From positions 1 through 64,000 of the forward strand of contig JACRCW010000026.1 in the NCBI GenBank assembly GCA_016218805.1: 64,000 nt of DNA. Reading direction: 5' to 3'. The notes under the pieces are model-generated. The model was not told the DNA's origin. It saw nothing but the letters and a program-made list of their open reading frames with translations, and did no database searches. Every line of letters begins with the position of its first letter. Within the stretch, counting starts at the first letter, position 1. The translations under genes were made by a program, and so were the position numbers. The DNA is from Deltaproteobacteria bacterium (lineage in GTDB: Bacteria > Myxococcota > JACRCW01). This document shows positions 1-64,000 of this stretch, piece after piece.

Positions 1-482
1 GCCGGGGCCGGTGGCGCAGCGCGAACCGCCGCCGGTGGCGGAGCAGCGGGTGCGGCCACGGCGGCGGGTGGCGGCGCGGCGGGGCGCGCGGTGACGGCGG
101 GCGCCGGACGCGCCTGCTGCGCGCGCAGCGCGGTCAGCTCGGCCAGGCGCTCGCGCGCCAGCTGGTCGTCGGGACGGCCGGCCACCAAGCGGTGGTAGGT
201 CGCAATCGCCTCGTCCAGCCGGCCCGCGTTGACCGCGGCCTCGGCCTGCGCCTGCTCGCTCTGCGGCGGCACCGAGCGCGGGTACGCCGCCCCGCGTTCC
301 TGCGGGTGCATGAGTTCGTCCACGCGCTGGATCCGCGCCTTGAGCGGCGCGTGGTACTGCGGCGGCGCCTCGGCAAGCAGCGCCACGTAGGCCGCCCGCG
401 CAGCGGGGAGGTCACCGCGGCGCAGCAGCTTGTCGGACTCCTCCACCTTGGTCACCAGCAACCGGGGGTCCATCATGGGCAT
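1..482 (-). CDS. TPR-like helical repeat protein (partial, runs off window start)
   Basis: Manual translation MPMMDPRLLVTKVEESDKLLRRGDLPAARAAYVALL...AEAAVNAGRLDEAIATYHRLVAGRPDDQLARERLAEL shows a TPR-like pattern and GC-rich third positions. It is not in the ORF track because there is no stop inside the window. Confidence 0.6.
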   Translation of the reverse strand, partial: MPMMDPRLLVTKVEESDKLLRRGDLPAARAAYVALLAEAPPQYHAPLKARIQRVDELMHPQERGAAYPRSVPPQSEQAQAEAAVNAGRLDEAIATYHRLVAGRPDDQLARERLAELTALRAQQARPAPAVTARPAAPPPAAVAAPAAPPPAAVRAAPPAP

Positions 483-566
483 GCCTCGTGGATCGAACGC
501 GACCCGGGGCCCACTCTAGGTGACCGCGGCGGCGGGGTGAACTTTCCGGGTAACGCGTGTCCGTCC

Positions 567-974
567 TCAGCGCCCGCCGCCCAGGCTGATCCGTGCGGTG
601 GCGCGTTCCACCTCGGCGCGCAGGCGCGGGAACTCCTCGTCATGCGGCCCCTTGCCCTTCAGCTTCTCCTCCAGCTGGCGCAGGTCCTCCTTGGCCGCCT
701 GCACGTCCACTTCGCTGGCCAGGTCCGCCACCTCAGCCAGGACGGTGACCTTGTTGTCCACCACCTCGCAGTAGCCGCGGCTGACCACCAGGGCTTCCAC
801 GCCGTCCCCGGTGCGGAACCCCAGGATGCCCGTGCCCAGCAGCGTCATGAAGTTCACGTGCCCTGGCAACACGCCAAACTCCCCCATCACGCCGGGGGCC
901 ACCACGGAGGCCACCTTGCGGTTCAACAGGCGCCGGTCCGGCGTCACCACTTCCAGCAAGAGCTCATCGGCCAC
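567..974 (-). CDS. atpC: ATP synthase F1 epsilon subunit
   Basis: LLLEVVTPDR...GEFGVLPGH motif. GTG start at 974 with an upstream GGAGG. Last gene of the atp operon. Confidence 0.95.
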   Translation of the reverse strand: MADELLLEVVTPDRRLLNRKVASVVAPGVMGEFGVLPGHVNFMTLLGTGILGFRTGDGVEALVVSRGYCEVVDNKVTVLAEVADLASEVDVQAAKEDLRQLEEKLKGKGPHDEEFPRLRAEVERATARISLGGGR

Positions 975-1230
975 GAGAACGCCCTCCAGTCTTGCGCGCC
1001 GGCGTGCGCGCCACCGCATCCCCGCCGTCCACACACCGGTGCACGTCGGGGTGACCCGGGTCCCGCATGCCCAGTTCGCCCAGGATGCGCATCTGGTCCT
1101 GCCGCACCAGCGTCAGGACCTCCATGGCCCGCCCCATCACCTCCACCAGCGAGGACACGGTGCTGCGCAGCGCCTCCACGTCATCCACGGAGCGCGAAAC
1201 ACGGGGCTTGCGGGCAGCAGCGCGGGCCAT
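964..1230 (-). CDS. 88-aa hypothetical protein inserted between atpD and atpC
   Basis: ATG at 1230 preceded by GAGG overlapping the atpD stop. High GC3 codon usage. Overlaps the atpC start by 11 nt. Confidence 0.6.
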   Translation of the reverse strand: MARAAARKPRVSRSVDDVEALRSTVSSLVEVMGRAMEVLTLVRQDQMRILGELGMRDPGHPDVHRCVDGGDAVARTPARKTGGRSRGR

Positions 1231-1237
1231 GGTCACC

Positions 1238-2689
<1,452 letters not shown>

Positions 2690-2935
2690 TCAGTTCACGG
2701 GATGCAGGTTGAAGAGGTTGGCAAAGGTGGTGGCCGGAGCGCCGCGCGGCACCACGCCCAGCGCCACCACCGCGTGCGGCGGCATGGGCAGCGGGTGCGG
2801 CCGCGCCAGGCGGTCCTCCAGCGGGATGAGCCCGCGCGGGTGGAAGTCCTGCGGCCAGCGGGCGGTGTTGCCCACCACCGCGGGGCGGGTGCGCACCGCG
2901 TAGTGTCCCAGGCGTCCCGGCATCAGCGGCGTCAT
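2690..2935 (-). CDS. 81-aa Pro-rich hypothetical protein inserted between atpG and atpD
   Basis: ATGA overlap with the atpG stop. Its stop overlaps the atpD RBS (TGAGGA). Nearly all third codon positions are G/C. Confidence 0.6.
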   Translation of the reverse strand: MTPLMPGRLGHYAVRTRPAVVGNTARWPQDFHPRGLIPLEDRLARPHPLPMPPHAVVALGVVPRGAPATTFANLFNLHPVN

Positions 2936-3858
2936 TTGAGCGCCTCCGCTCCGCCGATGATTTCCATGAGTTCCTTGGTGATGTACGCCTGCCGTGCGCG
3001 GTTGTACTTGAGGGTGAGGGCCGCCACCATTTCACCGGCATTCCGCGTGGCGTTGTCCATCGCGCTCATGCGGGCACCGTGCTCAGAGGCCACGGACTCC
3101 AGCAGCGCGCGCCACAGCTGCGTGGTGAAGTGCCGCGCCACCAGCTCCTCCAGGATGCCTTCCTTGCCCGGCTCGTAGCGGTAGTCCACGGCGTCCACCG
3201 CCGCGCCCTTGCCGTGCTCGGCCTGTTCGCCGCGCGCCTCCACCCCCGCCGTGAGCACCGGCCGCCCCGCGGGAACCACCGGCAGGAACTGCTCCACAAT
3301 GACCTTCTGGCTGATGGCGCTCTTGAACTCGTTGTAGATGATGAAGCACGCGTCCAGGTTGCCGTCCTCGTATTCCTTGAGAATGGACGCGGCAATCTCC
3401 TTGCAGCGTGCAAACGTGAGGCTTTCAAACACCCCCACGTGCTCCTGCGCCTTGTGCCCGGAGCGGCGGAACGCATCCCGCGCCTTGCGGCCAATCACAG
3501 CCAGGCGGATCTCCGGGTGGCGTTCCTTCTCCTCCCACAGGAAGCGCTCCGCGCGGCGGATGATGTTGCTGTTGAACGCGCCGGCCATGCCGCGGTCAGA
3601 GGTGATCACCACCAGCAGCACCTTGCGGGGGCTGGGGTGGTGGCGCAGGAGCGGGAACTTCTCCAGGTCATCCGGGCCCAGGCGCGCGGCCACGTGCCCC
3701 ACCACGTGCACCAGCTTGTCCGCGTAGGGACGCGCCGCCATCAGCGCCTCCTGTGACCGGCGCAGTTTGCTGGCGGCCACCATCTTCATGGCCTTGGTGA
3801 TCTTCTGCGTGTTCTTCACGCTCTTGATGCGCTTCCGTATGTCACGCAGCGACGGCAT
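2932..3858 (-). CDS. atpG: ATP synthase F1 gamma subunit
   Basis: KITKAMKMVAASKL, SDRG, ASEHGARMSAMDNAT, RQAYITKELMEI motifs. Confidence 0.99.
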   Translation of the reverse strand: MPSLRDIRKRIKSVKNTQKITKAMKMVAASKLRRSQEALMAARPYADKLVHVVGHVAARLGPDDLEKFPLLRHHPSPRKVLLVVITSDRGMAGAFNSNIIRRAERFLWEEKERHPEIRLAVIGRKARDAFRRSGHKAQEHVGVFESLTFARCKEIAASILKEYEDGNLDACFIIYNEFKSAISQKVIVEQFLPVVPAGRPVLTAGVEARGEQAEHGKGAAVDAVDYRYEPGKEGILEELVARHFTTQLWRALLESVASEHGARMSAMDNATRNAGEMVAALTLKYNRARQAYITKELMEIIGGAEALK

Positions 3859-3882
3859 GGCGTCTCCGGGCCCTGTCCTGAG

Positions 3883-5430
3883 TCACTTGCCCGCGGTGGG
3901 CTTGAAGATGGCCTTGAACTCCGTGAGCGCCTTGTCCATCCGCTCGCGGTACGGGTCAATCTTGCTCTTGGGGTTGTCGCGGATGTCCTTGAGCAGGTCA
4001 GCGTGCTTGTCCGTCAGGAAGTCCGCCAGCTCCGTCATGTAGCGAGGCACGTCGGACACCGGGTACGCGCGAATCCACGTCTCGCGGCTGCCCTTCTGGA
4101 TGCCCTGGGTGGCGGCGTAGATCTGCGCCACCTGCAACTCCACCTTCATGGGCTGGTATTGCGGCTGCTTGAGCAGTTCCACCAGGCGCTCGCCGCGGGC
4201 CAGCGTGTCCTGCGTGGCCTTGTCCAAGTCACTGCCAAACTGCGCAAATGCGGCCAATTCCCGGTATTGCGCCAATTCCAGCTTGAGCGAGCCGGCCAAC
4301 TGCTTCATGGCCGCCACCTGCGCGGCGCCGCCCACGCGGGACACGCTGATGCCCACGTTGAGCGCGGGCCGCACGCCAGAGAAGAACAGGTCCGTCTCCA
4401 GGAAGATCTGGCCGTCCGTGATGGAGATGACGTTGGTGGGGATGTACGCGGACACGTCACCGGCCTGCGTCTCAATGACGGGCAGCGCCGTGAGCGAACC
4501 CGCGCCCTCCGCATCGGACAGCTTGGCGGCGCGCTCCAGCAGGCGGCTGTGGAGGTAGAACACGTCGCCCGGATAGGCTTCGCGGCCCGGCGGGCGGCGC
4601 AGCAGCAGGGACAGCTGGCGGTAGGCCACCGCCTGCTTGGACAGGTCGTCGTAGATGATGAGGGCGTGCTGCTTGTTGTCGCGGAACCACTCGCCAATGG
4701 TGCAGCCGGAGTACGGCGCAAAGAACTGCATGGGCGCGGGGTCGGACGCGTTGGCCGCCACCACCACCGTGTATTCCATGGCGCCAAACTTCTCCAGCTT
4801 GTCCACCACGTTGGCCACCGTGGACTGCTTCTGGCCCACGGCGACGTAGATGCACTTCACGCCCAGGCCCTTCTGGTTGATGATGGTATCCACGGCAATG
4901 GCGGTCTTGCCGGTCTGCCGGTCGCCAATGATGAGTTCGCGCTGGCCGCGGCCAATGGGAATGAGCGCGTCAATGGCCTTGATGCCGGTCTGCAGCGGCT
5001 CATGCACGCCCTTGCGCTTGATGATGCCGGGCGCCTTGAGCTCAATGCGGCGGCGCTCCTTGGTGTTGATGGGGCCCTTGCCGTCCAGCGGCACGCCCAG
5101 CGCGTCCACCACGCGGCCCAGCATCTCCGGGCCCACCGGCATGTCCGCAATGCGGTTGGTGCGGCGCGCCGTGTCACCCTCCTTGATGGACAGACCGCTG
5201 GCCATGATGGCCACGCCCACGTTGTCCTCTTCCAGGTTCAGCGCAATGCCCTGCACGCCGCCATCAAAGTCCACCAGCTCGCCGGCCTGCACCTTCTCCA
5301 GCCCGTAAACGCGCGCAATGCCGTCGCCCACGCTGAGCACGCTGCCCGTCTCGGCGACCTCGGTCTTGCGGTCGTAGTCTTCGATCTGCTTGCGGATGAT
5401 CCGGCTGATCTCTTCGGCGCGCAGTTCCAC
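3883..5430 (-). CDS. atpA: ATP synthase F1 alpha subunit
   Basis: [31 protein letters not shown] motifs. Confidence 0.99.
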
Positions 5431-5491
5431 GTTGTCCCTCGCTGTCTTCAGTTGAATTCAGGTGAAATCAAATAAACCAGGTGAAATAAGG

Positions 5492-6070
5492 TCAGGAGCC
5501 GTGGCTCAGCTGCCCGCCAATGCGGCGCAGGTGATTCTTCAGCGTCCCGTCAAACACCACGCCGCCCAGGCGCGCCTTCACGCCCGCCAGCAGCCCCGGG
5601 TCCACGCGCGTGGACACCACCACCTCGCGGCCCAGCGCGCGTTTCTCCGCCTGCGCGGTCAGCGCCTTCTGGATGGTCTCAATCTCCGCCTTCTCCAGCG
5701 GCTTGGCGCTCCACACGTCCGCGCGCACGCGGCCCACCAGGCGGTCCGCCTCCTTGCGGAACATCTCGCACAGCATGGGCAGGTACGGGACGCGGTCCTT
5801 TTCCACCAGCAGCATCACCACCGCGCGCGTCACCTCGTGCGTGGCGCGCCCCGCCACCTTGGCGTCCAGCAATGCGTTGAGCACCCCGCGCCGCTGCTCC
5901 ACGTGGAAGGCCGGGGACAGCAGCGCGTGCCTAAGCTCCGGGTGGGACTCCATGTGCTCGGCCAGGGCCTCCAGGTCCGCGCCCACCTCGTCCAGCGCCT
6001 TTCTGTCCTGCGCCAGCGCAATGACCGCGCGCGCCCACCGCCGTGCAATGGGCTTCTCAAGCAGCGCCAT
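5492..6070 (-). CDS. atpH: ATP synthase F1 delta subunit
   Basis: IARRWARA N-terminus, VDPGLLAGVKARLGGVVFDGT C-terminus, operon position. Confidence 0.93.
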   Translation of the reverse strand: MALLEKPIARRWARAVIALAQDRKALDEVGADLEALAEHMESHPELRHALLSPAFHVEQRRGVLNALLDAKVAGRATHEVTRAVVMLLVEKDRVPYLPMLCEMFRKEADRLVGRVRADVWSAKPLEKAEIETIQKALTAQAEKRALGREVVVSTRVDPGLLAGVKARLGGVVFDGTLKNHLRRIGGQLSHGS

Positions 6071-6071
6071 C

Positions 6072-6665
6072 TCAGTTCCCCAGCTCGCGCACAAACTCAT
6101 CGCGCAGTTTCTTGTGGTCGTCCGCGTTCAGCTTCTGCCCCACGATCTTCTCCGCCAGCTCCAGCGCCAGCCGCGCGGCTTCCTGCTGCAGCGCCTGGCG
6201 CGCGCGGGTCTCCTCACCGGCGATGGTCATCTGCGTGTCCCTGGCAATGCGCTCGGCCGTGCGCCGGCCCGCCTCCGTCAGCCGCTCACGCGCGGCCTCG
6301 CCGCCCGCCTTCAGCTCCGCGCGCAGCGTGGCAATCTCGCCGTCCAACCGCTGCACGCGCTCGTCAAACTCGCGCGCCTTCTTCTCCGCCTCCGCCTTGG
6401 CCGCCGCGGCCTCCTCAATGGCCTTCTTCACCAGGTTGTGGCGCTGCACCAGCGTGTCGCGCAGCGGGCGGCCGGCAAACCGCACCAGCAGCACCAGGAA
6501 CAGCGCAAAGTCAAAGATCAGCCAGCCCACCGGCGGGGCGTGCATGTCCCACTTCCAGAACTCCACGTGGGGCGCGGCGTGTCCGCCTTCGCCGCCGGAG
6601 GCCAGTGCGGCCAGCGGGGCCAACGTGATGGCCATCAGCGCAGCACGCCCAAGCAGCGTTCTCAT
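6072..6665 (-). CDS. atpF: ATP synthase Fo subunit b
   Basis: N-terminal signal-like segment and TM helix followed by a long Ala/Glu/Lys coiled coil. Sits directly before atpH. Confidence 0.88.
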   Translation of the reverse strand: MRTLLGRAALMAITLAPLAALASGGEGGHAAPHVEFWKWDMHAPPVGWLIFDFALFLVLLVRFAGRPLRDTLVQRHNLVKKAIEEAAAAKAEAEKKAREFDERVQRLDGEIATLRAELKAGGEAARERLTEAGRRTAERIARDTQMTIAGEETRARQALQQEAARLALELAEKIVGQKLNADDHKKLRDEFVRELGN

Positions 6666-7084
6666 GCGTTCCTCCCCAGCGCCTTGGCCGCAATGGACTC
6701 CGCCAGCGCCTGCGCCTGGCTCCCCAGCTCCGTGCGGGCCTTCTCGGTGGCCGCCTGGATGGCCGTGCGCGCTTCCGCCACCTTGCGCGCGCTCTCCTCC
6801 TTGGCCTTGTGCACCAGCTCGGCCTCGGCCTTCTCGCCGTCGGTCTTGAGCTTTGCCATCTCGTCCTGGCCCGCGGCCCGTGCGTCCGCCAGCTTCTTCT
6901 CAATGACCCCGGCGCTGCTGCCGGAGGCCTGCGCCAGCCGCGCGGCCTCCGCCTGGGCGCCTTCAATGCGCTTGTGGCGCTCATCCAGCGTGGCCAGGAT
7001 GGGCCCAAACGCCACGTTGGAAACCAGCAAGACGGTGAACAGGAACGCGACCAGTTGGATCACGAAGGTGACGTTGAGTTCCAT
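6662..7084 (-). CDS. ATP synthase Fo subunit b'
   Basis: NVTFVIQLVAFL...FGPILATLDERHKRI pattern, TM plus coiled coil, ATGA overlap with atpF. Confidence 0.88.
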   Translation of the reverse strand: MELNVTFVIQLVAFLFTVLLVSNVAFGPILATLDERHKRIEGAQAEAARLAQASGSSAGVIEKKLADARAAGQDEMAKLKTDGEKAEAELVHKAKEESARKVAEARTAIQAATEKARTELGSQAQALAESIAAKALGRNA

Positions 7085-7268
7085 GGTCCTTCCACACCGC
7101 GCACTCAGGGGGTGCGATCACCCGTTTGACGACGAGAAAACGGCCTGCCCGATCGAGGGGCGCGGCTTGGTAACGGACAGAGGCGCGGTGCGTCAAGCAC
7201 GCGCACCGCCCGCTGGCCGTAACCGAAGCATGGGCGCGGCAGCTTGCCACGCGCGGTGAGCGCCGTGG

Positions 7269-7454
7269 TCAGCGCTGGGTGGACTTCTTGCCCGCGGTGA
7301 CCGTTTCAAACTGCGGCTCACCGCTGTTCCCCAGGCGGCGCGCCGTGGGGGACGGACCCGCAGCTGTCCACACGCGCGGGCCGCACAGCCGGCAGAACGG
7401 GACGCCTTCCACCACCACGTGCTCTTCCTGGCTTCCACACTGGGGGCAGTTCAT
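7269..7454 (-). CDS. Small zinc-ribbon protein (CxxC-x14-CxxC)
   Basis: MNCPQCGSQEEHVVVEGVPFCRLCG, with GGAGG upstream of the ATG at 7454. Confidence 0.6.
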   Translation of the reverse strand: MNCPQCGSQEEHVVVEGVPFCRLCGPRVWTAAGPSPTARRLGNSGEPQFETVTAGKKSTQR

Positions 7455-7575
7455 GGCGGCCTCCGGGCTGCGTTCTGCGCAAGCCACGTTAGCGCGCCGA
7501 CGGGGAAGCGCCAGGGGAGCGCGTCTCCGGGCGGGTCCAACCGCCCCGCATTCCGCGGCGGTTCTCGGGTGGGGC

Positions 7576-8088
7576 CTACGGGTTGAGCTTGAACGGGATG
7601 GAGCGCGGGCGGTCGCAGGCCTTCTCGGAGCACACCTGATAGTGCAGGCGTCCCTCCACGGGGGGCCGCGCCGGTCCGGCGGCGGCCAGCACCGCGCGCA
7701 CCTCCGCGTCCCCGGTGATCACAAACGAGCTCCCCAGCTCCCCCAGGTCCTTCTTCTGCGCGGGGGGCATCTGCACTTCCTTGACGTTCCACGCGTTGCC
7801 GGTGACCTCCAGCATCAGCGGCTTTCCGGTGGTCTCGCCGGCGCCGTAGGCGTGGAAGCCCGGCTCCAGGTGCACCTTGGCCACCACGGCGCTGGCGGCG
7901 GCGTCAAAGGCCATGCTGATGCGGATGGCGTCTTCAAACGGTGTCTTTCCGGCGGTGGGTGCGCCGGCCTGTGGCTTGCCTCCCATGAGGCTCTTGTCCG
8001 GGACGGGCGCGTCGGCGCGCGCGGGCGGGGGGGCGCTGGGGGGCTGGCAGGCGGCCAGCAGGAGGGAAAGCGCAAAGAAGGAACGCAT
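7576..8088 (-). CDS. Lipoprotein with DsbD N-terminal-like (thiol-disulfide interchange) domain
   Basis: Lipobox LLAAC; LEPGFHAY and YQVCSEKAC motifs typical of DsbD-alpha-like domains. Confidence 0.7.
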   Translation of the reverse strand: MRSFFALSLLLAACQPPSAPPPARADAPVPDKSLMGGKPQAGAPTAGKTPFEDAIRISMAFDAAASAVVAKVHLEPGFHAYGAGETTGKPLMLEVTGNAWNVKEVQMPPAQKKDLGELGSSFVITGDAEVRAVLAAAGPARPPVEGRLHYQVCSEKACDRPRSIPFKLNP

Positions 8089-8176
8089 GGGCGGCCCCTG
8101 TAGTGGCCGGCGCCGCGCGCAGCAACGGCCGGTCCGGCGTCGACGCCACGCCCTGGGTTCGTGCTACACGCGGCCC

Positions 8177-8836
8177 ATGGCCAACTTGCGTTTCCTTCCG
8201 GTCACCGCGGTGCTCCTCCTCGCCGCGCTGCTTTCGTGCCGGACGCCTTCGCAGCGGGCGGCGCGTTTCGAATCGCTCGCCTGCGCCGCGGACCTGGGTG
8301 CTTGCGTGGAGCACCTGGTGGAGGCGCACGGCGGGGTGGACGCGCACCGCCGGTGGTCGACGGAGCGGGTGCATGTGCGGGACGCGTGGGATGTCGTGGT
8401 GCCGGCGTTCGCGGTGCCGCGTACGGCCCGCCCGGCGGCGGACGCGCTGGACGTCCCGCGTCACGGCGGCCCGCTCCCGGCGGGCCCGGACGGCGATGTG
8501 GCATTCCTGCTGGCGCTGCCGCACTCCATCGCCGCGGAGGGTGCGCGCGTGACGGGGGCGGAGGCGGGCTCATGGCACGGTGCGGCGGTGCTGTCGCTGC
8601 AGGTGCAGTGGGGGGACGGCCGCCGCGCGTCCGTGCACTTCCACCCGTCCACGTTCCAGATGCTCGGGGCCACGCTGCGGCAGGACAGCGGTGTGCGGTG
8701 GGCGGACGCGGTGGTGAAGCAGTGGAACACGGTGGGCGGGCTGCACCTGCCCACGCGGTACGAACTGGAACTGATGCCGTTGCACGCGCGTTACCGCGTG
8801 GTGGACGTGCTGGATGTGCAGTTGCGCCGTCAGTGA
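8177..8836 (+). CDS. Hypothetical lipoprotein
   Basis: MANLRFLPVTAVLLLAALLSC lipobox; beta-rich C-terminus. Confidence 0.6.
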   Translation: MANLRFLPVTAVLLLAALLSCRTPSQRAARFESLACAADLGACVEHLVEAHGGVDAHRRWSTERVHVRDAWDVVVPAFAVPRTARPAADALDVPRHGGPLPAGPDGDVAFLLALPHSIAAEGARVTGAEAGSWHGAAVLSLQVQWGDGRRASVHFHPSTFQMLGATLRQDSGVRWADAVVKQWNTVGGLHLPTRYELELMPLHARYRVVDVLDVQLRRQ

Positions 8837-8881
8837 TGCCTGTTGGTCACCAACGGCGGCACACCATGGGGACGGCGGCAG

Positions 8882-8908
8882 GTGTCTCACCAAATGAGAC
8901 GCTTTTGG
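8882..8908. repeat. Palindrome GTGTCTC-N7-GAGACGC-TTTTGG (degenerate copy of the 15205/15680 element)
   Basis: Read directly from the sequence; lies between convergent genes. Confidence 0.6.
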
Positions 8909-9016
8909 AGTAGAGCCTGGGGTTCCCAAGCCGGCCACGCCTTACCAAGCCCAACCCGGCCCAATACGCCCGGGCCTGACCCATTCTGGCGCCACACCGG
9001 CGGCATGACCGCGTGG

Positions 9017-10327
9017 TCACTCCTCGCGGCGGACCACGCGCACAATGACGTCCGTGACCACCAGGGCAATGCCGCTGACCACCGCCAGCGTCCCCACCAG
9101 CGCGGTCACCGCGTAGATCACGTTGGCCACGCCCATTCCCAGGATGGCGGTCTGCTGCCAGCGCTCCGGGAACTGGTAGGTGTCAATGGGGCGCTGCTTG
9201 TAGGCGGGCTTGGCGGGGAGGAACTGGCAGACGTCCGCGGGGGTGCCCTGCATGCTGGCGGGCACGTCCTTCTTCATGACCAGGTTGGTCAGGGGCGAAA
9301 CGTAGTTGCCGCCCACGTACCCCCAGAAGATGCAATCCGACGCGGACCCGAACGCGAGCCCGGCCGGAACGCCAACGAACCCGACGAACGCGCCGAACGC
9401 GAGCGCCGCGACGCCGGCGATCCAGATCTGCAGCGTGCGGGTGGCAGCCAGCCGCGCGTCCACCGTCGTGAACGACCCGGCCTGCACCTCGATCTTGGTG
9501 CGCCACGTTGCGTAGCCGCCCTTCTTGATGACGATCTCGCGCGTGCCTTCATCCAGCTTGAGGGGTTCCTTGGACGGGCTGGCGCCCACGCCCTTGCCGT
9601 CCACCAGGATCTCCGCCCCCGGCTCAGAGACGTTGAGTTGCACCAGGCCGCGCCGTTCGCGCGCCTGCCCGGTCAGCAGGATGCCCACCAGCGCGCGCGC
9701 CGCCTCCGCAATGGGCTGCGCCTTGCTCACCACCTTGCGGTCCTTGGAGGCCAGTTGCGCGCCCTCGCGCACGCCCAACAGCGTGCAGGAGACCTGCGTG
9801 TCCTCACCAATGGAGCCCGCCTTGCAGGACAGCACGCGGTCCGCGTTCATCAGCTTGGCAATGTCACCCAAGCAACTGGCATCCGCGCAGCCCGCCGCCT
9901 GCTTGCGCTGCTCCACGTTCAGCAGCGTGTTGACGTCCTGCTCGGTGACCACGCTGTAGTTGCCCACCTGGCCCACTTCGCTGTTCACCGCTTCGGACAG
10001 CGCCGCCATCAGGTCCGGCCCCAGCCCAAACCCCGTGGGCGGCGTCACCCACAGGCGCAGCTTGCCGGCGTCCGCCGCCGGTGCGGGTGCGGGAGCGGGT
10101 GCCGGAGCAGGCGCCGGAGCAGTCTCAGGGGCCGGGGTGGGAGCCGCCGCCGGCGTCTCCGGTGACGGCGTGGGGGCGGGTTCCGGCGTCCCGGCGCCCT
10201 GCGGCGCGGGGGAGACCGCCGCGGCGTCCGCGGGTGCGGCTGGCGGCGGCGCCTCAGCGGGTGTGGACGCGGGCGCCTGGGCGACGCCGACGAGCGCGAG
10301 CGATAGCAGGGGGGCGAGCTGAATCAT
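9017..10327 (-). CDS. PEGA-domain membrane protein with Pro/Ala linker
   Basis: Signal peptide, PAPAPA linker, Cys-containing GCADASCL domain, PEGA motif VSEPGAEILVDGKGVG...IKKGGY, C-terminal TM helices. Confidence 0.75.
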   Translation of the reverse strand: MIQLAPLLSLALVGVAQAPASTPAEAPPPAAPADAAAVSPAPQGAGTPEPAPTPSPETPAAAPTPAPETAPAPAPAPAPAPAPAADAGKLRLWVTPPTGFGLGPDLMAALSEAVNSEVGQVGNYSVVTEQDVNTLLNVEQRKQAAGCADASCLGDIAKLMNADRVLSCKAGSIGEDTQVSCTLLGVREGAQLASKDRKVVSKAQPIAEAARALVGILLTGQARERRGLVQLNVSEPGAEILVDGKGVGASPSKEPLKLDEGTREIVIKKGGYATWRTKIEVQAGSFTTVDARLAATRTLQIWIAGVAALAFGAFVGFVGVPAGLAFGSASDCIFWGYVGGNYVSPLTNLVMKKDVPASMQGTPADVCQFLPAKPAYKQRPIDTYQFPERWQQTAILGMGVANVIYAVTALVGTLAVVSGIALVVTDVIVRVVRREE

Positions 10328-10449
10328 GTCGGCTCCGGGAGAACGGGGGCTCGGCGTACGGCGGTCACGGCTTAGAGGATGGCGGTCAGGCAGGCAACTC
10401 CCCCCGCCGCCACGCCGACACGGACACGGACTTTGGCGGAGGCCGCCGT

Positions 10450-11640
10450 TCAGCGCGGCGCGTACCCGTAGCCCACGCTGGCCACCAGCACCTGGGTCGT
10501 CGTCGTCCACGCCGCACCGCGGCCGTCACCCCACGGCCAGGTCCACTCACCCGCCCAGGCCGCGTCCAGGGTGATGCCCATGTAGCGCCACCCGGCGCCC
10601 ACCGACGCGCCCGCCTTGGGGCCCCACGGCCACGCCGGGGACGCCCGCCCGTCAGGAACCGCAGCGCTCTGTGTTGACAGGCCGGCGCGCACGCGCAGGT
10701 CCGGTGCCACCCACCACAGCACCTGCTCCACACCGGCGCGCGCGGCCAGCGTGCCGCGCCGCCGCGCGGCCAGGCCCGGCAGCACCACGTCTCCCGACGG
10801 AGAAGCAAACCCCCCGCCCTGCGCCGCCCACGCCTGCACCTCCGCGTCCAGCGTCACGCGCCCGGCCGCCCACGGCCGCCAGCCCAGCCCCACCGCCAGC
10901 GAATCCGGCAACGCCCGCACGCCGTCCACGCGCCCCCCCGCCGGGCACGCGGTGGGGCACCCGTCAAACCGGGCCCGGCCCAGCAGGCCCACCAGGGACC
11001 GCGTGCGCGCGTGCGCGCCCGCCGTCAGCCGCGGCGAGACCTCCACCAGCAGCCCCACGTGCGCGCGCACCCCGGCGCCCGCCGCCTGCACGCTCGCGCT
11101 GCCCGCGGCCAGCGCGTGCCGTTCCTCCACCAGCGCGCCCAGCAGCGCCAGCCCGCCGCCCACCGCCAGCGGGCCCACGCGGTGGCCCATGGCCGCGTCC
11201 ACCGCCAGCAGCTTCTCGTCGCTGCCGGACACGCCCTCCGGCACGGCCGCGCGGTCAAATGCCCACGCGTGCACCTGCGGCGCGTACACGCCCAGCCCCG
11301 CGCCCAGCTCGCCATTGCCCCACGCCGCAAACACCATGGGCGGCGTCACCACCGCCGGCCGCCACCGCCGCGGGTTGGGCAGCGTGGGCCGCGCGCGGGT
11401 GGCCCGCAGCGCCAGGGGTACCGCCACCGCACCGCCCACTTCCAGTTGGAAGCCCTCCCGCGTGGCCAGCGCCGCGGGATTGTGGAACACGCTGGCGGGT
11501 CCCGCGGTGCCGGCGGTGGCCGCGCCGGAGACGCCGGCGCCCGCCGCGCCCATCCCATCCAACCCGGGGCCGGCCCGGGCCACGGGGCTTGCCGCCAGCA
11601 GGACCATGCACGCTGCCCGGCACCGCGCGAGGGAGTCCAT
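10450..11640 (-). CDS. OmpP1/FadL-like outer-membrane transport beta-barrel
   Basis: N-terminal hatch motif GAATAG...ASVFHNPAAL, alternating beta strands, C-terminal VGYGY. Confidence 0.72.
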   Translation of the reverse strand: MDSLARCRAACMVLLAASPVARAGPGLDGMGAAGAGVSGAATAGTAGPASVFHNPAALATREGFQLEVGGAVAVPLALRATRARPTLPNPRRWRPAVVTPPMVFAAWGNGELGAGLGVYAPQVHAWAFDRAAVPEGVSGSDEKLLAVDAAMGHRVGPLAVGGGLALLGALVEERHALAAGSASVQAAGAGVRAHVGLLVEVSPRLTAGAHARTRSLVGLLGRARFDGCPTACPAGGRVDGVRALPDSLAVGLGWRPWAAGRVTLDAEVQAWAAQGGGFASPSGDVVLPGLAARRRGTLAARAGVEQVLWWVAPDLRVRAGLSTQSAAVPDGRASPAWPWGPKAGASVGAGWRYMGITLDAAWAGEWTWPWGDGRGAAWTTTTQVLVASVGYGYAPR

Positions 11641-11660
11641 GCTGCGCGTTTCCCGGCGCT

Positions 11661-12158
11661 TCAGCGGCCCTTCTTCTTCTTGGGAACGTCCTCTTCCTCG
11701 GGCGGCGTGTCCGGCACCAGGCAGGACCCCTGCGTGAAGCTGCGGCCCTCCACCATCCCGGAGGCCACCTGGCCGCGGAACTCGGCGCTGATGTGCGCCA
11801 CCGCGCTGCGCTCCTCGGTGGCGTCCTTGGTGTCAAAGCTGGCCCCGGAGGTGTCCCCCAGGAAGAAGCGCTGCCGGCGGCGGCGTTCGCGCTCGTCGTC
11901 CTCCACCACGCCAAAGTCATCCGCGCCGCGCATGAGCGCGTCCACCGCGGAGGCGTCTTTCCCCTTGGCCTTCCCCTTGGCCTTGGCGCCCCCCGCCCCG
12001 GCGGCCTGGCCGCCGCCCTTGACGTCGGGCTTGCCTTCGGCGCCCTTGGTTTCACCGGCGCCGCCTTCCTTCTTGGTGATCTTGTTGAAGGCGTCCTGCC
12101 CGGCCCGCACCCACTGCTGCAGCCGCGCCCCGAATCCACCTCCGACGTTCTGCGACAT
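11661..12158 (-). CDS. Hypothetical low-complexity charged protein
   Basis: GC3-rich ORF starting MSQNVGGGFGARLQQW; no recognisable domain. Confidence 0.6.
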   Translation of the reverse strand: MSQNVGGGFGARLQQWVRAGQDAFNKITKKEGGAGETKGAEGKPDVKGGGQAAGAGGAKAKGKAKGKDASAVDALMRGADDFGVVEDDERERRRRQRFFLGDTSGASFDTKDATEERSAVAHISAEFRGQVASGMVEGRSFTQGSCLVPDTPPEEEDVPKKKKGR

Positions 12159-12305
12159 GGGACTCCCGGATCCGAGGCAGCGCCGCCGCACGCGGCGTTT
12201 GACGCGCTGATGCTACGTCTGCGGTCCCCCCTCCGCAATTGGCTTTTGCGGCGCGACGCCGTAGGTTGCCCGGCCCCTCAAACCGGGGCTTCGCGGAGGC
12301 GGTAC

Positions 12306-12752
12306 ATGGCATCGGGGTTCGTGAAGGTGCAGTTGATTGGCAACCTGGGTCGTGATCCCGAGGTGCGGTTCGCGGCGTCCGGCAATGCGGTGGCCAACCT
12401 GCGCGTGGGCTGCACGGAGCGCGTGCGCAGCAAGGAAGGCAACTGGGAGGACAAGACGGAATGGGTCACCGTGGTCTGCTTTGGCAAGACCGCGGAGAAC
12501 GCGGGGCAGTACCTGGCCAAGGGCCGGCAAATCTACGCGGAAGGCCGCCTGCAGACGCGCGAATGGAACGACAAGGACGGCAACAAGCGCTACTCCACCG
12601 AGGTGCTGGCCAACCAGATTCTCTTTCTGGGCGGTGGCCAGGGCCGTGGCGCGGCGCCGGGTGCCGCGGCGCCAGGCAAGTCAGACGTCCCGGCCCCCGC
12701 CGCCGGGGATGACGCGCCACCGCCGCTGTCCGACGACGACATCCCCTTCTGA
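12306..12752 (+). CDS. ssb: Single-stranded DNA-binding protein
   Basis: KVQLIGNLGRDPEVR, EGRLQTREW, acidic tip DDDIPF; GGAGG RBS. Confidence 0.98.
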   Translation: MASGFVKVQLIGNLGRDPEVRFAASGNAVANLRVGCTERVRSKEGNWEDKTEWVTVVCFGKTAENAGQYLAKGRQIYAEGRLQTREWNDKDGNKRYSTEVLANQILFLGGGQGRGAAPGAAAPGKSDVPAPAAGDDAPPPLSDDDIPF

Positions 12753-12758
12753 GCGCGC

Positions 12759-14120
12759 TCAGCCGCCCGGGTGGAAGCAGTACTCCACGCGCACGGTGTG
12801 GCTGCCGCCCTGCGCCAGTCCGTCACACGCCTGGCCAAAGAACTCCACGGTGCGCCCACCGGTCAGGTCGTACCCATTGGAATGCGAGGCGCTGTAGTTC
12901 ACCGGGATGCCGTCGATGGTGACCTGGAAGGATTCGCTGGTGTCCGGCGGGTTCTGCAGTTCAAAGCGGCACGCCGCAATGCGCGTGCTGATGGCGTCCA
13001 GCGCGGACTGCAGGTCTGACTGGTTGGTGGTGCGGTAATAGCGCGCGCCACCCGCCGGCAGCGCGGTCCCGCCGGCCACGGCCATCTGGTCCAGCACGCT
13101 GGCGTACGCGTCCGTGCCGGGGATGCCGACGACAAACGTGCTGATCCCTTCCGACGCCAGCGCGTTGACCGCGCTCACCGCGCCGGTGGCGTCCAGGCAG
13201 TTGCGGCTGTCATTGCAGCCCTGGGGGTTGGTGCAGACGCAGCTGTTGGGATCGTAGCTGTAGGTGCAGTTTGGGGCGCCGTCGGTGGCCAGCACCACGG
13301 CGCGGGGGCGGGTGGTGTCGCGGCCGCGCAGGTACTGCAGCGCCTGCTGCAGGGAGGTGCCGGTGGGGGTGCCGCCGCCGGGGCCGTATTGGCTCAGCGT
13401 GGAGGTGATGGACCATGCGCTGTCGCTGGCGATGTCCACCACCACGTCACCGGGGCTGCACGCGTCACCGCCCACCGCAGGGAACAACGCCAGGCCAAAG
13501 TCCACCAGGCTCTGCAATGAGTTCACCACGCCGCCCAGCACGCCGGTGACCTGCGTCCACTTGGTCTGCGCCTGGCCAGAGGGCGCTTCGTCCATGGAGC
13601 CGCTCTTGTCCACCACCAGCAGCAGCTGCGGGGTCACGCGCGCGCCGGTGGAGAACTGCTCCGCATCACAGATGGGCGCGCCGCCGGAGGCCGAACCGCT
13701 CCCGCCGCTGGACGACGATGCGCCCGTCCCGCTGCCGCCCGACGTCCCGCTGCTGCCGGACGTGCCGCTGCCGCCCGAACTGGAACCCCACCCCGGCGGG
13801 GGCGTTCCGCCGCTGCCCGCCGGTGCGCCGTCCTCGCAGGCGTAGGGGCCTTCGCCGCCCATGCACCAGCCATCCGCGTCGCCGTTCTCGTCGTCCACGC
13901 TCTGACCGGGCTCCATGATCTGCACCCAGGGCTGCGGGGATTCAGGAACGCCGCCGGCGCCGCCACCGCCGCCACCGCCGCTGCCTCCGCTGGTTCCACC
14001 GCCGCCGCCGCCCCCGCCGGTGCCGGGGATCTCCCCGGGCGTGCCGCCGGTGCCGCCGCATGCCCACGCCAGTGCCGCCACCGCCACCACTGAAAGCGTC
14101 CGCGTGATCGTCTTGCGCAT
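12759..14120 (-). CDS. vWA-domain lipoprotein, CglB-like (gliding adhesin family)
   Basis: Lipobox AWAC, Gly/Ser linker, MIDAS motif VVDKSGSM, GGTPT, LATDGAPNC, Cys-rich inserts. Confidence 0.75.
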   Translation of the reverse strand: MRKTITRTLSVVAVAALAWACGGTGGTPGEIPGTGGGGGGGGTSGGSGGGGGGGAGGVPESPQPWVQIMEPGQSVDDENGDADGWCMGGEGPYACEDGAPAGSGGTPPPGWGSSSGGSGTSGSSGTSGGSGTGASSSSGGSGSASGGAPICDAEQFSTGARVTPQLLLVVDKSGSMDEAPSGQAQTKWTQVTGVLGGVVNSLQSLVDFGLALFPAVGGDACSPGDVVVDIASDSAWSITSTLSQYGPGGGTPTGTSLQQALQYLRGRDTTRPRAVVLATDGAPNCTYSYDPNSCVCTNPQGCNDSRNCLDATGAVSAVNALASEGISTFVVGIPGTDAYASVLDQMAVAGGTALPAGGARYYRTTNQSDLQSALDAISTRIAACRFELQNPPDTSESFQVTIDGIPVNYSASHSNGYDLTGGRTVEFFGQACDGLAQGGSHTVRVEYCFHPGG

Positions 14121-14307
14121 GGGGGAGTCCTCCTGGGGTCTGGAGGGAGCATGATGTGGGAGGTCTCCCCACGCCATCCTTCATCGGGCGGTTGGCCCGC
14201 TGGCCTAGGCCGTTTGACCGAGCAACGCGGCGCCGGTGCCCGGCGAAAAGCGCGGCCCCCGGCAGCGGGAACTGGCGTGGGGGATCCGGTGCGAGCAGGA
14301 TGCGCCC

Positions 14308-15198
14308 ATGCAGCAGGCGCTGGACGAGTTCCTGGCGTACCTGGCGCACCAGCGCCGCGTGAGCCCGCATACGCTGAAAGCCTACCGGACGGACCTGGTC
14401 CTGCTGCGTGACTTCCTCACGGCACGGAAGCACCCGGCGGCCACGGAGGTTTCGCAGCTCTCCCTGCAGGCGATCCGGTCCTTCCTGGCGCTGAACCACG
14501 GCAAGGAGGAGCCCACCACGCAGGCGCGGCGGCTGAGCGCCATCCGGACGTTCTGCCGCTGGTGCAAGCGCACCGGGCGCATGGCGGACAACCCGGCGCT
14601 GCTGGTGAGCGGCCCCAAGCGCCCCAAGGGCGTGCCCAAGTCACTGTCCGTGGATGAAGCCTTTGCCGCGGTGACCGCCCCGGACGCGGACAAGCCGCTG
14701 GGCGCGCGTGACCGGGCCATTGCGGAGCTGCTGTACGGCGCGGGGTTGCGCGTGGCGGAGTTGTGCGCGCTGGACGTGGGCGACGTGGACCGCGCGGGCA
14801 ACGTGGTGCGGGTGATGGGCAAGGGCCGCAAGGAGCGCGTGGTGCCGTTTGGCGTCAAATGCGCGGAGGCGCTCACCGTGTGGCTGCCGGTGCGCGCGGG
14901 GCTGGCGTGCGGGACGGACGCGCTGTTTGTGAACCACCGCGGCGGGCGCCTCACGGTGCGCAGCGTGGCGCGGCACCTGGCGCGTTACGGCCTGGAAGCC
15001 GGCGTCCGCGGCCGGCTGCACCCGCACCGCATGCGGCACAGCTTTGCCACGCATTTGCTTGAGGGCGGCGCTGACCTGCGCAGCATCCAGGAACTGCTGG
15101 GCCACGCGTCGCTGTCCACCACGCAGCGGTACACGCGCGTGGACCTGGACCATCTGATGCGCGTGTATGACGCCGCCCACCCGCACGCGAAGGGGTGA
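14308..15198 (+). CDS. xerC: Tyrosine recombinase XerC
   Basis: SPHTLKAYRTDL, LYGAGLRVAEL, GKGRKER, HPHRMRHSFATHLLEGGADLRSIQELLGH, TQRYT, YDAAHPHA. Confidence 0.9.
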   Translation: MQQALDEFLAYLAHQRRVSPHTLKAYRTDLVLLRDFLTARKHPAATEVSQLSLQAIRSFLALNHGKEEPTTQARRLSAIRTFCRWCKRTGRMADNPALLVSGPKRPKGVPKSLSVDEAFAAVTAPDADKPLGARDRAIAELLYGAGLRVAELCALDVGDVDRAGNVVRVMGKGRKERVVPFGVKCAEALTVWLPVRAGLACGTDALFVNHRGGRLTVRSVARHLARYGLEAGVRGRLHPHRMRHSFATHLLEGGADLRSIQELLGHASLSTTQRYTRVDLDHLMRVYDAAHPHAKG

Positions 15199-15204
15199 GC
15201 CGGG

Positions 15205-15231
15205 GTGTCTCCTTATTCGAGACACTTTGGG
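15205..15231. repeat. Palindrome GTGTCTC-CTTATTC-GAGACAC-TTTGGG (copy 1)
   Basis: Begins 6 bp after the xerC stop; near-identical to 15680-15707. Confidence 0.75.
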
Positions 15232-15673
15232 CCCTTGGAGGGTGCCTGCCCGGCGCAACCGGACGGGCGTACGCCAAACGACGCCGGTTGCGCGCCTGCT
15301 CACGGCTCGGGGCGGTGCGGCACGGCGTGAGGGGCGGCACCCGAGTCGGGCAGGGCTTGGGGTGTGCGGCCTCCCTGGCCCGGGCCCCCCTCCCTTCCCA
15401 GCCCCGAGCCAGCGAACGCGGCGGTCTCCCCAGGACGTGCGGTGAGCATCCCGCCGTTGACGCCCCGCCCGGCAGGCGTGTGCCCGTCGCACATCATCCG
15501 TCCGGTGGGTTCCAGCGCGTGGCGAGGTTCCTCGCCGTGACGCCGCCTCAGACCCGTCACGGCGCGGGCGACGGAAGCGGGTCCAGCGGGCGAGCGAGCA
15601 CCGCGCCAAAGCGGGGCCGCCGTTGGCCGCGGCCATCTGCAACGCAGGGCGCCGGGCGTGGGACGGAAAACCA

Positions 15674-15707
15674 CCCAAAGTGTCTCATTATTCGAGACAC
15701 TTCTGGG
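15674..15707. repeat. Palindrome CCCAAAGTGTCTC-ATTATTC-GAGACACTTCTGGG (copy 2)
   Basis: Read directly from the sequence; its left arm is the exact reverse complement of the copy 1 right arm (13 bp). Confidence 0.75.
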
Positions 15708-16082
15708 TTCATCGGAGGGACCATGTCGCGCTATTGCCATCGGTTTCGGGAAGTGAATGACGGCTTCACCGCCGCCACGTCCGCCCCGGAGGGACGCGGA
15801 CTCACCCAGGAGGGATGACGCCAACGCGCTCGCCGGGAGGCTGGCAACCCGCACCGCCAAGAAGGGAAGCAGCAAGCTGGTCATGCGCCCGCATTCTGGC
15901 GGCCACCGCGCTCCAGGACCTCATGAAGGAAGCGCGCCGACCCGCCAAAAGGCGAGGGTGAACCCCCCAGCGACCGCCGGTCACCCCCGCCGCGCGCGCC
16001 GGTCACCCCGTCCGCCGTGGCGGGTCGCCCCGTCGGCGGGCGCGGGGCAACCCCTTGGCATTACTTGGTCACCCGCCCTGCG

Positions 16083-16112
16083 TTGACACCGCGACGGAAT
16101 GGCCCCTAGCGT
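16083..16112 (+). promoter_or_regulatory. Candidate sigma-70 promoter (TTGACA-N18-TAGCGT)
   Basis: Perfect -35 hexamer and partial -10, about 110 bp upstream of the CDS at 16221. Confidence 0.35.
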
Positions 16113-16220
16113 CCCCGCCGCTGTGAACAACCCCGTGGCGGCCACGCAACCGGCCGGCGAGCCGGTGGAACACCACCACCGCGGTCCCCCGCGCGCCGGG
16201 TCACCGTGCAGGAGACGCCG

Positions 16221-16727
16221 ATGAAGGTGGGCACCAAGCCACCCAGCCCCGCAGCACCCCCGCTACCCGACGAGGACGCGCTGGTCGGCCCGTCACGCCG
16301 GCGCGCCCGCACCATGAGCCGCAAGGAGATGGTCCGCGAGCGCCGCAAGGCCGCCGCCCGCGGCGAGCTGCTTGAGGTCATTGAGTATGACCGCCCGCGC
16401 ACGCGTGCTGACTGCGTGGGCGGCGCCCGGCCCTGCCTGTTTGTCTCCTGCCGCTATCACCTGTACCTGGACGTCAACCCCGAGACCGGCAGCGTGAAGC
16501 TGAACTTCCCGGACAAGGAAGTCTGGGACCTGGAGGAGACCTGCGCGCTGGACGTGGCCGAGCGCGGCGGCGTCACGCTGGAAGAGGTGGGGCAGATCAT
16601 GAACCTCACCCGGGAGCGCATCCGCCAGGTGGAGGTCCGCGGCCTGCAGAAGCTGCGGGACGTGGACGAGGACGACGGTGGGCTGGAAGCGTTTGAGGAC
16701 TGGGAGCCCGGCGGCAAGGCGGAGTGA
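16221..16727 (+). CDS. Stand-alone sigma-70 region-4 HTH protein with Cys/His cluster
   Basis: RPRTRADC...[11 protein letters not shown]...[40 protein letters not shown]. Confidence 0.85.
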
Positions 16728-16795
16728 TCCGCGGGGCCCGGCACCCGTGGCGATGGACGGCGGGCCCGCGGGCCCCGGGAACAAGGTGAAGGCCC

Positions 16796-19700
16796 ATGCG
16801 GATTGATTGCCAGCAGTGCGGTGCCGCCTACGCGATCGACGACAGCCTGATCGGTGACCGCGGCGTGCGCGCCCAGTGCCCGCGGTGCGGCGCCCAGAAG
16901 GTGGTCAAGAAGCCCGGCCCCGGTGAGTTGGGCCCGCCGCCGGCTGATCCTTTTGGGCAGCCCCCGCCCCCCCCGGCCAACCCGTTTGACGCCACGCAGG
17001 CGCCGGCGTCCGCCAGCCCCTTTGGGGCGCCCCCGCCCGGCCCGTTTGGCGCCCCACCCGGCGCCCCGGCCAATCCCTTTGGCGCCGCCCCCTCGCCCTT
17101 TGGCGCGCCCGCCGCACCGCCCAACCCGTTTGGTGCGCCCCCCGGCGGTGGCACCCCGTTTCCCGGCACCAGCCCGCCCGCCCCCGCCAACCCGTTTGCC
17201 CCGCCGCCAGGCGCGGCCGCGCCGCCCAACCCGTTTGCGCCGGCCCCCCCGGCCGCCTCCCCGTTTGGCGCCCCGCCCGGCGGCGCACCCAACCCGTTCG
17301 CCGCCGCACCCGCACCGGGGGGCAATCCGTTTGGCGCGCCCCCGGCGGGGGCTTCGCCCTTTGGCGGCGGCGGCCCCACCCCGTTTGGCGCTCCGGCGGC
17401 CGCTCCCGGCGGCGCCCCCAATCCCTTTGGCGCACCCGCGGCGGCTCCCGCCAACCCGTTTGGCGCCACCTCCCCGCCCGCCCCGGCCGCGGGTGGCAAT
17501 CCGTTTGGCGCCCCGCCCGCCGCGGGGGCCAGCCCGTTTGGCGGCCCGGCCGCTGGCGGCGGCAACCCGTTTGGCGGCGGGTCACCCGCACCGGGCGGCG
17601 GGCCCTTTGACGCACCGGCTCCCCACGGCGGCGGCGGCGGGGATCCGTTTGCCGCCATGGAACCGCGCCCCGCGGCCGTCCCGGCACCGGCACCGTTTGG
17701 CGGCGGCGCACCCGCGGGCGGCGGGGCGGAGGACCCCTTTGCCTCCGTGGGCAAGGATGAGGCACCCGCCGCCGGTGGCGGTGGCGGCGGCAAGGACAAG
17801 GACTCCCGCGAGTGGCGCGTCAAGCTGGCTGACGGCACCGTGCTGGGGCCGCTGACGCTGGACGAGGTTCGCCAGAAGGTGAAGTCCGGCGAGATCACCA
17901 AGGAGGCGCAGGCGGCGCAGGGCGGCGGCAACTTCCGGCTCATCACGGGGTTTGCGCCGCTGGCGGTGGTGTTCCGCGGTCCCAGCGAGAAGGCGGCGGT
18001 CCAGAAGACGGTCTACCGGGACCAGGGCGGCGGGGGCGGCGGCACGTGGGCCATCCTGGCCGCGGCCATCCTGCTGCTGGGCGGTGGCGGCGGCGTGTAC
18101 GTGTTCCGGGACAAGCTGTTTGCGCCTTCGTCGGTGGAATACGAGAACATCTTTTCCCGCCGGTCCCAGATGTGGAAGCTGCAGTTCCCGGACCTGGACG
18201 GGACCAGCGAGCAACACCTGGCCAAGGGGCTCAAGCTGTTCCGGGAAGACACCATGCTGGGCTACCGCATGGCGGACGAGGAGTTCCTCAAGGCGCTGTG
18301 CCTGGACCCGGAGAACCTGGAGGCCATTGGCGCGTACGTGGAGAACTACGCGCTGCTGCCGCCGCGCCGCAATGACGTGGAGTCCACCAAGGACGCGCTG
18401 GACGGCATTGAGTACGCCATCAAGAAGAACCCGCGGCGCGCACGGTTGCACCGCTCCCACGGGGCGCTGCTGCTCAAGATGGGACGCGTGGAGCTGGCGC
18501 AGGCGGCCCTGGCGCAGGCGCTGCGGCTGGACCCGCAGGACGCGGCCTCCAAGCTCTTCATGGCGCAGAGCAACCTGGAGCGGAACATTGGCGAGTCCAT
18601 CAAGCTCACCGAGGAAGCGGTGCGCGCCGACCCGGAGCTGGCGCGCGCCACCTACATCCTGGGGCTGGCCTACCAGAAGCAGGGGCGGTTCAAGACCGCG
18701 CTCAACCAGTTCAACTCGCGGCTCAACAAGGACCGCGAGCACCGCGAGACGCTGCTGTCCATTGCCCGGCTCTACGTGGAGGTGGGGGACTTCCAGAAGG
18801 CCGTGCAGCACCTGGAGCGGCTGCTGCAGGTGGACGCCAAGAACATTGCCGCGCGCCTGATGCTGGCCAAGGTGCTCTACCAGGGACTGGGAGACTTCCG
18901 GCGGGCGGAGAGCCAGCTGGCGGAGCTGGTGTCCCTGATGGGCACGGAGGGCACGGAGATGGCGCGCGAGGTGTACGCGCACCACGCGTTTGTGCTGGGC
19001 GAGCGCGGCAAGTGGAAGGAGGCAGAGGACGCCGTCAACGCGTCACTGCGGGATGATCCCACCTACGGGCCGGCGCTGTACATTGCCGGGCGCGTGCTGC
19101 TGCACCGCGGGGCCGCCGCCGAGGCGCGCGAGAAGCTGGACAAGGCGCTGCACGGCGTGGAGAACACGTACCTGGAGGCGCCGGTGCGCGCCGCCATGGC
19201 GGACGTGCAGCGCTCGCAGGACCAGGTGGAGGAGGCCCGGCGCAGCTACGCCGCCGTGATCCGGTCCGACGCGCGCTACGTGCGCGCGTACCTGGGGCTG
19301 GCCAGCCTTTACATCGACAAGAACAACATGCAGCAGGCCGCGGCCACCATGCGCGAGGTGCTGGACATTGACCCGTTCCACCGCGCGGACCACTTCTACT
19401 TCACCGACTACCCGGAGACCCCGCGGGACGTGGAGTCCTACCGGCCGGCGTGGGCCAAGAACAAACCCGCTGAGCAGGACCGGTCCATTGTGCTGTCGTC
19501 GGACGGCATCACCGCGTTCCACGCCAACCAGCTGGATGAGGCTGAGACGCTGCTGCGCCGTGCCATCTCCGACGACCGCAACAACCTGGCCGCGCAGATG
19601 TACCTGGGCGCCGTGCAGCTGGCGCGCAAGCGGGCCAAGGACGCCACGCAGAGCCTGCTGCTGGCCACGCGCGTGGCGCCCAACCACGTGCGCACCATGT

Positions 19701-19930
19701 ACCTGCTGGGGCGCGCCTACCAGTCCGCCAATGACGCGGAGAAGGCGGACAAGAAGTTCCAGGACGTGCGTGAAGCGGACGGGAACTTTGTGGCGGTGCT
19801 CAACGCGCTGGGTGAGATGGCGCTGCAGCGCGGTGAGGACGAGAAGGCGCGTGACCTGTTCCTGGACGCGTTCAAGGCGGACGCCGACTTCACGCCCGCC
19901 AAGGCCAACCTGCTGCGCTGCAACTACTGA
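16796..19930 (+). CDS. Zinc-ribbon / PF-repeat / GYF-like / TM / TPR protein
   Basis: MRIDCQQC...VRAQCPRC (MJ0042-type), 24 xPF repeats, [18 protein letters not shown]_2-like motif, one TM helix, long TPR array. Confidence 0.85.
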
Positions 19931-20061
19931 CGCGTGCCGCCGCCCCGCCCGGCTTGACAACCCGCCCACGCCGCGCGAATCCCCACGGCCGCTTGCCGGC
20001 CCCCGGGGATGCGCCCCGGTGACCCCAAACCCGTCCGCCCGACCCCAGGAGCCCGACCGCG

Positions 20062-21324
20062 ATGACGCAGAACAACTACAAGGTGGCCAACATCAAGCTT
20101 GCCGAGGAGGGGCGCCTGAAGATGGAGTGGGCCGAGTCCCGCATGCCCGTCCTGATGCACCTGCGCGAGAAGTACAAGAAGGAGCAGCCGTTCAAGGGCC
20201 ACCGCATTGCGGGCTGCCTGCACGTCACCAAGGAGACCGCCATCCTGGTGCGCACGCTGCGCGCCGCCGGCGCGGAGGTGGTGTGGAGCGGCTGCAACCC
20301 GCTGTCCACGCAGGATGACGTGGCCGCCGCGCTGGCCGCCGAGGGCACGCCCATCTACGCGTGGCACGGCATGAACGTGGAGGAGTTCTACTGGTGCATT
20401 GACCAGTGCCTGGCCGCCAAGCCGGACCTCACCCTGGACGACGGCGCGGACCTCATCTTCACCGCGCACAAAAAGTACCCGGACCAGTGCAAGAGCATCA
20501 TCGGCGGCACGGAGGAGACCACCACCGGCGTGCACCGCCTGCGCGCCATGGCCAAGGACGGCAAGCTCCGCTACCCGGTGATCGGCGTGAATGACTCCGA
20601 GACCAAGTGGGACTTTGACAACGTCTACGGCACCGGCCAGTCATCCTTGGACGGCATCCTGCAGGCCACCAGCATCCTCATTGCGGGGAAGAACTTTGTG
20701 GTGGCGGGCTTTGGGCACTGCGGCAAGGGCGTGGCCATGCGCGCGCGCGGCATGGGCGCCAACGTGATTGTCACCGAGGTGAAGCCCACCGCGGCCCTCA
20801 AGGCCCGCATGGAAGGCTACACCGTCATGACCATGGATGAGGCCGCCAAGGTGGGCGACATCTTCATCACCGCCACGGGCATGAAGGACGTCATTGTGGA
20901 GCGGCACTTTGGCGTCATGAAGGACGGCGCGGTGGTGTCCAACACGGGCCACTATGACTGCGAGCTGAACCTGGAGCACCTCAAGACCGCCTCCAAGTCC
21001 ATCCGCACCGTGCGTGACAACAACGAGGAATACACGCTCAAGAACGGCCACCGCGTGTACGTGCTGGGGAAGGGCCGCCTGGTCAACCTGGCGTGCGCGG
21101 AAGGCCACCCGTCCGAGGTCATGGACATGAGCTTTGCCAACCAGTTCCTGGCCATGCTGAAGATGGCGCGCGAGGGCAAGACGATGAAGCCCGACGTGTA
21201 CGTGCTCCCCACCGAGCTGGACCAGGAGCTGGCGCTGCTCAAGCTGGGCACCATGGGCCTGTCCGTGGACACGCTCACTGACGAACAGAAGCGCTACGCG
21301 GACGACTACTCCGCCGGCACCTGA
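20062..21324 (+). CDS. ahcY: Adenosylhomocysteinase
   Basis: GCLHVTKET, GCNPLSTQD, EETTTGVHRL, FDNVYGTGQS, GRLVNLACAEGHPSEVMDMSF. Confidence 0.98.
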   Translation: MTQNNYKVANIKLAEEGRLKMEWAESRMPVLMHLREKYKKEQPFKGHRIAGCLHVTKETAILVRTLRAAGAEVVWSGCNPLSTQDDVAAALAAEGTPIYAWHGMNVEEFYWCIDQCLAAKPDLTLDDGADLIFTAHKKYPDQCKSIIGGTEETTTGVHRLRAMAKDGKLRYPVIGVNDSETKWDFDNVYGTGQSSLDGILQATSILIAGKNFVVAGFGHCGKGVAMRARGMGANVIVTEVKPTAALKARMEGYTVMTMDEAAKVGDIFITATGMKDVIVERHFGVMKDGAVVSNTGHYDCELNLEHLKTASKSIRTVRDNNEEYTLKNGHRVYVLGKGRLVNLACAEGHPSEVMDMSFANQFLAMLKMAREGKTMKPDVYVLPTELDQELALLKLGTMGLSVDTLTDEQKRYADDYSAGT

Positions 21325-21332
21325 GCCGCGTT

Positions 21333-21710
21333 TCACCGCGTCCCGCGCGCGCCGCCTTCGCTTTCGGCCGCGCGCGGGTGCGCCAGCTTCTGCGCAATGA
21401 TGTCATCCAGCGCGCGCCGGTCCTCCGGGCGCACGCGCTCCAGTGCGGAGGGCATGGGCGAGCGGTCCACGTAGAGGGGTTCCGCCGCCGCGCGCGGAGC
21501 GGCGGCCCGTGGCGCCGGCTTGCGGACGGGCGCTGCCTCGCGGGCGGGCGGCCGCACCCCGTCACGCGGGTGCACGCCCAGCAGGCCATCCAGCCACGCC
21601 GTCACCTGCCGCACGCCCGCGGTGCGCGCGCCCCCCACGTCCTTCCACACCACCACCCCGGCGGCCCCCAACAGCCCCAGCGCCAGCACAACGGAGACAA
21701 GACGGACCAT
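21333..21710 (-). CDS. Hypothetical membrane-anchored protein
   Basis: N-terminal hydrophobic helix MVRLVSVVLALGLLGAAGVVVW. Confidence 0.55.
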   Translation of the reverse strand: MVRLVSVVLALGLLGAAGVVVWKDVGGARTAGVRQVTAWLDGLLGVHPRDGVRPPAREAAPVRKPAPRAAAPRAAAEPLYVDRSPMPSALERVRPEDRRALDDIIAQKLAHPRAAESEGGARGTR

Positions 21711-21785
21711 GTGGAGCCCTCCGGGACACCCGGTGGGCAAAGGTAGGGGCCCGGCGCGCTCCCCCGCCAGTTTTTGTCCGCAGGA

Positions 21786-22703
21786 TCACACCGGCTGGGC
21801 GTCACGCGCCTCAATCTTCACGCTGACGGCGCCCACCATCACCTTCACGCCGCCCTTCTTGTCCAGGCTCTCCACCACGCCGACCTTGCCGTTCCACATC
21901 CCCGCCAGGATGCGGACCTTCATGCCGGGTTGGAAGTCCGCCTTGCGGGATTCCTCGCGCTGCTGCTTGGCCTGTTTCACCGCGTGGATCTGGTCATGGT
22001 CCGGAGCCCACGCGGAGAAGCGGTAGAGCGCCAACAGCGCCTGGAGGTCCGCGGTCAGCACCTCCGCCAGCGCGCCGCGCGCGCCGTCCCGCGGGCGCAC
22101 GTGGGTGGCCAGCAGCATGGCGTCCCCCTCCAGCGCGCGCACACACTCCTCCACCGCTGCGCGCGCCAGTTCGGCCGGCGCCACCGGGGCGGGCATGCCC
22201 GGGAGCAACACGCGGAATCCCTCCGGCAGCGCCTGCAACTGCGCCAGGAAGGCGTCCACCGCCCAGGATTCTCCCAGCTTGGCCTTCAGGTTCTGCCGGT
22301 CCACCTGCCCACGCGGATGGAACGCCAACAGCGCCCGCAGCCCCGTGTCATCCACCACCACGCCAATGGACGCGTGCTTGTGGAACTCCGCCACGTCCAG
22401 CGCCATGGCGGAGCGCAGGGACATCTTCTCCACCAGCGCCTTGACCGCCTCGCGGTCCGTTGCGCCGCGGATGAGGTAGGCGCCCTGCTCCGCCACGCAC
22501 CGCCCGTTCTCCAGCGACGGCACCTCCGACGAGAACACCAGCTCCAGGCCCCGGGCCGACTCCCCCACCTGCGCCATCACCTCGCTCATCAGCGCGCGCA
22601 ACTTGTCCTTCACCAGCCGCCGCTGCAGCGTGAAGGTGGCGCTCCCGCGGTGGTCCGCCAGGTAGGTGTCAAAGTCCTTGTCGGTGAAACCGTCGAATCC
22701 CAT
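21786..22703 (-). CDS. Hypothetical protein with C-terminal NusG-like KOW motif
   Basis: FQPGMKVRILAGMWNGKVGVVESLD; the N-terminus FDGFTDKDFD resembles DUF1054-like proteins. Confidence 0.7.
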   Translation of the reverse strand: MGFDGFTDKDFDTYLADHRGSATFTLQRRLVKDKLRALMSEVMAQVGESARGLELVFSSEVPSLENGRCVAEQGAYLIRGATDREAVKALVEKMSLRSAMALDVAEFHKHASIGVVVDDTGLRALLAFHPRGQVDRQNLKAKLGESWAVDAFLAQLQALPEGFRVLLPGMPAPVAPAELARAAVEECVRALEGDAMLLATHVRPRDGARGALAEVLTADLQALLALYRFSAWAPDHDQIHAVKQAKQQREESRKADFQPGMKVRILAGMWNGKVGVVESLDKKGGVKVMVGAVSVKIEARDAQPV

Positions 22704-22934
22704 GCCGCGCCGCTTCTAGCCCAATCCGCAGATCAGGGGCATGCCGGACCGGCACGCCGCGTTGTGTCAACGCCAACATGGCGGATGAAAAGGTGTTTTG
22801 GTGTTTGTATCCCACCTTGACCACCCATGTGCGGCCCTGTGTTGCGCCCTGGGATCGCGCTCTGTACCAGTCCGTCAAACGGCGGATTGACCGGGGCCCG
22901 GGTCTGGGCTGCGGAACCGCGGAGGGAGGCCACC

Positions 22935-23312
22935 ATGCAGAGCCAGGGTACGCCGGGCAACGGTGCAGAGCGGCGCGAGTACATCCGTGTTCCCCTTCAG
23001 ATGCTGGTGCGGTCCTACGACAGCGAAGTGTTCCACGCCTGCGAGGGCGATCTGTCTCTGGGCGGGGCGCGCATCCGGTTTGCCGAGCACCCGACCGATC
23101 CACAGGTGGAGGTGCTGGTGGACGCCGGCGGCCCGTTTGGACAGGTGCGGCTGCAGGGGGACATCATTGACCTGCGCCACGAGGGAGACGCGTGGGAGGC
23201 CCGCGTGCAGTTTGTGGAATCCCCCGTCACCGACGAGCTGGGCCTGGCGCGGCTGCTCCACCGCCTCACCGAGGAATGGGAGCCTTGGTCTCCCAGCACC
23301 GCGCTGAATTGA
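22935..23312 (+). CDS. PilZ-domain protein
   Basis: ERREYIR (RxxxR) and DLSLGG (DxSxxG) c-di-GMP-binding motifs; GGAGG RBS. Confidence 0.85.
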   Translation: MQSQGTPGNGAERREYIRVPLQMLVRSYDSEVFHACEGDLSLGGARIRFAEHPTDPQVEVLVDAGGPFGQVRLQGDIIDLRHEGDAWEARVQFVESPVTDELGLARLLHRLTEEWEPWSPSTALN

Positions 23313-23329
23313 AGCACGACGGGACTACG

Positions 23330-24643
23330 TCATTCGAGCCACCCGGGGAGCGCGGCCAGCGCGCGTTCAGACATCAGGCGCTTGCGGTCGTCTTTGCGGT
23401 GCCGCCCCGGTAGCGGCGGAAACATTGCCCAGGTGACGTTGGAGGGATCATAGCGGGCGGTCTTGTCCGCCTGCTGAGCCGCCCGCGTATGCCCGTACAG
23501 CGCGCCCAGCGCCGTGGTGGGCGGCGGCGGCGGAAGCACCCGCCCGGACAGCTCCGCCGCCAGCATGCGCCCCACCACAAAGCCTATGGCACAGCTCTCC
23601 ACGTAGCCCTCCACCCCGGTCACCTGCCCCGCAAAGCGCACGTGCGGCAGCGCCGGCAGCGCCAGCCGGTCATCCAGCACGCGCGGGCTGTCCAGGTAGC
23701 TGTTGCGGTGCACCGCGCCGTAGCGGAGGAACCGCGCCTGCCGCAGCGCGGGAATGATCCCAAACACGCGGCGCTGCTCAGGCTGGGTGAGGCGCGTCTG
23801 GAACCCCACCAGGTTGTACGCACTCCCCGCCACGTCCTCCTTGCGCAGCTGCACCACCGCAAACGGCCGCCGGCCCGTGCGCGGATCCGTCAGTCCCACC
23901 GGCTTCATGGGCCCGTATGCCAGCGTCTGGCGCCCGCGCGCCGCCATCACCTCAGCGGGCAGGCAACCTTCAAAGTAGCGCGGCTCCTCAAACGCGTGCA
24001 GCGGGAACTTCTCCGCGTGCACCAGCCCGTCCACAAATGCGTTGTATTCCTCCTCGGTCAGCGGGCAATTGAGGTAATCCGCGCTTTCCCCCTTCCCCCA
24101 GCGGGACGCCGCAAACACCTGCCCGCGGTCAATGCTGTCCGCCTCCACAATGGGCGCAATGGCGTCATAGAACGCCAGCGCGTCCCGGCCCACGCGCGCG
24201 CGAATGTCCGCCGCCAGCGCGTCAGCGGTCAGCGGCCCGGTGGCAATCACCGTGGGCACGCCGTCATCCGGCAGGCGCAGCACTTCCTCGGACACGCGGC
24301 GGATGTGCGGGTGGCTGGCCAGCGCGTCCTCAATGAAGCGGCTGAAGACGTCACGGTCCACGGCCAGGGCATCACCGGCGGGCACGCGCGCGTGTTCCGC
24401 CGCGCGCAGGACCAGGCTGCCGCCGCGGCGCAGTTCCTCCTTGAGGAGCCCCACCGCGTTCTCCACGTTGTTGGAGCGCAGGCTGTTGGAACACACCAGC
24501 TCGCACAGCCGGTTGGTGTGCTGGGCCGGCGTGCGTTTCCCCGGCTTCATCTCGTGCAGCGTGACGTCGTGTCCCGCCACGGCCAGCTGCCAGGCGGCCT
24601 CGCACCCGGCCAGGCCACCGCCCACCACCCGCACCGCCACCAT
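23330..24643 (-). CDS. trmFO: Methylenetetrahydrofolate-tRNA-(uracil-5)-methyltransferase
   Basis: [43 protein letters not shown]. Confidence 0.97.
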
Positions 24644-24650
24644 GGTCAGC

Positions 24651-27182
24651 TCACGCGGTGGGCGCGGGCGCCGGGGTCAGGGACGTGTAGGCGGGCGCGT
24701 CATCCGGGACCTCGCGCGAATAGCCGCATTCCTTGTCCACGCACTGCAGCCGCTTGCCGGTCTTCTTGGAGAACTTCTCCACCAGGAACGGCTTGTTGCA
24801 CTGCGGGCACGCCTCCTTCACCGGGCGGTCCCACAGCACAAAGCTGCAGTCCGGCCACCGGTTGCAGCCAAAGAACACCTTCCCCTTGCGCGAGCGCTTC
24901 TCGCCCACCATCCCGACGCTGCAGGTGGGGCACGGCACGCCGGTGGAGAATGGCTTGGTGGTCTTGCATTCCGGGTAGCGGCTGCAGGCCACAAAGCGCC
25001 CGAACCGCCCGTTCTTCACCACCATGGGACTGGAACACCGCGGGCAGTTCTCGTTGGCGGGCAGGTCCACCACCACCTTCAGCTCGCCGCTGTCATCCCG
25101 CTTCATGTCCTTGGTGTTTTTGCATTCCGGATAGTTCTTGCACGCCAGGAAACTGCCGTTCTTCCCCCACTTGATCACCATCTTGCCGCCGTCCTTCTCG
25201 CAGATGATGTCGGTCTCCACCTCCTGGCGTTTGAGGTTCTTCATCTGTTCCTGCGCCACCGCCAGTGACTTGCGGAACGGCGTGTAGAACTCGGTGAGCA
25301 GCGTCTTCCAGTGGACGCGGCCCTCCTCCACCTCATCCAGCTTGCCCTCCATGGACGCAGTGAACTGCACGTCCAGGATGTCCGGGAAACTCTCCACCAG
25401 CAGGTCCGTCACAATGGTCCCCAACTCCGTGGGGCGGAACCGGTTCTGCTCGCGCGAGCAGTATTCCTTGTCCACAATGGTGGACAGGATGGCCGCGTAG
25501 GTGGACGGCCGGCCGATACCTTTCTCCTCCAGTTCCTTGACCAGCGTGGCTTCCGTGAAGCGCGGCGGCGGCTGCGTGAAGTGCTGCTCCTTGGCCAGCT
25601 TGCGCAGGTCCAGCGCGTCCCCCGCCTCCAGCAGCGGCAGCTCGCGCAGCGCGTCCTCGTCCTGTTCGCGGTCGTCCTTGGGCTTCCCCTCCTCCTCCAC
25701 TTCACCGTACACGCGCAGGTACCCGGCAAACTTCATGACGCTGCCGGTGGCGCGCAGCATGAGGTCACCGTTCTGGATGTCCACGGAGGTCTGGTCAAAC
25801 CGCGCGGGCATCATCTGGCAGGCCACAAACCGGTCCCAGATGAGTCGGTAGAGCTTCACCTGGTCCGGGTTGAGGTACTGCGCCACGGATTCCGGCGTGT
25901 ACTTGATGCTCGTGGGGCGGATGGCCTCATGCGCGTCCTGCGCGTTGGCCTTGGTCTTGAAGACGTTGGGTTGCGGCGGGAGGTACTCAGCGCCCCAGGT
26001 CTGCTGGATGTAGCCGCGCACCTCGGTCACCGCGTCGTCAGACAGGCGCGTGGAGTCCGTGCGCATGTATGTGATGAGGCCCACCGCGCCTTCTTCGCCC
26101 AGCTCCACGCCTTCATACAGGCTCTGCGCCACCTGCATGGTCTTGCGCGCGGGGAAGTGCAGGCGGTTGGCCGCGTCCTGTTGCAGGCGGGAGGTGATGA
26201 ACGGCGCCTGCGCCCGGCGCTGCCGCTCCTTCTTCTCCACCTTCTCCACCACAAACTTCCCGCCCTGCAGCGCCTGCTCCAGCCGCGTGGCGGTGGTGCC
26301 GTCCGGGATCTCCAGCTTGACGCCCTTTTCCCGGGACAAACGCGCCAGGAACGGCGGCTTGACGCCGGGCTTCTCCAGCTCCGCGTCCAGCGTCCAGTAT
26401 TCCACCGGCTTGAACGCCTGGATGGCGCGTTCGCGCTCCACAATCAGGCGCACCGCCACGGACTGCACGCGCCCGGCGGAAAGGCCGCGTTTCACCTTCT
26501 TCCAGAGAATGGGGCTGATCTGGTAGCCCACCAGGCGGTCCAGGATGCGGCGTGACTGCTGGGACTCATAGCGCTTGTCATCCAGCTGGTCCGGGTGCGC
26601 CAGGGACTCCTTGATGGCCTTGGGCGTAATCTCATTGAAACGGACGCGGTAGATGTTGGGCTGGACGTCCTCAATCTCCTCCTTGATGTGCCAGGCAATC
26701 GCCTCCCCTTCACGGTCGGGGTCGGTGGCGAGGTAGACGCGGTCCACGTTGCCCGCGGAGTGCTTGAGGTCATTGACCACGTCTGACTTGCCGCTGATCA
26801 CCTGGTATTCGCAATTGAAGTCATCATCCACATCCACGCCAATGCTGCGGCTGGGCAGGTCCTTGATGTGGCCCACGGAGGCCTTCACCGTGAAGGCGTT
26901 GCCCAGGTACTTCTTGATGGTCTTGGCCTTGGCGGGTGACTCCACGATCAGCAGGCTCTTGCCCTTGGACCGGTCGGCCTCGGCCTCCACCGGAACCGGG
27001 GCGACGGGATGGTCCGCCTTGGAGCGCGGCTTCTTCTCCTTCTTGCGGGGTGCCTCCTTGCGCGCCTTGGCCGCCTTGGCCTCCTTCTTGGGCGCGGCCG
27101 CCTTCTTGGCCGTCTTCACGGCCTTGGCCGCCTTGGCCGGTTTCTCCGCCGGTGCCTTCTTCTTTGCCGCCGCCTTTGCCAT
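24651..27182 (-). CDS. topA: DNA topoisomerase I with Lys/Ala-rich N-terminal extension
   Basis: [38 protein letters not shown]-terminal zinc ribbons. Confidence 0.98.
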
Positions 27183-27209
27183 CCGCTGACCTTCTTTCCG
27201 GGCTACCGT

Positions 27210-28349
27210 TCAGCGCGAGCATTCGTACGCGCCACCGGCGCTACGCCTGCACAATCCACGCAATTCCAATTCCAGCAATTCCCGTGAAGCCACGGCCGGG
27301 GCCACGCCCGCCGCAAGGGCCACGTCATCCATGTGCACCGGGGCGCCGGCCCGCGCCAGCGCGGTGAACATCCGCTCCTGCACCTCCGTCAGCCCTTCCG
27401 GAGTGGGCGGCGGGCCGGCCGGTGCCGCCACAGCCAGGTCCGCGGGCACCGGCAGCTTCAACGCGGTGAGCACGTCCGCCGCGCCGGTGACCAGCGTGGC
27501 GCCGCGGCTGATGTAGAGGTGCGGCACGTGGCTGTTGGGATCCTCCACGGACCCCGGGATGGCCATCAGCAGCCGCTTCTGCTCCAGGGCAAACTCCGCC
27601 GTGTGGCGGGTCCCGCTTTCATGGTCACCCTGCACCAGGATCACCGCGCGGGCCAGCGCGCTGATGAGGCGGTTGCGCTGCGGGAAACTGCCGGCGTGCT
27701 GGTCATGCTCCGGGAACATCTCCGTGAGGCAACCGCCGTTGGCGGTGACCCGCGCGCGCGTGGACACCGTGTCATCCTGCGTGCCCAGCGGGACGCCCAG
27801 CACCGCCACCGTCATGCCGCCCGCGGCCAGCGCCGCCAGGTGCGCGGTCTCGTCAATGCCGTGCGCGGCGCCGGAGACCACCGTGACCCCCGCGCGCGCC
27901 AGCCCGGATGCAACCGCCCGCGCCTGGCGGACGCCGTAGTCGGTGGGTTCGCGCGTGCCGACGATGGCGATGCATGGGCGGGCCAGCGCTTCCACCAGCC
28001 GCGGTCCGGACGCCATCACCGCGATGGGCGCGCTGCGCAGGTCCTGCAGCGCGGCGGGGTAGTCCTCATCACCGCGGATCCACAGCCGCGCCCCGCGGTC
28101 CAACAGGGCCATGCTGCCCGCAATGCGCGCATCATTACCGTCCAAAAAAGCGCTGCGCGCCTGGTACCAGGCCTCCGCCGCCTTGCTGCTGCCGCGGTTG
28201 CCGGCAAGCCGCAGTTCCACCTCCCGGGGCTCAGCCCGGAGCATGGCCTCCGGCGGGCCCAGCGGCGCCAGCGTGCCAAAGGCCACCGGGCCAAACCCGT
28301 GGGCGGCCATCAGGTGCAGGGCGGCGCGTTGGTGCTCCGTAAGCGGCAT
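27210..28349 (-). CDS. dprA: DNA-processing protein DprA
   Basis: IAIVGTR, VSGAAHGID, FPQRNRLISAL, C-terminal wHTH; directly upstream of topA. Confidence 0.93.
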   Translation of the reverse strand: MPLTEHQRAALHLMAAHGFGPVAFGTLAPLGPPEAMLRAEPREVELRLAGNRGSSKAAEAWYQARSAFLDGNDARIAGSMALLDRGARLWIRGDEDYPAALQDLRSAPIAVMASGPRLVEALARPCIAIVGTREPTDYGVRQARAVASGLARAGVTVVSGAAHGIDETAHLAALAAGGMTVAVLGVPLGTQDDTVSTRARVTANGGCLTEMFPEHDQHAGSFPQRNRLISALARAVILVQGDHESGTRHTAEFALEQKRLLMAIPGSVEDPNSHVPHLYISRGATLVTGAADVLTALKLPVPADLAVAAPAGPPPTPEGLTEVQERMFTALARAGAPVHMDDVALAAGVAPAVASRELLELELRGLCRRSAGGAYECSR

Positions 28350-28564
28350 GGGCGAAACGGTACCCTCCGGCCAGCGCGGCCGGTGGAAAAAGGGGGGTCT
28401 GGGTAGTGGCCCCCGGAACATCCGTCAAGGGGAAAGGCGCGGCGGGGCGCTCAACCTGTTGAATACAGTGGGCTTGCGGACGGGACCCCGCGTTTCCGTA
28501 TGGCCCTCCGCCGCGCACCAGGGGGTTGCCGTGGGTCCCAGCCCGCTGGCAGTTTGAAATCGCC

Positions 28565-31267
28565 GTGGCAACCCTGACGCCGTTTGCCCTGTCGCTTGGC
28601 CCGGGTGGTGACGTGTCCGTGGACGCGCTGCCGCCGGAGGACTCCACGCTGCCTGAGGACGTGGCCCGGGAGCTGGCCGCGGCGTTTGCACCCGGGAGCG
28701 GCGCGGGGCTGTTGCGTTTGGGCGCGGCGCACCGGGCCACCAGCCTGCCGCCCTCCGCCGCGTACTGGCGTGACCTGGCCGCGCAGTTCATGCACGCGCT
28801 GTGCGCGCTGCCCGGACTGGACCTGCTGTCCGCGGATGTGGAGGTGCCCTGGGCGGGTGAAGCGCCTGCCACGCTGGCGGAGCGTGGTCCGCCCATGCGC
28901 GGGCTGGAATACCTGGACGCCGCCGTGCTGCAGCGCGCCTGGCAGGCCATGCAGGACGCGCTGCGGCGGGCCGTGGGTGGCACGGGCCAGTCGGTCCAGG
29001 CGTGGCTGGGCGCGCAGGCGCCGCAATGGAACCAGGTGGGGCGCGTGTGCTTCCACCTGGCGGAGAACAAGCAGGATGAAACGCGGCCTTTTGCGTTCCT
29101 GGCCACGTACACCGCGTCACTGTCCGCGCAGGGCAAGCCGCAGCACCGGCCGCTGGGCCACGCGCTGACCGAATACGCGGGAAAAGGCCACCGCCAGGGA
29201 CTGTTGGCGCTGCTGCTGCCGGTGCAGAAGGCGGCGCGGTCGTCAGCGCTGGTGGCGCGCCTGCTGGATAGCGAGGAATTGTTCCAGCCGCTGCGCTGGA
29301 CGCCGGCGGAGGCGCACGCGTTCCTCAAGGATGCGGCATTGCTGGAGGAGTCCGGCGTGCTGGTGCGCGTGCCCGACTGGTGGCGGCGGCGGGCCCCGGC
29401 GCGCGTGGGGGTACAGGTCACGCTGGGCGCGGGCGCACCGTCCCGGCTGGGGCTGGAGGCGTTGCTGGATTTCAAGGTGAATGCCGCGCTGGACGGCGAT
29501 CCGCTGACCGCGGCGGAGTGGAGGCGGGCGCTGGCGTCCACGGACGGACTGGTCCGGCTCAAGGGACAGTGGGTGGAGGTTGATGCGGCGCGCCTGCGTG
29601 ATCTGATGGAGCACTGGCAGCGCGCGGAACGCGAACATGCGGACGGCGTTTCATTCCTGGAGGCGATGCGGCTGGTGTCCCGTGCCCCGTCCGCAGTGGC
29701 CGCCGCGGACGACGCCGAGAGCGCGCGGTGGACGGACGTCACGGCGGGCCCGTGGCTGCGCACGCTGCTGGAGGGCGCGCGCGCGCCGGAGGCGCTGGCG
29801 GCGGTGCGCCCGGGCAAGGACCTCAAGGCGAGCCTGCGCCCCTACCAGGACGCCGGGGTGCGGTGGCTGGGGCTGCTCAACGCGCTCAACCTGGGCGCGT
29901 GTCTGGCGGATGACATGGGATTGGGCAAGACCGTGCAGGTGCTGGCGCTGCTGCTGGCCCAGCGGTCCACCCGGCGCGGGACGCACCTGCTGGTGGTCCC
30001 CGCGTCACTGGTGGGGAACTGGCTTGCGGAAATGGAGCGTTTTACCCCCACGCTGCGCGTCATTGCCGTGCATTCTTCCGTCACCCCGGCGGCGGAGCTG
30101 GAGACGCTGGGACCGGCCGCGGTGGCGGACCAGGACGTGGTCCTCACCACGTACGGCATGCTCAACCGGTGCGCGTGGCTCAAGGACGTGGCCTGGGACA
30201 CGCTGGTGGTGGACGAGGCCCAGGCCCTCAAGAACCCCGGCGCGCGGCAGACGCGTGACGTCAAGGCGCTGCGGGCGCGCGCGCGCATTGCGCTCACCGG
30301 CACGCCCGTGGAGAACCGCGTGGGGGACCTGTGGTCCTTGTTTGACTTCCTCAACCCCGGCCTGCTGGGCACCCCGCGCGAATTCAAGGCATTCCTCAAG
30401 CGCCTGGGAGAGGGCGAACACGCGGATTACACGCCGCTGCGGTCCCTGGTGCGCCCCTACGTGCTGCGCCGGATGAAGAGCGACAAGCGCATCATCGACA
30501 CGCTTCCCGACAAGACGGAGGTGCGGCTGGCGTGCGGCCTGGTGAAGGAGCAGGCGGCGCTCTACCAACGCGGCGTGCGTGAGCTGGCCGAAGCGTTGGC
30601 GAAGAACCGGGAGGGGATCCAGCGCAAGGGCATGGTGCTGGCCTACCTCATGCGCTTCAAGCAGGTGTGCAACCACCCCTCACAGTGGCTGGGAGACGGG
30701 CGGTTTGCCCCCGCGGACAGCGGCAAGTTCCTGCGGCTGACAGAGCTGGCGGCGGACATTGCCCAGAAGCAGGAGAAGGTTCTGGTGTTCACGCAATTCC
30801 AGGAGATGACCGCGGTGCTGCATGACCTGCTGGCCGGTGTGTTCGGGCGGCCGGGCGCGGTGCTGGACGGCAAGACGCCCGTGAAGGCGCGCCAGGAGCG
30901 CGTGGCCCGGTTCCAGGAGGATCCCTCCGTGGGGTTCATGGTGCTCTCCGTCAAGGCGGGCGGCACCGGCCTCAACCTGACGGCCGCTTCGCACGTCATC
31001 CACTTTGACCGGTGGTGGAATCCCGCCGTGGAGAACCAGGCCACGGACCGTGCCTACCGCATTGGGCAGCACCGCAATGTGATGGTTCACAAGTTTGTGT
31101 GCCGCGGGACGGTGGAGGAGCGCATTGACGCGCTCATTGAATCCAAGCAGAAGCTGGCGCGGGACCTGCTGGACGCAGCGGGCGAAACGCTGCTCACCGA
31201 ACTGCAGGACGACGAGTTGATCCGCCTGGTCCAGTTGGACCTCGCCACGGCGCTTGAGGAGACCTGA
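28565..31267 (+). CDS. SNF2-family helicase/ATPase
   Basis: LRPYQ, LADDMGLGKT, DEAQ, LTGTPVEN, KAGGTGLNL, DRWWNPAVENQATDRAYRIGQ. Start codon uncertain (28526-28565). Confidence 0.93.
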   Translation: MATLTPFALSLGPGGDVSVDALPPEDSTLPEDVARELAAAFAPGSGAGLLRLGAAHRATSLPPSAAYWRDLAAQFMHALCALPGLDLLSADVEVPWAGEAPATLAERGPPMRGLEYLDAAVLQRAWQAMQDALRRAVGGTGQSVQAWLGAQAPQWNQVGRVCFHLAENKQDETRPFAFLATYTASLSAQGKPQHRPLGHALTEYAGKGHRQGLLALLLPVQKAARSSALVARLLDSEELFQPLRWTPAEAHAFLKDAALLEESGVLVRVPDWWRRRAPARVGVQVTLGAGAPSRLGLEALLDFKVNAALDGDPLTAAEWRRALASTDGLVRLKGQWVEVDAARLRDLMEHWQRAEREHADGVSFLEAMRLVSRAPSAVAAADDAESARWTDVTAGPWLRTLLEGARAPEALAAVRPGKDLKASLRPYQDAGVRWLGLLNALNLGACLADDMGLGKTVQVLALLLAQRSTRRGTHLLVVPASLVGNWLAEMERFTPTLRVIAVHSSVTPAAELETLGPAAVADQDVVLTTYGMLNRCAWLKDVAWDTLVVDEAQALKNPGARQTRDVKALRARARIALTGTPVENRVGDLWSLFDFLNPGLLGTPREFKAFLKRLGEGEHADYTPLRSLVRPYVLRRMKSDKRIIDTLPDKTEVRLACGLVKEQAALYQRGVRELAEALAKNREGIQRKGMVLAYLMRFKQVCNHPSQWLGDGRFAPADSGKFLRLTELAADIAQKQEKVLVFTQFQEMTAVLHDLLAGVFGRPGAVLDGKTPVKARQERVARFQEDPSVGFMVLSVKAGGTGLNLTAASHVIHFDRWWNPAVENQATDRAYRIGQHRNVMVHKFVCRGTVEERIDALIESKQKLARDLLDAAGETLLTELQDDELIRLVQLDLATALEET

Positions 31268-31270
31268 ACG

Positions 31271-32065
31271 ATGTACTGGAGCGACTGGACACCCCGCCCC
31301 ACCGTGGCACAGCGCCGCGCGCTGGCAGCCAAGGAAACCAGGAAACGCGCGCGCAAGGGCGAGACGCTCTCCCCCGTGGAGCCCATTGCGGGCCGCCAGG
31401 TCGCCGAGTCGTTCTGGGGCCAGGCCTGGTGCACGCACCTGGAGGGCCACGCGGATTACAGCAACCGGCTGCCGCGCGGGCGGTCCTACGTCCGCAACGG
31501 CTCCGTGCTGGACCTGAAGATCGCCGCCGGGAAGGTGCACGCGCTGGTGCAGGGATCTTCGCTGTACACGGTGGAGGTGACCATCCGGACGCTGGCGCCC
31601 AAGCGGTGGAAGGACCTGGTGGCGCGCTGTGCCGGACGCGTGGACTCGGTGGTGGAACTGCTGCGCGGCTCCGTTTCCGACGAGACCTTGCGTCATCTCA
31701 CGGACCGCAAGACCGGCATGTTCCCCGCCCCGGCGGAGATGTCATTCTCATGCAGCTGCCCGGACTGGGCGGACATGTGCAAGCACGTGGCCGCGGCGCT
31801 GTACGGCGTGGGCGCGCGCCTGGACCGCGCTCCGGAGCTCCTGTTCACCCTGCGCAACGTGGACCAGGCGGAGCTGGTGAAGACCTCCGTGGGGCTGGGC
31901 CGCAAGCAGGCCCGCGCGGCGCACGCGCTGCAGGGCGCGGACCTGGGCGCGGTGTTTGGGATTGAACTGGAGGGCGGCGCCCCGGCCGCCCCGCGCGCGC
32001 GGCGAGCCGCCCCGGCAAAGAAGAAGGCGCGGAAGAAGGCGGCGGGGACGCGCCGGGCCAGGTGA
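31271..32065 (+). CDS. SWIM zinc-finger protein
   Basis: RLPRGRSYVRNG, CSCPDWADMCKH; starts 3 bp after the SNF2 gene. Confidence 0.9.
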   Translation: MYWSDWTPRPTVAQRRALAAKETRKRARKGETLSPVEPIAGRQVAESFWGQAWCTHLEGHADYSNRLPRGRSYVRNGSVLDLKIAAGKVHALVQGSSLYTVEVTIRTLAPKRWKDLVARCAGRVDSVVELLRGSVSDETLRHLTDRKTGMFPAPAEMSFSCSCPDWADMCKHVAAALYGVGARLDRAPELLFTLRNVDQAELVKTSVGLGRKQARAAHALQGADLGAVFGIELEGGAPAAPRARRAAPAKKKARKKAAGTRRAR

Positions 32066-32075
32066 CCGCTTTGGT

Positions 32076-32106
32076 GAATAGTCTCCAGTCCGCGTGGAGG
32101 ATATTC
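32076..32106. promoter_or_regulatory. Putative enhancer (UAS), imperfect palindrome GAATAGTCTCCA-N7-TGGAGGATATTC
   Basis: The first 15 bp match 36858-36872 at 14/15 positions; lies upstream of a -24/-12 element. Confidence 0.6.
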
Positions 32107-32160
32107 GGCAGGCGTGAGGGGCGGCGTCCAAGATGGGCCGTCCGGACGCGCTGTGCCTGC

Positions 32161-32176
32161 GGGCACGCGAAGTGCT
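32161..32176 (+). promoter_or_regulatory. Sigma-54 -24/-12 promoter candidate GGGCACGCGAAGTGCT
   Basis: GG-N10-GC spacing with a GGCACG core, 38 bp upstream of the small ORF. Confidence 0.6.
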
Positions 32177-32213
32177 TGCACCGCACCCAACATCTTTCAC
32201 TCCGGAGGCTCCC

Positions 32214-32318
32214 ATGAAGATCCTGAAGCGCCCGCTGAGCAACGTGACGGTTGAACCCGCGCAGCCCACCCCGGCCGGCGGCAAGACCGGCTGCTGCAAG
32301 ATCAGCTGCTGCAAGTAG
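32214..32318 (+). CDS. 34-aa Cys-rich peptide MKILKRPLSNVTVEPAQPTPAGGKTGCCKISCCK
   Basis: GGAGG RBS at 32203-32207, GC3-rich codons, its own promoter candidate and a downstream terminator. Confidence 0.75.
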   Translation: MKILKRPLSNVTVEPAQPTPAGGKTGCCKISCCK

Positions 32319-32334
32319 GTCCACCTGGACCCAC

Positions 32335-32370
32335 GGCCCCCGTTGCCACCGCGGTGACGGGGGCCTTTGT
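32335..32370 (+). terminator. Intrinsic terminator hairpin
   Basis: GGCCCCCGT...ACGGGGGCC stem followed by TTTGT, between convergent genes. Confidence 0.7.
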
Positions 32371-32375
32371 AATTC

Positions 32376-33758
32376 CTACGCGCCCGGCTTGCGGCCCGCG
32401 CTGCCGCGCGAAATGCCGAACTTCTCCATGCGGTAGACCAGGATGTGCCGCGGCACGCGGAGGAAGCGGGCCGCCGCGGAGAGGTTGCCGCCATTGTGCT
32501 CAATGGCGTGGATGACCACGGCCTTCTCCAGCTCCTCCAGCGAAATACCGTCCGCCGGCAACCGCAACCGCGCCGGGTCCAGCTCCAGCGGCTCCGCCGC
32601 CATCGCGGGCGCGTCCTCGGCCGGCAGGTCGGTGGCGTCTAGGACGTCAGCGCGGCGCAGGGCCACCATCCGCTCCGCCACGTTGCGCAGTTCCCGCACG
32701 TTGCCGGGCCAGGCGCGCGCCTCCAGCGCGGCAAACAGGGCCGGGGTCACCTTCAGATCCGGGCCGCCGAATTGACGTACGTACCGGCCGAACAGCACCG
32801 GGATGTCCTGCCGGCGCGCGCGCAGCGCGGGCAGGCGCAGCGGCACCACGGAGAGGCGGAAGAACAGGTCCTGCCGGAAGCGGCCTTCGCGCACCAGGGA
32901 GGCCAGGTCCTGGTGCGTGGCGGCGATGATCCGCACGTTGACCGCAATGCTCCCGCCGCCCACCACGTCCACGCGGCGCTCCTCCAGCACGCGCAGCAGC
33001 TTGGCCTGCAGGGCCTCGTCCAGATCACCAATCTCGTCCAGGAACAGCGTGCCGCCGTCCGCCGCGGCAAACCGGCCCTGCCGCTCACGCGTGGCGCCGG
33101 TGAACGCCCCGCGCGCGTGGCCAAACAGTTCGGACTCCAGCAGGTCGCGCGGGATGGCGGCGCAGTTGAGCGCCACCAGCGGGGAGGCGGCCCGGTCGCT
33201 GCAGCGGTGGATCTCGCGGGCAATCACCTCCTTGCCCGTCCCGCTCTCGCCCAGCAGCAGCACCGTGGCGGAGGTCTGCGCCACCTGCCGGGCCTGCTGC
33301 AGCACCTCGCGCATGGACGCTGACACCGCAATGATCTCGTCGTGTTCAGTCACCCGCTGCTTGAGGCGCGCGTTCTCCGTGGCCAACCGCCAGTGCTCCC
33401 GCGCCTTGTCCACGGTCAGCAGCAGCTGGTCCTTGTGGAACGGCTTGGACACAAAATCGAACGCGCCCTTGCGCATGGCCTCCACCGCCAGCTCCACGCT
33501 CCCAAACGCGGTGATCATCAGCACCGGGGTCTGCGGGGCCAGGCGGCGCGCCGCGGCCAGCACCTCAAACCCGTCCGCGCGCGGCATCTTCACGTCGGTG
33601 ATCACCACCGCGGGCGGCGGCTGGTCGGTGAGGAACGCAATGGCCTCGGCGCCGTCAGCGCAGCGGATGACGTCACAGCCGGCGTCCCCCAGCTGGAAGG
33701 CAATCACCTCGCGCAGGCTGGGGTCATCCTCCACAACGAGCACGCGGTCACCCGGCAT
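32376..33758 (-). CDS. Sigma-54-dependent NtrC-family response regulator
   Basis: REC domain (VEDD, TDVKMP, KPF), [38 protein letters not shown]-terminal Fis-type HTH. Confidence 0.95.
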
Positions 33759-34965
33759 GGTCCCCTCCCGCAGCGGGCAGGTCCAACCGCAGCCGCGCAC
33801 CAGGCCCACCGCCCACCAGGCGCAGGTGGCCACCGTTGGCCTCCGCCAGCGAGTGGCTCACCGCCAGCCCCAGCCCGGTCCCCGTGTCCTTGGTGCTGAA
33901 GAACGGTTCAAAGATGCGTTCGGCCAGCTCCGGAGGAACACCCGGTCCGTCATCCGTCACGTCCACCACAACGCGGTCCCCGGCGGCGCGGGTCACGCGC
34001 ACCGCCACGTGGCCAGCGCCACCCAGCGCCTCCACCGCATTGATGACCAGGTTGAGCAGCACCTGCTGCACCTGCCCGGGATCCGCCCAGCAACGCGCGT
34101 CACCCGCCAGGTGCTCCACGGTCACCTCCGTCCGGGCCAGTGCCGCCTTGGGCGCCACCAGACCCACCACGCTGTCCACCACCTGGTCCAGGTCCACCGT
34201 GCGCGGGTCCGGGCGCGGCGGGCGGGCAAACTGCAGGAACGACGTCAGCACCCCGTTGAGCCGGTCCAGTTCCTTCAGCATGATCTCCGCCATGGCGTGC
34301 TTGCGGTGCCCGTCGGGAAAATCCTCCGCCAGCACCTCGGCGGCGCCGCGGATGGAACCCAGCGGATTGCGCAGCTCATGCGCCAGCCCGGCGCTGAGAC
34401 TCCCCAGCGCGGCCAGCTTCTCCGTGCGCACCAGCTGCTCCTGCACCGCTTCACGCGCGGCCAGCACCTGGCGCAGTTCTGCGGACAACGCCTCCGCGCG
34501 CGCCAGCGCCCGCGTCCACCGCTGGGACAGCAGCCCGGTCACCGCTCCCACGCCGTGGAACATCACAATCTCAAAGAACTTCTCCGTGGTGGAAGACGGG
34601 TCACTGGCCACCGCCATCCCCAACACGTGGATGTGCGCCTGGTGCTCAATGTCCCCGTGGTGGTGCCCCATCATGAACGCGTGCGGCGCGTACAACAGCG
34701 AACACCCCACCGCCGCCAACAGACCCCCGCGCGCACCCCAGGTCACCGCCGCCACGACGATGGGCAGGTAATACAGACGGCGGAACAGATCATGAAGCGC
34801 CCGGAGGTCCGGCCCGGTGAGGTAGTGCGCTGCACTGATCAGCAACGCGCCCGCGGCAACCGCCGCCAGCAACCCGGCGCGGTCCATGGGGGACGCCGCC
34901 GCGGGCGCCATGACGACGGGAACGGGCCCGGGCGGAGCAGGCTGGAGCAGCGGGGAGACAGACAT
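33748..34965 (-). CDS. Membrane sensor histidine kinase with His-rich sensor region
   Basis: TM segments with [21 protein letters not shown] and the loop [25 protein letters not shown]-box, DDGPG, FFSTK, GTGLGL. Start uncertain. Confidence 0.92.
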
Positions 34966-35096
34966 GGGTGCACGCACGTTAGTACGTTGGGTCCAGTGTG
35001 GCGTGCAGGTTGACCGGCATGCATCCGCCCCCCACCCGACGAGCCGTGCCGGCTCGTCGACCTCCCCCCGCAAGGCGGGGGGAGGCAAGCCGGGGC

Positions 35097-35993
35097 TCAA
35101 TGCGCGTGCGTGGCGGGCATGACCTCAAAGCGGTAGTTCGCCTCGTCGTCGGCGTCGCCGCCGGTGACCACGCAGTTGAGGTCATCCGTGAAGCCGACCT
35201 TGAGCCAGTAGGTCCCGGTCTCCATGAACATGTGTTTGGCGGTGTAGAGGCCCTTGCCCGCGTAGGTGGGCACCAGCGCCTCCACCACCACCGACTGCGC
35301 GCCCGTCCCGGACATCAGCGTCACGGTGGGCAGGTTGGACTGCAGCGCCGCCGGCAGCAGGTGGTCAAACTTGTTGGTCCACGGCTGCGTCGTGTTGATG
35401 GTCTCGTTGAACGAGCGCATCAGCTCGATGTTGAAGGTGACGTCCGTCCCGCTGGCCAGGATGATGGGCTCGGTGGTGTTCCACCGGATCTGGAACGCGT
35501 ACTCGTAGTCCGCATCCGCGTCGTTGCTGCAGAAGTAGTTCTCACCGCCGGCGCGTGAAGTCTCAAATGCGAACGCCGCAGCGTAGTGGTTTCCCTCCTC
35601 CTGGAACTCCACGCCGACGGTGTACGCCCCGAACGCGGTGAACATGGTGGTCCACTCATAGGTGCCGTCACCCTTGTCCTCCAGCACCCCAGCAGCCGGG
35701 GCCACCGTCTGCGTCTGGGTCGCCTTGGTGTCGCGGTAGGCCACATTGACCGGGAGGCCAGCCACCTTGGCGCAGCTGGTCACGTCCGTGTGGTCCGTGC
35801 ACTGCGCCATGTCATAGACGGTGAACACCACCTTGACGGACTTGAGGATGTGCGCGTGAACCGTCCCCACCTCCACCCGGTAGTCCTTGCGCGGCGGCAT
35901 CTCCATGCTGCCGCTGCCCGCCTGCTCCATGCAGGAGGCAAATGCGAGTGAAATGAGAACGGCGAGCGCCGCCTTGGCTGCGTGCTGCATCAT
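35097..35993 (-). CDS. Lipoprotein with two YtkA/FixH-like Ig-fold domains (putative metal chaperone)
   Basis: Lipobox FASC, Met-rich N-terminus (SMEMP), HAH motifs at both ends, two GxY-x-F-x3-GxY-type repeats (GDGTYEWTTMFTAFGAY; GKGLYTAKHMFMETGTY). Confidence 0.6.
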   Translation of the reverse strand: MMQHAAKAALAVLISLAFASCMEQAGSGSMEMPPRKDYRVEVGTVHAHILKSVKVVFTVYDMAQCTDHTDVTSCAKVAGLPVNVAYRDTKATQTQTVAPAAGVLEDKGDGTYEWTTMFTAFGAYTVGVEFQEEGNHYAAAFAFETSRAGGENYFCSNDADADYEYAFQIRWNTTEPIILASGTDVTFNIELMRSFNETINTTQPWTNKFDHLLPAALQSNLPTVTLMSGTGAQSVVVEALVPTYAGKGLYTAKHMFMETGTYWLKVGFTDDLNCVVTGGDADDEANYRFEVMPATHAH

Positions 35994-36017
35994 GGGATTC
36001 TCCGGTTGGGGGAAGGA

Positions 36018-36728
36018 TCAGGCGTCCGGCGTCAGCCAGCGCCCGAGGGGAATGATGGGAAGTGCGTACAACGCGACGGCCACGAGTCCGAAGAACCCGG
36101 CGCACACCAGCGGCGACCATTGAATGACCCGCCAGACCTGGTCACCGACCACGGGCCGGTAGCCGCCCACGGTGGGGAAGTTGCTGGGCGAGGTGGACCA
36201 CAACAGCGCCCACGCCACCACGTGGCCGGCGGCCAGCGCGGTGGCCATCCAGCCCCACGGCGGCGCGGTGATGACCGCCAGCGCCACCTTTCCCGGCGAC
36301 GCGCGCGGTTCGGCGGGGGGCACTGCGGGAGCCGGGGCCGGGGCCACCTCAGGCACCGGTGCGGGCGCAGCGGCCGCTGGCGTCATCTCCACCTCCACGC
36401 GTGTGACCACGCCCTCCTGCACCACCAGTTGGCGCTCCACGGACCCTCCGCCCGGAACGTCCACCCGGAGCGCGTGCGGGCCCACCGCCACACCCTCAAC
36501 GCGCAACGGCGTCACGCCGACGGGCTGTCCATCCACGGTCACCGCCGCCCCGGGCGTCCCCGTGGCCACCTCCAGGGTCCCGACGGGTGCCGGCGCTGCG
36601 GCGGCCTCAGGCGGTGGCGGCGGGGGAGTCACCTCCGCCTGCGCTCGGGCCGCACCGACGGTAAGCAGTGCAAATCCCGTCACAAGCCAACGCACTGCCC
36701 AACCGTTCTTGCGCGTTCCCGACGCCAT
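36018..36728 (-). CDS. PEGA-domain membrane protein
   Basis: Signal peptide, GTLEVATGTPGAAVTVDGQPVGVTPL PEGA motif, C-terminal TM helices. Confidence 0.75.
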   Translation of the reverse strand: MASGTRKNGWAVRWLVTGFALLTVGAARAQAEVTPPPPPPEAAAAPAPVGTLEVATGTPGAAVTVDGQPVGVTPLRVEGVAVGPHALRVDVPGGGSVERQLVVQEGVVTRVEVEMTPAAAAPAPVPEVAPAPAPAVPPAEPRASPGKVALAVITAPPWGWMATALAAGHVVAWALLWSTSPSNFPTVGGYRPVVGDQVWRVIQWSPLVCAGFFGLVAVALYALPIIPLGRWLTPDA

Positions 36729-36772
36729 GGCCCGTCCGTTCTGCCCGGCAGGAGCCGCGGCGCGCCGCACTG

Positions 36773-36788
36773 AGCAAGGTGCGTGCCC
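36773..36788 (-). promoter_or_regulatory. Sigma-54 promoter GGGCACGCACCTTGCT (leftward)
   Basis: Reverse complement of AGCAAGGTGCGTGCCC; near-consensus TGGCACG-N4-TTGCW, 45 bp upstream of the 36728 start. Confidence 0.75.
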
Positions 36789-36857
36789 ACTTGGACGGAA
36801 CGCGGCCGTCGACGAGGAACCGGCAACCCGACGGGCGGCGGCCAAACGGCGAGTGAA

Positions 36858-36886
36858 GAATAGTCTCGAGTCACTGCGGACTATGC
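36858..36886. promoter_or_regulatory. Palindromic operator/UAS gaATAGTC-N13-GACTATgc
   Basis: Centre at about 36872 is 84-85 bp from the -24 GG of both divergent sigma-54 promoters. Confidence 0.7.
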
Positions 36887-36954
36887 TCCGCTGCGAGCGG
36901 CCCGCCTGCGACGCGTCAACGGCTTCGTCGAGGACAGGGCGCTCTTGCCCACCG

Positions 36955-36970
36955 TGGCACATGGCTTGCG
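36955..36970 (+). promoter_or_regulatory. Sigma-54 promoter TGGCACATGGCTTGCG (rightward)
   Basis: Matches TGGCAC-N5-TTGC; 31 bp upstream of the cupredoxin ATG, which has a [10 protein letters not shown]. Confidence 0.8.
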
Positions 36971-37000
36971 ATGCGGCCCGCGTCCTGACGGAGGAGCCGC

Positions 37001-37612
37001 ATGGTGCGTCACGCAAGCAGAATGGGAGTGATACTGGGCTGGGCCGTCCTGGTGGCGGGGCCCGCGCTGGCACAGGCCCCTGCCGCGGGCGGCGCGCTTG
37101 CCGGCGAAGTGGCCGCAAAACCCGCGAAATACCGCGAGCACGTGGTGGTCAGCGTGGAGAAGGTGCCCGGTGCGTTCCGGCCGCCGGCGCAACCGGCGCA
37201 GTACGATCAGCGCGGCATGCAGTTCATCCCGCACGTGATGGCGGTGGTCCGCGGGACCACGGTGAAGTTTCTCAACAATGACAATGTCAGCCACAACGTC
37301 TTCACGCCGGACGGAGACAAGTACAACCTGGGAACGTGGGGCCAGGGCCAGTCACAGACGCGCGTGTTCCCGCGGTCCGGCGTGTACCGGCAGCTGTGCA
37401 ACGTGCATCCCGAAATGGAGGGATTCATCGTTGTGCTGGATAACCCGTATTTCGCGGTCACCGGCGCGGACGGGCGCTTCCGGATTGAGAACATCCCGCC
37501 GGGCACGTACACGGTGCGCGCGTGGAGCGAGAAGCTGGCGGGCGCCACGCAGCAGGTCACCATCACGGCGGGTGGTGCGGCCACCGCGCGGTTTGAGCTC
37601 AAGAAGCCATGA
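37001..37612 (+). CDS. Secreted cupredoxin-fold (type-1 copper) protein with C-terminal carboxypeptidase-regulatory-like domain
   Basis: Signal peptide; VKFLNNDNVSHNVF and CNVHPEM supply His/Cys/His/Met ligands; DGRFRIENIPPGTYTVRAW. Confidence 0.85.
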   Translation: MVRHASRMGVILGWAVLVAGPALAQAPAAGGALAGEVAAKPAKYREHVVVSVEKVPGAFRPPAQPAQYDQRGMQFIPHVMAVVRGTTVKFLNNDNVSHNVFTPDGDKYNLGTWGQGQSQTRVFPRSGVYRQLCNVHPEMEGFIVVLDNPYFAVTGADGRFRIENIPPGTYTVRAWSEKLAGATQQVTITAGGAATARFELKKP

Positions 37613-38895
37613 GCCGCTCCCGGTGGACCTGGCCGGTGGCGGCCGTGGCGGTCGTCGTCATTCTGGTGGCGTGGGTGCCACCGGCAGGCGCGGTGCCATC
37701 CTTTGCGCGGCGCTACGGGACCAGCTGCCAGACGTGCCACGTGGTCTTTCCCAAGTTGACGCCCTTTGGTGAAGCGTTCCGGCGCAACGCGTACCATTTC
37801 CCGGACGGACAGGATGAGGACTACCGCCGCAAGGAACCGCAGAAGATGGGCGCGGACGGATACAAGGACGTGTTTCCGTGGGCGGTGTGGCCCGGCGAAA
37901 TCCCCGCCGACCTTCCCATCAGCGCCATTGCCGCGGGACAGGTGGTGGGGAATCCGTCAGAAACCACGCGGGACAAGAAAGTGGTCCTGGCGGGCAGTGC
38001 CAGCGTCAACGTCAATGCCACCTTTGGAGAATGGCTGGCGGTGTGGGTGGGTGCGACGGCGCGCGGCACCACCGCGGGGACGCTGGAGCTGGGGTTTGAT
38101 CGCGCGTTCTTCGTCGTGTCGCCGGGACGTGGCCCGTGGGGCAACGTGCGCCTGGGCATGATTGAACCGGGGGTGCTGAGCTTCACCACGCACCGTTCCA
38201 TTGGCCCCAACCCGTGGGTGCTCACCGCCGCCGTGGGGAACAACCAGTTTGCACTGGAGCCGGCGCAGTTTGGGGCGGAGTGGAGCGGCGTGGGCCTGGA
38301 CGGGCGCGGCACGTTCACGCTGGGCGTGGTGGATGGCGCGGGCAACCAGGTGGGTCCCCCCACCGACGTGTACGGGCGCATTGCCAGCAAGTGGGGGGGC
38401 ATGCGCCTGGATGGCGTGGAGGGTGACGGGCAGGTGCGCCTGGCGGACCCCGCACCGTGGCGCGAGTGGAGCGTGCTGGTCGGCGCGTTTGTCTATTCAG
38501 GGCGCGCCACCGTGGGCACGGAGGGAACCGCGTGGCAGACGGACCGGTTCACGCTGGCCGGCGCGGACGTCAACGCGCAACTGCGGGACGCAAACGTCAT
38601 TGCCGCGTACACGTACACGCGGAACAGCCGCCCGTTTCTGCTGGACCCGTCCCTGGGCACGGACACGCACAACGTCATGCTGCAGGTGGATTACGTGGTA
38701 TTTCCGTGGCTGGTGCCCAGCCTCCGCGCGGAGCGGCGCGTCGTGAACGGCGCGTCGCAGGACCGCGTGGCCACGTCGCTGTACGTGCTGCTGCGGGCCA
38801 ATGTGCGGACACAGCTGCTGGCGGTGGTGGAACGCGCGCCGGACAACACGGTGACCTTCAACCGCCTGCAGGCCGGGCTCACCGTTGGATTCTGA
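37609..38895 (+). CDS. Cyc2-like fused monoheme cytochrome c / outer-membrane beta-barrel
   Basis: Signal peptide then VPSFARRYGTSCQTCHVVFPKLTPFGEAFRRNAY (PxFAR, CxxCH, PxL), beta-strand-rich body, C-terminal Phe (LTVGF). Confidence 0.8.
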   Translation: MSRSRWTWPVAAVAVVVILVAWVPPAGAVPSFARRYGTSCQTCHVVFPKLTPFGEAFRRNAYHFPDGQDEDYRRKEPQKMGADGYKDVFPWAVWPGEIPADLPISAIAAGQVVGNPSETTRDKKVVLAGSASVNVNATFGEWLAVWVGATARGTTAGTLELGFDRAFFVVSPGRGPWGNVRLGMIEPGVLSFTTHRSIGPNPWVLTAAVGNNQFALEPAQFGAEWSGVGLDGRGTFTLGVVDGAGNQVGPPTDVYGRIASKWGGMRLDGVEGDGQVRLADPAPWREWSVLVGAFVYSGRATVGTEGTAWQTDRFTLAGADVNAQLRDANVIAAYTYTRNSRPFLLDPSLGTDTHNVMLQVDYVVFPWLVPSLRAERRVVNGASQDRVATSLYVLLRANVRTQLLAVVERAPDNTVTFNRLQAGLTVGF

Positions 38896-38902
38896 GGGAC
38901 TC

Positions 38903-39703
38903 ATGCCGCGCTTCCTACCCGCCCTGGTGCTGCTGCTTGCCGCGTGTGACGACGGCACCGTCAACCGCCACGTGACGCTGGAGCACCAGGCGGGCGCGTT
39001 GCCCCGCTGCACCAGCACCGTGGTGGGGGACGCGCTGCATCTCAGCGTGGACCGCATGGAACCGCTCAAGCCGGACCGGGGACTGGTGGCGTTTGCGGTG
39101 CACCATGACGCGTGGAACTGGCTGGGCGCCGTGGAGCCGGGCAGCCCGGCCACGTTCCGCGGGCAGCCCATCAGCGTCACCTGGACGGACGTGACCCAGC
39201 TGGTCATCTCCGAGGAACTCTTGACCGACACGCCCACGCAACCGGGGTCCATGGTGCACTTCCGCGGCCGGCCCGGAGAAATGCTGGGAATCGGCGCTGA
39301 GGGCGAACTCACGGAAGAGGCCGTGGCGGGCGCCTCCGCACACGCGACGACGGTGGACGATACCGTGGAGCTCACCTACGCGTTGTTGCCCGCGCCGGGT
39401 CCGGGGCGGTTCTTTGCGGCGTGGCTGTTTCCTGACGGCACCACCGCCGCCACCGGGACGCCCGGCGGGGGCGGTCACACGCACGGGCTGACCTTGGTGC
39501 AACCGCTGCTCTTGGGCCGCATCGGCACGTCAGCCACGGAGCTGTTCACCATTGATGGCGCGGTGACCGGGTATCACCAGCTGGCCATCACGCTGGAACT
39601 GGAGAACGGCGTGGCCGCGGCCGCGCTCACCAACATTGTGTTCACGGGGACGCTGCCCACGGAGGCGGCGGGCGGGACAGCCGCCGCCGCCCACGAGCAC
39701 TGA
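38903..39703 (+). CDS. Lipoprotein with His motifs (RskA-C-like fold suspected)
   Basis: Lipobox LLAAC; GHTHG and terminal AHEH; LPAPGPGRFFAAWL...LAITLE pattern. Confidence 0.6.
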   Translation: MPRFLPALVLLLAACDDGTVNRHVTLEHQAGALPRCTSTVVGDALHLSVDRMEPLKPDRGLVAFAVHHDAWNWLGAVEPGSPATFRGQPISVTWTDVTQLVISEELLTDTPTQPGSMVHFRGRPGEMLGIGAEGELTEEAVAGASAHATTVDDTVELTYALLPAPGPGRFFAAWLFPDGTTAATGTPGGGGHTHGLTLVQPLLLGRIGTSATELFTIDGAVTGYHQLAITLELENGVAAAALTNIVFTGTLPTEAAGGTAAAAHEH

Positions 39704-39714
39704 CAGGCGGACGC

Positions 39715-40209
39715 ATGGCGCTCATTGACGATCTCAAGGACCCGCCCCCGCCGGAAGAGCTGGACCGGCGGCGGATGCTGACGCTGCTGGGGACCGGTGC
39801 GCTGGGCGTGGCCACGGCGGGCGCCACGGTGGAGACGCTGCACTTCCTGGAGCCCGCGGTGGTGTACGAACCGGAACGCCGCGTCGCCGTGGGGCGGCCG
39901 GGCGATCTCAGCGTGGGCGCGGTGAAGGTGGTGGCGTCGCACCGTTTGTACGTTGTTCGTGAGCCGGCCGGCGTGTTTGCGCTCTCCGCGGTGTGCACGC
40001 ACCTGGGGTGCATCACGCGGTGCCGCCCGGACCGGACGGGCTTTGACTGCCCGTGCCACGGCAGCCGCTTTGCGCTGGATGGGTCCGTGCAGGCCGGTCC
40101 CGCGCCGCGCCCGCTGCGCCGCCTCCACGTTGAAGTGGACCAGGACACGCTGGTGGTGGACGCGGCCCGGGTGATTGCGCCCGGATCCCTGCTGCGGGTG
40201 CCCGCATGA
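39715..40209 (+). CDS. Rieske 2Fe-2S subunit
   Basis: Tat-like RRRML plus TM; CTHLGC and CPCHGS boxes. Confidence 0.95.
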
Positions 40210-40940
40210 AGACGCTGGCGGAGCGCATTGCGGACAGCCCCCTGTGGAAGTCCATCATCCGGCACGGCTACCCGGACACCAACAAGAACCGGTCCTTGCT
40301 GGTGTTCAGCAACCTGTTCCTGCACATCCACCCGGTGAAGGTGCGGGCGCGCGCCATTGCGTTCTGGCGCACGCTGTACCTGGGCGGGCTGAGCGCCGCG
40401 CTGTTCTGGGTGCTGACGCTCACCGGGTTGCTGCTGATGTTCTACTACCGGCCGGCAGTGCCGCAGGCGTACCAGGACATGAAGGACCTGGAGTTTGTTG
40501 TCACGCCGGGGATGTTCCTGCGCAACATGCACCGGTGGGCCGCGCACGCCATGGTGGCATTTGTGTTTGTGCACATGGCGGTCACGTTCTACCGCGGCGC
40601 CTACCGCCACCCGCGTGAATTCAACTGGGTGATCGGCGTGGGGCTCCTCGTGGGGACGCTGCTGCTCTCCTACACGGGCTACCTGCTGCCGTGGGACCAG
40701 CTGGCCTATTGGGCGGTGACGGTGGGCTCCAACATGGCGGAGGCCACGCCGCTGTGGGGTGACCAGATCAAGCTGCTGCTGCTGGGCGGCCGCTCCATCG
40801 ACGAGCCGACGCTGATCCGGTTCTACGTGCTGCACTGCGTGGGACTGCCACTGGTGGTGGTGGTGGGAATCGCGCTGCACATCTGGCGCATCCGCAAGGA
40901 CGGCGGGCTGCACCTGCCACCGCGGGAGCGTGCGCCGTGA
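40206..40940 (+). CDS. Cytochrome b N-terminal (b6-like) subunit
   Basis: RNMHRWAAH...[22 protein letters not shown]...LHIW; four heme-b His ligands present. Confidence 0.95.
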
Positions 40941-41608
40941 CGGGTCCCTCCACGCCCGCCACCGCGGCCCAACCGCGGCCACCGGAGCGCGCGCCGGACG
41001 ACGACGAAGGGCAGGCCATGACGTTTCCGCACCTGCTGGTGCGCGAAGTGGTGGCGGGCCTGGCGCTGTGCATCCTGCTGGTCTGGGTCTCCGTGCTGTT
41101 TGATGCACCGCTGGAGGAGATTGCCAACCCGGACAAGACGCCCAACCCGGCCAAGGCGCCGTGGTACTTCCTGGGGCTGCAGGAACTGCTGCATTACTAC
41201 CCACCGGTCATTTCTGGCGTGTTCATGCCGCTGCTCGTCGTGGTGCTGTTGGCCATCATCCCGTACTTTGACATGAACCACCTGCGCGCCCCCATGTGGC
41301 GCGGTGACCGGCGGACCACCGCAGGCCGCGCGTGGCTGGCCATCCTGGTGCTGACGGCACTGCTGCTGTTCACCGGTGCGCACCCGGTGTGGCCGCTCAT
41401 CATCCCGCTGTGGCTCACGGGGCTGGGTGCATCCGCGGGAGCGGTGCGGTGGGAAAGCGCGGCTTTCCGCTGGCTGGGCGCGCGCAGCGTCGCGTTCTGG
41501 GCGTTCACCTGGTTCCTGCTGTGCTCGGTGGCGCTCACCGTGGTGGGCGTGTGGTTCCGCGGCCCGGGGTGGAGCTTCACGCTCCCGTGGGTGGACGGGG
41601 TGTTTTGA
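40937..41608 (+). CDS. Cytochrome b C-terminal (subunit IV-like) protein
   Basis: [28 protein letters not shown] (PEWY-equivalent), multiple TM helices, RGPGW. Confidence 0.92.
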
Positions 41609-43566
41609 TGGAACGGCCGCCCGCACCGGACCTGCACCTGGGTGCCCTGCTGCGGGCGTTTGCCGTGCTTTCCATGGTGCTCCTGGTGAGCCTGGTGGTG
41701 GCGGCGCGCGTGAGCCGGCAGACTGAATGGCGCGCTATCCAGGAGCGCTACAACGCGCGCGCGACAGCCGCGGGAAAAGCACCCATTCCCGTCGGCATCC
41801 AGCAGACGTGGCGGCCGGAGCTGGGCATCACGGACCGCTGCGGCAGTTGCCACCTGGGCATGGTGGGTGCACCGCTGGAGGGGGACGCGCTGTTCGCCGC
41901 GCATCCGCCGGTGGTCCACGCGCCGCGGGAGTTGGGTTGCACCGTGTGCCATGGCGGCCAGGGCCGCGCGACAACCCGGGAAGCCGCGCACGGCAACGTA
42001 CGTTTCTGGGACGAGCCCATGCTGGCGCGCGCGGACTTCCAGGCCGGGTGCGGCAGCTGCCACACCCACGTGCGCCTCCCCGCCCCCGCGCTGGCGGCGC
42101 GCGGGGCCAAGGTGGTGGAGGAGCAACAGTGCGGTGCGTGCCACCAGGCAACGCGGCGGCTGGATACGGTTGGATTGCGCGGAATCACGCCGGACTGGCA
42201 CGAGCGTCACATTGGCCTGGTGGAGGGCGAGTTTGGCTTTGCCCCGCTGCCCGACGAGGATCTCCCCGCGGTGGACGCGTTCCTGGCCACGCGCGTGGGT
42301 GCGCCGCGCCTGGTGGAGGCCCGCCTGCTGATGGAGAGTCTGGGCTGCCGCGGCTGCCACCGCATTGGCGGGGCGGGTGGCGAGGAAGGCCCCGACCTTT
42401 CCTCCGTGGGGCGCAAGCCGGCGGGAGATTATGACCTCACCGAGGTGCGCGGACCGCGCACGCCCCGCCAGTACCTGTACGAGCACTTCCTGGAGCCGGG
42501 ACGGCTGGCCCGCAACAGCCGGATGCCCGCGCCCGCCGTGACGCCCCACCAGGCGGATCTGCTCACGTTTGCCATGCTGGCGCTGCGTACGCGCCCGCTG
42601 CCGGAAGCGTTGCTGCCGCGGGACCGCGTCCGCGCGGTGAAGCTGGGCGAGCGCGACTTCCCGACGGACGGTGAGTCCCTGTTCCGCTCCTTCTGCAGCG
42701 GCTGCCACGGGGCGCAGGGTGAAGGCCGCACCTGGGCGCCGGTCCCCGCGGTGATGCCCGGCATTGGCCGCGCCGAGTTTCTGGCGCTGGCGGATGACAC
42801 GTTCATCCGCAAGGCCATCACCGACGGGCGGCCGGGCCGCATGATGCCGGCCTGGGGGAGCATGGAAGGCGGGCTGCGCCGTGCGGAGATCGACGCGCTG
42901 GTGACCTACGTGCGCACGTTGCAGCCCGCGGCGGTGGCGTACGACGCGGTGCTGGCGGCGGCGCCGGATCCCGCGCTGGGGCGGGAGGAGTTTGCGCGCT
43001 CCTGCGTGCCGTGCCACGGCGAGCACGGCGAAGGCTCACCCATTGCGCCGCCGCTGGCCGCACCGGACAACCAGGCGGTGCGCAGTGACAACGCCATCTA
43101 CGGCACGCTGGTCAACGGCGTCGCCGGAACCGCCATGGGCGCATTCCGGCAGTTCAACGCGGTCACGCTCAGCTCCCTGGTGGCGACGGTCCGGGCCCTG
43201 CCGCCGGTGGCGGCCTCCCGCACCGCCTGGAAGCCCGCGCGCGGGGACGCCGCCGCCGGCGCCGCGCTGTTCGGGAAGCACTGCGGCACCTGCCACGGGG
43301 ACAACGCCGTTGGGAAGGAGGGGCCGGCGCTCTCCCATCCCGCGTTTCAGGCGGCCGCGTCTGACGGGTATCTTGCCGCCACCGTCATCCGCGGGCGGCC
43401 ACAGGCGGCCAAGGCCATGCCCGGATTTGGCCAGGCCGGCCCGGACCACGCACGCCTGTCACCTGACGACGTGGCCGCGCTGGTGGCGTTCCTGCGCGGC
43501 CTGGTGGCCCCGGCCGGAACCGAGCACCCCGCGCCCGCCCAGGCCGGGGACACCCGTCTCCCGTAG
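41608..43566 (+). CDS. Membrane-anchored octaheme cytochrome c
   Basis: Eight CxxCH motifs: CGSCH, CTVCH, CGSCH, CGACH, CRGCH, CSGCH, CVPCH, CGTCH; N-terminal TM; TGATG coupling to the previous gene. Confidence 0.93.
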   Translation: MERPPAPDLHLGALLRAFAVLSMVLLVSLVVAARVSRQTEWRAIQERYNARATAAGKAPIPVGIQQTWRPELGITDRCGSCHLGMVGAPLEGDALFAAHPPVVHAPRELGCTVCHGGQGRATTREAAHGNVRFWDEPMLARADFQAGCGSCHTHVRLPAPALAARGAKVVEEQQCGACHQATRRLDTVGLRGITPDWHERHIGLVEGEFGFAPLPDEDLPAVDAFLATRVGAPRLVEARLLMESLGCRGCHRIGGAGGEEGPDLSSVGRKPAGDYDLTEVRGPRTPRQYLYEHFLEPGRLARNSRMPAPAVTPHQADLLTFAMLALRTRPLPEALLPRDRVRAVKLGERDFPTDGESLFRSFCSGCHGAQGEGRTWAPVPAVMPGIGRAEFLALADDTFIRKAITDGRPGRMMPAWGSMEGGLRRAEIDALVTYVRTLQPAAVAYDAVLAAAPDPALGREEFARSCVPCHGEHGEGSPIAPPLAAPDNQAVRSDNAIYGTLVNGVAGTAMGAFRQFNAVTLSSLVATVRALPPVAASRTAWKPARGDAAAGAALFGKHCGTCHGDNAVGKEGPALSHPAFQAAASDGYLAATVIRGRPQAAKAMPGFGQAGPDHARLSPDDVAALVAFLRGLVAPAGTEHPAPAQAGDTRLP

Positions 43567-43643
43567 CGGTCTGCGCCGCCAGTGGCCCAACCGCCGCGCA
43601 GCGCCTATGGTGCCGCGTCCCTTTACCCAGGAAACACGTTCGA

Positions 43644-44675
43644 ATGATTGAACACATCCTGCGCGAGTCCATCCCCCCGTTCCGCGCGTTCCTGGAGGAG
43701 CCCACGCCGGCCATGTTCCGCCGGGCCATGGCGGCCTTCCTGGAGATCATGGATGACGAGGAGAAGCACTCCGGCCCGGACGGGGCCTGGAAGGCGTTCA
43801 AGCTGGCCAATGTCTCACTGCCCGTGAACAAGAACACCGTGAAAGGGTGGGCCACCGGCAAGATGCCTGAGGACCCGGTGGCACTGGTGGAGAGCATCCT
43901 CGCGCACTTCCACAAGCAGGGCATCGTGTACCGCTCGTCAGGAAAGAAGGCGGTGGACCAGGCGTTTGGCAAGCCCATGACGTCCACGTCCGCGGCCGCG
44001 GCCGCCGCGGCGCTGGAGCACAGCCCGTTCAACCCGCCGCGCACCAATGCGGGCGCCCCGGAGGCGGCGGCCGTTCCCACCAGTGCGGAACAGGACGCTG
44101 CGGCGGACCTGCAGCACCGCATGGCCGCCCTCCCGTACACGGACCTGATGGACGGCGCGCTGCGCTGGCAGGGTGACCCGCAGGTGCCGCCCGCGCTGTT
44201 CTCCCAGTACCTGCGGGCCACGCGTGACCGCCTCCCGCCGGACGCCATTGAACGCGTGATGGCGCCGCTGGGCGTGGGCGCGCACTACTTCCAGCGCTGG
44301 TGCCTGCTGGCAGAGGGCCGCCCCTCGCCGGATACCGCGTGGCCGGACCCCATGTTCCAGGCGCGCGTGATGCGCCAGTACCTGGCGTTCTTTCTCGTCG
44401 TGGAACTCAACCTGCCCGCGCAGAACCAGCAGCAGTACGCCTACCGGCTGTACGGCGCGCTGTTCCTGCTGTCCCCGGATGACGTGGAGCGCGCGTGCCT
44501 GCTGGCGCGCTCACGCGAGCCCGCGCCCGGTGCCTGGAGCGGGATCACGCCGGACCTGCTGCGCTCCTGGGCGGCCACCCCGCCCGCCATCACGTGGGAC
44601 ATTCCGCTGCTGGAGGCCATCCAGGCGGCGCTGGCGGAGGCCCTGTACACACGCTTCCGCGAGGCCCGCTGGTAG
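43644..44675 (+). CDS. Hypothetical two-domain protein
   Basis: 343-aa GC3-rich ORF with an Ala/Pro linker; VNKNTVKGWATG is weakly HTH-like. Confidence 0.65.
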   Translation: MIEHILRESIPPFRAFLEEPTPAMFRRAMAAFLEIMDDEEKHSGPDGAWKAFKLANVSLPVNKNTVKGWATGKMPEDPVALVESILAHFHKQGIVYRSSGKKAVDQAFGKPMTSTSAAAAAAALEHSPFNPPRTNAGAPEAAAVPTSAEQDAAADLQHRMAALPYTDLMDGALRWQGDPQVPPALFSQYLRATRDRLPPDAIERVMAPLGVGAHYFQRWCLLAEGRPSPDTAWPDPMFQARVMRQYLAFFLVVELNLPAQNQQQYAYRLYGALFLLSPDDVERACLLARSREPAPGAWSGITPDLLRSWAATPPAITWDIPLLEAIQAALAEALYTRFREARW

Positions 44676-44683
44676 CGGCGCGC

Positions 44684-45568
44684 TCACTCCACCCAGTCAA
44701 ACAATTTGTGCCCGGTGGAATCCACCGCATTCATGGAGCTGACGCAGGCGTAGTCCGCCAGCAGGTACGCCTTCTTGCCCTCAAATTCGAACGCCATCAC
44801 CCCCGTGCTGTCCGACGCCGTGCGCGCCAGGAAGTCGTACTGGTGGCGCACCGCGGGCGGCGGCGACTTCACCGACACATCCCGGCCGGCGTCGTCGCCT
44901 TCCCCCATGCGGCGCTCCACTTCCTGCTTGGCCCGCGCCACCCACCCGGCCGGGTAGCGCTCCGGCGCCGCAGATGGGCTCTTGGTGATGGTCTCGCCGG
45001 CCTTCCCGTCCGCGCGCAGCCACTTGAGTGACAACTCCAGGTCCCGGCTGCGCGTGACCTGCGTGCGCGCCACCTCGTTGCCGCGGGAATCAAACACGCC
45101 CAGCAGCATGCGGTCCTGGTCCACAAAGTCGCTGGCCACGTACAGCGTCTCCCGCCCCATCTTCAGCTCGCGGGCGCTGTACGCAATGGTGTCGCCGTCG
45201 TTCTGGCCCAGAATCTCGCCAAACTTCCCAAACCCGGCAACCACCGCCGCGGGCAGGGAATCCGTGTTGGACTCCTTGAGGCCCATGAAGAAGTCCAGCC
45301 CCTTGGCCTGGATTTGTGAGCGCACCACCGCGGCCACACCCGCGGCGCCGTTCACGTCCGCGGGCGCCACCACGCCGCGCAGCACCGCGCGGGCACCGCG
45401 CTCAAAGGACACGTCCGCCTCCAGCGCCTTGCACACTTCCGCTTTCTCCGCCGCGGACACGCCGCTGGTGCGCGCCGCCACGTGGGCAATCTTCTCCGCG
45501 TCCTTGCGGGTGATCCTTCCATCGGAAATGGCCTGGTTGACGGCACTGCGGACCGAGGAGACGCCCAT
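44684..45568 (-). CDS. Hypothetical protein
   Basis: GC3-rich ORF starting MGVSSVRSAVNQAISDGRIT with a GGAG RBS; no signal peptide. Confidence 0.65.
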   Translation of the reverse strand: MGVSSVRSAVNQAISDGRITRKDAEKIAHVAARTSGVSAAEKAEVCKALEADVSFERGARAVLRGVVAPADVNGAAGVAAVVRSQIQAKGLDFFMGLKESNTDSLPAAVVAGFGKFGEILGQNDGDTIAYSARELKMGRETLYVASDFVDQDRMLLGVFDSRGNEVARTQVTRSRDLELSLKWLRADGKAGETITKSPSAAPERYPAGWVARAKQEVERRMGEGDDAGRDVSVKSPPPAVRHQYDFLARTASDSTGVMAFEFEGKKAYLLADYACVSSMNAVDSTGHKLFDWVE

Positions 45569-45777
45569 GGTGAACTCCGGGGAAAGGGGTGCGAACGCAG
45601 CGTATCGCGGTGCGTTCGCGCGCCGTCCAGCACGGGACTTTTGCGGGTGGATCCAGAGCCGGGCGGCGCCGGTGCACGCCGCGCAGAACACGGTGAATTC
45701 AGGGCGTTACCCCAATCCAGCGCTATCACACCGGCGGAGGACCGCGGCGAAGGCGCGCCGCGTCCCCCGCCGCACGG

Positions 45778-48537
45778 CTACTGCTGAGTGACGGGTGTGG
45801 CCACCAGGCCGTGGAATCCGCCGGCCACCACCGCATGCCCGCCGACGACCGCGCCGGTGCCGCCATGGCCGGCCAGCGAGAACGTGGAGCGCATCAGCGG
45901 CACGCCGTTGTCCCCCACGCTCCACAACTCCACCAGCGAACCATTGGCCAGGAAGAAGTGCCCATTGCCGCCGCCGGTGAACTGCACAGAGTAGTAGTCT
46001 GACGCGAACGGCACGCTGGCCAGCTGCGCCAGGCCGCCGCCCGCGGTGGCATCGCGCACCTGCAGCGTCCCGCCGGTGCTCACCACCACGCGGTCATCCA
46101 CAAACTCCGCCGTGTAACCCCAGTCCGCGTTGTCCACGCGCGCCAGCTCGTTGATGTTGTCGCCGTTGGCCTGGCGCAACACCAGCTGGTTGCGGCCGTT
46201 GGTGCAGCCACCCCAGCGTGACTCCTGGTCGCACCGGTACTCCAGCGTGAGCACCCGCCCGTCAGAGGGAGACACCGCCAGCACCGTGCCGCCCACGTTG
46301 GCCACCTCGTGCGGGTTGCCCGGGTCCTCCGTGGAAATCACGCTGAATCCGGAGCCGGAGGTGAACACGCGGCCCGGCGCGCCGTACAGGCCGGTCATGT
46401 ACGCGTTGTCACCCGCCTGCCACCGTCCGCCGGCCACCGGCGCGTCCGGGTTGCGCGCGTCCACCAGGTAGATCCGCGCCGGCTCCGACCGGTAACCCAT
46501 GCAACCGCCGCTGGGCTTCCACTGCGTCGGGCGGTGGAGCGCCAACACGCCGGGCTGCGCTTGCACCATCGGCTCGGAGCGGTCGGCGCCGTACCAGCCC
46601 CAGTACTCGCCGTCGTAGATGACCTCGTCGTCCAGCGTGACCTCGCCGCGGATCACCGGGTGGCCCGGGTCAGCAAAGTCCACCACGGTGAGCTTGGTGT
46701 TGATGGCGGGGGGCGCCTGGGCCTCAGAGCCGTAACCCCAGTAATACGGCTGCGGCTTGTGCACGGACGCAAAGAACACCAGCGCCCCGTTGGCCGCCAC
46801 CACGCCCGAAGGCGCCTCCATGCGCACGCTGCCCAGCTCCAGCCCGTCCGCAATCTGGCCCACGCGCCACGCGGTCAGCCGCGCCTGCCCGCCGGACAGG
46901 TCCCCCGCCATCTCCACCACCACGTCATCCGCCACCTTCACAAACTGGGACACCCGCCCCGCCAGGTCCAGCCGGGCCAGCTGCGCGGGCGCGGAGCGGT
47001 CCGTGATGTCCAGCACCTGCAGGCACTGCACGGACAGCGTCACCAGCGTCTGCGGGTCCCACAGGATGCCGCGCTCCACCAGGCCCAGGCCGCGCAGGTC
47101 CGCGCGCTGCGTGAGCGTGTCGTTCTGCAGGTCAATGAGCAGCATGCCCGCGTCACCGGCGCTGCCCCAGTCGTTGAACGTGCGGTACGGGAACACCACC
47201 AGCCCCTCGGGGGCAAACACGCGGAACAGCTTGTTGTAGTCGTCGCGCTCGGCGGGGATGGTGCCCCAGTTGCCGTCCAGCACCACGCGGGACAACAGGG
47301 ACGGGTCACCGGCCACATCAATGAGACTGACCGCCAGCGTGCGCCGGATGGCGCGCCACCCGAACCAGCCGATGCGTTGCTCCTCTTCGATCTGTTCGTG
47401 TCCCATGGCCACCAGCCGGTCACCCATGGGCACCATGAAGTCCAGCCAGCCGCTCATCTGCAGCTCGCCCATGCGGCGCGGCGCGGTGGGGTCGGACAGG
47501 TCAAAGATGAACAGCGGGTCCACGCGCTTGAACGTCACCACGTAACCGCGCGCCCCGTCGAACCGCGCGCTCTTGAGCTCCTCGTCCACGTGCATGATGA
47601 CCTGGCCCTGCTGCACGGGGTTGTCCGGGTCCGCCATGTCAAACGTGGTCAGGTACACGTCACCGTTGCCAAACTGCGGGCCGGTGGCCACGCGGAAGCT
47701 GCCCTGCCACGCATCCATGGCAAACCGGTCCGGGATCCACGCCGGCACGCTGAACGCGCCGCGCTTCTCCAGCGTCCCGCCGGCGCCGCGGATGTCCACC
47801 AGGGACACGCGCGTGCTGCCCTGCACCTGGTCCGCCACAAACATGTAGTCGTCCGTGACGTGCACGTGCTGCGCTTCACCCTCGCCGGGCAGCACCACGT
47901 CCGCAATGGGGGCCGGCGTGGCGGGCGTAGAAAGATCAAACGAATACACCCGCCCATGCGGGCCGGCCACCCCGGTGGAGCTGAAGTCCGCCGAGCACGC
48001 CAGGTACAGCACGTTCCCGCGCAGGCGCCCGTCGTGGCAGTCGCCGTCCAGGGGGACCATGGCGGCCAGCACCGGGTGCTCCGGGTCAGACACGTCCGCC
48101 ACCGCCAGCGCGCTGCCCGCGTAGCGCGCCCACGTCTCCACGTCACCGGAGGTCTGGTTCCACCACCAGCCCCAGCCGTAGGGCTGCTGCTGCGAAGTGA
48201 TGACGTACGCGTGCTGGTTGCGCACCCACATCTCACGCGGCTGCGCGGGGATCTTCACGCGGCCCAGCAGGCGCGGCGCATCCCGCTGCGTGAGGTCCGC
48301 CACGTACAGCCCGCGGAAGCGGTTGAGCACGTACAGCAGGTCGCCCTCGCGCTTGAAGATGTCTGATTCCTGCAGCACGCGGTCCTCGGTGGCCACGTCA
48401 CTCTGGCCGTCCCGTTCCTGCGCGCCACCCGGCCCCGCCATGTCCTGCGCCTCCCCGGCCGCGCACCGCGCCAGCACCGCAAACCCCAGCACGCCCCACA
48501 CCTGCCCGCGCCGCTTCAAGCCTGCCACAGCACCCAT
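45778..48537 (-). CDS. Secreted beta-propeller-domain protein
   Basis: QESDIFKREGDLLYVLN, ARFDGARGYVVTFKRVDPLFIFDLSDP, repeated vDvsdP.nP blades. Confidence 0.8.
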   Translation of the reverse strand: MGAVAGLKRRGQVWGVLGFAVLARCAAGEAQDMAGPGGAQERDGQSDVATEDRVLQESDIFKREGDLLYVLNRFRGLYVADLTQRDAPRLLGRVKIPAQPREMWVRNQHAYVITSQQQPYGWGWWWNQTSGDVETWARYAGSALAVADVSDPEHPVLAAMVPLDGDCHDGRLRGNVLYLACSADFSSTGVAGPHGRVYSFDLSTPATPAPIADVVLPGEGEAQHVHVTDDYMFVADQVQGSTRVSLVDIRGAGGTLEKRGAFSVPAWIPDRFAMDAWQGSFRVATGPQFGNGDVYLTTFDMADPDNPVQQGQVIMHVDEELKSARFDGARGYVVTFKRVDPLFIFDLSDPTAPRRMGELQMSGWLDFMVPMGDRLVAMGHEQIEEEQRIGWFGWRAIRRTLAVSLIDVAGDPSLLSRVVLDGNWGTIPAERDDYNKLFRVFAPEGLVVFPYRTFNDWGSAGDAGMLLIDLQNDTLTQRADLRGLGLVERGILWDPQTLVTLSVQCLQVLDITDRSAPAQLARLDLAGRVSQFVKVADDVVVEMAGDLSGGQARLTAWRVGQIADGLELGSVRMEAPSGVVAANGALVFFASVHKPQPYYWGYGSEAQAPPAINTKLTVVDFADPGHPVIRGEVTLDDEVIYDGEYWGWYGADRSEPMVQAQPGVLALHRPTQWKPSGGCMGYRSEPARIYLVDARNPDAPVAGGRWQAGDNAYMTGLYGAPGRVFTSGSGFSVISTEDPGNPHEVANVGGTVLAVSPSDGRVLTLEYRCDQESRWGGCTNGRNQLVLRQANGDNINELARVDNADWGYTAEFVDDRVVVSTGGTLQVRDATAGGGLAQLASVPFASDYYSVQFTGGGNGHFFLANGSLVELWSVGDNGVPLMRSTFSLAGHGGTGAVVGGHAVVAGGFHGLVATPVTQQ

Positions 48538-48724
48538 GGTGAAACCTCCGCGTTGACAAACGCCCGCCCGAGCACGCCGCGTGCCACGGGGCGCCCCGGG
48601 GGGCATTCCTCGTCGACAACGGCGGTGACGCCGCCGGTGGCGCGGGTTTGCACCGGCGCCGGGGGATCGTGTCAGGGATGTCAGGACCGCCCGCCCCGAA
48701 CCGCTTGCGCGGTCCCCGCCGGGA

Positions 48725-49780
48725 CTATTCGCGGCCTTCGCGGTGGCGACCCAGCTCGCCCTGTTCCAGGCGGGCGCGGACGCGGGCGCGCTGGCGGTTC
48801 TTGTATTCCTCGTGGTTGTTCTCGCCCTGTTCGTTGCGCCGCGCGGTGGCGGCGTCCACCAGCTGCATCTCGCACAGGGCAAAGATGACGCGGCCCAGGT
48901 CCTCAGCCGCGCCGCGCTGCGCCAGCACCTCCGGGGGGACCCGCAGCGGGATGTCCGCCACAAAGTTCACCACACGGTAGGTGCTGCCAGAGAACTCATT
49001 GATGGGGGGACGGTCCTGGTCCGCGGCGGCGGTGCCGTCCGCCGGCTCCACGCCGTGGTCCCGCGCCAGCGCGGAGAGGTCCACCAGGTCATTCTTGGAC
49101 TGCCCGGGGACAATGAAGTTGAACGGGAGCAGGCGCTGGGTGAGCGCATCCACCACCACGGGAAGGTCCTCCACGATCTCCACCACCAGCCGGTAGCGCA
49201 TGCGGTCATGCACCTGCGCGGAGTGCGTGTCCTTCTTGGCCAGCAGCTTGGTGATGAGGCTGGTGCGGCTCTTCACGCCGCCGGAGAAGTCCACAATGCG
49301 GTAACCCAGCGCGCGCATCTGGGTCACGCACGCGGTGACCTTGGCGTCCAGCAGCTGGCCCACCTCGGCGGCGGACAGCGGCAGGTGCTGGCCCAGTTCG
49401 CGCGCTTCCAGGTGGTGGATGACGTGCATGGCCTTGAGCAGCATGCAGGCAAATGACCGCGTGTTGCGCCGCCCCTTGGTGCCGGACGCGTACAGGAACA
49501 GGTCGCGCGGGTCCCCGGTGACCAGCTCCGGCGGCAGGCGGTAGCGGTGCTCAATGCGCAGGTAGTCGGCCGCGCGGTCACGCAGGGTGCGGATGCGCGC
49601 CATGTCACGCGGGTCAGAGACGTCAAACTCCTGCACGCGCAGGAACGGGTCCACCTCGCCCAGGGTGGACATGTCCAGGCGCGGCCAGTCCACAATGGAG
49701 CCGCCGGTGAGCACATGGCGCACGCGCTCCACGTTGACCGCGGGCCGCGGCGGTGAACTGGGACGACCGGCCTCTTCCAC
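48725..49780 (-). CDS. TIGR04552-like protein (RelA/SpoT-like nucleotidyltransferase fold suspected)
   Basis: GGSIVDWPRL, LKAMHVIHHLEAREL, KSRTSLITKLLAK, PFNFIVPGQSKN, NEFSGSTYRVVNFV, EMQLVD. Confidence 0.75.
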   Translation of the reverse strand: MEEAGRPSSPPRPAVNVERVRHVLTGGSIVDWPRLDMSTLGEVDPFLRVQEFDVSDPRDMARIRTLRDRAADYLRIEHRYRLPPELVTGDPRDLFLYASGTKGRRNTRSFACMLLKAMHVIHHLEARELGQHLPLSAAEVGQLLDAKVTACVTQMRALGYRIVDFSGGVKSRTSLITKLLAKKDTHSAQVHDRMRYRLVVEIVEDLPVVVDALTQRLLPFNFIVPGQSKNDLVDLSALARDHGVEPADGTAAADQDRPPINEFSGSTYRVVNFVADIPLRVPPEVLAQRGAAEDLGRVIFALCEMQLVDAATARRNEQGENNHEEYKNRQRARVRARLEQGELGRHREGRE

Positions 49781-49795
49781 CGCGTCACCCCGCCG

Positions 49796-52240
49796 TCAGA
49801 ACGTCTCAAGCTTGAAGGGGAACTTGATGGGCTTGAGCTCGTCACCCGTGTACGCGTCAAACTTCCAGCCCTGGATGGCGCGCGTCAGGCACTTGCCCAC
49901 AAACACCTCCGCAAACTCCTCGCTCTCCACGCTCACGCTGCCCGTGCGCCCGTCCCGCTTGATGATCCAGCTCATCTTCAGCACGCCTTCCGCCTTGGAC
50001 GCGTCGCGCTTGCGCTGGTCCGCCACGCACTTGGTGATGTCGCCCTTGTTGTTCTTCACCACCGTGAGGATGTCTGACTTGGACAGCGTCTCCTTGCCGC
50101 CACCGCCGCCGCCGCCGCCCGACGCCTTCTTGGACTTCTCGTCGCAGCCCTCGGGGTAGAGAATCGGGTCGCAGTCGTCGCGCTTGGGTTTGGGCTTCTC
50201 AGCCTTCCGGGGCTCCTCGCGCGGCGGCGGCTCCTCGTCAATCTTGGCAAACCCGCCCTTCTTCTCGGGCTTCTCTTCGCGCGCGGGCTTCTCCTCGCGG
50301 GCGGGCCGGGTCTCGCGCTCCTTGCGCAGCGGCGGGGACGCGCGCTTCTCCTCGCGCGGCGGTTTTTCCTCGCGCGGGGGTTCGGCGCGGTGAGCGGGCG
50401 GGGCGGGGGCGGGTTGCGCGGCGGGTTGCGCGGGCTGCGCTGCAGGGGCCGGCTGCGCGGGCGCAGGTTGCGCGGCGGTGGGCTGCGCGGCGGGCGCGGG
50501 CTGTGCGGGTGAGGGCTGGGCGGCTGGCGCGGGCTGGGCCGGCGCGTTGGCGGCCACCTGCGTGCCACCGCGCTGCTGGTTGAAGATGGGGCCAAACACC
50601 GGCACCCAGCGCGCCCCCGCGGCGGCCACCACCACCCCCGCCAGCAGCACAAAGGACAGCCCACCCACGCCCATGGCCACCTTGACCACGGGGCTCATGC
50701 CCGCGCGCTGGGCGCTGAACGGCAGGGACGTGGTGGAAGAGCCCAGCGACGCGCTCAGCGGCAGCGGCGCCACCGTGCGTTCGCGGCGGGGACGCTCGGG
50801 TTCCGGCGGCGCCTCCACGGGCGGCGGCAGCGACAGCGACGGCAGCCCCACGCCGCTCTTGCCCAGCAGGTTGGGCAGGGGCGCTTCAATGGAGTCGTCC
50901 TCGGCGGGTGGCGGCCGGTAGGCACCCTCCTCGTCCTTGCCCTTGCCGGCGGCCTTGGGCGGGGTGGACTTCTTCCCCTTGAGGCTGGCCAGCTCGTCGT
51001 CCACCAGGGAAGCCAGCGCGCTGGCGGCACCCGGCGTCCACGACGGCGCCTCCTCCTCCTTGGGCGGGGGCGGCGCGGGCTCGGGCTGGGCGGCCTTGGC
51101 CACGGACGCCTCGGCGGCGCTGGCCGCGCGGTAGACGCTGGTCATGCCGCGGGGCCGCCAGGCCTCGTCCGTGGAGTCATCCGCGGCGGGCATCAGCCCC
51201 ACGCCGGACAGCCCCATGGAGGGCAGCTGTGAAGTGGACGCGCGTACCGCGGCGGCCGGCTCCTCCGCGGCCATGGGCGGCGTGGACTTCTTCTGCGGGG
51301 CCAGCTCCAGCAGGTACTTGAGTTCCTTGACTTCCTTGAGCGGGATCCAATCCGCCATCCCCGTGCGCCAGACCAGGCTTTCGCGGTCCAGGTCTCCCTT
51401 GAGCCAGTGCGCTTCCACCTCCGCCAGCGGCTTGGGCCCCTGCTGCTCATCCCGAATGGCGACGTACCACTCCACCGCGGGCTTGGATTCCGCCACGGGT
51501 GCGCTGCGCGCGGCGGACGCGCCGTTGACGCGCTCTTGCGGTCCGCTGGTGGGCTCCTCCTCGCGCGCCTTGTCCTTGCGCAGCTGCGCCATGGCGGCCT
51601 GCTGCCGGGCCAGCTCCACCTGCTCGGTGGAGTAGACCTTGGTGGGCGCGCGGTCCGTGCCCTCGCCGTTGGCGCCAAACAACCCGTCAAACGCGCCGGC
51701 TATCTCGCTCTCCAGTTCGCCACCGCCCTGGCCCGCGCCGTTGCTTCCGGTCACCGCCGGGGCCGCCGCCGCCGCCGCCGCGCGGTGCTTCTCCACCGCG
51801 GCCTTGATTTGCTCCTGGTTGGCCACCAGCGTCGGGGCGTCTGCCTCGGGTGCGGCGTTCATGTTGGCCGTGGGCTTTTCCTCGGCAAAAGCGGGGCTGG
51901 GCACTGCGTTCTCCAGGCGGGCCCCGGATGGAGCGCTCGGCTGGCGCGTGGGCAAGTTGATCTGAGTCTCCTGGTCCTCACCCGTGCCGTCCTCGGTGGC
52001 TTCCACCGCCGGGAGACTGCTCACGGACAAGGACCGCCTGGCGCCCTCCCCCTCTCCCGCCGCCATCTTGGCCTGGCTGGTGGACCGGGACCTGCCGTCC
52101 TCCTCGCCATTGGCGGCCCTGTCCGGCCGGACAATGATGACGTGACCGCATTTCTTGCACTTCACCTTGACGCCGCGCGTGCCAACCTTCTCATCCGCGA
52201 TGAGGTAGTGGGCCTGACAGTTGTCGCACACGAACTTCAT
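49796..52240 (-). CDS. AgmX/GltJ-like gliding motility protein (Zn ribbon, GYF_2, TM, TonB-C-like)
   Basis: MKFVCDNCQAHYLIADEKV...KCKKC; WYVAIRDEQQGP...LVWRTGMADW; TM helix; C-terminal LSKSDILTVVKNNKGDITKC...CLTRAIQGWKF. Confidence 0.8.
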   Translation of the reverse strand: MKFVCDNCQAHYLIADEKVGTRGVKVKCKKCGHVIIVRPDRAANGEEDGRSRSTSQAKMAAGEGEGARRSLSVSSLPAVEATEDGTGEDQETQINLPTRQPSAPSGARLENAVPSPAFAEEKPTANMNAAPEADAPTLVANQEQIKAAVEKHRAAAAAAAPAVTGSNGAGQGGGELESEIAGAFDGLFGANGEGTDRAPTKVYSTEQVELARQQAAMAQLRKDKAREEEPTSGPQERVNGASAARSAPVAESKPAVEWYVAIRDEQQGPKPLAEVEAHWLKGDLDRESLVWRTGMADWIPLKEVKELKYLLELAPQKKSTPPMAAEEPAAAVRASTSQLPSMGLSGVGLMPAADDSTDEAWRPRGMTSVYRAASAAEASVAKAAQPEPAPPPPKEEEAPSWTPGAASALASLVDDELASLKGKKSTPPKAAGKGKDEEGAYRPPPAEDDSIEAPLPNLLGKSGVGLPSLSLPPPVEAPPEPERPRRERTVAPLPLSASLGSSTTSLPFSAQRAGMSPVVKVAMGVGGLSFVLLAGVVVAAAGARWVPVFGPIFNQQRGGTQVAANAPAQPAPAAQPSPAQPAPAAQPTAAQPAPAQPAPAAQPAQPAAQPAPAPPAHRAEPPREEKPPREEKRASPPLRKERETRPAREEKPAREEKPEKKGGFAKIDEEPPPREEPRKAEKPKPKRDDCDPILYPEGCDEKSKKASGGGGGGGGKETLSKSDILTVVKNNKGDITKCVADQRKRDASKAEGVLKMSWIIKRDGRTGSVSVESEEFAEVFVGKCLTRAIQGWKFDAYTGDELKPIKFPFKLETF

Positions 52241-52406
52241 GGTCGGCCCACGTCCAGGTGACAGCCCATCGCTTCCTCCGTCCAACGGTCCGTTGGAGGG
52301 GAAGATCTGCGTTTCCCATGTGGGATTGTCACGGTAGCCGCCCGTGATGCGCGGGGTCAACTTCGGCAGGTGACGATCCGCACACCGCAGCTTGGGCGGC
52401 GGGCTG

Positions 52407-53696
52407 TCAGCCGGAGGAGGACGTGCCGGCCGCGGAGGACGCGGAACTGGCAGGCGCTGCGGAGGAGGCCGGAGCGGCGCTGCTGGCGGTGCCGGTGCTG
52501 GAGGCCGCGGCGGAGGAGGACGCGGGCGCTGCGCTGCTGGCGGTCCCGGCGCTGCTGGAGACGGCCGCGGCAGACGAACTGCCCGCGGCGGCGCTGCTGG
52601 AGACGTGCGGCGCCGACGAGCTGCCGGTGGTGGGGTTGTCCTCCGTGGGCGCCAGGCCCTGCGGGCTGAAGATGGTGACGCTGTCCGGGAACGCCCAGAT
52701 CTTCATCTTGCCCGCGGAGACCACGGTGCCGTCGGCCAGCTTCACCTTGCCTTCCAACTCGTGCTCAAAGCCCACCTGCGTGACGTTGCCCACCGTGTCG
52801 GCCTCGTAGGCCTTGGCGTTCACCACCGCAAACAGGCCGTCCAGGTTGCTGAATGAGCGCGTGGCGTCAGGCTTGGGGTCTTCCGTGTTGCCGTTGAAGT
52901 AGGTGAGCTTGGCGCGGCGGTCCACGCAGCTGCCGCCCACCGTGGCGCCCGCCACAGAGCGCTGGTTGCAGTCCCGCACCTCCCCGGCAATGGCCGCGCG
53001 GCCCTTGCCGTTGGCGATGTTGCTGCTGTCCTCAATGGTGACGCCCACGAACGACGGGATGGCCGTGTACGTGCCCACGTAGATCATGTTGGCTTCAAAC
53101 TCATACCTGCCGTCCGGCAGCTTGTGCCGGTCATCCCGGATGACGACGTTGTACTGGTAGGTGTCCACCGCCAGCTTGTTGGCGCCGGTCTGCGTGTCAT
53201 AGCTCTTGAAGATGAGCGGCTTGTTGGTGGGGAGGCCGGTGATGGAGTAACTGCCGCCGTCTTCGCACTGGGTGGTGGGGACGTTGGACTGGATGTCCAC
53301 GGTGCCGTGGCGGGGCGTGTCACCCACGGGCGCGGGGCCGGGGTTCTGGTCCCCGCCGTAGACGGCCAGCTTGAGGTTGGGACCCACGCTGTTGCCCACG
53401 CCAAAAATCTTGACGCAGCCATGCACGTTGACCGTCTTGCTGGGCCCCAGGGCCGCGGCGCTGGTGTAGCACCCGAAGTCCGCGGTGTGGTTCTCGACGG
53501 AGCCGGCCTGTGTGGGGGCGGCCACGTTGGGGCCTTCACTGGCGCAGGTGCCGCCGGTGCTGCTGCTGCTGCTGGCGCCGCCGGTGGAGGAACTGGAGCT
53601 GGAGGTGCCGTCCCCGTCGGTGCAGGAGGAGAGCGCCGCCGCCGCGGGCAGGGCAAGGCACAGGACCGCAAGCACGTTTCTCTGCGTCAGGTTCAT
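52407..53696 (-). CDS. Secreted lipoprotein with Ser/Ala-rich repeat tail
   Basis: Lipobox LSSC, Ser linker, Cys-containing beta domains, C-terminal (SSAA)n tail. Confidence 0.75.
   Translation of the reverse strand: MNLTQRNVLAVLCLALPAAAALSSCTDGDGTSSSSSSTGGASSSSSTGGTCASEGPNVAAPTQAGSVENHTADFGCYTSAAALGPSKTVNVHGCVKIFGVGNSVGPNLKLAVYGGDQNPGPAPVGDTPRHGTVDIQSNVPTTQCEDGGSYSITGLPTNKPLIFKSYDTQTGANKLAVDTYQYNVVIRDDRHKLPDGRYEFEANMIYVGTYTAIPSFVGVTIEDSSNIANGKGRAAIAGEVRDCNQRSVAGATVGGSCVDRRAKLTYFNGNTEDPKPDATRSFSNLDGLFAVVNAKAYEADTVGNVTQVGFEHELEGKVKLADGTVVSAGKMKIWAFPDSVTIFSPQGLAPTEDNPTTGSSSAPHVSSSAAAGSSSAAAVSSSAGTASSAAPASSSAAASSTGTASSAAPASSAAPASSASSAAGTSSSG
52410..52625 (-). repeat. Degenerate coding tandem repeats (ASSAAPASSS)
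   Basis: Repeated GCGCTGCTGG/GGAGGA units in the 3' end of the lipoprotein gene. Confidence 0.6.
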
Positions 53697-53855
53697 TGTC
53701 AGCTCCAGGAACGCGCGGGAACGCCCCCGCGGGCGGCGCAACCTACACGGCGCCTCCCCGCGGGCCAAGCGGGCGGGCAGGCCGAAACGCCGTGGTGGCA
53801 GCAGGCCCGGAAGGAGGGGACACGGTTTCTGTGGTCGGGGGCGGCGCCCTGAACG

Positions 53856-54854
53856 TCACTTCGGCGGGACGGCACCACGGGCGCACGCCCGGGCACGCTC
53901 CGGCGGCAGTGCACCGCGCAGGCGCTCCAGCTCCGCGCGTGCGGCACGGCTGTCCACGGCCGCCAGCGCACGGCACGCCGTCCCGGCCGCCTCCGTCTCC
54001 GGGCCCCACGCCAGCACGCCCAGCGCCGGCACCGCATCCTCCAGCCTTGCGGCGCCTGCCAGCCGCGCGGCGTGCATCCGCCCCAGGCCGGGCGGTCCCA
54101 TCAGCAGCGCGGGCAGCGCCGCGCGCGCCATAGCGTCATCCGGGCCCAGCGCGCGCAGCGCGGCCGCCACCACCTCCGGGGGTTCCCACGGACGCAGCAG
54201 GTCCGCCGCAGCGTCCCGCAGCGCCCCCGGGCCGGCGCGTCCCACCGCCTGCAGCCCAGCCACCCGAAGCCCCGCGGGGACGCTGCGCGTCCGCAACCAG
54301 TCCGCCAGCCGCGCCTCCACGGGCCCTTCCAGCTGCAGCGGTTCGGCGGCCAGCGCCAGGTCCAGTGCGGCAGCCCGAGCCAGCCCGGCGGGACCCTCCA
54401 CCAGCATCTCCACCCGAACCGCCTGCCGGGCGGCGGGCGGCGCGCGGCAGAAGCGCGCCAGCCGGTCCACCGCGGGGGCCAGCTCGGCCTCCGTCAGCCA
54501 GGTGACCTCGGACGGGGCCTGGTCCACCGTCCACGCGTCCGGCGGCAGGTCCGCGGGCCGGTGCGGGCTGCGGCGCGCGGGCAGCAGCGGGAACAGCGCG
54601 CGCTGGCCGGGCTGGTAGGCCGTCCCGTGTTCGGCCAGCTGGTGGATGCGGAGCGGGCCGGGCGCGGCGCCATGGCCGCAGGGCACGTGGGTGACCTCCA
54701 GGTCCACCACCACCGCGCCCTCCGCCCCGGGGCTGACCGTGCGAACCACCGCGGCAACGGTGACGGACGCCTGCAGCGCCTGCGCGGAAACCGTGCGCAA
54801 CCCGCTGAACATGTGCCCGGCCACCAGCCCGGCCAGCACTGCCGCGGTGATCAC
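53856..54854 (-). CDS. Secreted HEAT/ARM-like repeat protein
   Basis: Signal-like N-terminus and Ala/Leu-rich helical repeats; GTGA overlap with the DUF721 gene. Confidence 0.55.
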   Translation of the reverse strand: MITAAVLAGLVAGHMFSGLRTVSAQALQASVTVAAVVRTVSPGAEGAVVVDLEVTHVPCGHGAAPGPLRIHQLAEHGTAYQPGQRALFPLLPARRSPHRPADLPPDAWTVDQAPSEVTWLTEAELAPAVDRLARFCRAPPAARQAVRVEMLVEGPAGLARAAALDLALAAEPLQLEGPVEARLADWLRTRSVPAGLRVAGLQAVGRAGPGALRDAAADLLRPWEPPEVVAAALRALGPDDAMARAALPALLMGPPGLGRMHAARLAGAARLEDAVPALGVLAWGPETEAAGTACRALAAVDSRAARAELERLRGALPPERARACARGAVPPK

Positions 54855-55336
54855 GGGTCGCCACCCAGCCGCCCGCGGTAGCGGGACCGGGCAAACGCCG
54901 CGGCCGCGCGCCCCAGCGCTTCGCGGAGCACCGGGTCCGCAATGCCCGCGGCCACCTCACGGCCAAAGCCCTCCGCGCGCGGATCCGCCGGCGCCTCCGG
55001 GGCGGGTGGGGCGGGCAGGTCCGCCGGCCGCGGGCGCAACACGGTGGACAGCGCGCGCAACGGCGCCCCCCGCAGCACCCGGCCCAGCGCGGCCAGCACC
55101 TCCGCGGACCGCCAGTGCAGCTCCTGCCGCCAGGCGGGGTGGTCCGTCGCCACCACCAGTTCGCCGTCCCGGATGACCTCCACCCAGGTGTGCGCGGCCA
55201 TGACCTTGCCCACCACCCGGGGCCAGGCCGCCACCACATCCGCCTGCTGGACCATGTGCTCCAACCCCGCACGCCGCAGGGCGCTGTTCACGGCGGTCTG
55301 CGCGCGCTTGGGCGCGCTGCGGGGGCGGCGGGGCAT
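54851..55336 (-). CDS. DUF721/DciA-family protein
   Basis: WPRVVGKVMAAHT...DGELVVATDHPAWRQEL motif. Confidence 0.8.
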   Translation of the reverse strand: MPRRPRSAPKRAQTAVNSALRRAGLEHMVQQADVVAAWPRVVGKVMAAHTWVEVIRDGELVVATDHPAWRQELHWRSAEVLAALGRVLRGAPLRALSTVLRPRPADLPAPPAPEAPADPRAEGFGREVAAGIADPVLREALGRAAAAFARSRYRGRLGGDP

Positions 55337-55663
55337 GACCCCTCAGACGTTGCCCGAATGACGCATGGCGGCGCAACCCGGCGGCCAGGCCGGGCGCGCG
55401 TGCAGGGGGCTCCCCGTCGAGGACGGCGCCGTGCACCGCGGCGCGCGGGGCCTGGGCGGGCCGGGACAGGGGGTTGGGGGGGATCCGGGTTGGCGGCTGC
55501 CGGGCGGTTGCACCCCACGCCGGGCGTCAGCTACACGGCGCTTCCTTTTCAAGGGTTTCCATCACGCGCGGCCATGGCGGCCGACGGGGCGGGACCCGGT
55601 TGGTGGGCCTCTCCCGGACATTCCGGGCGGCACGCCAGCGTCAGTGGCCTTTGGAGGTGTGGG

Positions 55664-58147
55664 ATGCGCACGGGCAGGATGCAGGGTTTGGTGGGGTTGG
55701 TGCTGGGCGGGATTCCCCTGGCGGCGGCGCTGACGGCTGTGGCCGGGGCGGGTGCCTGCAGCGGGAGCTCCTCAAGCAGTTCTTCTTCTTCCGGCGGCGG
55801 CAGCGTCTGCGGAGACCAGCTGGAATGCCGCATTGCCCGTGACTGCCAGGGCGCCGGGTTTGCGTGCGTGGTGCCGGACGGCGGGACGGGGTGCTGCGTG
55901 AAGGTGGCGTGCACCGCCGACACCGACTGCGCGTCTCCCAAGACCTGCGACCTGCGGCGCGGCCTGTGCGTGGTGGACACGTGCGACCCGAGCTTTGCCA
56001 ACAGCTGCCCGGCCGGCGAGAAGTGCATCAACGGCACGGATCCCGTCACGGGCGAGGTGTCCACGGACTGCGTGCCGGTGGCCAACATCCCGCAGGCCAC
56101 CAAGTGCGAGCTGGACGTGTCCCGCTTCTCGCTGCGCGCCACCCAGACGCGGCAGCTGAGCCCCACTTTCTACAACAACGCGGGCGCACTGGTGCCGTTT
56201 GCCGCCGGGTCCTACGCGTCGTCCGCGGACGGCACGGCCACCGTCAGCACCACCGGCCTGGTCACCGGCGCGGGCGAAGGCACCGCCACCATCACCGTGA
56301 CCCCGCTGGGCACCGGCGCCACGCCGTGCACCGCCACCGTGGAGGTGTACGGGGCACTGGCCGCCAGCGAGGCGCGCGTGGTGGTGTTTGACAACCGCAC
56401 GGGAGCGCCGCTGTCCGGGGTGACGGTGCAACTGGACAAGACCGGTGACACCAGCTCCACGCAGACCACGGACGCCAAGGGCTCGGCCAAGTTCACGGGC
56501 GTGGCCACGGCGGCGGACATTGTTGCGGTGACGGCGTTCCCGGCGGACCACACCTGGGTGACCTACGCGTCTCCCGGCAAGGTGGACCTGGCCATGTACC
56601 TGGACCCGCTGCTGCCCGCGGGCAAGATCGCCGGCGTGTCAGGCACCTTTGACACCAGCCGGGCGCAGCCGCCCACCGGGGACATCAAGCTTGGCCTGGC
56701 GGCGTTCTCCATTGCCGGCGCGCTCAGTGACCTCAACCTGGGCGGACTCATTGGCAAGACGGTGGACACCACCATCACCATTGAGGGCTTTGTGGACAAC
56801 CAGGTGGTGCCGCTGCCCTCCGGCGTGTACCTGAAGCTGCAGAACGACGACGTGAAGGGCCGCGTGGACATGTACGTGGACGGGCCGTGTGGCACGGGCG
56901 CGGACGCCTGCAAGCGCGTGCTGTGGGGCCTGGGTGGCCAGGTGTCCATCAACAAGATCGGGCCCATCATCAATGAGGTGGCCGCGGCCGAAAACGTGGA
57001 CGCGGGCGCCATCCTCTCCGCAGTGCTGCCGTTCTTCCGGAAGTTCTACCACTACGTGGAGGGCGGCTTCTCCCTGACGGACATCAACGCCCCGGCCAAC
57101 GAGGCCGATCCGCCGGGCTTTGCGCAGAACGACGTGGTGGTGAAGCCCAACTACCTGCTGCAGGAGACGGCCATCTGGCAGTTGCCCTCCCTGCCCACGC
57201 TCCCCAGTGACAGCACCCAGCACGTCTCCGGCGCGCTGCTGCTGGCCGGCACGCTGGTGCCCGGTCAGGGCTTTGTGCCGCAGGGCGTGTCCGCCGGGCT
57301 GGACGTGTGCACGGACGGCACCAGCAGCACCTGCATGGTGAGCGAGGCCGCGGACGGCCTGGTGTCCTGCACGGACGATGACACCACCAGCCCGGACGAG
57401 TGCGAGGGCATGGTGGCCGGTGACCTTTCGCTGGACTACGCGCCCCAGCATGACGGCCTGGAGGGCTTCCGCTACGGCGCGGTGGCGGTGGCCCTGGACG
57501 TCAACAGCCTGGGCGCAGGGGGCATGTTCACCTCGGTGCTGGTGGGGTTCTTTGATTCGCTGTCCGGGACCGGCAAGAAGAGCTTCCCCATCAACAGCTT
57601 CCTTGGGTTCAACAAGGGCACGTACACCGCCGCCACCCGCACCTTTGCGGCCACCACCGCGGTGGACGGGTCGGAGTTCTATCGCCTCAACCTGGACACG
57701 GACTCCAAGCCCTGGCTGGTGTACTTTGCGGCCACGGGCGGCACCTTCAGCGTCAAGGTGCCCGCGGTGCCCACCACCATCACCGGGGACCGCACGGAGA
57801 ACCTGGACATCCAGGCGTTCAAGCTGCTGCCCGGCTCAGTGACCGGCGGGCTGCCCGCGTTGGCGGAGTTCAACAGCACCAACTTTGACAAGTTGGTCGA
57901 CTACACGGGCGCGTTCTCCACGCAGGAGTGCACGCCGGCCTACCCGGCCAAGGACTGCCTTGTTGACGGAGACTGCAACTTTGGCGGGTTTGAGGATTTC
58001 ACGTGTGACGGGACCAACAAGGTCTGCGTCAGCTCGGCGCAGGGCGTGACGTTCAAGTCGGGCAGTTGCCCGGCGGGCGCGGTGGAGAAGACCAGCACGG
58101 CGGGCAAGGCCGTGTGCGTCATTCCGCCGGCCTGCGAGTTGAAGTGA
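55664..58147 (+). CDS. Large Cys-rich lipoprotein with Ig-like (Big_2) and carboxypeptidase-regulatory-like domains
   Basis: Lipobox AGAC, Cys-rich repeats at both ends, ATVSTTGLVTGAGEGTATITV Big_2 motif; GGAGG RBS. Confidence 0.8.
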   Translation: MRTGRMQGLVGLVLGGIPLAAALTAVAGAGACSGSSSSSSSSSGGGSVCGDQLECRIARDCQGAGFACVVPDGGTGCCVKVACTADTDCASPKTCDLRRGLCVVDTCDPSFANSCPAGEKCINGTDPVTGEVSTDCVPVANIPQATKCELDVSRFSLRATQTRQLSPTFYNNAGALVPFAAGSYASSADGTATVSTTGLVTGAGEGTATITVTPLGTGATPCTATVEVYGALAASEARVVVFDNRTGAPLSGVTVQLDKTGDTSSTQTTDAKGSAKFTGVATAADIVAVTAFPADHTWVTYASPGKVDLAMYLDPLLPAGKIAGVSGTFDTSRAQPPTGDIKLGLAAFSIAGALSDLNLGGLIGKTVDTTITIEGFVDNQVVPLPSGVYLKLQNDDVKGRVDMYVDGPCGTGADACKRVLWGLGGQVSINKIGPIINEVAAAENVDAGAILSAVLPFFRKFYHYVEGGFSLTDINAPANEADPPGFAQNDVVVKPNYLLQETAIWQLPSLPTLPSDSTQHVSGALLLAGTLVPGQGFVPQGVSAGLDVCTDGTSSTCMVSEAADGLVSCTDDDTTSPDECEGMVAGDLSLDYAPQHDGLEGFRYGAVAVALDVNSLGAGGMFTSVLVGFFDSLSGTGKKSFPINSFLGFNKGTYTAATRTFAATTAVDGSEFYRLNLDTDSKPWLVYFAATGGTFSVKVPAVPTTITGDRTENLDIQAFKLLPGSVTGGLPALAEFNSTNFDKLVDYTGAFSTQECTPAYPAKDCLVDGDCNFGGFEDFTCDGTNKVCVSSAQGVTFKSGSCPAGAVEKTSTAGKAVCVIPPACELK

Positions 58148-58162
58148 GTAGAGTGTGACCGG

Positions 58163-58206
58163 CGGGCGGCGGGTCCTCGTGCGAGGGGCCCCGCCGCCCG
58201 GTTTCC
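58163..58206 (+). terminator. GC-rich hairpin, probable terminator
   Basis: CGGGCGGCGGG...CCCGCCGCCCG stem followed by GTTT. Confidence 0.5.
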
Positions 58207-58296
58207 CGGTTGCGACGTTTTCCATCTGGCTGCAGACGCCGGGCGAGCGCGCGGGCTTTCCTTCCCGCACCTCGGCCGGCAGAGGAATTCAGAATC

Positions 58297-59670
58297 ATGG
58301 CAGACAACCGCTTGGTGTTGGACATCCAGCGTTCCGTGGCACCCCGGGTTCCCGGTGGCGTTCCAGAAGACCGCCTGGTGGGTATGGCGCAGGCCGCCAC
58401 CCGCGCATTTCAGCAGGTGGCGCAGTGGCGTGATGACGGCAAACTGAGCTTTGCCAAACTGCCCAATGACCGCGTGCTGCTGGAGCAGACCCAGCAGATG
58501 GTGAAGGCGGTGCGCGGGCAGTTCCGCGAGTTGGTGGTGGTGGGGATTGGCGGAGCCAGCCTGGGTGCGCGCATGCTGTGCACCGCGCTGGCGCCCAAGC
58601 CCGCCGCCATGAAGGTGCACTTTGTGGACAACGTGGACCCGCGGACGGTGGGCGAGCTGTTTGGCCGCATTGACCCGATGGCCACGGTTTTCAACGTGGT
58701 GTCCAAGAGCGGCAGCACGCTGGAGACCACGGCGCACTTCCTGGTGCTGCGGGACCTGTTGCGCGGGCGGTTTGGGAAGAAGGGGTACGCCGAGCGGGTC
58801 ATTGTCACCACGGACCCGGACAGCGGCCCCCTGCACGCCATTGCCGAGCGCGAGGGGCTGCGCACCCTCACCTTCCCCAAGGACGTGGGCGGGCGTTTCT
58901 CCGTGCTGTCCCCGGCGGGCCTGTTCCCTGCTGCGGCGGCCGGCGTGGACATCAACGCGCTGCTGGACGGCGCGCGCGCCATGATGGACCGCTGCAGCAC
59001 GGACACCGTGCTCAGCAACCCGGCCGCCCTGCTGGCCACCGTGCACTACCTGGCGGACCGCGAAGTGAACCGGCGGGTGAACGTGCTGTGGTCGTATTCG
59101 GATGCGCTGCGGCCGTTCACCGAGTGGTACATCCAACTGTGGGCGCAGAGCCTGGGCAAGCGCCTGAGCCTCAACGGCACGGAGATCCACAACGGGCTGA
59201 CGCCGCTGGCGTGCACCGGCGCCCAGGAACAGCACGGGCTGCTGCAGTTGCTGGTGGAAGGACCGGAGGACAAGCTGGTCACCTTCCTGTCCGTGCTGGA
59301 CCACCAGGCGCACCTGGAGGCGCCACCCGCGCAGGATGTCCCGGAATTCGGGTTTCTGGGCGGGATGGACTTTGGGGCGGTGCTGGAGGCGGGCCGGCGC
59401 AGCTCTGAGCTGGCACTGCAGGAGGTTGGCCGCCCGTCACTGCGCATCACGCTGCCGGTGCTCAACGCGCGCGCCATGGGAGAGCTCATCCACCTGTATG
59501 AACACGCGGCGGCCTTTGCCGGCGCGCTGTACGGCGTGGACCCGTTTGACCAGCCCGGCGTGGAAGAGGGCAAGAAGATCGGGTTTGGGCTCATGGGCCG
59601 CAAGGGGTTTGAGCCGTTTGCGGAGAAGGTGCGCCAGAGCGACCAGAACAGCCGCTGGCGCCTCACCTGA
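58297..59670 (+). CDS. pgi: Glucose-6-phosphate isomerase homolog (catalytic Glu replaced by Gln)
   Basis: GIGGA, SKSGSTLET, VGGRFSVLS, QLWAQSLGK, EQH, PFDQPGVEEGK. Confidence 0.85.
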   Translation: MADNRLVLDIQRSVAPRVPGGVPEDRLVGMAQAATRAFQQVAQWRDDGKLSFAKLPNDRVLLEQTQQMVKAVRGQFRELVVVGIGGASLGARMLCTALAPKPAAMKVHFVDNVDPRTVGELFGRIDPMATVFNVVSKSGSTLETTAHFLVLRDLLRGRFGKKGYAERVIVTTDPDSGPLHAIAEREGLRTLTFPKDVGGRFSVLSPAGLFPAAAAGVDINALLDGARAMMDRCSTDTVLSNPAALLATVHYLADREVNRRVNVLWSYSDALRPFTEWYIQLWAQSLGKRLSLNGTEIHNGLTPLACTGAQEQHGLLQLLVEGPEDKLVTFLSVLDHQAHLEAPPAQDVPEFGFLGGMDFGAVLEAGRRSSELALQEVGRPSLRITLPVLNARAMGELIHLYEHAAAFAGALYGVDPFDQPGVEEGKKIGFGLMGRKGFEPFAEKVRQSDQNSRWRLT

Positions 59671-59760
59671 GTACGCGTCCCCAGAGAAAGCTGATCCTGT
59701 GAGGCGCGCTTGCGTGCGGGGTCCGCCATCGACGGCAGAGGGCGGGCTGTGAACCACGGC

Positions 59761-59951
59761 GTGGGGCGGGGCTCGTCCGGGCTCGTCCCCCGCCCGGTTC
59801 GCTCAACCGCGGGCGCTCCCGCTTCCCTGACCCCATCACCGCACGGAGAGCAGAGTTGAGCCGAATCCTCTCTCTGCGCCACGGCGGAGGAAGTCATCGC
59901 GTCTGAACGGCCCTGCATCTCAATCGGGCGGGGGACGAGCCCCCGCCCTAC
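59761..59951. repeat. Inverted pair of GTRG-type REP-like palindromes (REPIN-like)
   Basis: 59761-59796 reads GTGGGGCGGGGCTCGTCC(GGGCTCGTCC)CCCGCCCG; 59925-59951 is the reverse complement of GTAGGGCGGGGGCTCGTCCCCCGCCCG. Confidence 0.65.
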
Positions 59952-59960
59952 AAGGAACGC

Positions 59961-60050
59961 GCGGAAGCCCGCGGAAACGTGCGGAAATCCGCGAAAACGA
60001 GGAACATCCGCGGAAGCCGCGGAAACGCGCGGAAAGACCTGCGGGAACCA
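59961..60050. repeat. Degenerate ~10-bp tandem repeats GCGGAAnnnn
   Basis: Units start at 59961, 59971, 59981, 59991, 60010, 60019, 60029 and 60041. Confidence 0.7.
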
Positions 60051-60297
60051 GAAGGAAACACGCGGGCAGCGCCCTCCGCCACACCCAGCGGTGGGAACAA
60101 CCTGGCCGCCCATGCGGCACCGGCGCCTTGGCAGCAGCGGCGCAGACGGAGACCGGTGAGGTGGTGGGCACCAGCCAGGTGCTGGAAGCCCGCTCAAAAG
60201 GTCACTTTTCTCCGAGGAGCGGCACTGAGTCCCCGTTTCGCGCGCCGCGCCAGGGACGCAGTCTGGTCCGCGGCCACCAGCGTTTGTGTCTGGGCGG

Positions 60298-60981
60298 TCA
60301 GCCACCCAACAGCTTGACGAAGTACTCTTCCGCCGCCTGGTTGTTCCAATCCCGCGGCCCGATGAACTTGGCGATGACCCGTCCGTCCGGGGAGACCACG
60401 TAGGACTCCGGGAGCTTCTCCGTGCCGTACCCGCGCGACGTGCGGCGGCTGGGGTCCCACAGCACCTTGAAGCTGGGCTTCTCCGCGCCAAAGAAGCGCG
60501 TGACCTCGTTCCAGTCTTCATCCACGGAGACCGCCAGCACCGTCATCCGGTCCCCGAATTTGCGCGTAAGGAACTCCATGGACGGCATCTCTTCGCGGCA
60601 GGGCGGACACCAGGTGGCCCAGAAGTTCACCAGCACCCACTTGCCCCGGTAGTCCGCCAGCGACACGTTGCGCGTGCCCGCCGGCCCCTCCGGCAAGGAG
60701 AACGGCAGCGCGGTTCCCTCGCCGGGGACCGGGTCCATGACGGTGTCCACGAGGATCTCCTCGTAGCGCTGCCGCTCGTTGACCTTGTGCGCCACCAGCC
60801 CCACCACCATGGCCACCGTGCACCAGGCGAACAGCATCTTCATCCAGCCCGGCACCACCCACGCCCGGCTGGAACCCATCAACTGCGTGGTGGCCGGCGC
60901 CCAGGGCACCGGCTTCTGCCCCGGGTCGGCGGTGTCGTTGCCCGGTGGGTTTGCCGCTGCCGTGACTTCGTTGCTGCCCAT
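60298..60981 (-). CDS. TlpA/ResA-family thiol-disulfide oxidoreductase
   Basis: TM anchor, GKWVLVNFWATWCPPCREEMP, LPESY, GPRDW. Confidence 0.92.
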   Translation of the reverse strand: MGSNEVTAAANPPGNDTADPGQKPVPWAPATTQLMGSSRAWVVPGWMKMLFAWCTVAMVVGLVAHKVNERQRYEEILVDTVMDPVPGEGTALPFSLPEGPAGTRNVSLADYRGKWVLVNFWATWCPPCREEMPSMEFLTRKFGDRMTVLAVSVDEDWNEVTRFFGAEKPSFKVLWDPSRRTSRGYGTEKLPESYVVSPDGRVIAKFIGPRDWNNQAAEEYFVKLLGG

Positions 60982-61085
60982 GACACCTGCCCGCAGAGTC
61001 GGAGACGTGGCGTCTTACTGTGGCCTGCCCCACCCAACAAGCCCGCGCTTGGTCCGCCACGCTGTCCTGCTAGAATGCGCGCCGA

Positions 61086-62375
61086 ATGGTGATCCGCGCT
61101 CCTGGACAGAACCCCGTGGTCCGCCCCGGCGCAAACCCGGCCGGCACCGCCCAGGCGCCCGCTCAGCCCACCGCCGCGGACGCACTGGTGCGCCTGGGCC
61201 TGTTCCAGGGCGGCATGGACCCGGGCGCGGCCATGGCCAAGCTGCTCAGCTTCTTTGTCATGCAGGGGTTTGCGCCCAAGCTGGACGGGGCCAAGGCCGG
61301 CGGACAACCGCTGGATGACGCCGCCAAGCTGGCGGACCTGCTCAAGCAGCTGCAGGGCAAGGAGGGACTGCCGCAGACCGGCAAGCTGGATGAAAAGACG
61401 CTCAAGGCGCTGGAGAAGTACAAGCCCGCCACCTCCCCTGGCGAGCGCGCCACCGAACGCCAGGCCGCCACCCCGGAGCGCCAGCAGTCCGCGCGCATGG
61501 CGACGTCATTCCGGGATCAGAGCCTGGCCGCGTGGATCAAGAACAAGGCCAGTGAACTGCAGAAGCCCGCCCAGCAGGCCCCGCAGGCGCCCAGTTCCTC
61601 CAGCACCACGCAGCAGTCCTCCCAGGCCGCGCAACCGCCGCGGCCTGACGTGGCCTCCCACGCGCAGCCGGTGAATCAGGCGCCGCAGGCGGCCCAGGCG
61701 CAGGAGACCAAGAACACGCCGGCGCCCATCATGGAGCAGTCCGCACCGGGTGACCCCAAGGCCAGCCGCGAGAGCGGCGCCACCAAGGCGGAGCAGGGAC
61801 ACGGCCAGGGACAGCAGGGCAGCGGCGAAGAGGCCGGCCGCGCAGGCAAAGCCGGCAAGGGCACCGGCAAGGCGGAGGACACGCCCGGGGGACGCGCCGG
61901 TGACGACGACGGCCTGGCGCGCGGGGAGGCCGACCAGCTCACCGCGTTTGAGGACGGCCGCGGCAACCAGGCCACCGGCGACGAGGACGAGGAGGACGAG
62001 CGCCGCGGCGCCGCCCTCACCGACGACGGCAGCGGCGCGGATGAGGGCGCCTATGAGATTCCTAGCGTGGCCGAACAACTGCGGCAGGCGCTGGCCGCCC
62101 TGCAGATGGAGGAACAGACGGCGGGCAATGCCAACCGCGCCACGACGTACCGGGGTGATTTTGTGTTCTACAAGCCCGGCGTGTACCAGAGCCGCACCCA
62201 GGCCCCGATGATCCTCAACCTCAAGGTGGTGAAGGCCACCGCGTATGACCAGGTGTGGACGCAGGTGCTGCAGCAAATCAATGCGCGCCTGCGCGTGTTT
62301 GAACCGGACGCGCCCGCGCTGCTGGCTGAACACATCGGCACGGCGCTGCAGCTGGCGCGCGCCCGCGCAACGTGA
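61086..62375 (+). CDS. Hypothetical protein with PGBD-like helical domain and long disordered linker
   Basis: LKQLQGKEGLPQTGKLDEKTLKAL resembles peptidoglycan-binding domain 1; Q/A/G/D-rich middle region. Confidence 0.65.
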   Translation: MVIRAPGQNPVVRPGANPAGTAQAPAQPTAADALVRLGLFQGGMDPGAAMAKLLSFFVMQGFAPKLDGAKAGGQPLDDAAKLADLLKQLQGKEGLPQTGKLDEKTLKALEKYKPATSPGERATERQAATPERQQSARMATSFRDQSLAAWIKNKASELQKPAQQAPQAPSSSSTTQQSSQAAQPPRPDVASHAQPVNQAPQAAQAQETKNTPAPIMEQSAPGDPKASRESGATKAEQGHGQGQQGSGEEAGRAGKAGKGTGKAEDTPGGRAGDDDGLARGEADQLTAFEDGRGNQATGDEDEEDERRGAALTDDGSGADEGAYEIPSVAEQLRQALAALQMEEQTAGNANRATTYRGDFVFYKPGVYQSRTQAPMILNLKVVKATAYDQVWTQVLQQINARLRVFEPDAPALLAEHIGTALQLARARAT

Positions 62376-62402
62376 GCGGCACCATGCCGTCGTCCGCCGG
62401 CG

Positions 62403-63776
62403 CTACTCTCGGTCGAATTGGATCCCCAGCTTGCCGAGCTTTTCGTACAGCGTGGTGCGGTGGATGCCGGCCAGTTGCGCCGCCTTCTGCACGCTGCCGC
62501 CGGTCTGCCCCAGCAGCCGCGTGAAGTAGCTGCGCTCAAACTCGTCGCGCACGTGGCGGTAATTCCCAGACGCCACCTCCAGCGCGGGACCCGCCACCGC
62601 GTGCTCGCCCAGCTCGGACGGCAGGTCCTCCGGCCGGATCATGGGCGTGGCGCACACCAGGCTGGCGCGTTCCACCACGTGCTCCAGCTCGCGCACGTTG
62701 CCGGGCCAGCGGTACTCCATCAGGCACCGCATGGCTTCCGGTCCCACCTGCGGCGGCTCCCGCCCCAGGCGTTTCTGCAACTGCGCCAGGAAGTGCTGCA
62801 CCAGCAGCGGCACGTCCTGCGGCCGGTCCCGCAGCGGCGGCAGCACCACGCGCACCGCGTTGATCCGGTAGTAAAGGTCCTGCCGGAACTTCCCCTCGCG
62901 CACCAGCTTCTCCAGGTCCTGATTGGTGGCGCACACCAGCCGCACGTCGGTATGCGCCAGCCGGCGGCTGCCCACCGCGTAGTACTCACCGTTCTGCAGC
63001 ACGCGCAGCAGCTTGGGTTGCAGCGCCAGGGACAGGTCACCAATCTCGTCAAGAAAGAACGTGCCGCCGTTGGCCTCCGCGCAGAAACCGTCACGCGAGC
63101 TGACCGCGCCGGAGAATGCGCCCTTTTCGTGACCAAACAGCTCGCTTTCCATCAGGTGCTCCGGGATGGCGGAGCAGTTGAGTGACACAAACGTCTTCTG
63201 CGCGCGGTTGCTGAGGTGGTGGATGTACTTGGCGAACAGGTCCTTGCCCGTGCCGGACTCCCCCTGGATGAGGATGGAGATGTCCGTGGTCGCCACGCGC
63301 GCGATGAGGTCCATCACCTGGGTCATGGCGCGTGAGCGGCAGATGATGTTGTCACGCGAGAACTTGTCGGCGACCTCCTGGCGCAGGCGGCGGTTCTCGG
63401 CGACGAGCTCGCGGTGCGCCACGGCGCGCTCGATGACCAGTTCCAGCTCGGACATCTCAAACGGCTTGCGCACGTAATCAAACGCACCGTTTTTCATGGC
63501 CTGCACGGCGGTCTCAATGGTGGCAAACGCGGTGACAATGATGACGGGCGCGTCCGGGTCAATGCGGCGGAACCGCTCCATGCCCTGCAGGCCGTCCACC
63601 TTGGGCATGGCCAGGTCCGTGACCACCACGTCCGGGCGGAAGGCGCGCATGGTTTCCTCGGCCTCCTCCACGGCGGCCGCGGTCCGCACCTCATAGCGCG
63701 CCGGGTCCAGCCAGCGCGCCAGCATCTCGCGGGCGCTCTTCTCGTCATCCACGACGAGGATCCTGGCCGTCTTCAT
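62403..63776 (-). CDS. Sigma-54-dependent NtrC/AtoC-family response regulator
   Basis: REC domain (VVDDE, TDLAMP, KPF), [34 protein letters not shown]. Confidence 0.95.
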
Positions 63777-64000
63777 GTTGCCTCCGGTTCCCTGCCGTTG
63801 ACCGGCAGCATGATGCTGAAGGTGGCGCCGTGCCCGGGTGCGGACTGCACGCGGATGCGCCCGCGGTGCCGCTCCACCACCTGGTGCGCAATGGACAGGC
63901 CCAGGCCCGTGCCCGTGGCCACCTTGGTGGTGAAAAACGGGTCAAAGATCTTCTCCAGGTGCGCGGCGTCAATCCCGCTGCCGTTGTCCTGGAACTCCAG
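63773..64000 (-). CDS. Sensor histidine kinase, C-terminal HATPase part (partial)
   Basis: Manual translation DNGSGIDAAHLEKIFDPFFTTKVATGTGLGLSIAHQVVERHRG; ATGA overlap with the regulator. Confidence 0.9.
   Translation of the reverse strand: MEFQDNGSGIDAAHLEKIFDPFFTTKVATGTGLGLSIAHQVVERHRGRIRVQSAPGHGATFSIMLPVNGREPEAT

Follow-up and report, generated by a model that had tools for sequence, protein, structure and literature searches.

A leader-bearing double-cysteine peptide gene beside an NtrC-type two-component system in Myxococcota: a candidate precursor for a GMC-family flavoenzyme

The locus examined here raises the question of whether a 34-codon open reading frame (ORF) ending in CCKISCCK, located in the 64,000-nucleotide stretch of Myxococcota DNA that we analysed (the window), is a gene and, if so, what its product does. 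The first-pass annotation had described a complete monocistronic unit, and the upstream motif, promoter, ribosome-binding site, ORF and hairpin terminator lie where it had placed them (Table 1), supporting a unit that is complete from end to end. The terminator folds with -33.1 kcal/mol (z = -4.5), a stability equalled by none of 200 shuffled sequences, and its tail occurs on the forward strand only. The encoded peptide comprises a leader of approximately residues 1-18, a Pro-rich linker and the C-terminal CCKISCCK, with neither a signal peptide nor a membrane segment. An in-frame extension to 61 codons from 32133 starts 5' of the promoter and is supported by no homologue. A Cys-sensing attenuator leader, considered because a paralogue of the peptide gene precedes an EamA exporter gene, was rejected for the window copy, which is followed by no downstream gene on the forward strand and whose family conserves a non-Cys leader. 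Contigs from four DNA runs included one of 329 nt, from run X8, that spans 32196-32498 and departs from the window at 22 letters and 3 gaps; among the 12 differences listed, the ORF contains a single one (32268 A>T, which changes Thr19 to Ser), the remaining 11 being located beyond its end.

Table 1. Features of the peptide gene, the adjacent two-component system and the putatively co-regulated operon (window coordinates)
Feature	Position	Strand	Remarks
Upstream activator site 1 (putative)	32076..32106	+	Imperfect palindrome GAATAGTCTCCA-N7-TGGAGGATATTC; centre ~71 bp before the -24 GG
Sigma-54-type promoter GGGCACGCGAAGTGCT (peptide gene)	32161..32176	+	GG-N10-GC; -24 GG 32162-63, -12 GC 32174-75
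Ribosome-binding site GGAGG	32204..32208	+	5 nt 5' of the ATG at 32214
Peptide gene	32214..32318	+	34 codons plus TAG stop
Intrinsic terminator	32335..32375	+	13-bp stem (32335-32365), 5-nt loop, TTTGTAATT tail
NtrC-type sigma-54-dependent response regulator	32376..33833	-	Pfam: receiver, AAA+ sigma-54 activator, Fis-type HTH
Sensor histidine kinase	33748..35100	-	Pfam; His/Met-rich segment (23 residues)
Lipoprotein of no known family	35097..35993	-	Upstream gene in kinase/regulator operon
PEGA-domain membrane protein	36021..36728	-	Upstream gene in kinase/regulator operon
Sigma-54-type promoter GGGCACGCACCTTGCT	36773..36788	-	11/12; faces PEGA/lipoprotein/kinase/regulator operon
Upstream activator site 2 (putative)	36858..36888	+	GAATAGTCTCGAGTC...; ATAGTC 36860-65, GACTAT 36879-84
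Sigma-54-type promoter TGGCACATGGCTTGCG (cupredoxin operon)	36955..36970	+	10/12
Cupredoxin operon	37001..43566	+	Putatively co-regulated with the peptide gene
Cupredoxin	37001-37612	+	First gene of operon
Cyc2-like protein (putative), monohaem and porin-like	37609-38895	+	428 residues, CxxCH at residue 40
Unknown gene	within 37001..43566	+	Third in operon
Cytochrome b	40134-40940	+	Cupredoxin operon
Eight-haem cytochrome c	41308-43566	+	Last in operon

Sequence searches placed the peptide in a small family. Among 176 candidates in 5.8 billion proteins, 13 clusters of 31-40 residues (E <=1) belong to it, and a profile search of 1.84 billion representatives added two peptides of 32-33 residues with the C-terminal sequence CCKI[SG]CCK, family members spanning 31-43 residues overall. 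The examination of homologues and their neighbours that the first-pass annotation had proposed recovered eight genes in five of 401 genomes of the phylum, with GMC (see below) and copper-handling genes nearby; as the family is tiny, its members amount to few independent observations. Alignments of 9-10 members revealed a leader, M-K-x-L-x-x-R/K-x-L-x-N-V-x-V-E/Q, that is kept across differing cores (CCKISCCK, CCGNVN x3, CCGVIR x3 and HCQIRCCK), the part most widely kept across core types being its Cys-free LKNVKVE stretch. Members carry between one and a half and three CC pairs, spaced 3 to 4 residues apart. Such short peptides with a recognisable leader and a separate core have the form of precursors of peptides that the ribosome makes and that are modified after translation (RiPPs). 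The GG of the window peptide is replaced by NG, QG, ES or DT in its relatives, and a double-glycine leader cleavage site was accordingly rejected. Lanthionine formation via Ser31 is unlikely, as Gly or Thr occupies this position in relatives.

High-GC DNA is rich in spurious ORFs (9.5 kb here contain 107 ORFs of at least 25 residues), and the unit could in principle encode no protein at all, being either a small RNA regulator or an ORF that arose by chance where a promoter-like site happens to precede a terminator. We consider either extremely improbable, given that the relatives conserve the peptide and not the DNA sequence. The paralogues in genome G001 differ at nine of 41 codons, seven synonymously and two non-synonymously, and are identical at 114 of 123 ORF positions versus 89 of 142 and 100 of 140 in the flanks; the window peptide and its own-genome paralogue encode a shared Ser by AGC and TCC, respectively. 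In all members the aligned Met follows a ribosome site and the ORF ends just past the last Cys pair, mostly with CCK, twice with CCGN and once with CCGVIRQ. Rfam returned two matches, both below threshold (best 20.5 bits against a gathering score of 50). On this comparative evidence, the ORF at 32214-32318 is a real gene. It encodes a putative precursor peptide of leader-plus-core build, belonging to a small family of Myxococcota without a name. The earlier description of the gene as unannotated holds insofar as the window copy has no source name and its named relatives are called only 'hypothetical protein'; gene callers had nevertheless predicted the peptide.

Narrower searches recovered little of this family. 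A single-peptide search of 61 genomes returned only the own-genome paralogue as significant (E 3e-5), the copies in G037 scoring at E ~0.3. A pattern scan of genome contigs gave 51 matches, none confirmed as a related locus; 40 genomic stretches encoding GCCKxxCCK-stop proved on inspection to be out-of-frame or unrelated, as did two metagenomic TGCCKxxCCK-stop stretches, both unrelated. These scans missed real members because the patterns required Gly or Thr-Gly before the first pair. Word searching from a 40-codon reference recovered nothing beyond the window peptide, no Pfam (E <=1) or NCBIfam (E <=0.1) family, metallothioneins included, matched it, and literature searches made by topic rather than by core sequence found no description of CC-repeat peptides. 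On GMC enzymes in connection with RiPPs, these literature searches yielded as relevant only the papers on mycofactocin, PMC13083261 and PMC13638132.

Putative regulatory sites link the gene to its surroundings. The 15-mer GAATAGTCTCCAGTC at 32076-32090 resembles GAATAGTCTCGAGTC at 36858-36872, the upstream motif said by the first-pass annotation to be common to the peptide gene and the Cyc2-type operon, and the two sites agree over a longer stretch (25/36 positions). In the genome-wide scan that the same annotation had called for, the pattern GAATAGTCTCSAGTC with at most one mismatch occurs at exactly two places in 6,433,327 bases (6.43 Mb), both adjoining one NtrC-type two-component system, and a reversed control pattern at none; the 40 matches at up to three mismatches include two exact, none with one and two with two mismatches. 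At both places the site lies ~70-85 bp from sigma-54-type promoters, site 2 being ~85 bp from each of two divergent ones. The sigma-54 promoter consensus is TGGCACG-N4-TTGCW. The promoter of the peptide gene matches ten of its 12 specified positions, with 38 nt between the -12 GC and the ATG; 477 sites score at least 10/12 across both strands of the genome, so that ~0.007 would be expected per 200 nt. The consensus is quoted in this form in PMC3707914. As a separate observation, the divergent promoter facing the kinase/regulator operon is a third one, absent from the first-pass annotation.

Among relatives, the promoter of the G037:C50 homologue, TGGAACGGACCTTGCT, matches 11/12 consensus positions, and the half-sites AGACTATTC and GAATATTCTCCA recur 5' of a G001 peptide gene that adjoins a related regulator; no good sigma-54 promoter was found at the C163 paralogue or at the G001 and G039 peptide copies. 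The window regulator, whose gene is convergent with the peptide gene, shares 67% identity with the regulator beside the G001:C24 peptide gene and with a regulator paralogue on C43, and the window kinase 47% with the G001:C24 kinase, in which the His-rich segment is kept. The peptide gene thus displays the sequence attributes of a sigma-54-dependent unit, namely a GG-N10-GC promoter, a gene for an enhancer-binding protein and an upstream site. From the unique common site and its similar spacing to the promoters, the gene very probably shares its regulator with the cupredoxin/Cyc2-like operon, as the earlier assignment to one regulon held. The nearest Atlas clusters of the Cyc2-like protein are unnamed (one carries Porin_O_P on 12% of its members), and an operon that combines such a porin-cytochrome with b- and c-type cytochromes would be as compatible with the sensing of iron or redox state as with that of copper.

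MgrB (for PhoQ) and ZraP (for ZraSR) are feedback regulators of two-component systems, and the peptide could analogously be induced, bind the adjacent kinase or regulator and tune the response. Its gene is probably driven by that system, and second peptide copies lie beside sensor genes in all three genomes that have two copies. The kinases differ in architecture, however: those of G000 and G001 are His-rich membrane proteins, whereas G037 has a HAMP-PAS type; the peptide lacks a membrane segment; and GMC synteny, repeated cores and the predicted docking described below would be left unexplained, making this role very unlikely.

In each of the five family-bearing genomes, one peptide gene has an orthologous gene for a GMC-family (glucose-methanol-choline) FAD enzyme no more than 1 kb away. 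In the window genome this enzyme gene is on contig C163, where the peptide's paralogue and a gene for an EamA exporter precede it. At the locus of the window copy itself there is neither a GMC gene nor one for an exporter or a protease, and its link to the C163 enzyme rests on a core identical to that of the paralogue (TGCCKISCCK), on the resemblance of the leaders and on structure modelling. The GMC enzyme carries the Pfam domains GMC_oxred_C and GMC_oxred_N; the GMC genes are homologous to one another (G000 and G037 share 49% identity from end to end), and the catalytic His (H411) is invariant in 10/10 GMC sequences. A conserved Cys triad in the enzyme (PSCD, PCGC) was discarded, being present in only three of the ten.

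Models of the enzyme with FAD and the window peptide scored 0.85, 0.84 and 0.85, against 0.02 for the best of three controls; in calibration, 116 of 157 solved complexes attained the score mark, as did 2 of 215 pairs that do not belong together, a yardstick that is only rough here because our own alignments and a ligand were used. The runs agreed in at least 56% of contacts, with a partner pLDDT of at least 62, and the modelled interface involves peptide residues 1-6, 8-18 and 30. The prediction is thus of a conserved leader docked on the GMC enzyme. Within the core, the model places Ile30 alone with confidence and so does not put the cysteines at the flavin. Half of the GMC homologues (5/10) have no family peptide nearby, and G026 encodes none at E <=0.01; a different or additional role for the enzyme follows from this.

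High scores would also be expected of a stable subunit, and the peptide may instead be a leader-bound redox partner of a GMC dehydrogenase, its CC pairs (as dithiol/disulfide, iron-sulphur or copper site) relaying electrons from FAD, much as MftG re-oxidises mycofactocin or as a cluster loop relays electrons in FAD-glucose and fructose dehydrogenases. The large subunits of these two dehydrogenases are indeed the closest solved relatives (E 6e-17 and 8e-15), and the best NCBIfam matches are MftG models, albeit far below threshold (67.8 bits against a cutoff of 387.45). The CCGNNNCMPIC loop of FAD-glucose and fructose dehydrogenases binds a 3Fe-4S cluster; it aligns to a Cys-free stretch of the GMC enzyme, while the G001 peptides carry CCGNVNCCGN, and the window operon is rich in electron carriers. 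The likeness is confined to the four residues CCGN, however, and is missing in CCKISCCK members. Variable pair number and spacing, GMC homologues without a peptide, and a window copy transcribed alone from an inducible-type promoter, far from any GMC gene, also argue against a relay, which we consider distinctly unlikely.

The neighbourhoods of relatives point to metal handling. OEP-CusB(HMBD)-CusA operons contain or adjoin GMC homologues (G000:C43, G001:C334, G026:C101), multicopper oxidases occur near the G039 and G001:C24 peptide genes, the former locus also encoding a BIM1/LPMO-like copper protein and a thioredoxin-like protein, and cupredoxins are likewise among the neighbours. Transporters (EamA, MFS, TonB-dependent receptor) adjoin three of five GMC-linked loci, and S8 subtilases lie near two peptide loci (G085, G037:C50). 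The metal inducibility suggested earlier is consistent with these Cus-type RND efflux systems with heavy-metal-binding CusB, multicopper oxidases and cupredoxins. Among the Pfam matches of neighbours, in a scan that took in part of the ORFs, DUF692/MbnB and MbnC were absent, and no radical SAM, MftB, MftC or MftD gene, nor a class II lanthionine synthetase, was seen in the annotated loci.

The first-pass annotation had offered two functions, a cytoplasmic micro-metallothionein or, alternatively, a RiPP precursor with its maturase encoded elsewhere. Under the former, the four to six CC thiols of the unmodified peptide would bind Cu(I) or another soft metal, the flavoenzyme being merely a co-regulated neighbour; vicinal Cys pairs, the missing signal peptide, copper-handling neighbourhoods, and inducible-type, monocistronic transcription of a window copy with no enzyme beside it would all suit such a buffer. 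It would not need the Cys-free leader, however, and matches no metallothionein family in Pfam or NCBIfam, while the copy kept beside a GMC gene in 5/5 genomes, the docking predicted for the leader and the exporters at three loci also speak against it. Because the leader is conserved between differing cores, and because family members keep company with a flavoenzyme and with exporters, a plain micro-metallothionein is not favoured, and we rate it as rather improbable. The RiPP alternative fits better, with a candidate maturase on another contig (C163), subject to three corrections: the GG is not conserved; this candidate, encoded beside a paralogue of the peptide, is a GMC-family FAD enzyme, not the radical SAM or YcaO protein envisaged; and the peptide is unannotated only in part, as described above.

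The reading we prefer, to which we assign a probability of roughly 0.5, is a metal-induced RiPP-type precursor whose cysteines would be oxidised by the GMC enzyme, by analogy with ThaO and TheO, to give a copper-binding product; the peptide thus appears to be the starting material from which an enzyme would tailor a new kind of metal-binding peptide. Through its His/Met-rich segment, the adjacent kinase would sense a metal, in all likelihood copper. The NtrC-type regulator would then bind the palindromic site and its twin, as site, spacing and neighbourhood suggest, and fire three sigma-54 promoters, those of its own operon, the cupredoxin/Cyc2-like/cytochrome operon and the peptide gene. With leader residues 1-18 docked, as predicted in silico, on the cytoplasmic C163 enzyme, the vicinal cysteines may be oxidised, plausibly from thiol through thioaldehyde to thiazole, so that every CC pair would end up as an N,S chelator made of a thiol and a thiazole; whether or not the leader is still attached, the product would bind Cu(I) and be handled by the exporters.

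More tentatively, and with a chance that we put well below even, the family may represent a new class of ribosomal copper chelators, a flavin-made methanobactin counterpart in Myxococcota, in which a leader-binding GMC enzyme makes thiol-plus-thiazole N,S units under induction by a copper-sensing sigma-54 system, with EamA/MFS export and, in some species, TonB re-uptake; CCKISCCK would yield an N2S2 Cu(I) site and three-pair members more. TheO needs Gly on both sides of its target Cys (G-1 and G2, a Gly-Cys-Gly setting; PMC13083261). Gly is present at the pairs of the window peptide (TGCCK) and of the G001 and G039 members (CCG); its absence at those of the G037 members (TTCCK, STCCK) and of P0006 (VSCCK) counts against the thiazole reading.

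To our knowledge, GMC flavoenzymes have been recognized in RiPP biosynthesis only since 2026, from two lanthipeptide-linked examples. A stand-alone GMC enzyme acting on double-cysteine peptides of 31-43 residues would, if true, widen this chemistry, whose physiological role would then be suggested by its place among copper-handling genes controlled by a sigma-54 switch of metal type. Should the product chelate copper, it would represent a second, flavin-dependent enzymatic route to ribosomal copper binders, beside the iron-dependent MbnB/MNIO route, and Myxococcota of soil and groundwater would gain a further component of their metal homeostasis. The unique palindromic site provides a defined candidate operator for an uncharacterised enhancer-binding protein, and the two-gene system of peptide and GMC enzyme is small enough for direct testing.

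Several known systems resemble parts of this one. Bacterial metallothioneins (SmtA/BmtA, MymT) are small, Cys-rich and metal-induced; unlike them, the present peptides have a conserved non-Cys leader, a putative enzyme partner, far fewer thiols and no family match. Methanobactins and bufferins are copper-binding RiPPs made by MbnB/MNIO enzymes, which convert Cys of a tiny precursor into heterocycle-plus-sulphur pairs that chelate Cu(I). The tiny precursor, an exporter and TonB-dependent receptor in the neighbourhood and a putative copper link recur here, where the chelating chemistry is inferred; in contrast, the enzyme is a flavoprotein, MbnB/MbnC not being among the scanned neighbours. Thio-oxazole copper RiPPs are mentioned in PMC13638132.

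For the regulatory part, Myxococcus xanthus has CorSR, a two-component system of sigma-54 type that responds to copper and drives a cluster of cupredoxin, oxidase and cytochrome genes (PMC3707914). Both systems feature several sigma-54 promoters, including those of their own genes, and the CorSR cluster encodes a His-rich cupredoxin, copper enzymes and a c-type cytochrome. The likeness is one of architecture and setting. CorS is described as having a periplasmic sensor and a HAMP domain, whereas the window kinase has neither in Pfam and carries a His/Met-rich segment, and the sections of PMC3707914 drawn on here describe no small Cys peptide in the curA cluster. Mycofactocin (MftA peptide, MftG; 10.1101/2024.03.26.586840) likewise combines a small peptide with a conserved C-terminal core and a co-occurring GMC-family enzyme, yet MftG models score only 43-68 bits here against cutoffs of 300-400, MftB/C/D were not seen, and MftG, as described, acts on the finished cofactor, not on the precursor.

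ThaO and TheO, GMC oxidoreductases of Acidobacteriota, form thiazoles at Cys of RiPP precursors without ATP (PMC13083261), a study in which enzyme-precursor complexes were modelled too. Their clusters, as reported, differ in carrying a class II lanthionine synthetase and in targeting Gly-Cys-Gly, whereas vicinal CC pairs repeat in the peptides described here, some of them Gly-free, and the phylum, the copper-homeostasis setting and the sigma-54-type control are distinct. Shared with ThaA/ThaO and TheA/TheO are a short precursor that begins with a leader and ends in a core rich in Cys, an adjoining GMC-family FAD gene, the absence of a YcaO or ATP-dependent cyclodehydratase, and transport and regulation genes nearby, a likeness of GMC family, catalytic His and gene layout.

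The cysteine-rich 34-residue peptide of the window is encoded in a discrete transcription unit, and the motif, promoter, GGAGG, ORF and hairpin described in the first-pass annotation were all recovered in that order within 32076–32375, in a window of 70% G+C. The hairpin (−33.1 kcal/mol, z = −4.5 by fold computation) has its T-run confined to the forward strand and hence terminates the peptide transcript. Across the 6.43 Mb assembly, the GAATAGTCTCCAGTC-type 15-mer (C or G at position 11, at most one mismatch) occurs twice and its reversed control not at all; at up to three mismatches there are 40 matches, the two exact ones being set apart from the remainder by a gap. The copy upstream of the peptide is a palindrome, GAATAGTCTCCA-N7-TGGAGGATATTC, identical to the second copy at 25 of 36 positions. 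Since 477 16-mers genome-wide score at least 10/12 as sigma-54 promoters, chance placement of one 38 nt before the start codon, with a ribosome site in between, is improbable. The activator site begins 10 nt past the end of a SWIM gene; the preceding region (28526–32065, +) encodes an SNF2-family helicase with DUF3670, then a SWIM zinc-finger protein whose tail is rich in Lys and Arg.

Features of the peptide transcription unit, the divergent promoter region and the paralogous locus on contig C43 (excerpt L101:1-20000)
Feature	Position	Strand	Basis or remark
AT-rich 15-mer GAATAGTCTCCAGTC	first element of 32076–32375	+	sequence
GG-N10-GC element GGGCACGCGAAGTGCT	32161–32176	+	sequence
GGAGG (ribosome site)	32204–32208	+	sequence
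Peptide ORF, 34 codons	ATG at 32214, TAG at 32316–32318	+	sequence
13-bp hairpin with U-tail	32335–32375	+	sequence, fold
Promoter GGGCACGCACCTTGCT	in gap 36729–37000	−	11/12; faces PEGA protein, lipoprotein, kinase, regulator
Promoter TGGCACATGGCTTGCG	in gap 36729–37000	+	faces cupredoxin, porin-like monohaem protein, cytochrome b, eight-haem cytochrome c
Motifs on contig C43	L101:4962, 4983, 10185, 18298		

Convergent with the peptide gene and downstream of it are genes for a regulator of the NtrC type and for a histidine kinase. The second motif copy occupies a 272-bp gap between two divergent sigma-54-type promoters, ~85 bp from each (~71 bp at the peptide gene), an arrangement that implies autoregulation of the kinase/regulator operon. 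Membership of the peptide in the same regulon, as originally proposed, is well supported at the sequence level, by the motif in two places and sigma-54-type promoters at both; on the simplest reading, the peptide gene and the electron-carrier operon would both be driven by a single enhancer-binding protein that would also control the operon encoding it. The kinase (33748–35100, −) contains a His/Met-rich segment, retained in its relative in the Myxococcota genome G001, at residues ~139–165 of the listed ORF, where a sensor loop would be expected; Pfam detected no periplasmic or HAMP domain in it. The 428-aa product of 37609–38895 (+) has a signal peptide and a single CxxCH (residue 40), and its nearest clusters are porin-like, an architecture that suggests a Cyc2-type fused cytochrome-porin; it is preceded by a protein in which a cupredoxin is joined to a CarboxypepD_reg domain, and cytochrome b and the eight-haem cytochrome c follow. 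Iron or redox sensing would also fit this co-regulated operon. At least 28 kinases in the assembly match the window kinase at E ≤1e-20, and the window ends with a second sigma-54 response regulator (62403–63941, −) and another histidine kinase (from 63794 onward).

The peptide belongs to a small family, for which the libraries and literature searched contain no name or described function. A 33-aa paralogue on contig C163 of the same genome shares the TGCCKISCCK end but has a linker with QPTPA, a TCC rather than AGC serine codon and unrelated flanking DNA. Searched against 1.84 billion representative proteins, a profile of these two peptides retrieved two more (32–33 aa, ending in CCKIGCCK and CCKISCCK), and scanning 401 genomes of the phylum for a sequence pattern revealed two copies in G037. 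Members with other cores were located by inspecting DNA upstream of homologues of the neighbouring GMC enzyme: CCGVIR three times over in G039, CCGNVN/CCGNIR/CCGN in G001 and HCQIRCCK in G085. Common to all core types are the N-terminus (M-K-x-L, then L-K-N-V-K-V-E) and vicinal cysteines. The resulting nine-member profile detected eight genes in five of the 401 genomes, two each in the window's genome, G001 and G037. Among 5.8 billion proteins, a word-seeded profile search yielded 13 clusters (31–40 aa), called 'hypothetical protein' where the source names them and one of them from a Myxococcota record; the 40-aa public protein P0018 carries three CCKIS/CCK units in tandem, marking CC-x3 as a repeating module. 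The G001 copies differ at nine codons, seven silently, and their flanks are no more similar than unrelated GC-rich DNA. Run X8, another groundwater data set, contains a related strain with the peptide gene, covered over 32196–32498; the 12 differences listed comprise a Thr19-to-Ser change inside the ORF and 11 beyond its stop codon, the latter spread over the terminator region, with two in the hairpin loop, and the last part of the regulator gene.

In all five genomes with the family, one peptide copy adjoins a gene for a GMC-family FAD enzyme, the maturase candidate. The peptide lies directly upstream in G037, G039 and G085 and divergently in G001, and an EamA exporter intervenes in the window's genome. 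These enzymes are homologous along their full length (49% identity between the window's genome and G037), keep the catalytic histidine and have no signal peptide, their FAD fingerprint beginning within the first 30 residues. At E ≤1e-50 there are ten such genes in nine of the 401 genomes; five of the genes have a peptide of the family no more than 1 kb away, and five have none so near. A complex model of the C163 enzyme, FAD and the window peptide scored 0.85, 0.84 and 0.85 in three runs against 0.00, 0.02 and 0.00 for controls, values that are predictions rather than measurements, obtained with own alignments and the ligand included. Confident contacts involve peptide residues 1–6, 8–18 and 30 and enzyme residues 378–403, 147–150, 256–258 and 282–289; the model speaks for leader docking and says little on cysteine placement. 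Between the two identities first suggested, a precursor with its maturase encoded elsewhere is the better, and a micro-metallothionein, acting as an unmodified thiol buffer, is unlikely. That the peptide is a bound redox or cluster-carrying subunit of the GMC enzyme is a rather doubtful alternative; in its favour, a CCGNNNC loop absent from the GMC enzyme occurs in its nearest solved relatives, and the G001 peptide resembles that loop.

The setting of these genes is copper handling. A GMC homologue is the last gene of an OEP-CusB-CusA operon, its CusB with heavy-metal-binding domains, on C43 of the window's genome and in G026, and stands ahead of such an operon on G001:C334. In G039 the pair is surrounded by a multicopper oxidase, an MFS carrier, a thioredoxin-like protein and a BIM1/LPMO-like copper protein; a multicopper oxidase lies 8 kb away on G001:C24, and G085 has a CoxB-like cupredoxin-cytochrome c. 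The G001:C334 peptide gene is followed (L099:12581-16312, +) by genes for two small proteins without a family assignment (155 and 169 aa) and for a TonB-dependent receptor that has a TonB_C domain at its N-terminus as well as a CarboxypepD_reg domain.

Second peptide copies adjoin sensor genes; a role as feedback regulator is nevertheless highly improbable. On G001:C24 the peptide gene comes after genes for a kinase (47% identity to the window's) and a regulator (67%), and its upstream region contains AGACTATTC and GAATATTCTCCA; as this two-component system is about equally near both paralogues of the window's genome, we assign it to the same subfamily and do not call it an ortholog. The G037:C50 peptide gene has an 11/12 sigma-54 promoter and a HAMP-PAS kinase next downstream; just before the peptide gene, a 534-aa ORF with no Pfam match ends in a Gly/Cys-rich tail (DCGTGGCATPGCTATGCNFCWGG...; L084:9726-9800, −). 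C43 encodes a paralogous kinase and regulator (51% and 67% identity) beside the OEP-CusB-CusA-GMC operon, with tandem GAATAGTC sites ~50–70 bp before a strong sigma-54 promoter (11/12), TGGCACGCTGTTGGCT; the locus probably represents a sister regulon that uses an almost identical operator half-site. Downstream of that promoter is the gene for a secreted protein of 828 aa that belongs to no known family.

The described analogue of the window's two-component system is CorSR of M. xanthus, reported as copper-responsive and sigma-54-dependent and as driving a cluster of cupredoxin, multicopper oxidase, CopA and cytochrome c (PMC3707914). For the peptide, PMC13083261 presents ThaO and TheO as the first GMC oxidoreductases known in RiPP biosynthesis; they install thiazoles without ATP at cysteines of leader-bearing precursors (−20 Da), TheO being active without the lanthionine synthetase of its own cluster. 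According to a later paper, GMC oxidases are able to convert thiols to thioaldehydes (PMC13638132). Building on both, we propose that the leader would dock on the GMC enzyme, the cysteine thiols would be oxidized and, in each pair, the second cysteine would cyclise onto the carbonyl of the first, leaving a thiol beside a thiazole nitrogen; each such unit would be a soft N,S donor pair, and a peptide with two or three of them may bind Cu(I). Removal of the leader could fall to the S8 proteases encoded near two loci, and the exporters and TonB-dependent receptor are consistent with a released product. Some members lack the glycines that TheO requires. By analogy we tentatively assign the family as a candidate variant of this just-described GMC-dependent RiPP kind, with a role in metal homeostasis.

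What the first reader, a model, noticed from the sequence alone, without database searches (positions are those of the whole stretch)
37001..43566. Cyc2-like cytochrome-porin wired to a cupredoxin, a Rieske/cytochrome b complex and an octaheme cytochrome in one operon
Seen: seven tightly coupled genes (ATGA/GTGA/TGATG overlaps or gaps of 11 bp or less) encode a type-1 copper protein, a beta-barrel with N-terminal PSFARRY-x3-CQTCH-x3-PKL, a His-tailed lipoprotein, Rieske, split cytochrome b and an 8-heme cytochrome. Known: PxFAR-CxxCH-PxL fused to a porin is the Cyc2 signature. In Acidithiobacillus, Cyc2 works with the cupredoxin rusticyanin, and a separately encoded bc1 complex handles uphill flow. 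Inference: this operon alone could span outer membrane, periplasm and quinone pool. It would be a trans-envelope electron conduit in an apparently myxobacterial host, used either for electron uptake from Fe(II)/metals or for quinol-driven export to reduce a metal. The direction cannot be read from sequence.
Basis: partly seen in the sequence, partly recalled or inferred. Interest (0 to 1): 0.9.

Follow-up and report, generated by a model that had tools for sequence, protein, structure and literature searches.

The report
Cyc2 haem-porin wired to quinone pool
Seven linked genes in an uncultured myxobacterium-like microbe encode an outer-membrane haem-porin of the 'iron-oxidase' type, a blue-copper protein and a membrane respiratory complex, which together look like an electrical wire across the cell envelope that may export electrons to dissolved metals rather than take them in.

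Summary
The seven genes are tightly coupled (gaps -4 to 11 nt) behind a sigma-54-type promoter motif. They encode a type-1 copper protein, a one-haem 16-stranded porin (pLDDT 89), an unknown lipoprotein, a Rieske protein, split cytochrome b (APWY) and a modular 8-haem cytochrome c.

The link is conserved. Of 51 related loci with at least 7 kb downstream, 50 carry the cupredoxin and 47 a quinone-side module: 41 Rieske/b (30 with an NAD(P) flavoprotein, absent here), 3 ACIII/Qrc-type, 3 Fe-S membrane type. No oxidase gene was found in the 80 loci.

Direction is not shown. The nearest non-Cyc2 relatives of this bc module precede a periplasmic nitrate-reductase-like enzyme, the host has menD, and no RuBisCO or CdhC was found. 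I therefore favour quinol-to-outside export (0.45) over Fe(II) feeding a shared pool (0.25) or uphill uptake (0.2).

Corrections: the 8-haem protein is not an OTR/HAO enzyme, and the copper protein is not shown to be rusticyanin. The lipoprotein has a conserved HxH tail and may load copper. Cyc2 cluster assignment was untestable. Nine paper searches found no description. This scan noted the operon family before on other DNA (11 findings).

The parts
36955..36969 (+). Sigma-54-type -24/-12 promoter motif, 31 nt before the first ATG
   Evidence: Only exact match in the 64 kb window; 0.36 expected by chance anywhere. Not generally conserved: 7 of 78 upstream regions vs 8 of 155 controls with a relaxed pattern. 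Function inferred.
37001..37612 (+). Periplasmic type-1 copper protein (cupredoxin plus CarboxypepD_reg-like domain), 203 aa
   Evidence: Pfam Copper-bind and CarboxypepD_reg above cut-off. C133, H136, M139 invariant and H98 at least 90% conserved in 69 homologues. Present in 50 of 51 informative loci.
37609..38895 (+). Cyc2-like fused monohaem cytochrome c-porin, 428 aa
   Evidence: AVPSFARRY-x3-CQTCH-x3-PKL; AF2 pLDDT 89 with 16 strands; porin fold matches; 518 relatives in GTDB genomes.
38903..39703 (+). Lipoprotein of an unnamed family: two beta-sandwich domains, His/Met-rich linker, conserved C-terminal HxH; possible copper-loading accessory
   Evidence: 89 profile hits; 42 of 44 with E<=1e-30 end in HxH. 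AF2 pLDDT 88. Weak fold likeness to Cu,Zn-SOD/CCS domain (best Z 8.7, rmsd 2.9, 100 aligned) and to RskA_C. Function inferred.
39715..40209 (+). Tat-exported Rieske [2Fe-2S] protein, Ser/Phe type
   Evidence: RRRML, CTHLGC and CPCHGSRF motifs. Nearest solved structures are the Kuenenia Rieske proteins 9rk4 and 9rk3.
40206..40940 (+). Cytochrome b6-like subunit; His109/123/210/225 as likely haem ligands; no haem ci Cys
   Evidence: Pfam Cytochrome_B; ExtP model 251 bits, below cut-off 290; His positions (ligand assignment by recalled spacing).
40937..41608 (+). Subunit IV-like C-terminal cytochrome b part with APWY Qo motif
   Evidence: Pfam Cytochrom_B_C; APWY at residue 74; APWY in 44 of 45 homologues.
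41608..43566 (+). Membrane-anchored 8-haem cytochrome c: N-terminal helix, 3-haem c7-like module, five class-I domains
   Evidence: Eight CxxCH; Pfam C7, Cytochrom_C and CBB3 domains; conserved M306, M413, M510; the fourth-haem domain lacks the Met of relatives.
35097..35993 (-). Divergent lipoprotein with His-rich tail, weak YtkA-like hit; travels with this Cyc2 clade
   Evidence: 42-45% identical to genes in Cyc2 loci L003, L073, L101; Pfam YtkA E=0.024, below cut-off.
33748..34977 (-). Sensor histidine kinase with a His-rich loop; candidate metal-responsive regulator (start codon uncertain)
   Evidence: HisKA and HATPase_c; best NCBIfam AtoS/ZraS, below cut-off; His-rich loop seen in the sequence.
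32376..33833 (-). Sigma-54-dependent response regulator; candidate activator of the operon (start codon uncertain)
   Evidence: Response_reg, Sigma54_activat and HTH_8. The link to the promoter is inferred.

Best explanation
The operon builds a series electron wire between the menaquinone pool and the cell surface, most likely running outward. Menaquinol is oxidised at the APWY site of the Rieske/cytochrome b complex. The high-potential electron passes from Rieske to the anchored 8-haem cytochrome, then to the soluble type-1 copper protein and the haem of the Cyc2-like porin. There it reduces a small, dissolved, high-potential acceptor such as chelated Fe(III), Mn(III) or Cu(II). The HxH lipoprotein probably loads or holds copper. 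The divergent two-component system probably switches the operon on through sigma-54. Shown: gene content, motifs, folds, conserved linkage. Inferred: co-transcription, order of carriers, direction, substrate, accessory roles.
For: (1) 47 of 51 informative loci pair porin and cupredoxin with a quinone-side module of one of three kinds. No haem-copper oxidase gene was found in L001-L080. (2) Modules are exchanged within Cyc2 clades. L042 (ACIII/Qrc-type) nests among flavoprotein-bc loci (support 0.998), and the window's clade (0.998) holds both bc and Fe-S membrane types. (3) The closest cytochrome b relatives without Cyc2 (68-71% identity; sister to window+L001, support 0.985) lie in operons that continue into a Tat-exported NapA-like molybdoenzyme. 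The same module therefore sits before a probable electron sink. (4) The host has menD. The nearest solved Rieske proteins titrate at +303 and +335 mV (PMC12954380), which favours forward turnover. (5) No RuBisCO or CdhC was found in the 92% complete genome. (6) An outward chain bc1-cytochrome c-rusticyanin-Cyc2 has been proposed for Fe(III) reduction in A. ferrooxidans (PMC8790237). Cyc2 homologues occur in Fe(III)-reducing taxa (PMC6344600).
Against: The three biochemically tested Cyc2 proteins oxidise Fe(II) (PMC8406198). Cyc2PV-1 sits at +208 mV, below a +260 to +335 mV Rieske, so the outward chain would climb. APWY has been linked, by proposal only, to reverse operation (PMC4122944). The swapped molybdopterin-type modules score best, below cut-off, against the menaquinone reductase QrcB/QrcC models, which points inward. 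The NapA-like neighbour is below the NapA cut-off (338 vs 904 bits), and one of its two copies is truncated. This is the only Rieske/b pair found in a host with a cbb3 oxidase, so it may be needed as the general complex III. 4 of 51 loci have none of the three modules.
Confidence: 0.45

Rival explanations
1. Convergent model: the Rieske/b complex runs forward as the cell's complex III, and Cyc2 oxidises Fe(II). Both load a shared pool (cupredoxin, 8-haem cytochrome) that is drained by cbb3 oxidase, Nap or an NO reductase encoded elsewhere. This would be mixotrophic iron oxidation.
For: Fits the known Cyc2 chemistry and its +208 mV potential. The host has a cbb3 oxidase, a NapA-like enzyme and a second haem-copper enzyme, no bd oxidase was found, and only one Rieske/b pair was found. 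The 8-haem C-terminal domains resemble CcoP. It also fits the Nap-linked sister operons.
Against: It does not explain why two parallel donors stay co-operonic in 47 of 51 loci while the sink is not in any of 80 loci. In A. ferrooxidans the recalled arrangement is the reverse: cyc2 lies with the oxidase.
Confidence: 0.25
2. Inward uphill wire: Fe(II) to Cyc2, cupredoxin, 8-haem cytochrome and Rieske, then a reversed Q-cycle driven by proton motive force that reduces menaquinone (and NAD(P) in the flavoprotein-bearing relatives).
For: Mirrors the Cyc2-rusticyanin-bc1 uphill route (PMC13741234). APWY in 44 of 45 homologues was proposed to mark reverse operation. The swapped modules are Qrc-like. 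30 of 41 bc loci carry an NAD(P) flavoprotein.
Against: The window has no flavoprotein, and its best genome match is only 30% identical. No carbon-fixation marker was found. The menaquinone pool lies far below a high-potential Rieske. Sister modules precede a NapA-like enzyme. PMC4122944 states that no APWY complex had been characterised.
Confidence: 0.2
3. Metal handling rather than respiration: quinol-driven reduction of Cu(II) or another metal(loid) at the outer membrane for uptake or detoxification, like the selenite/tellurite phenotype of the Geobacter ext cluster.
For: His-rich sensor kinase, two His-tailed lipoproteins and a conserved HxH tail. Best NCBIfam hits of the cytochrome b parts are ExtP and ExtQ. 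An extI mutant reduces selenite and tellurite less well (PMC5877670).
Against: The HxH lipoprotein was found in only 8 of the 80 named loci plus L101, all among the closest relatives. Ext models are below cut-off, and ExtI has no haem.
Confidence: 0.07
4. Loose co-regulation of respiratory genes with no direct electron path between the porin and the bc complex.
For: 4 of 51 loci lack a quinone-side module. Close bc relatives occur without Cyc2. G037 has its Cyc2 and its close bc on different contigs.
Against: Overlapping stop/start codons, conservation across at least six phylum-level labels and repeated module replacement.
Confidence: 0.03

Closest known systems
Cyc2 fused cytochrome-porins (A. 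ferrooxidans Cyc2, Leptospirillum Cyt572, Mariprofundus Cyc2PV-1; PMC8406198)
   Same: Signal peptide, single N-terminal CxxCH, upstream PxFAR motif and downstream PxL at the published spacing, 16-stranded porin, over 365 aa.
   Different: Arg replaces Gln/Lys in the motif. It is co-operonic with a quinone-side complex, not with a terminal oxidase. Cluster and activity untested.
A. ferrooxidans rus + pet system (Cyc2, rusticyanin, CycA1, bc1)
   Same: Same functional order: haem-porin, blue copper protein, cytochrome c, Rieske/b. Both inward and, by proposal, outward use are described (PMC13741234, PMC8790237).
   Different: One operon here. Split b6-type cytochrome b with APWY (PPWY there), menaquinone host, 8-haem cytochrome instead of c1/c4, two-domain amicyanin-like copper protein.
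Kuenenia Rieske/cytochrome b complexes Kuste4569-74 and Kustd1480-85 (PMC12954380)
   Same: b6-like split cytochrome b, multihaem c partner, and the closest solved Rieske proteins; 30 of 41 related bc loci also carry the NAD(P) flavoprotein.
   Different: The window has no flavoprotein and no haem ci Cys. The paper passages read describe no haem-porin or cupredoxin partner.
Geobacter extHIJKLMNOPQS cluster (PMC5877670)
   Same: Published precedent for a porin, Rieske, split cytochrome b and multihaem cytochromes in one cluster; best NCBIfam hits are ExtP and ExtQ.
   Different: ExtI carries no haem, the published gene list has no cupredoxin, and scores are below the Ext cut-offs.
Rieske/cytochrome b genes inside nap clusters (Caldithrix abyssi, PMC5317091)
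   Same: Rieske/b proposed as quinol oxidase for a periplasmic terminal reductase; the window's sister modules L143 and L144 have this layout.
   Different: Here the far end is a cupredoxin and an outer-membrane haem-porin, not a molybdoenzyme.

Membership tests
Cyc2 | Signal peptide and a single N-terminal CxxCH | tested here: met
   Hydrophobic stretch 5-23; one CxxCH at 40-44. No SignalP run.
Cyc2 | AXPXFAR[Q/K][T/Y] motif upstream of the haem (PMC8406198) | tested here: inconclusive
   AVPSFARRY matches 8 of 9 positions, with Arg for Gln/Lys. 78 of 116 aligned homologues have K/Q-Y (Ala or Ser allowed after Phe) and 33 have R-Y.
Cyc2 | PxL four residues after CxxCH; length at least 365 aa | tested here: met
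   PKL at 48-50; 428 aa.
Cyc2 | 16-stranded porin C-terminal to the haem | tested here: met
   16 strands in the AF2 model; Foldseek top hits are general porins, E about 1e-12; ESM Atlas row 2 is Porin_O_P at 12% of members.
Cyc2 | FeGenie HMM score and cluster 1/2/3 placement | not testable with these tools
   No Cyc2 HMM or labelled reference set was available, and the figshare files of PMC8406198 were not seen. Cluster 3 is my recalled expectation only.
Cyc2 | Fe(II) oxidase activity | not testable with these tools
   Needs protein.
APWY-clade Rieske/cytochrome b complex | Rieske boxes, split cytochrome b with four haem His, APWY Qo motif, Ser-type Rieske | tested here: met
   clade definition in PMC4122944. 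No tree with that paper's references was built.
Cytochrome b6f proper | CxGG haem ci motif; cytochrome f | tested here: not met
   RTLYLGGL, no Cys; a CxGG form in 1 of 49 homologues (6 unparsed). NCBIfam b6f models below cut-off.
Anammox-type NAD(P)-linked Rieske/b complex | FAD/Fe-S NAD(P) oxidoreductase gene in the operon | tested here: not met
   Absent from the operon; best genome match 30% on another contig. Present in 30 of 41 related bc loci.
Geobacter Ext (ExtP/ExtQ, ExtI) | NCBIfam ExtP/ExtQ cut-offs; haem-free porin | tested here: not met
   251 vs 290 and 53 vs 150 bits; the porin here has a haem motif.
Type-1 (blue) copper protein | His, Cys-x2-His-x2-Met ligand set in a cupredoxin domain | tested here: met
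   H98, C133, H136, M139; Pfam Copper-bind above cut-off.
Rusticyanin | Sequence relationship to rusticyanin | tested here: inconclusive
   The 46 PDB hits at E<=0.01 include amicyanin, plastocyanin, pseudoazurin and NirK cupredoxin domains; rusticyanin is not listed.
Catalytic octahaems (OTR, ONR, HAO) | Family profile match and single multihaem catalytic fold | tested here: not met
   Pfam, NCBIfam and PDB give c7-like, class-I and CcoP-like domains only.
Copper chaperone (CCS/YtkA-like) for the 38903 lipoprotein | Chaperone fold with a conserved copper-binding tail | tested here: inconclusive
   HxH conserved; SOD/CCS-like fold Z 7-8.7, near the noise level stated by the tool; RskA_C is a competing lead.

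The most novel reading that the evidence does not exclude
A widespread clade of Cyc2-like haem-porins in heterotrophic Myxococcota, Ignavibacteria, Acidobacteriota and candidate phyla acts as a terminal reductase for dissolved metals. It plugs through one cupredoxin into interchangeable quinol-oxidising modules (Rieske/b, ACIII/Qrc, Fe-S membrane protein). In the flavoprotein-bearing majority, metal reduction would drive NAD(P)H formation by quinol bifurcation. A gene used as an iron-oxidation marker would then often mark the opposite reaction.
Probability: 0.3. Interest if true: 0.85.

Novelty: new variant of a known kind. Interest (0 to 1): 0.64.

Why it matters
cyc2 is used as a marker for iron oxidation, yet PMC8406198 calls the function of the divergent cluster 3 homologues the most uncertain. 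This operon supplies the missing partners for one large clade (518 relatives in GTDB genomes) and makes direction testable with a self-contained gene set. If flow is outward, many metagenome calls of 'iron oxidiser' in soils, peat and groundwater would need revising. If inward, it is a one-operon uptake chain in heterotrophs. It is also a compact, flavoprotein-free example of the APWY Rieske/b class, for which PMC4122944 (2014) reported no biochemistry.

Tried and rejected
Complex prediction of porin + haem + cupredoxin gave no verdict (score 0.02, mark 0.32) and is not used as evidence. No RNA holder was listed for the region, so no reads were laid. Pfam, NCBIfam and PDB sequence searches name nothing for the porin. 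A plasmid search matched only the N-terminal 35-42 residues in 9 records and gave no cluster label. A single-sequence search with the lipoprotein found only itself; the profile search found the family. Foldseek gave no match at E<=0.001 for the lipoprotein. No sigma-70 promoter or convincing terminator was found. The sigma-54 motif is not enriched across loci. The futalosine MqnA/D family was not found. The ATP citrate lyase search was uninformative because the control was silent. My first synteny count (48 of 58) admitted short loci only if bc was seen, so it was replaced by a fixed 7 kb rule (41 of 51). Rejected: catalytic octahaem, true b6f, and Ext orthology. The second Rieske hit in the genome is a flavoprotein fusion, and the second cytochrome b is Fe-S-fused with no Rieske hit on its contig. 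Dibrova et al. 2013 was not held.


Full report
Observation. Junction gaps are -4, 7, 11, -4, -4 and -1 nt. G+C is like that of the flanks. An exact sigma-54 -24/-12 motif lies at 36955-36969, 31 nt before the first ATG. It is the only match in the window, with 0.36 expected anywhere by chance. A sigma-54 activator and a kinase with a His-rich loop lie divergently at 32376-34977. The motif is not enriched across relatives (7 of 78 vs 8 of 155 controls), though L003, L005 and L069 carry a similar one 165-183 nt before the PxFAR codon. Co-transcription is inferred, not measured.

The porin. P0002 has no Pfam, NCBIfam or PDB sequence match. It has 386 homologues among the 8000 candidates scored. 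I aligned it with 115 of the 119 other listed hits, leaving out three short and one long sequence. AlphaFold2 gave pLDDT 89 and 16 long strands, with the haem segment 27-39 poorly modelled. Foldseek matched general porins. Against the definition in PMC8406198 (passages; section 13) it meets the single CxxCH, PxL, length and barrel criteria. It matches 8 of 9 positions of AXPXFAR[Q/K][T/Y], with Arg for Lys; 78 of 116 homologues have K/Q-Y. I call it Cyc2-like. Cluster placement could not be tested; that paper's figshare files and Fig. S8 were not seen and bear on it.

The other parts. P0001 has H98, C133, H136 and M139, conserved in 69 aligned homologues (69 of 76 found), plus a second beta-sandwich domain. 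Its PDB relatives include amicyanin, plastocyanin and pseudoazurin. The Rieske protein has a twin-arginine motif and the Ser/Phe signature; 36 of 50 homologues share GSxF and 13 have GSxY. PMC4122944 (passages and section 13) classes S-F as about +260 mV. The nearest solved relatives, from Kuenenia, were measured at +303 and +335 mV (PMC12954380 passages). Cytochrome b is split, lacks the haem ci Cys and has APWY, as in 44 of 45 homologues. The 8-haem protein is an anchor helix, a 3-haem module and five class-I domains, not a catalytic octahaem. The lipoprotein defines an unnamed family of 89 hits, and 42 of the 44 strongest end in HxH. It folds into two beta-sandwiches with weak likeness to Cu,Zn-SOD/CCS (best Z 8.7) and to RskA_C. 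A copper-loading role is a guess from the tail and the His/Met linker. The divergent lipoprotein at 35097-35993 is 42-45% identical to genes in three other Cyc2 loci, so it probably belongs to the system.

Conservation. A scan of GTDB genomes found 518 relatives, of which the best 80 were kept. Of the 79 with the motif intact, 51 have at least 7 kb downstream. Among these, 50 have the cupredoxin and 41 have Rieske plus cytochrome b, 30 of them with a FAD/Fe-S NAD(P) oxidoreductase (Pfam). Three have an ACIII/Qrc-type module, three an Fe-S membrane protein with a COX2-like copper/cytochrome c protein, and four have none of these. The bc form occurs in records titled Myxococcota/Deltaproteobacteria, Bacteroidota/Ignavibacteriota, Acidobacteriota, Eisenbacteria, Krumholzibacteriia and Calditrichaceae. 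Kin are not independent, and the 438 more distant loci were not seen. No haem-copper oxidase gene was found in L001-L080; one lies by a distant homologue in L109. Among 61 genomes of the host's phylum, 13 have a family match. The three closest carry the ACIII/Qrc or Fe-S membrane module beside the porin, not bc. On a FastTree tree of 86 porins, L042 (ACIII/Qrc) nests among flavoprotein-bc loci, and the window's clade holds both bc and Fe-S membrane types (each 0.998, midpoint root). The porin-cupredoxin front end is constant while the quinone-side partner is exchanged. This is the best evidence for a functional link to the quinone pool.

Direction. A reciprocal search with subunit IV over 251 phylum genomes gave matches in 50; I read five of these neighbourhoods. 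The two closest (cytochrome b 68-71% identical) read flavoprotein, Rieske, b, subunit IV, 8/9-haem c and a Tat-exported molybdoenzyme, with no Cyc2 hit. The intact one scores best as NapA, though below cut-off, and keeps a NapA-like Cys motif; the other is truncated. On a cytochrome b tree they are sister to the window and L001 (0.985), inside the flavoprotein-bearing group (0.894). Their multihaem proteins are 39-41% identical to the window's, against 25-26% for three other Cyc2-linked ones. I infer that this lineage lost the flavoprotein, and that the module normally feeds an electron sink. The host (92% complete) has menD, a cbb3 oxidase, a NapA-like enzyme and one NrfD. No bd oxidase, RuBisCO or CdhC was found, and only one Rieske/b pair. 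An outward bc1-rusticyanin-Cyc2 chain has been proposed for A. ferrooxidans (PMC8790237, passages), and Cyc2 homologues occur in Fe(III)-reducing taxa (PMC6344600, passages). Against export: tested Cyc2 proteins oxidise Fe(II), and one sits at +208 mV. APWY was proposed to mark reverse flow, and the swapped modules score best as menaquinone reductase Qrc subunits. I give export 0.45, convergent Fe(II) input with a forward bc 0.25, uphill uptake 0.2, metal handling 0.07 and no coupling 0.03. That ACIII and NapH-type proteins oxidise quinol, that menaquinone lies near -70 mV, and the rus operon layout are recalled, not from a call.

Comparison and novelty. Every module is known. The nearest published systems are the rus/pet chain (PMC13741234, passages), the Kuenenia complexes, the Geobacter ext cluster (PMC5877670, passages) and Rieske/b genes in nap clusters (PMC5317091, passages). 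Nine searches listed no paper that appears to describe this operon. I also read passages of PMC10654088, PMC7029218, PMC9386147 and bioRxiv 10.1101/2022.05.06.490989 without finding it; other listed papers were seen as listings only. Subscription papers on bc gene neighbourhoods (Dibrova 2013, not held; ten Brink 2013, seen only as a citation) and all supplements were not seen. This scan holds 11 earlier notes on the same operon family, 8 of them shown, mostly the flavoprotein form. They are AI notes; my synteny result preceded them and agrees. The module swapping, the Nap-linked sister clue and the HxH lipoprotein family do not appear in the lines shown. Verdict: real, conserved, a new variant assembled from known parts, with direction and substrate open. 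Interest 0.64.

Noticed in passing
L143:5525-18496 and L144:6197-14582: Operon of NAD(P) flavoprotein, Rieske, split cytochrome b, 8/9-haem c and a Tat-exported NapA-like molybdoenzyme (with moeA/moaA-like and NapH-like genes in L143). It looks like an anammox-type bc complex tied to nitrate reduction in the host's phylum.
   Followed up: partly
G000 C154:6956-14328: Haem-copper superfamily gene with Gln at the usual cross-linked Tyr position (recalled as eNOR-type), a second COX1-like gene, an Fe-S-fused cytochrome b and a monohaem c.
   Followed up: partly
G000 C36, C54, C89: Four open frames with 30-33 CxxCH motifs each.
   Followed up: no
window 62403-64000 and C146:65680-69127 beyond the window: Two-component pair next to 12-, 3- and 7-haem cytochrome genes at the contig end.
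   Followed up: no
G000 C42:25116-36402: DMSO-reductase-family molybdoenzyme with Fe-S subunit, TorD-like chaperone and 3-haem cytochrome beside arsR/arsD/arsA/acr3-like genes (names read from sequence by recall).
   Followed up: no
L109:3028-9000: A distant Cyc2 homologue beside a haem-copper oxidase gene and cytochromes c, unlike the main clade.
   Followed up: no
L071:8421-11353; L068:7545-9400: Tandem Cyc2-like genes in L071; a second Rieske/cytochrome b pair just upstream of the porin in L068.
   Followed up: no
L018:14337-14705 (also L036, L038, L058, L068): A 122-aa Cys-rich protein with no Pfam hit, between Rieske and cytochrome b in four loci and beside the operon in L068.
   Followed up: no
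L003:12766-16678, L101:11365-15287: Third module type: two cupredoxin-like membrane proteins with CuA-like motifs, an Fe-S membrane protein with two CxxxCP motifs, and the divergent-lipoprotein homologue.
   Followed up: partly
window 28565-32065: SNF2-family helicase with an adjacent uncharacterised 264-aa gene.
   Followed up: no
window 36021-36728 and 43644-44675: A PEGA-domain protein between the promoter and the divergent lipoprotein, and an unknown 343-aa gene directly after the operon; neither has homologues in the related Cyc2 loci.
   Followed up: partly
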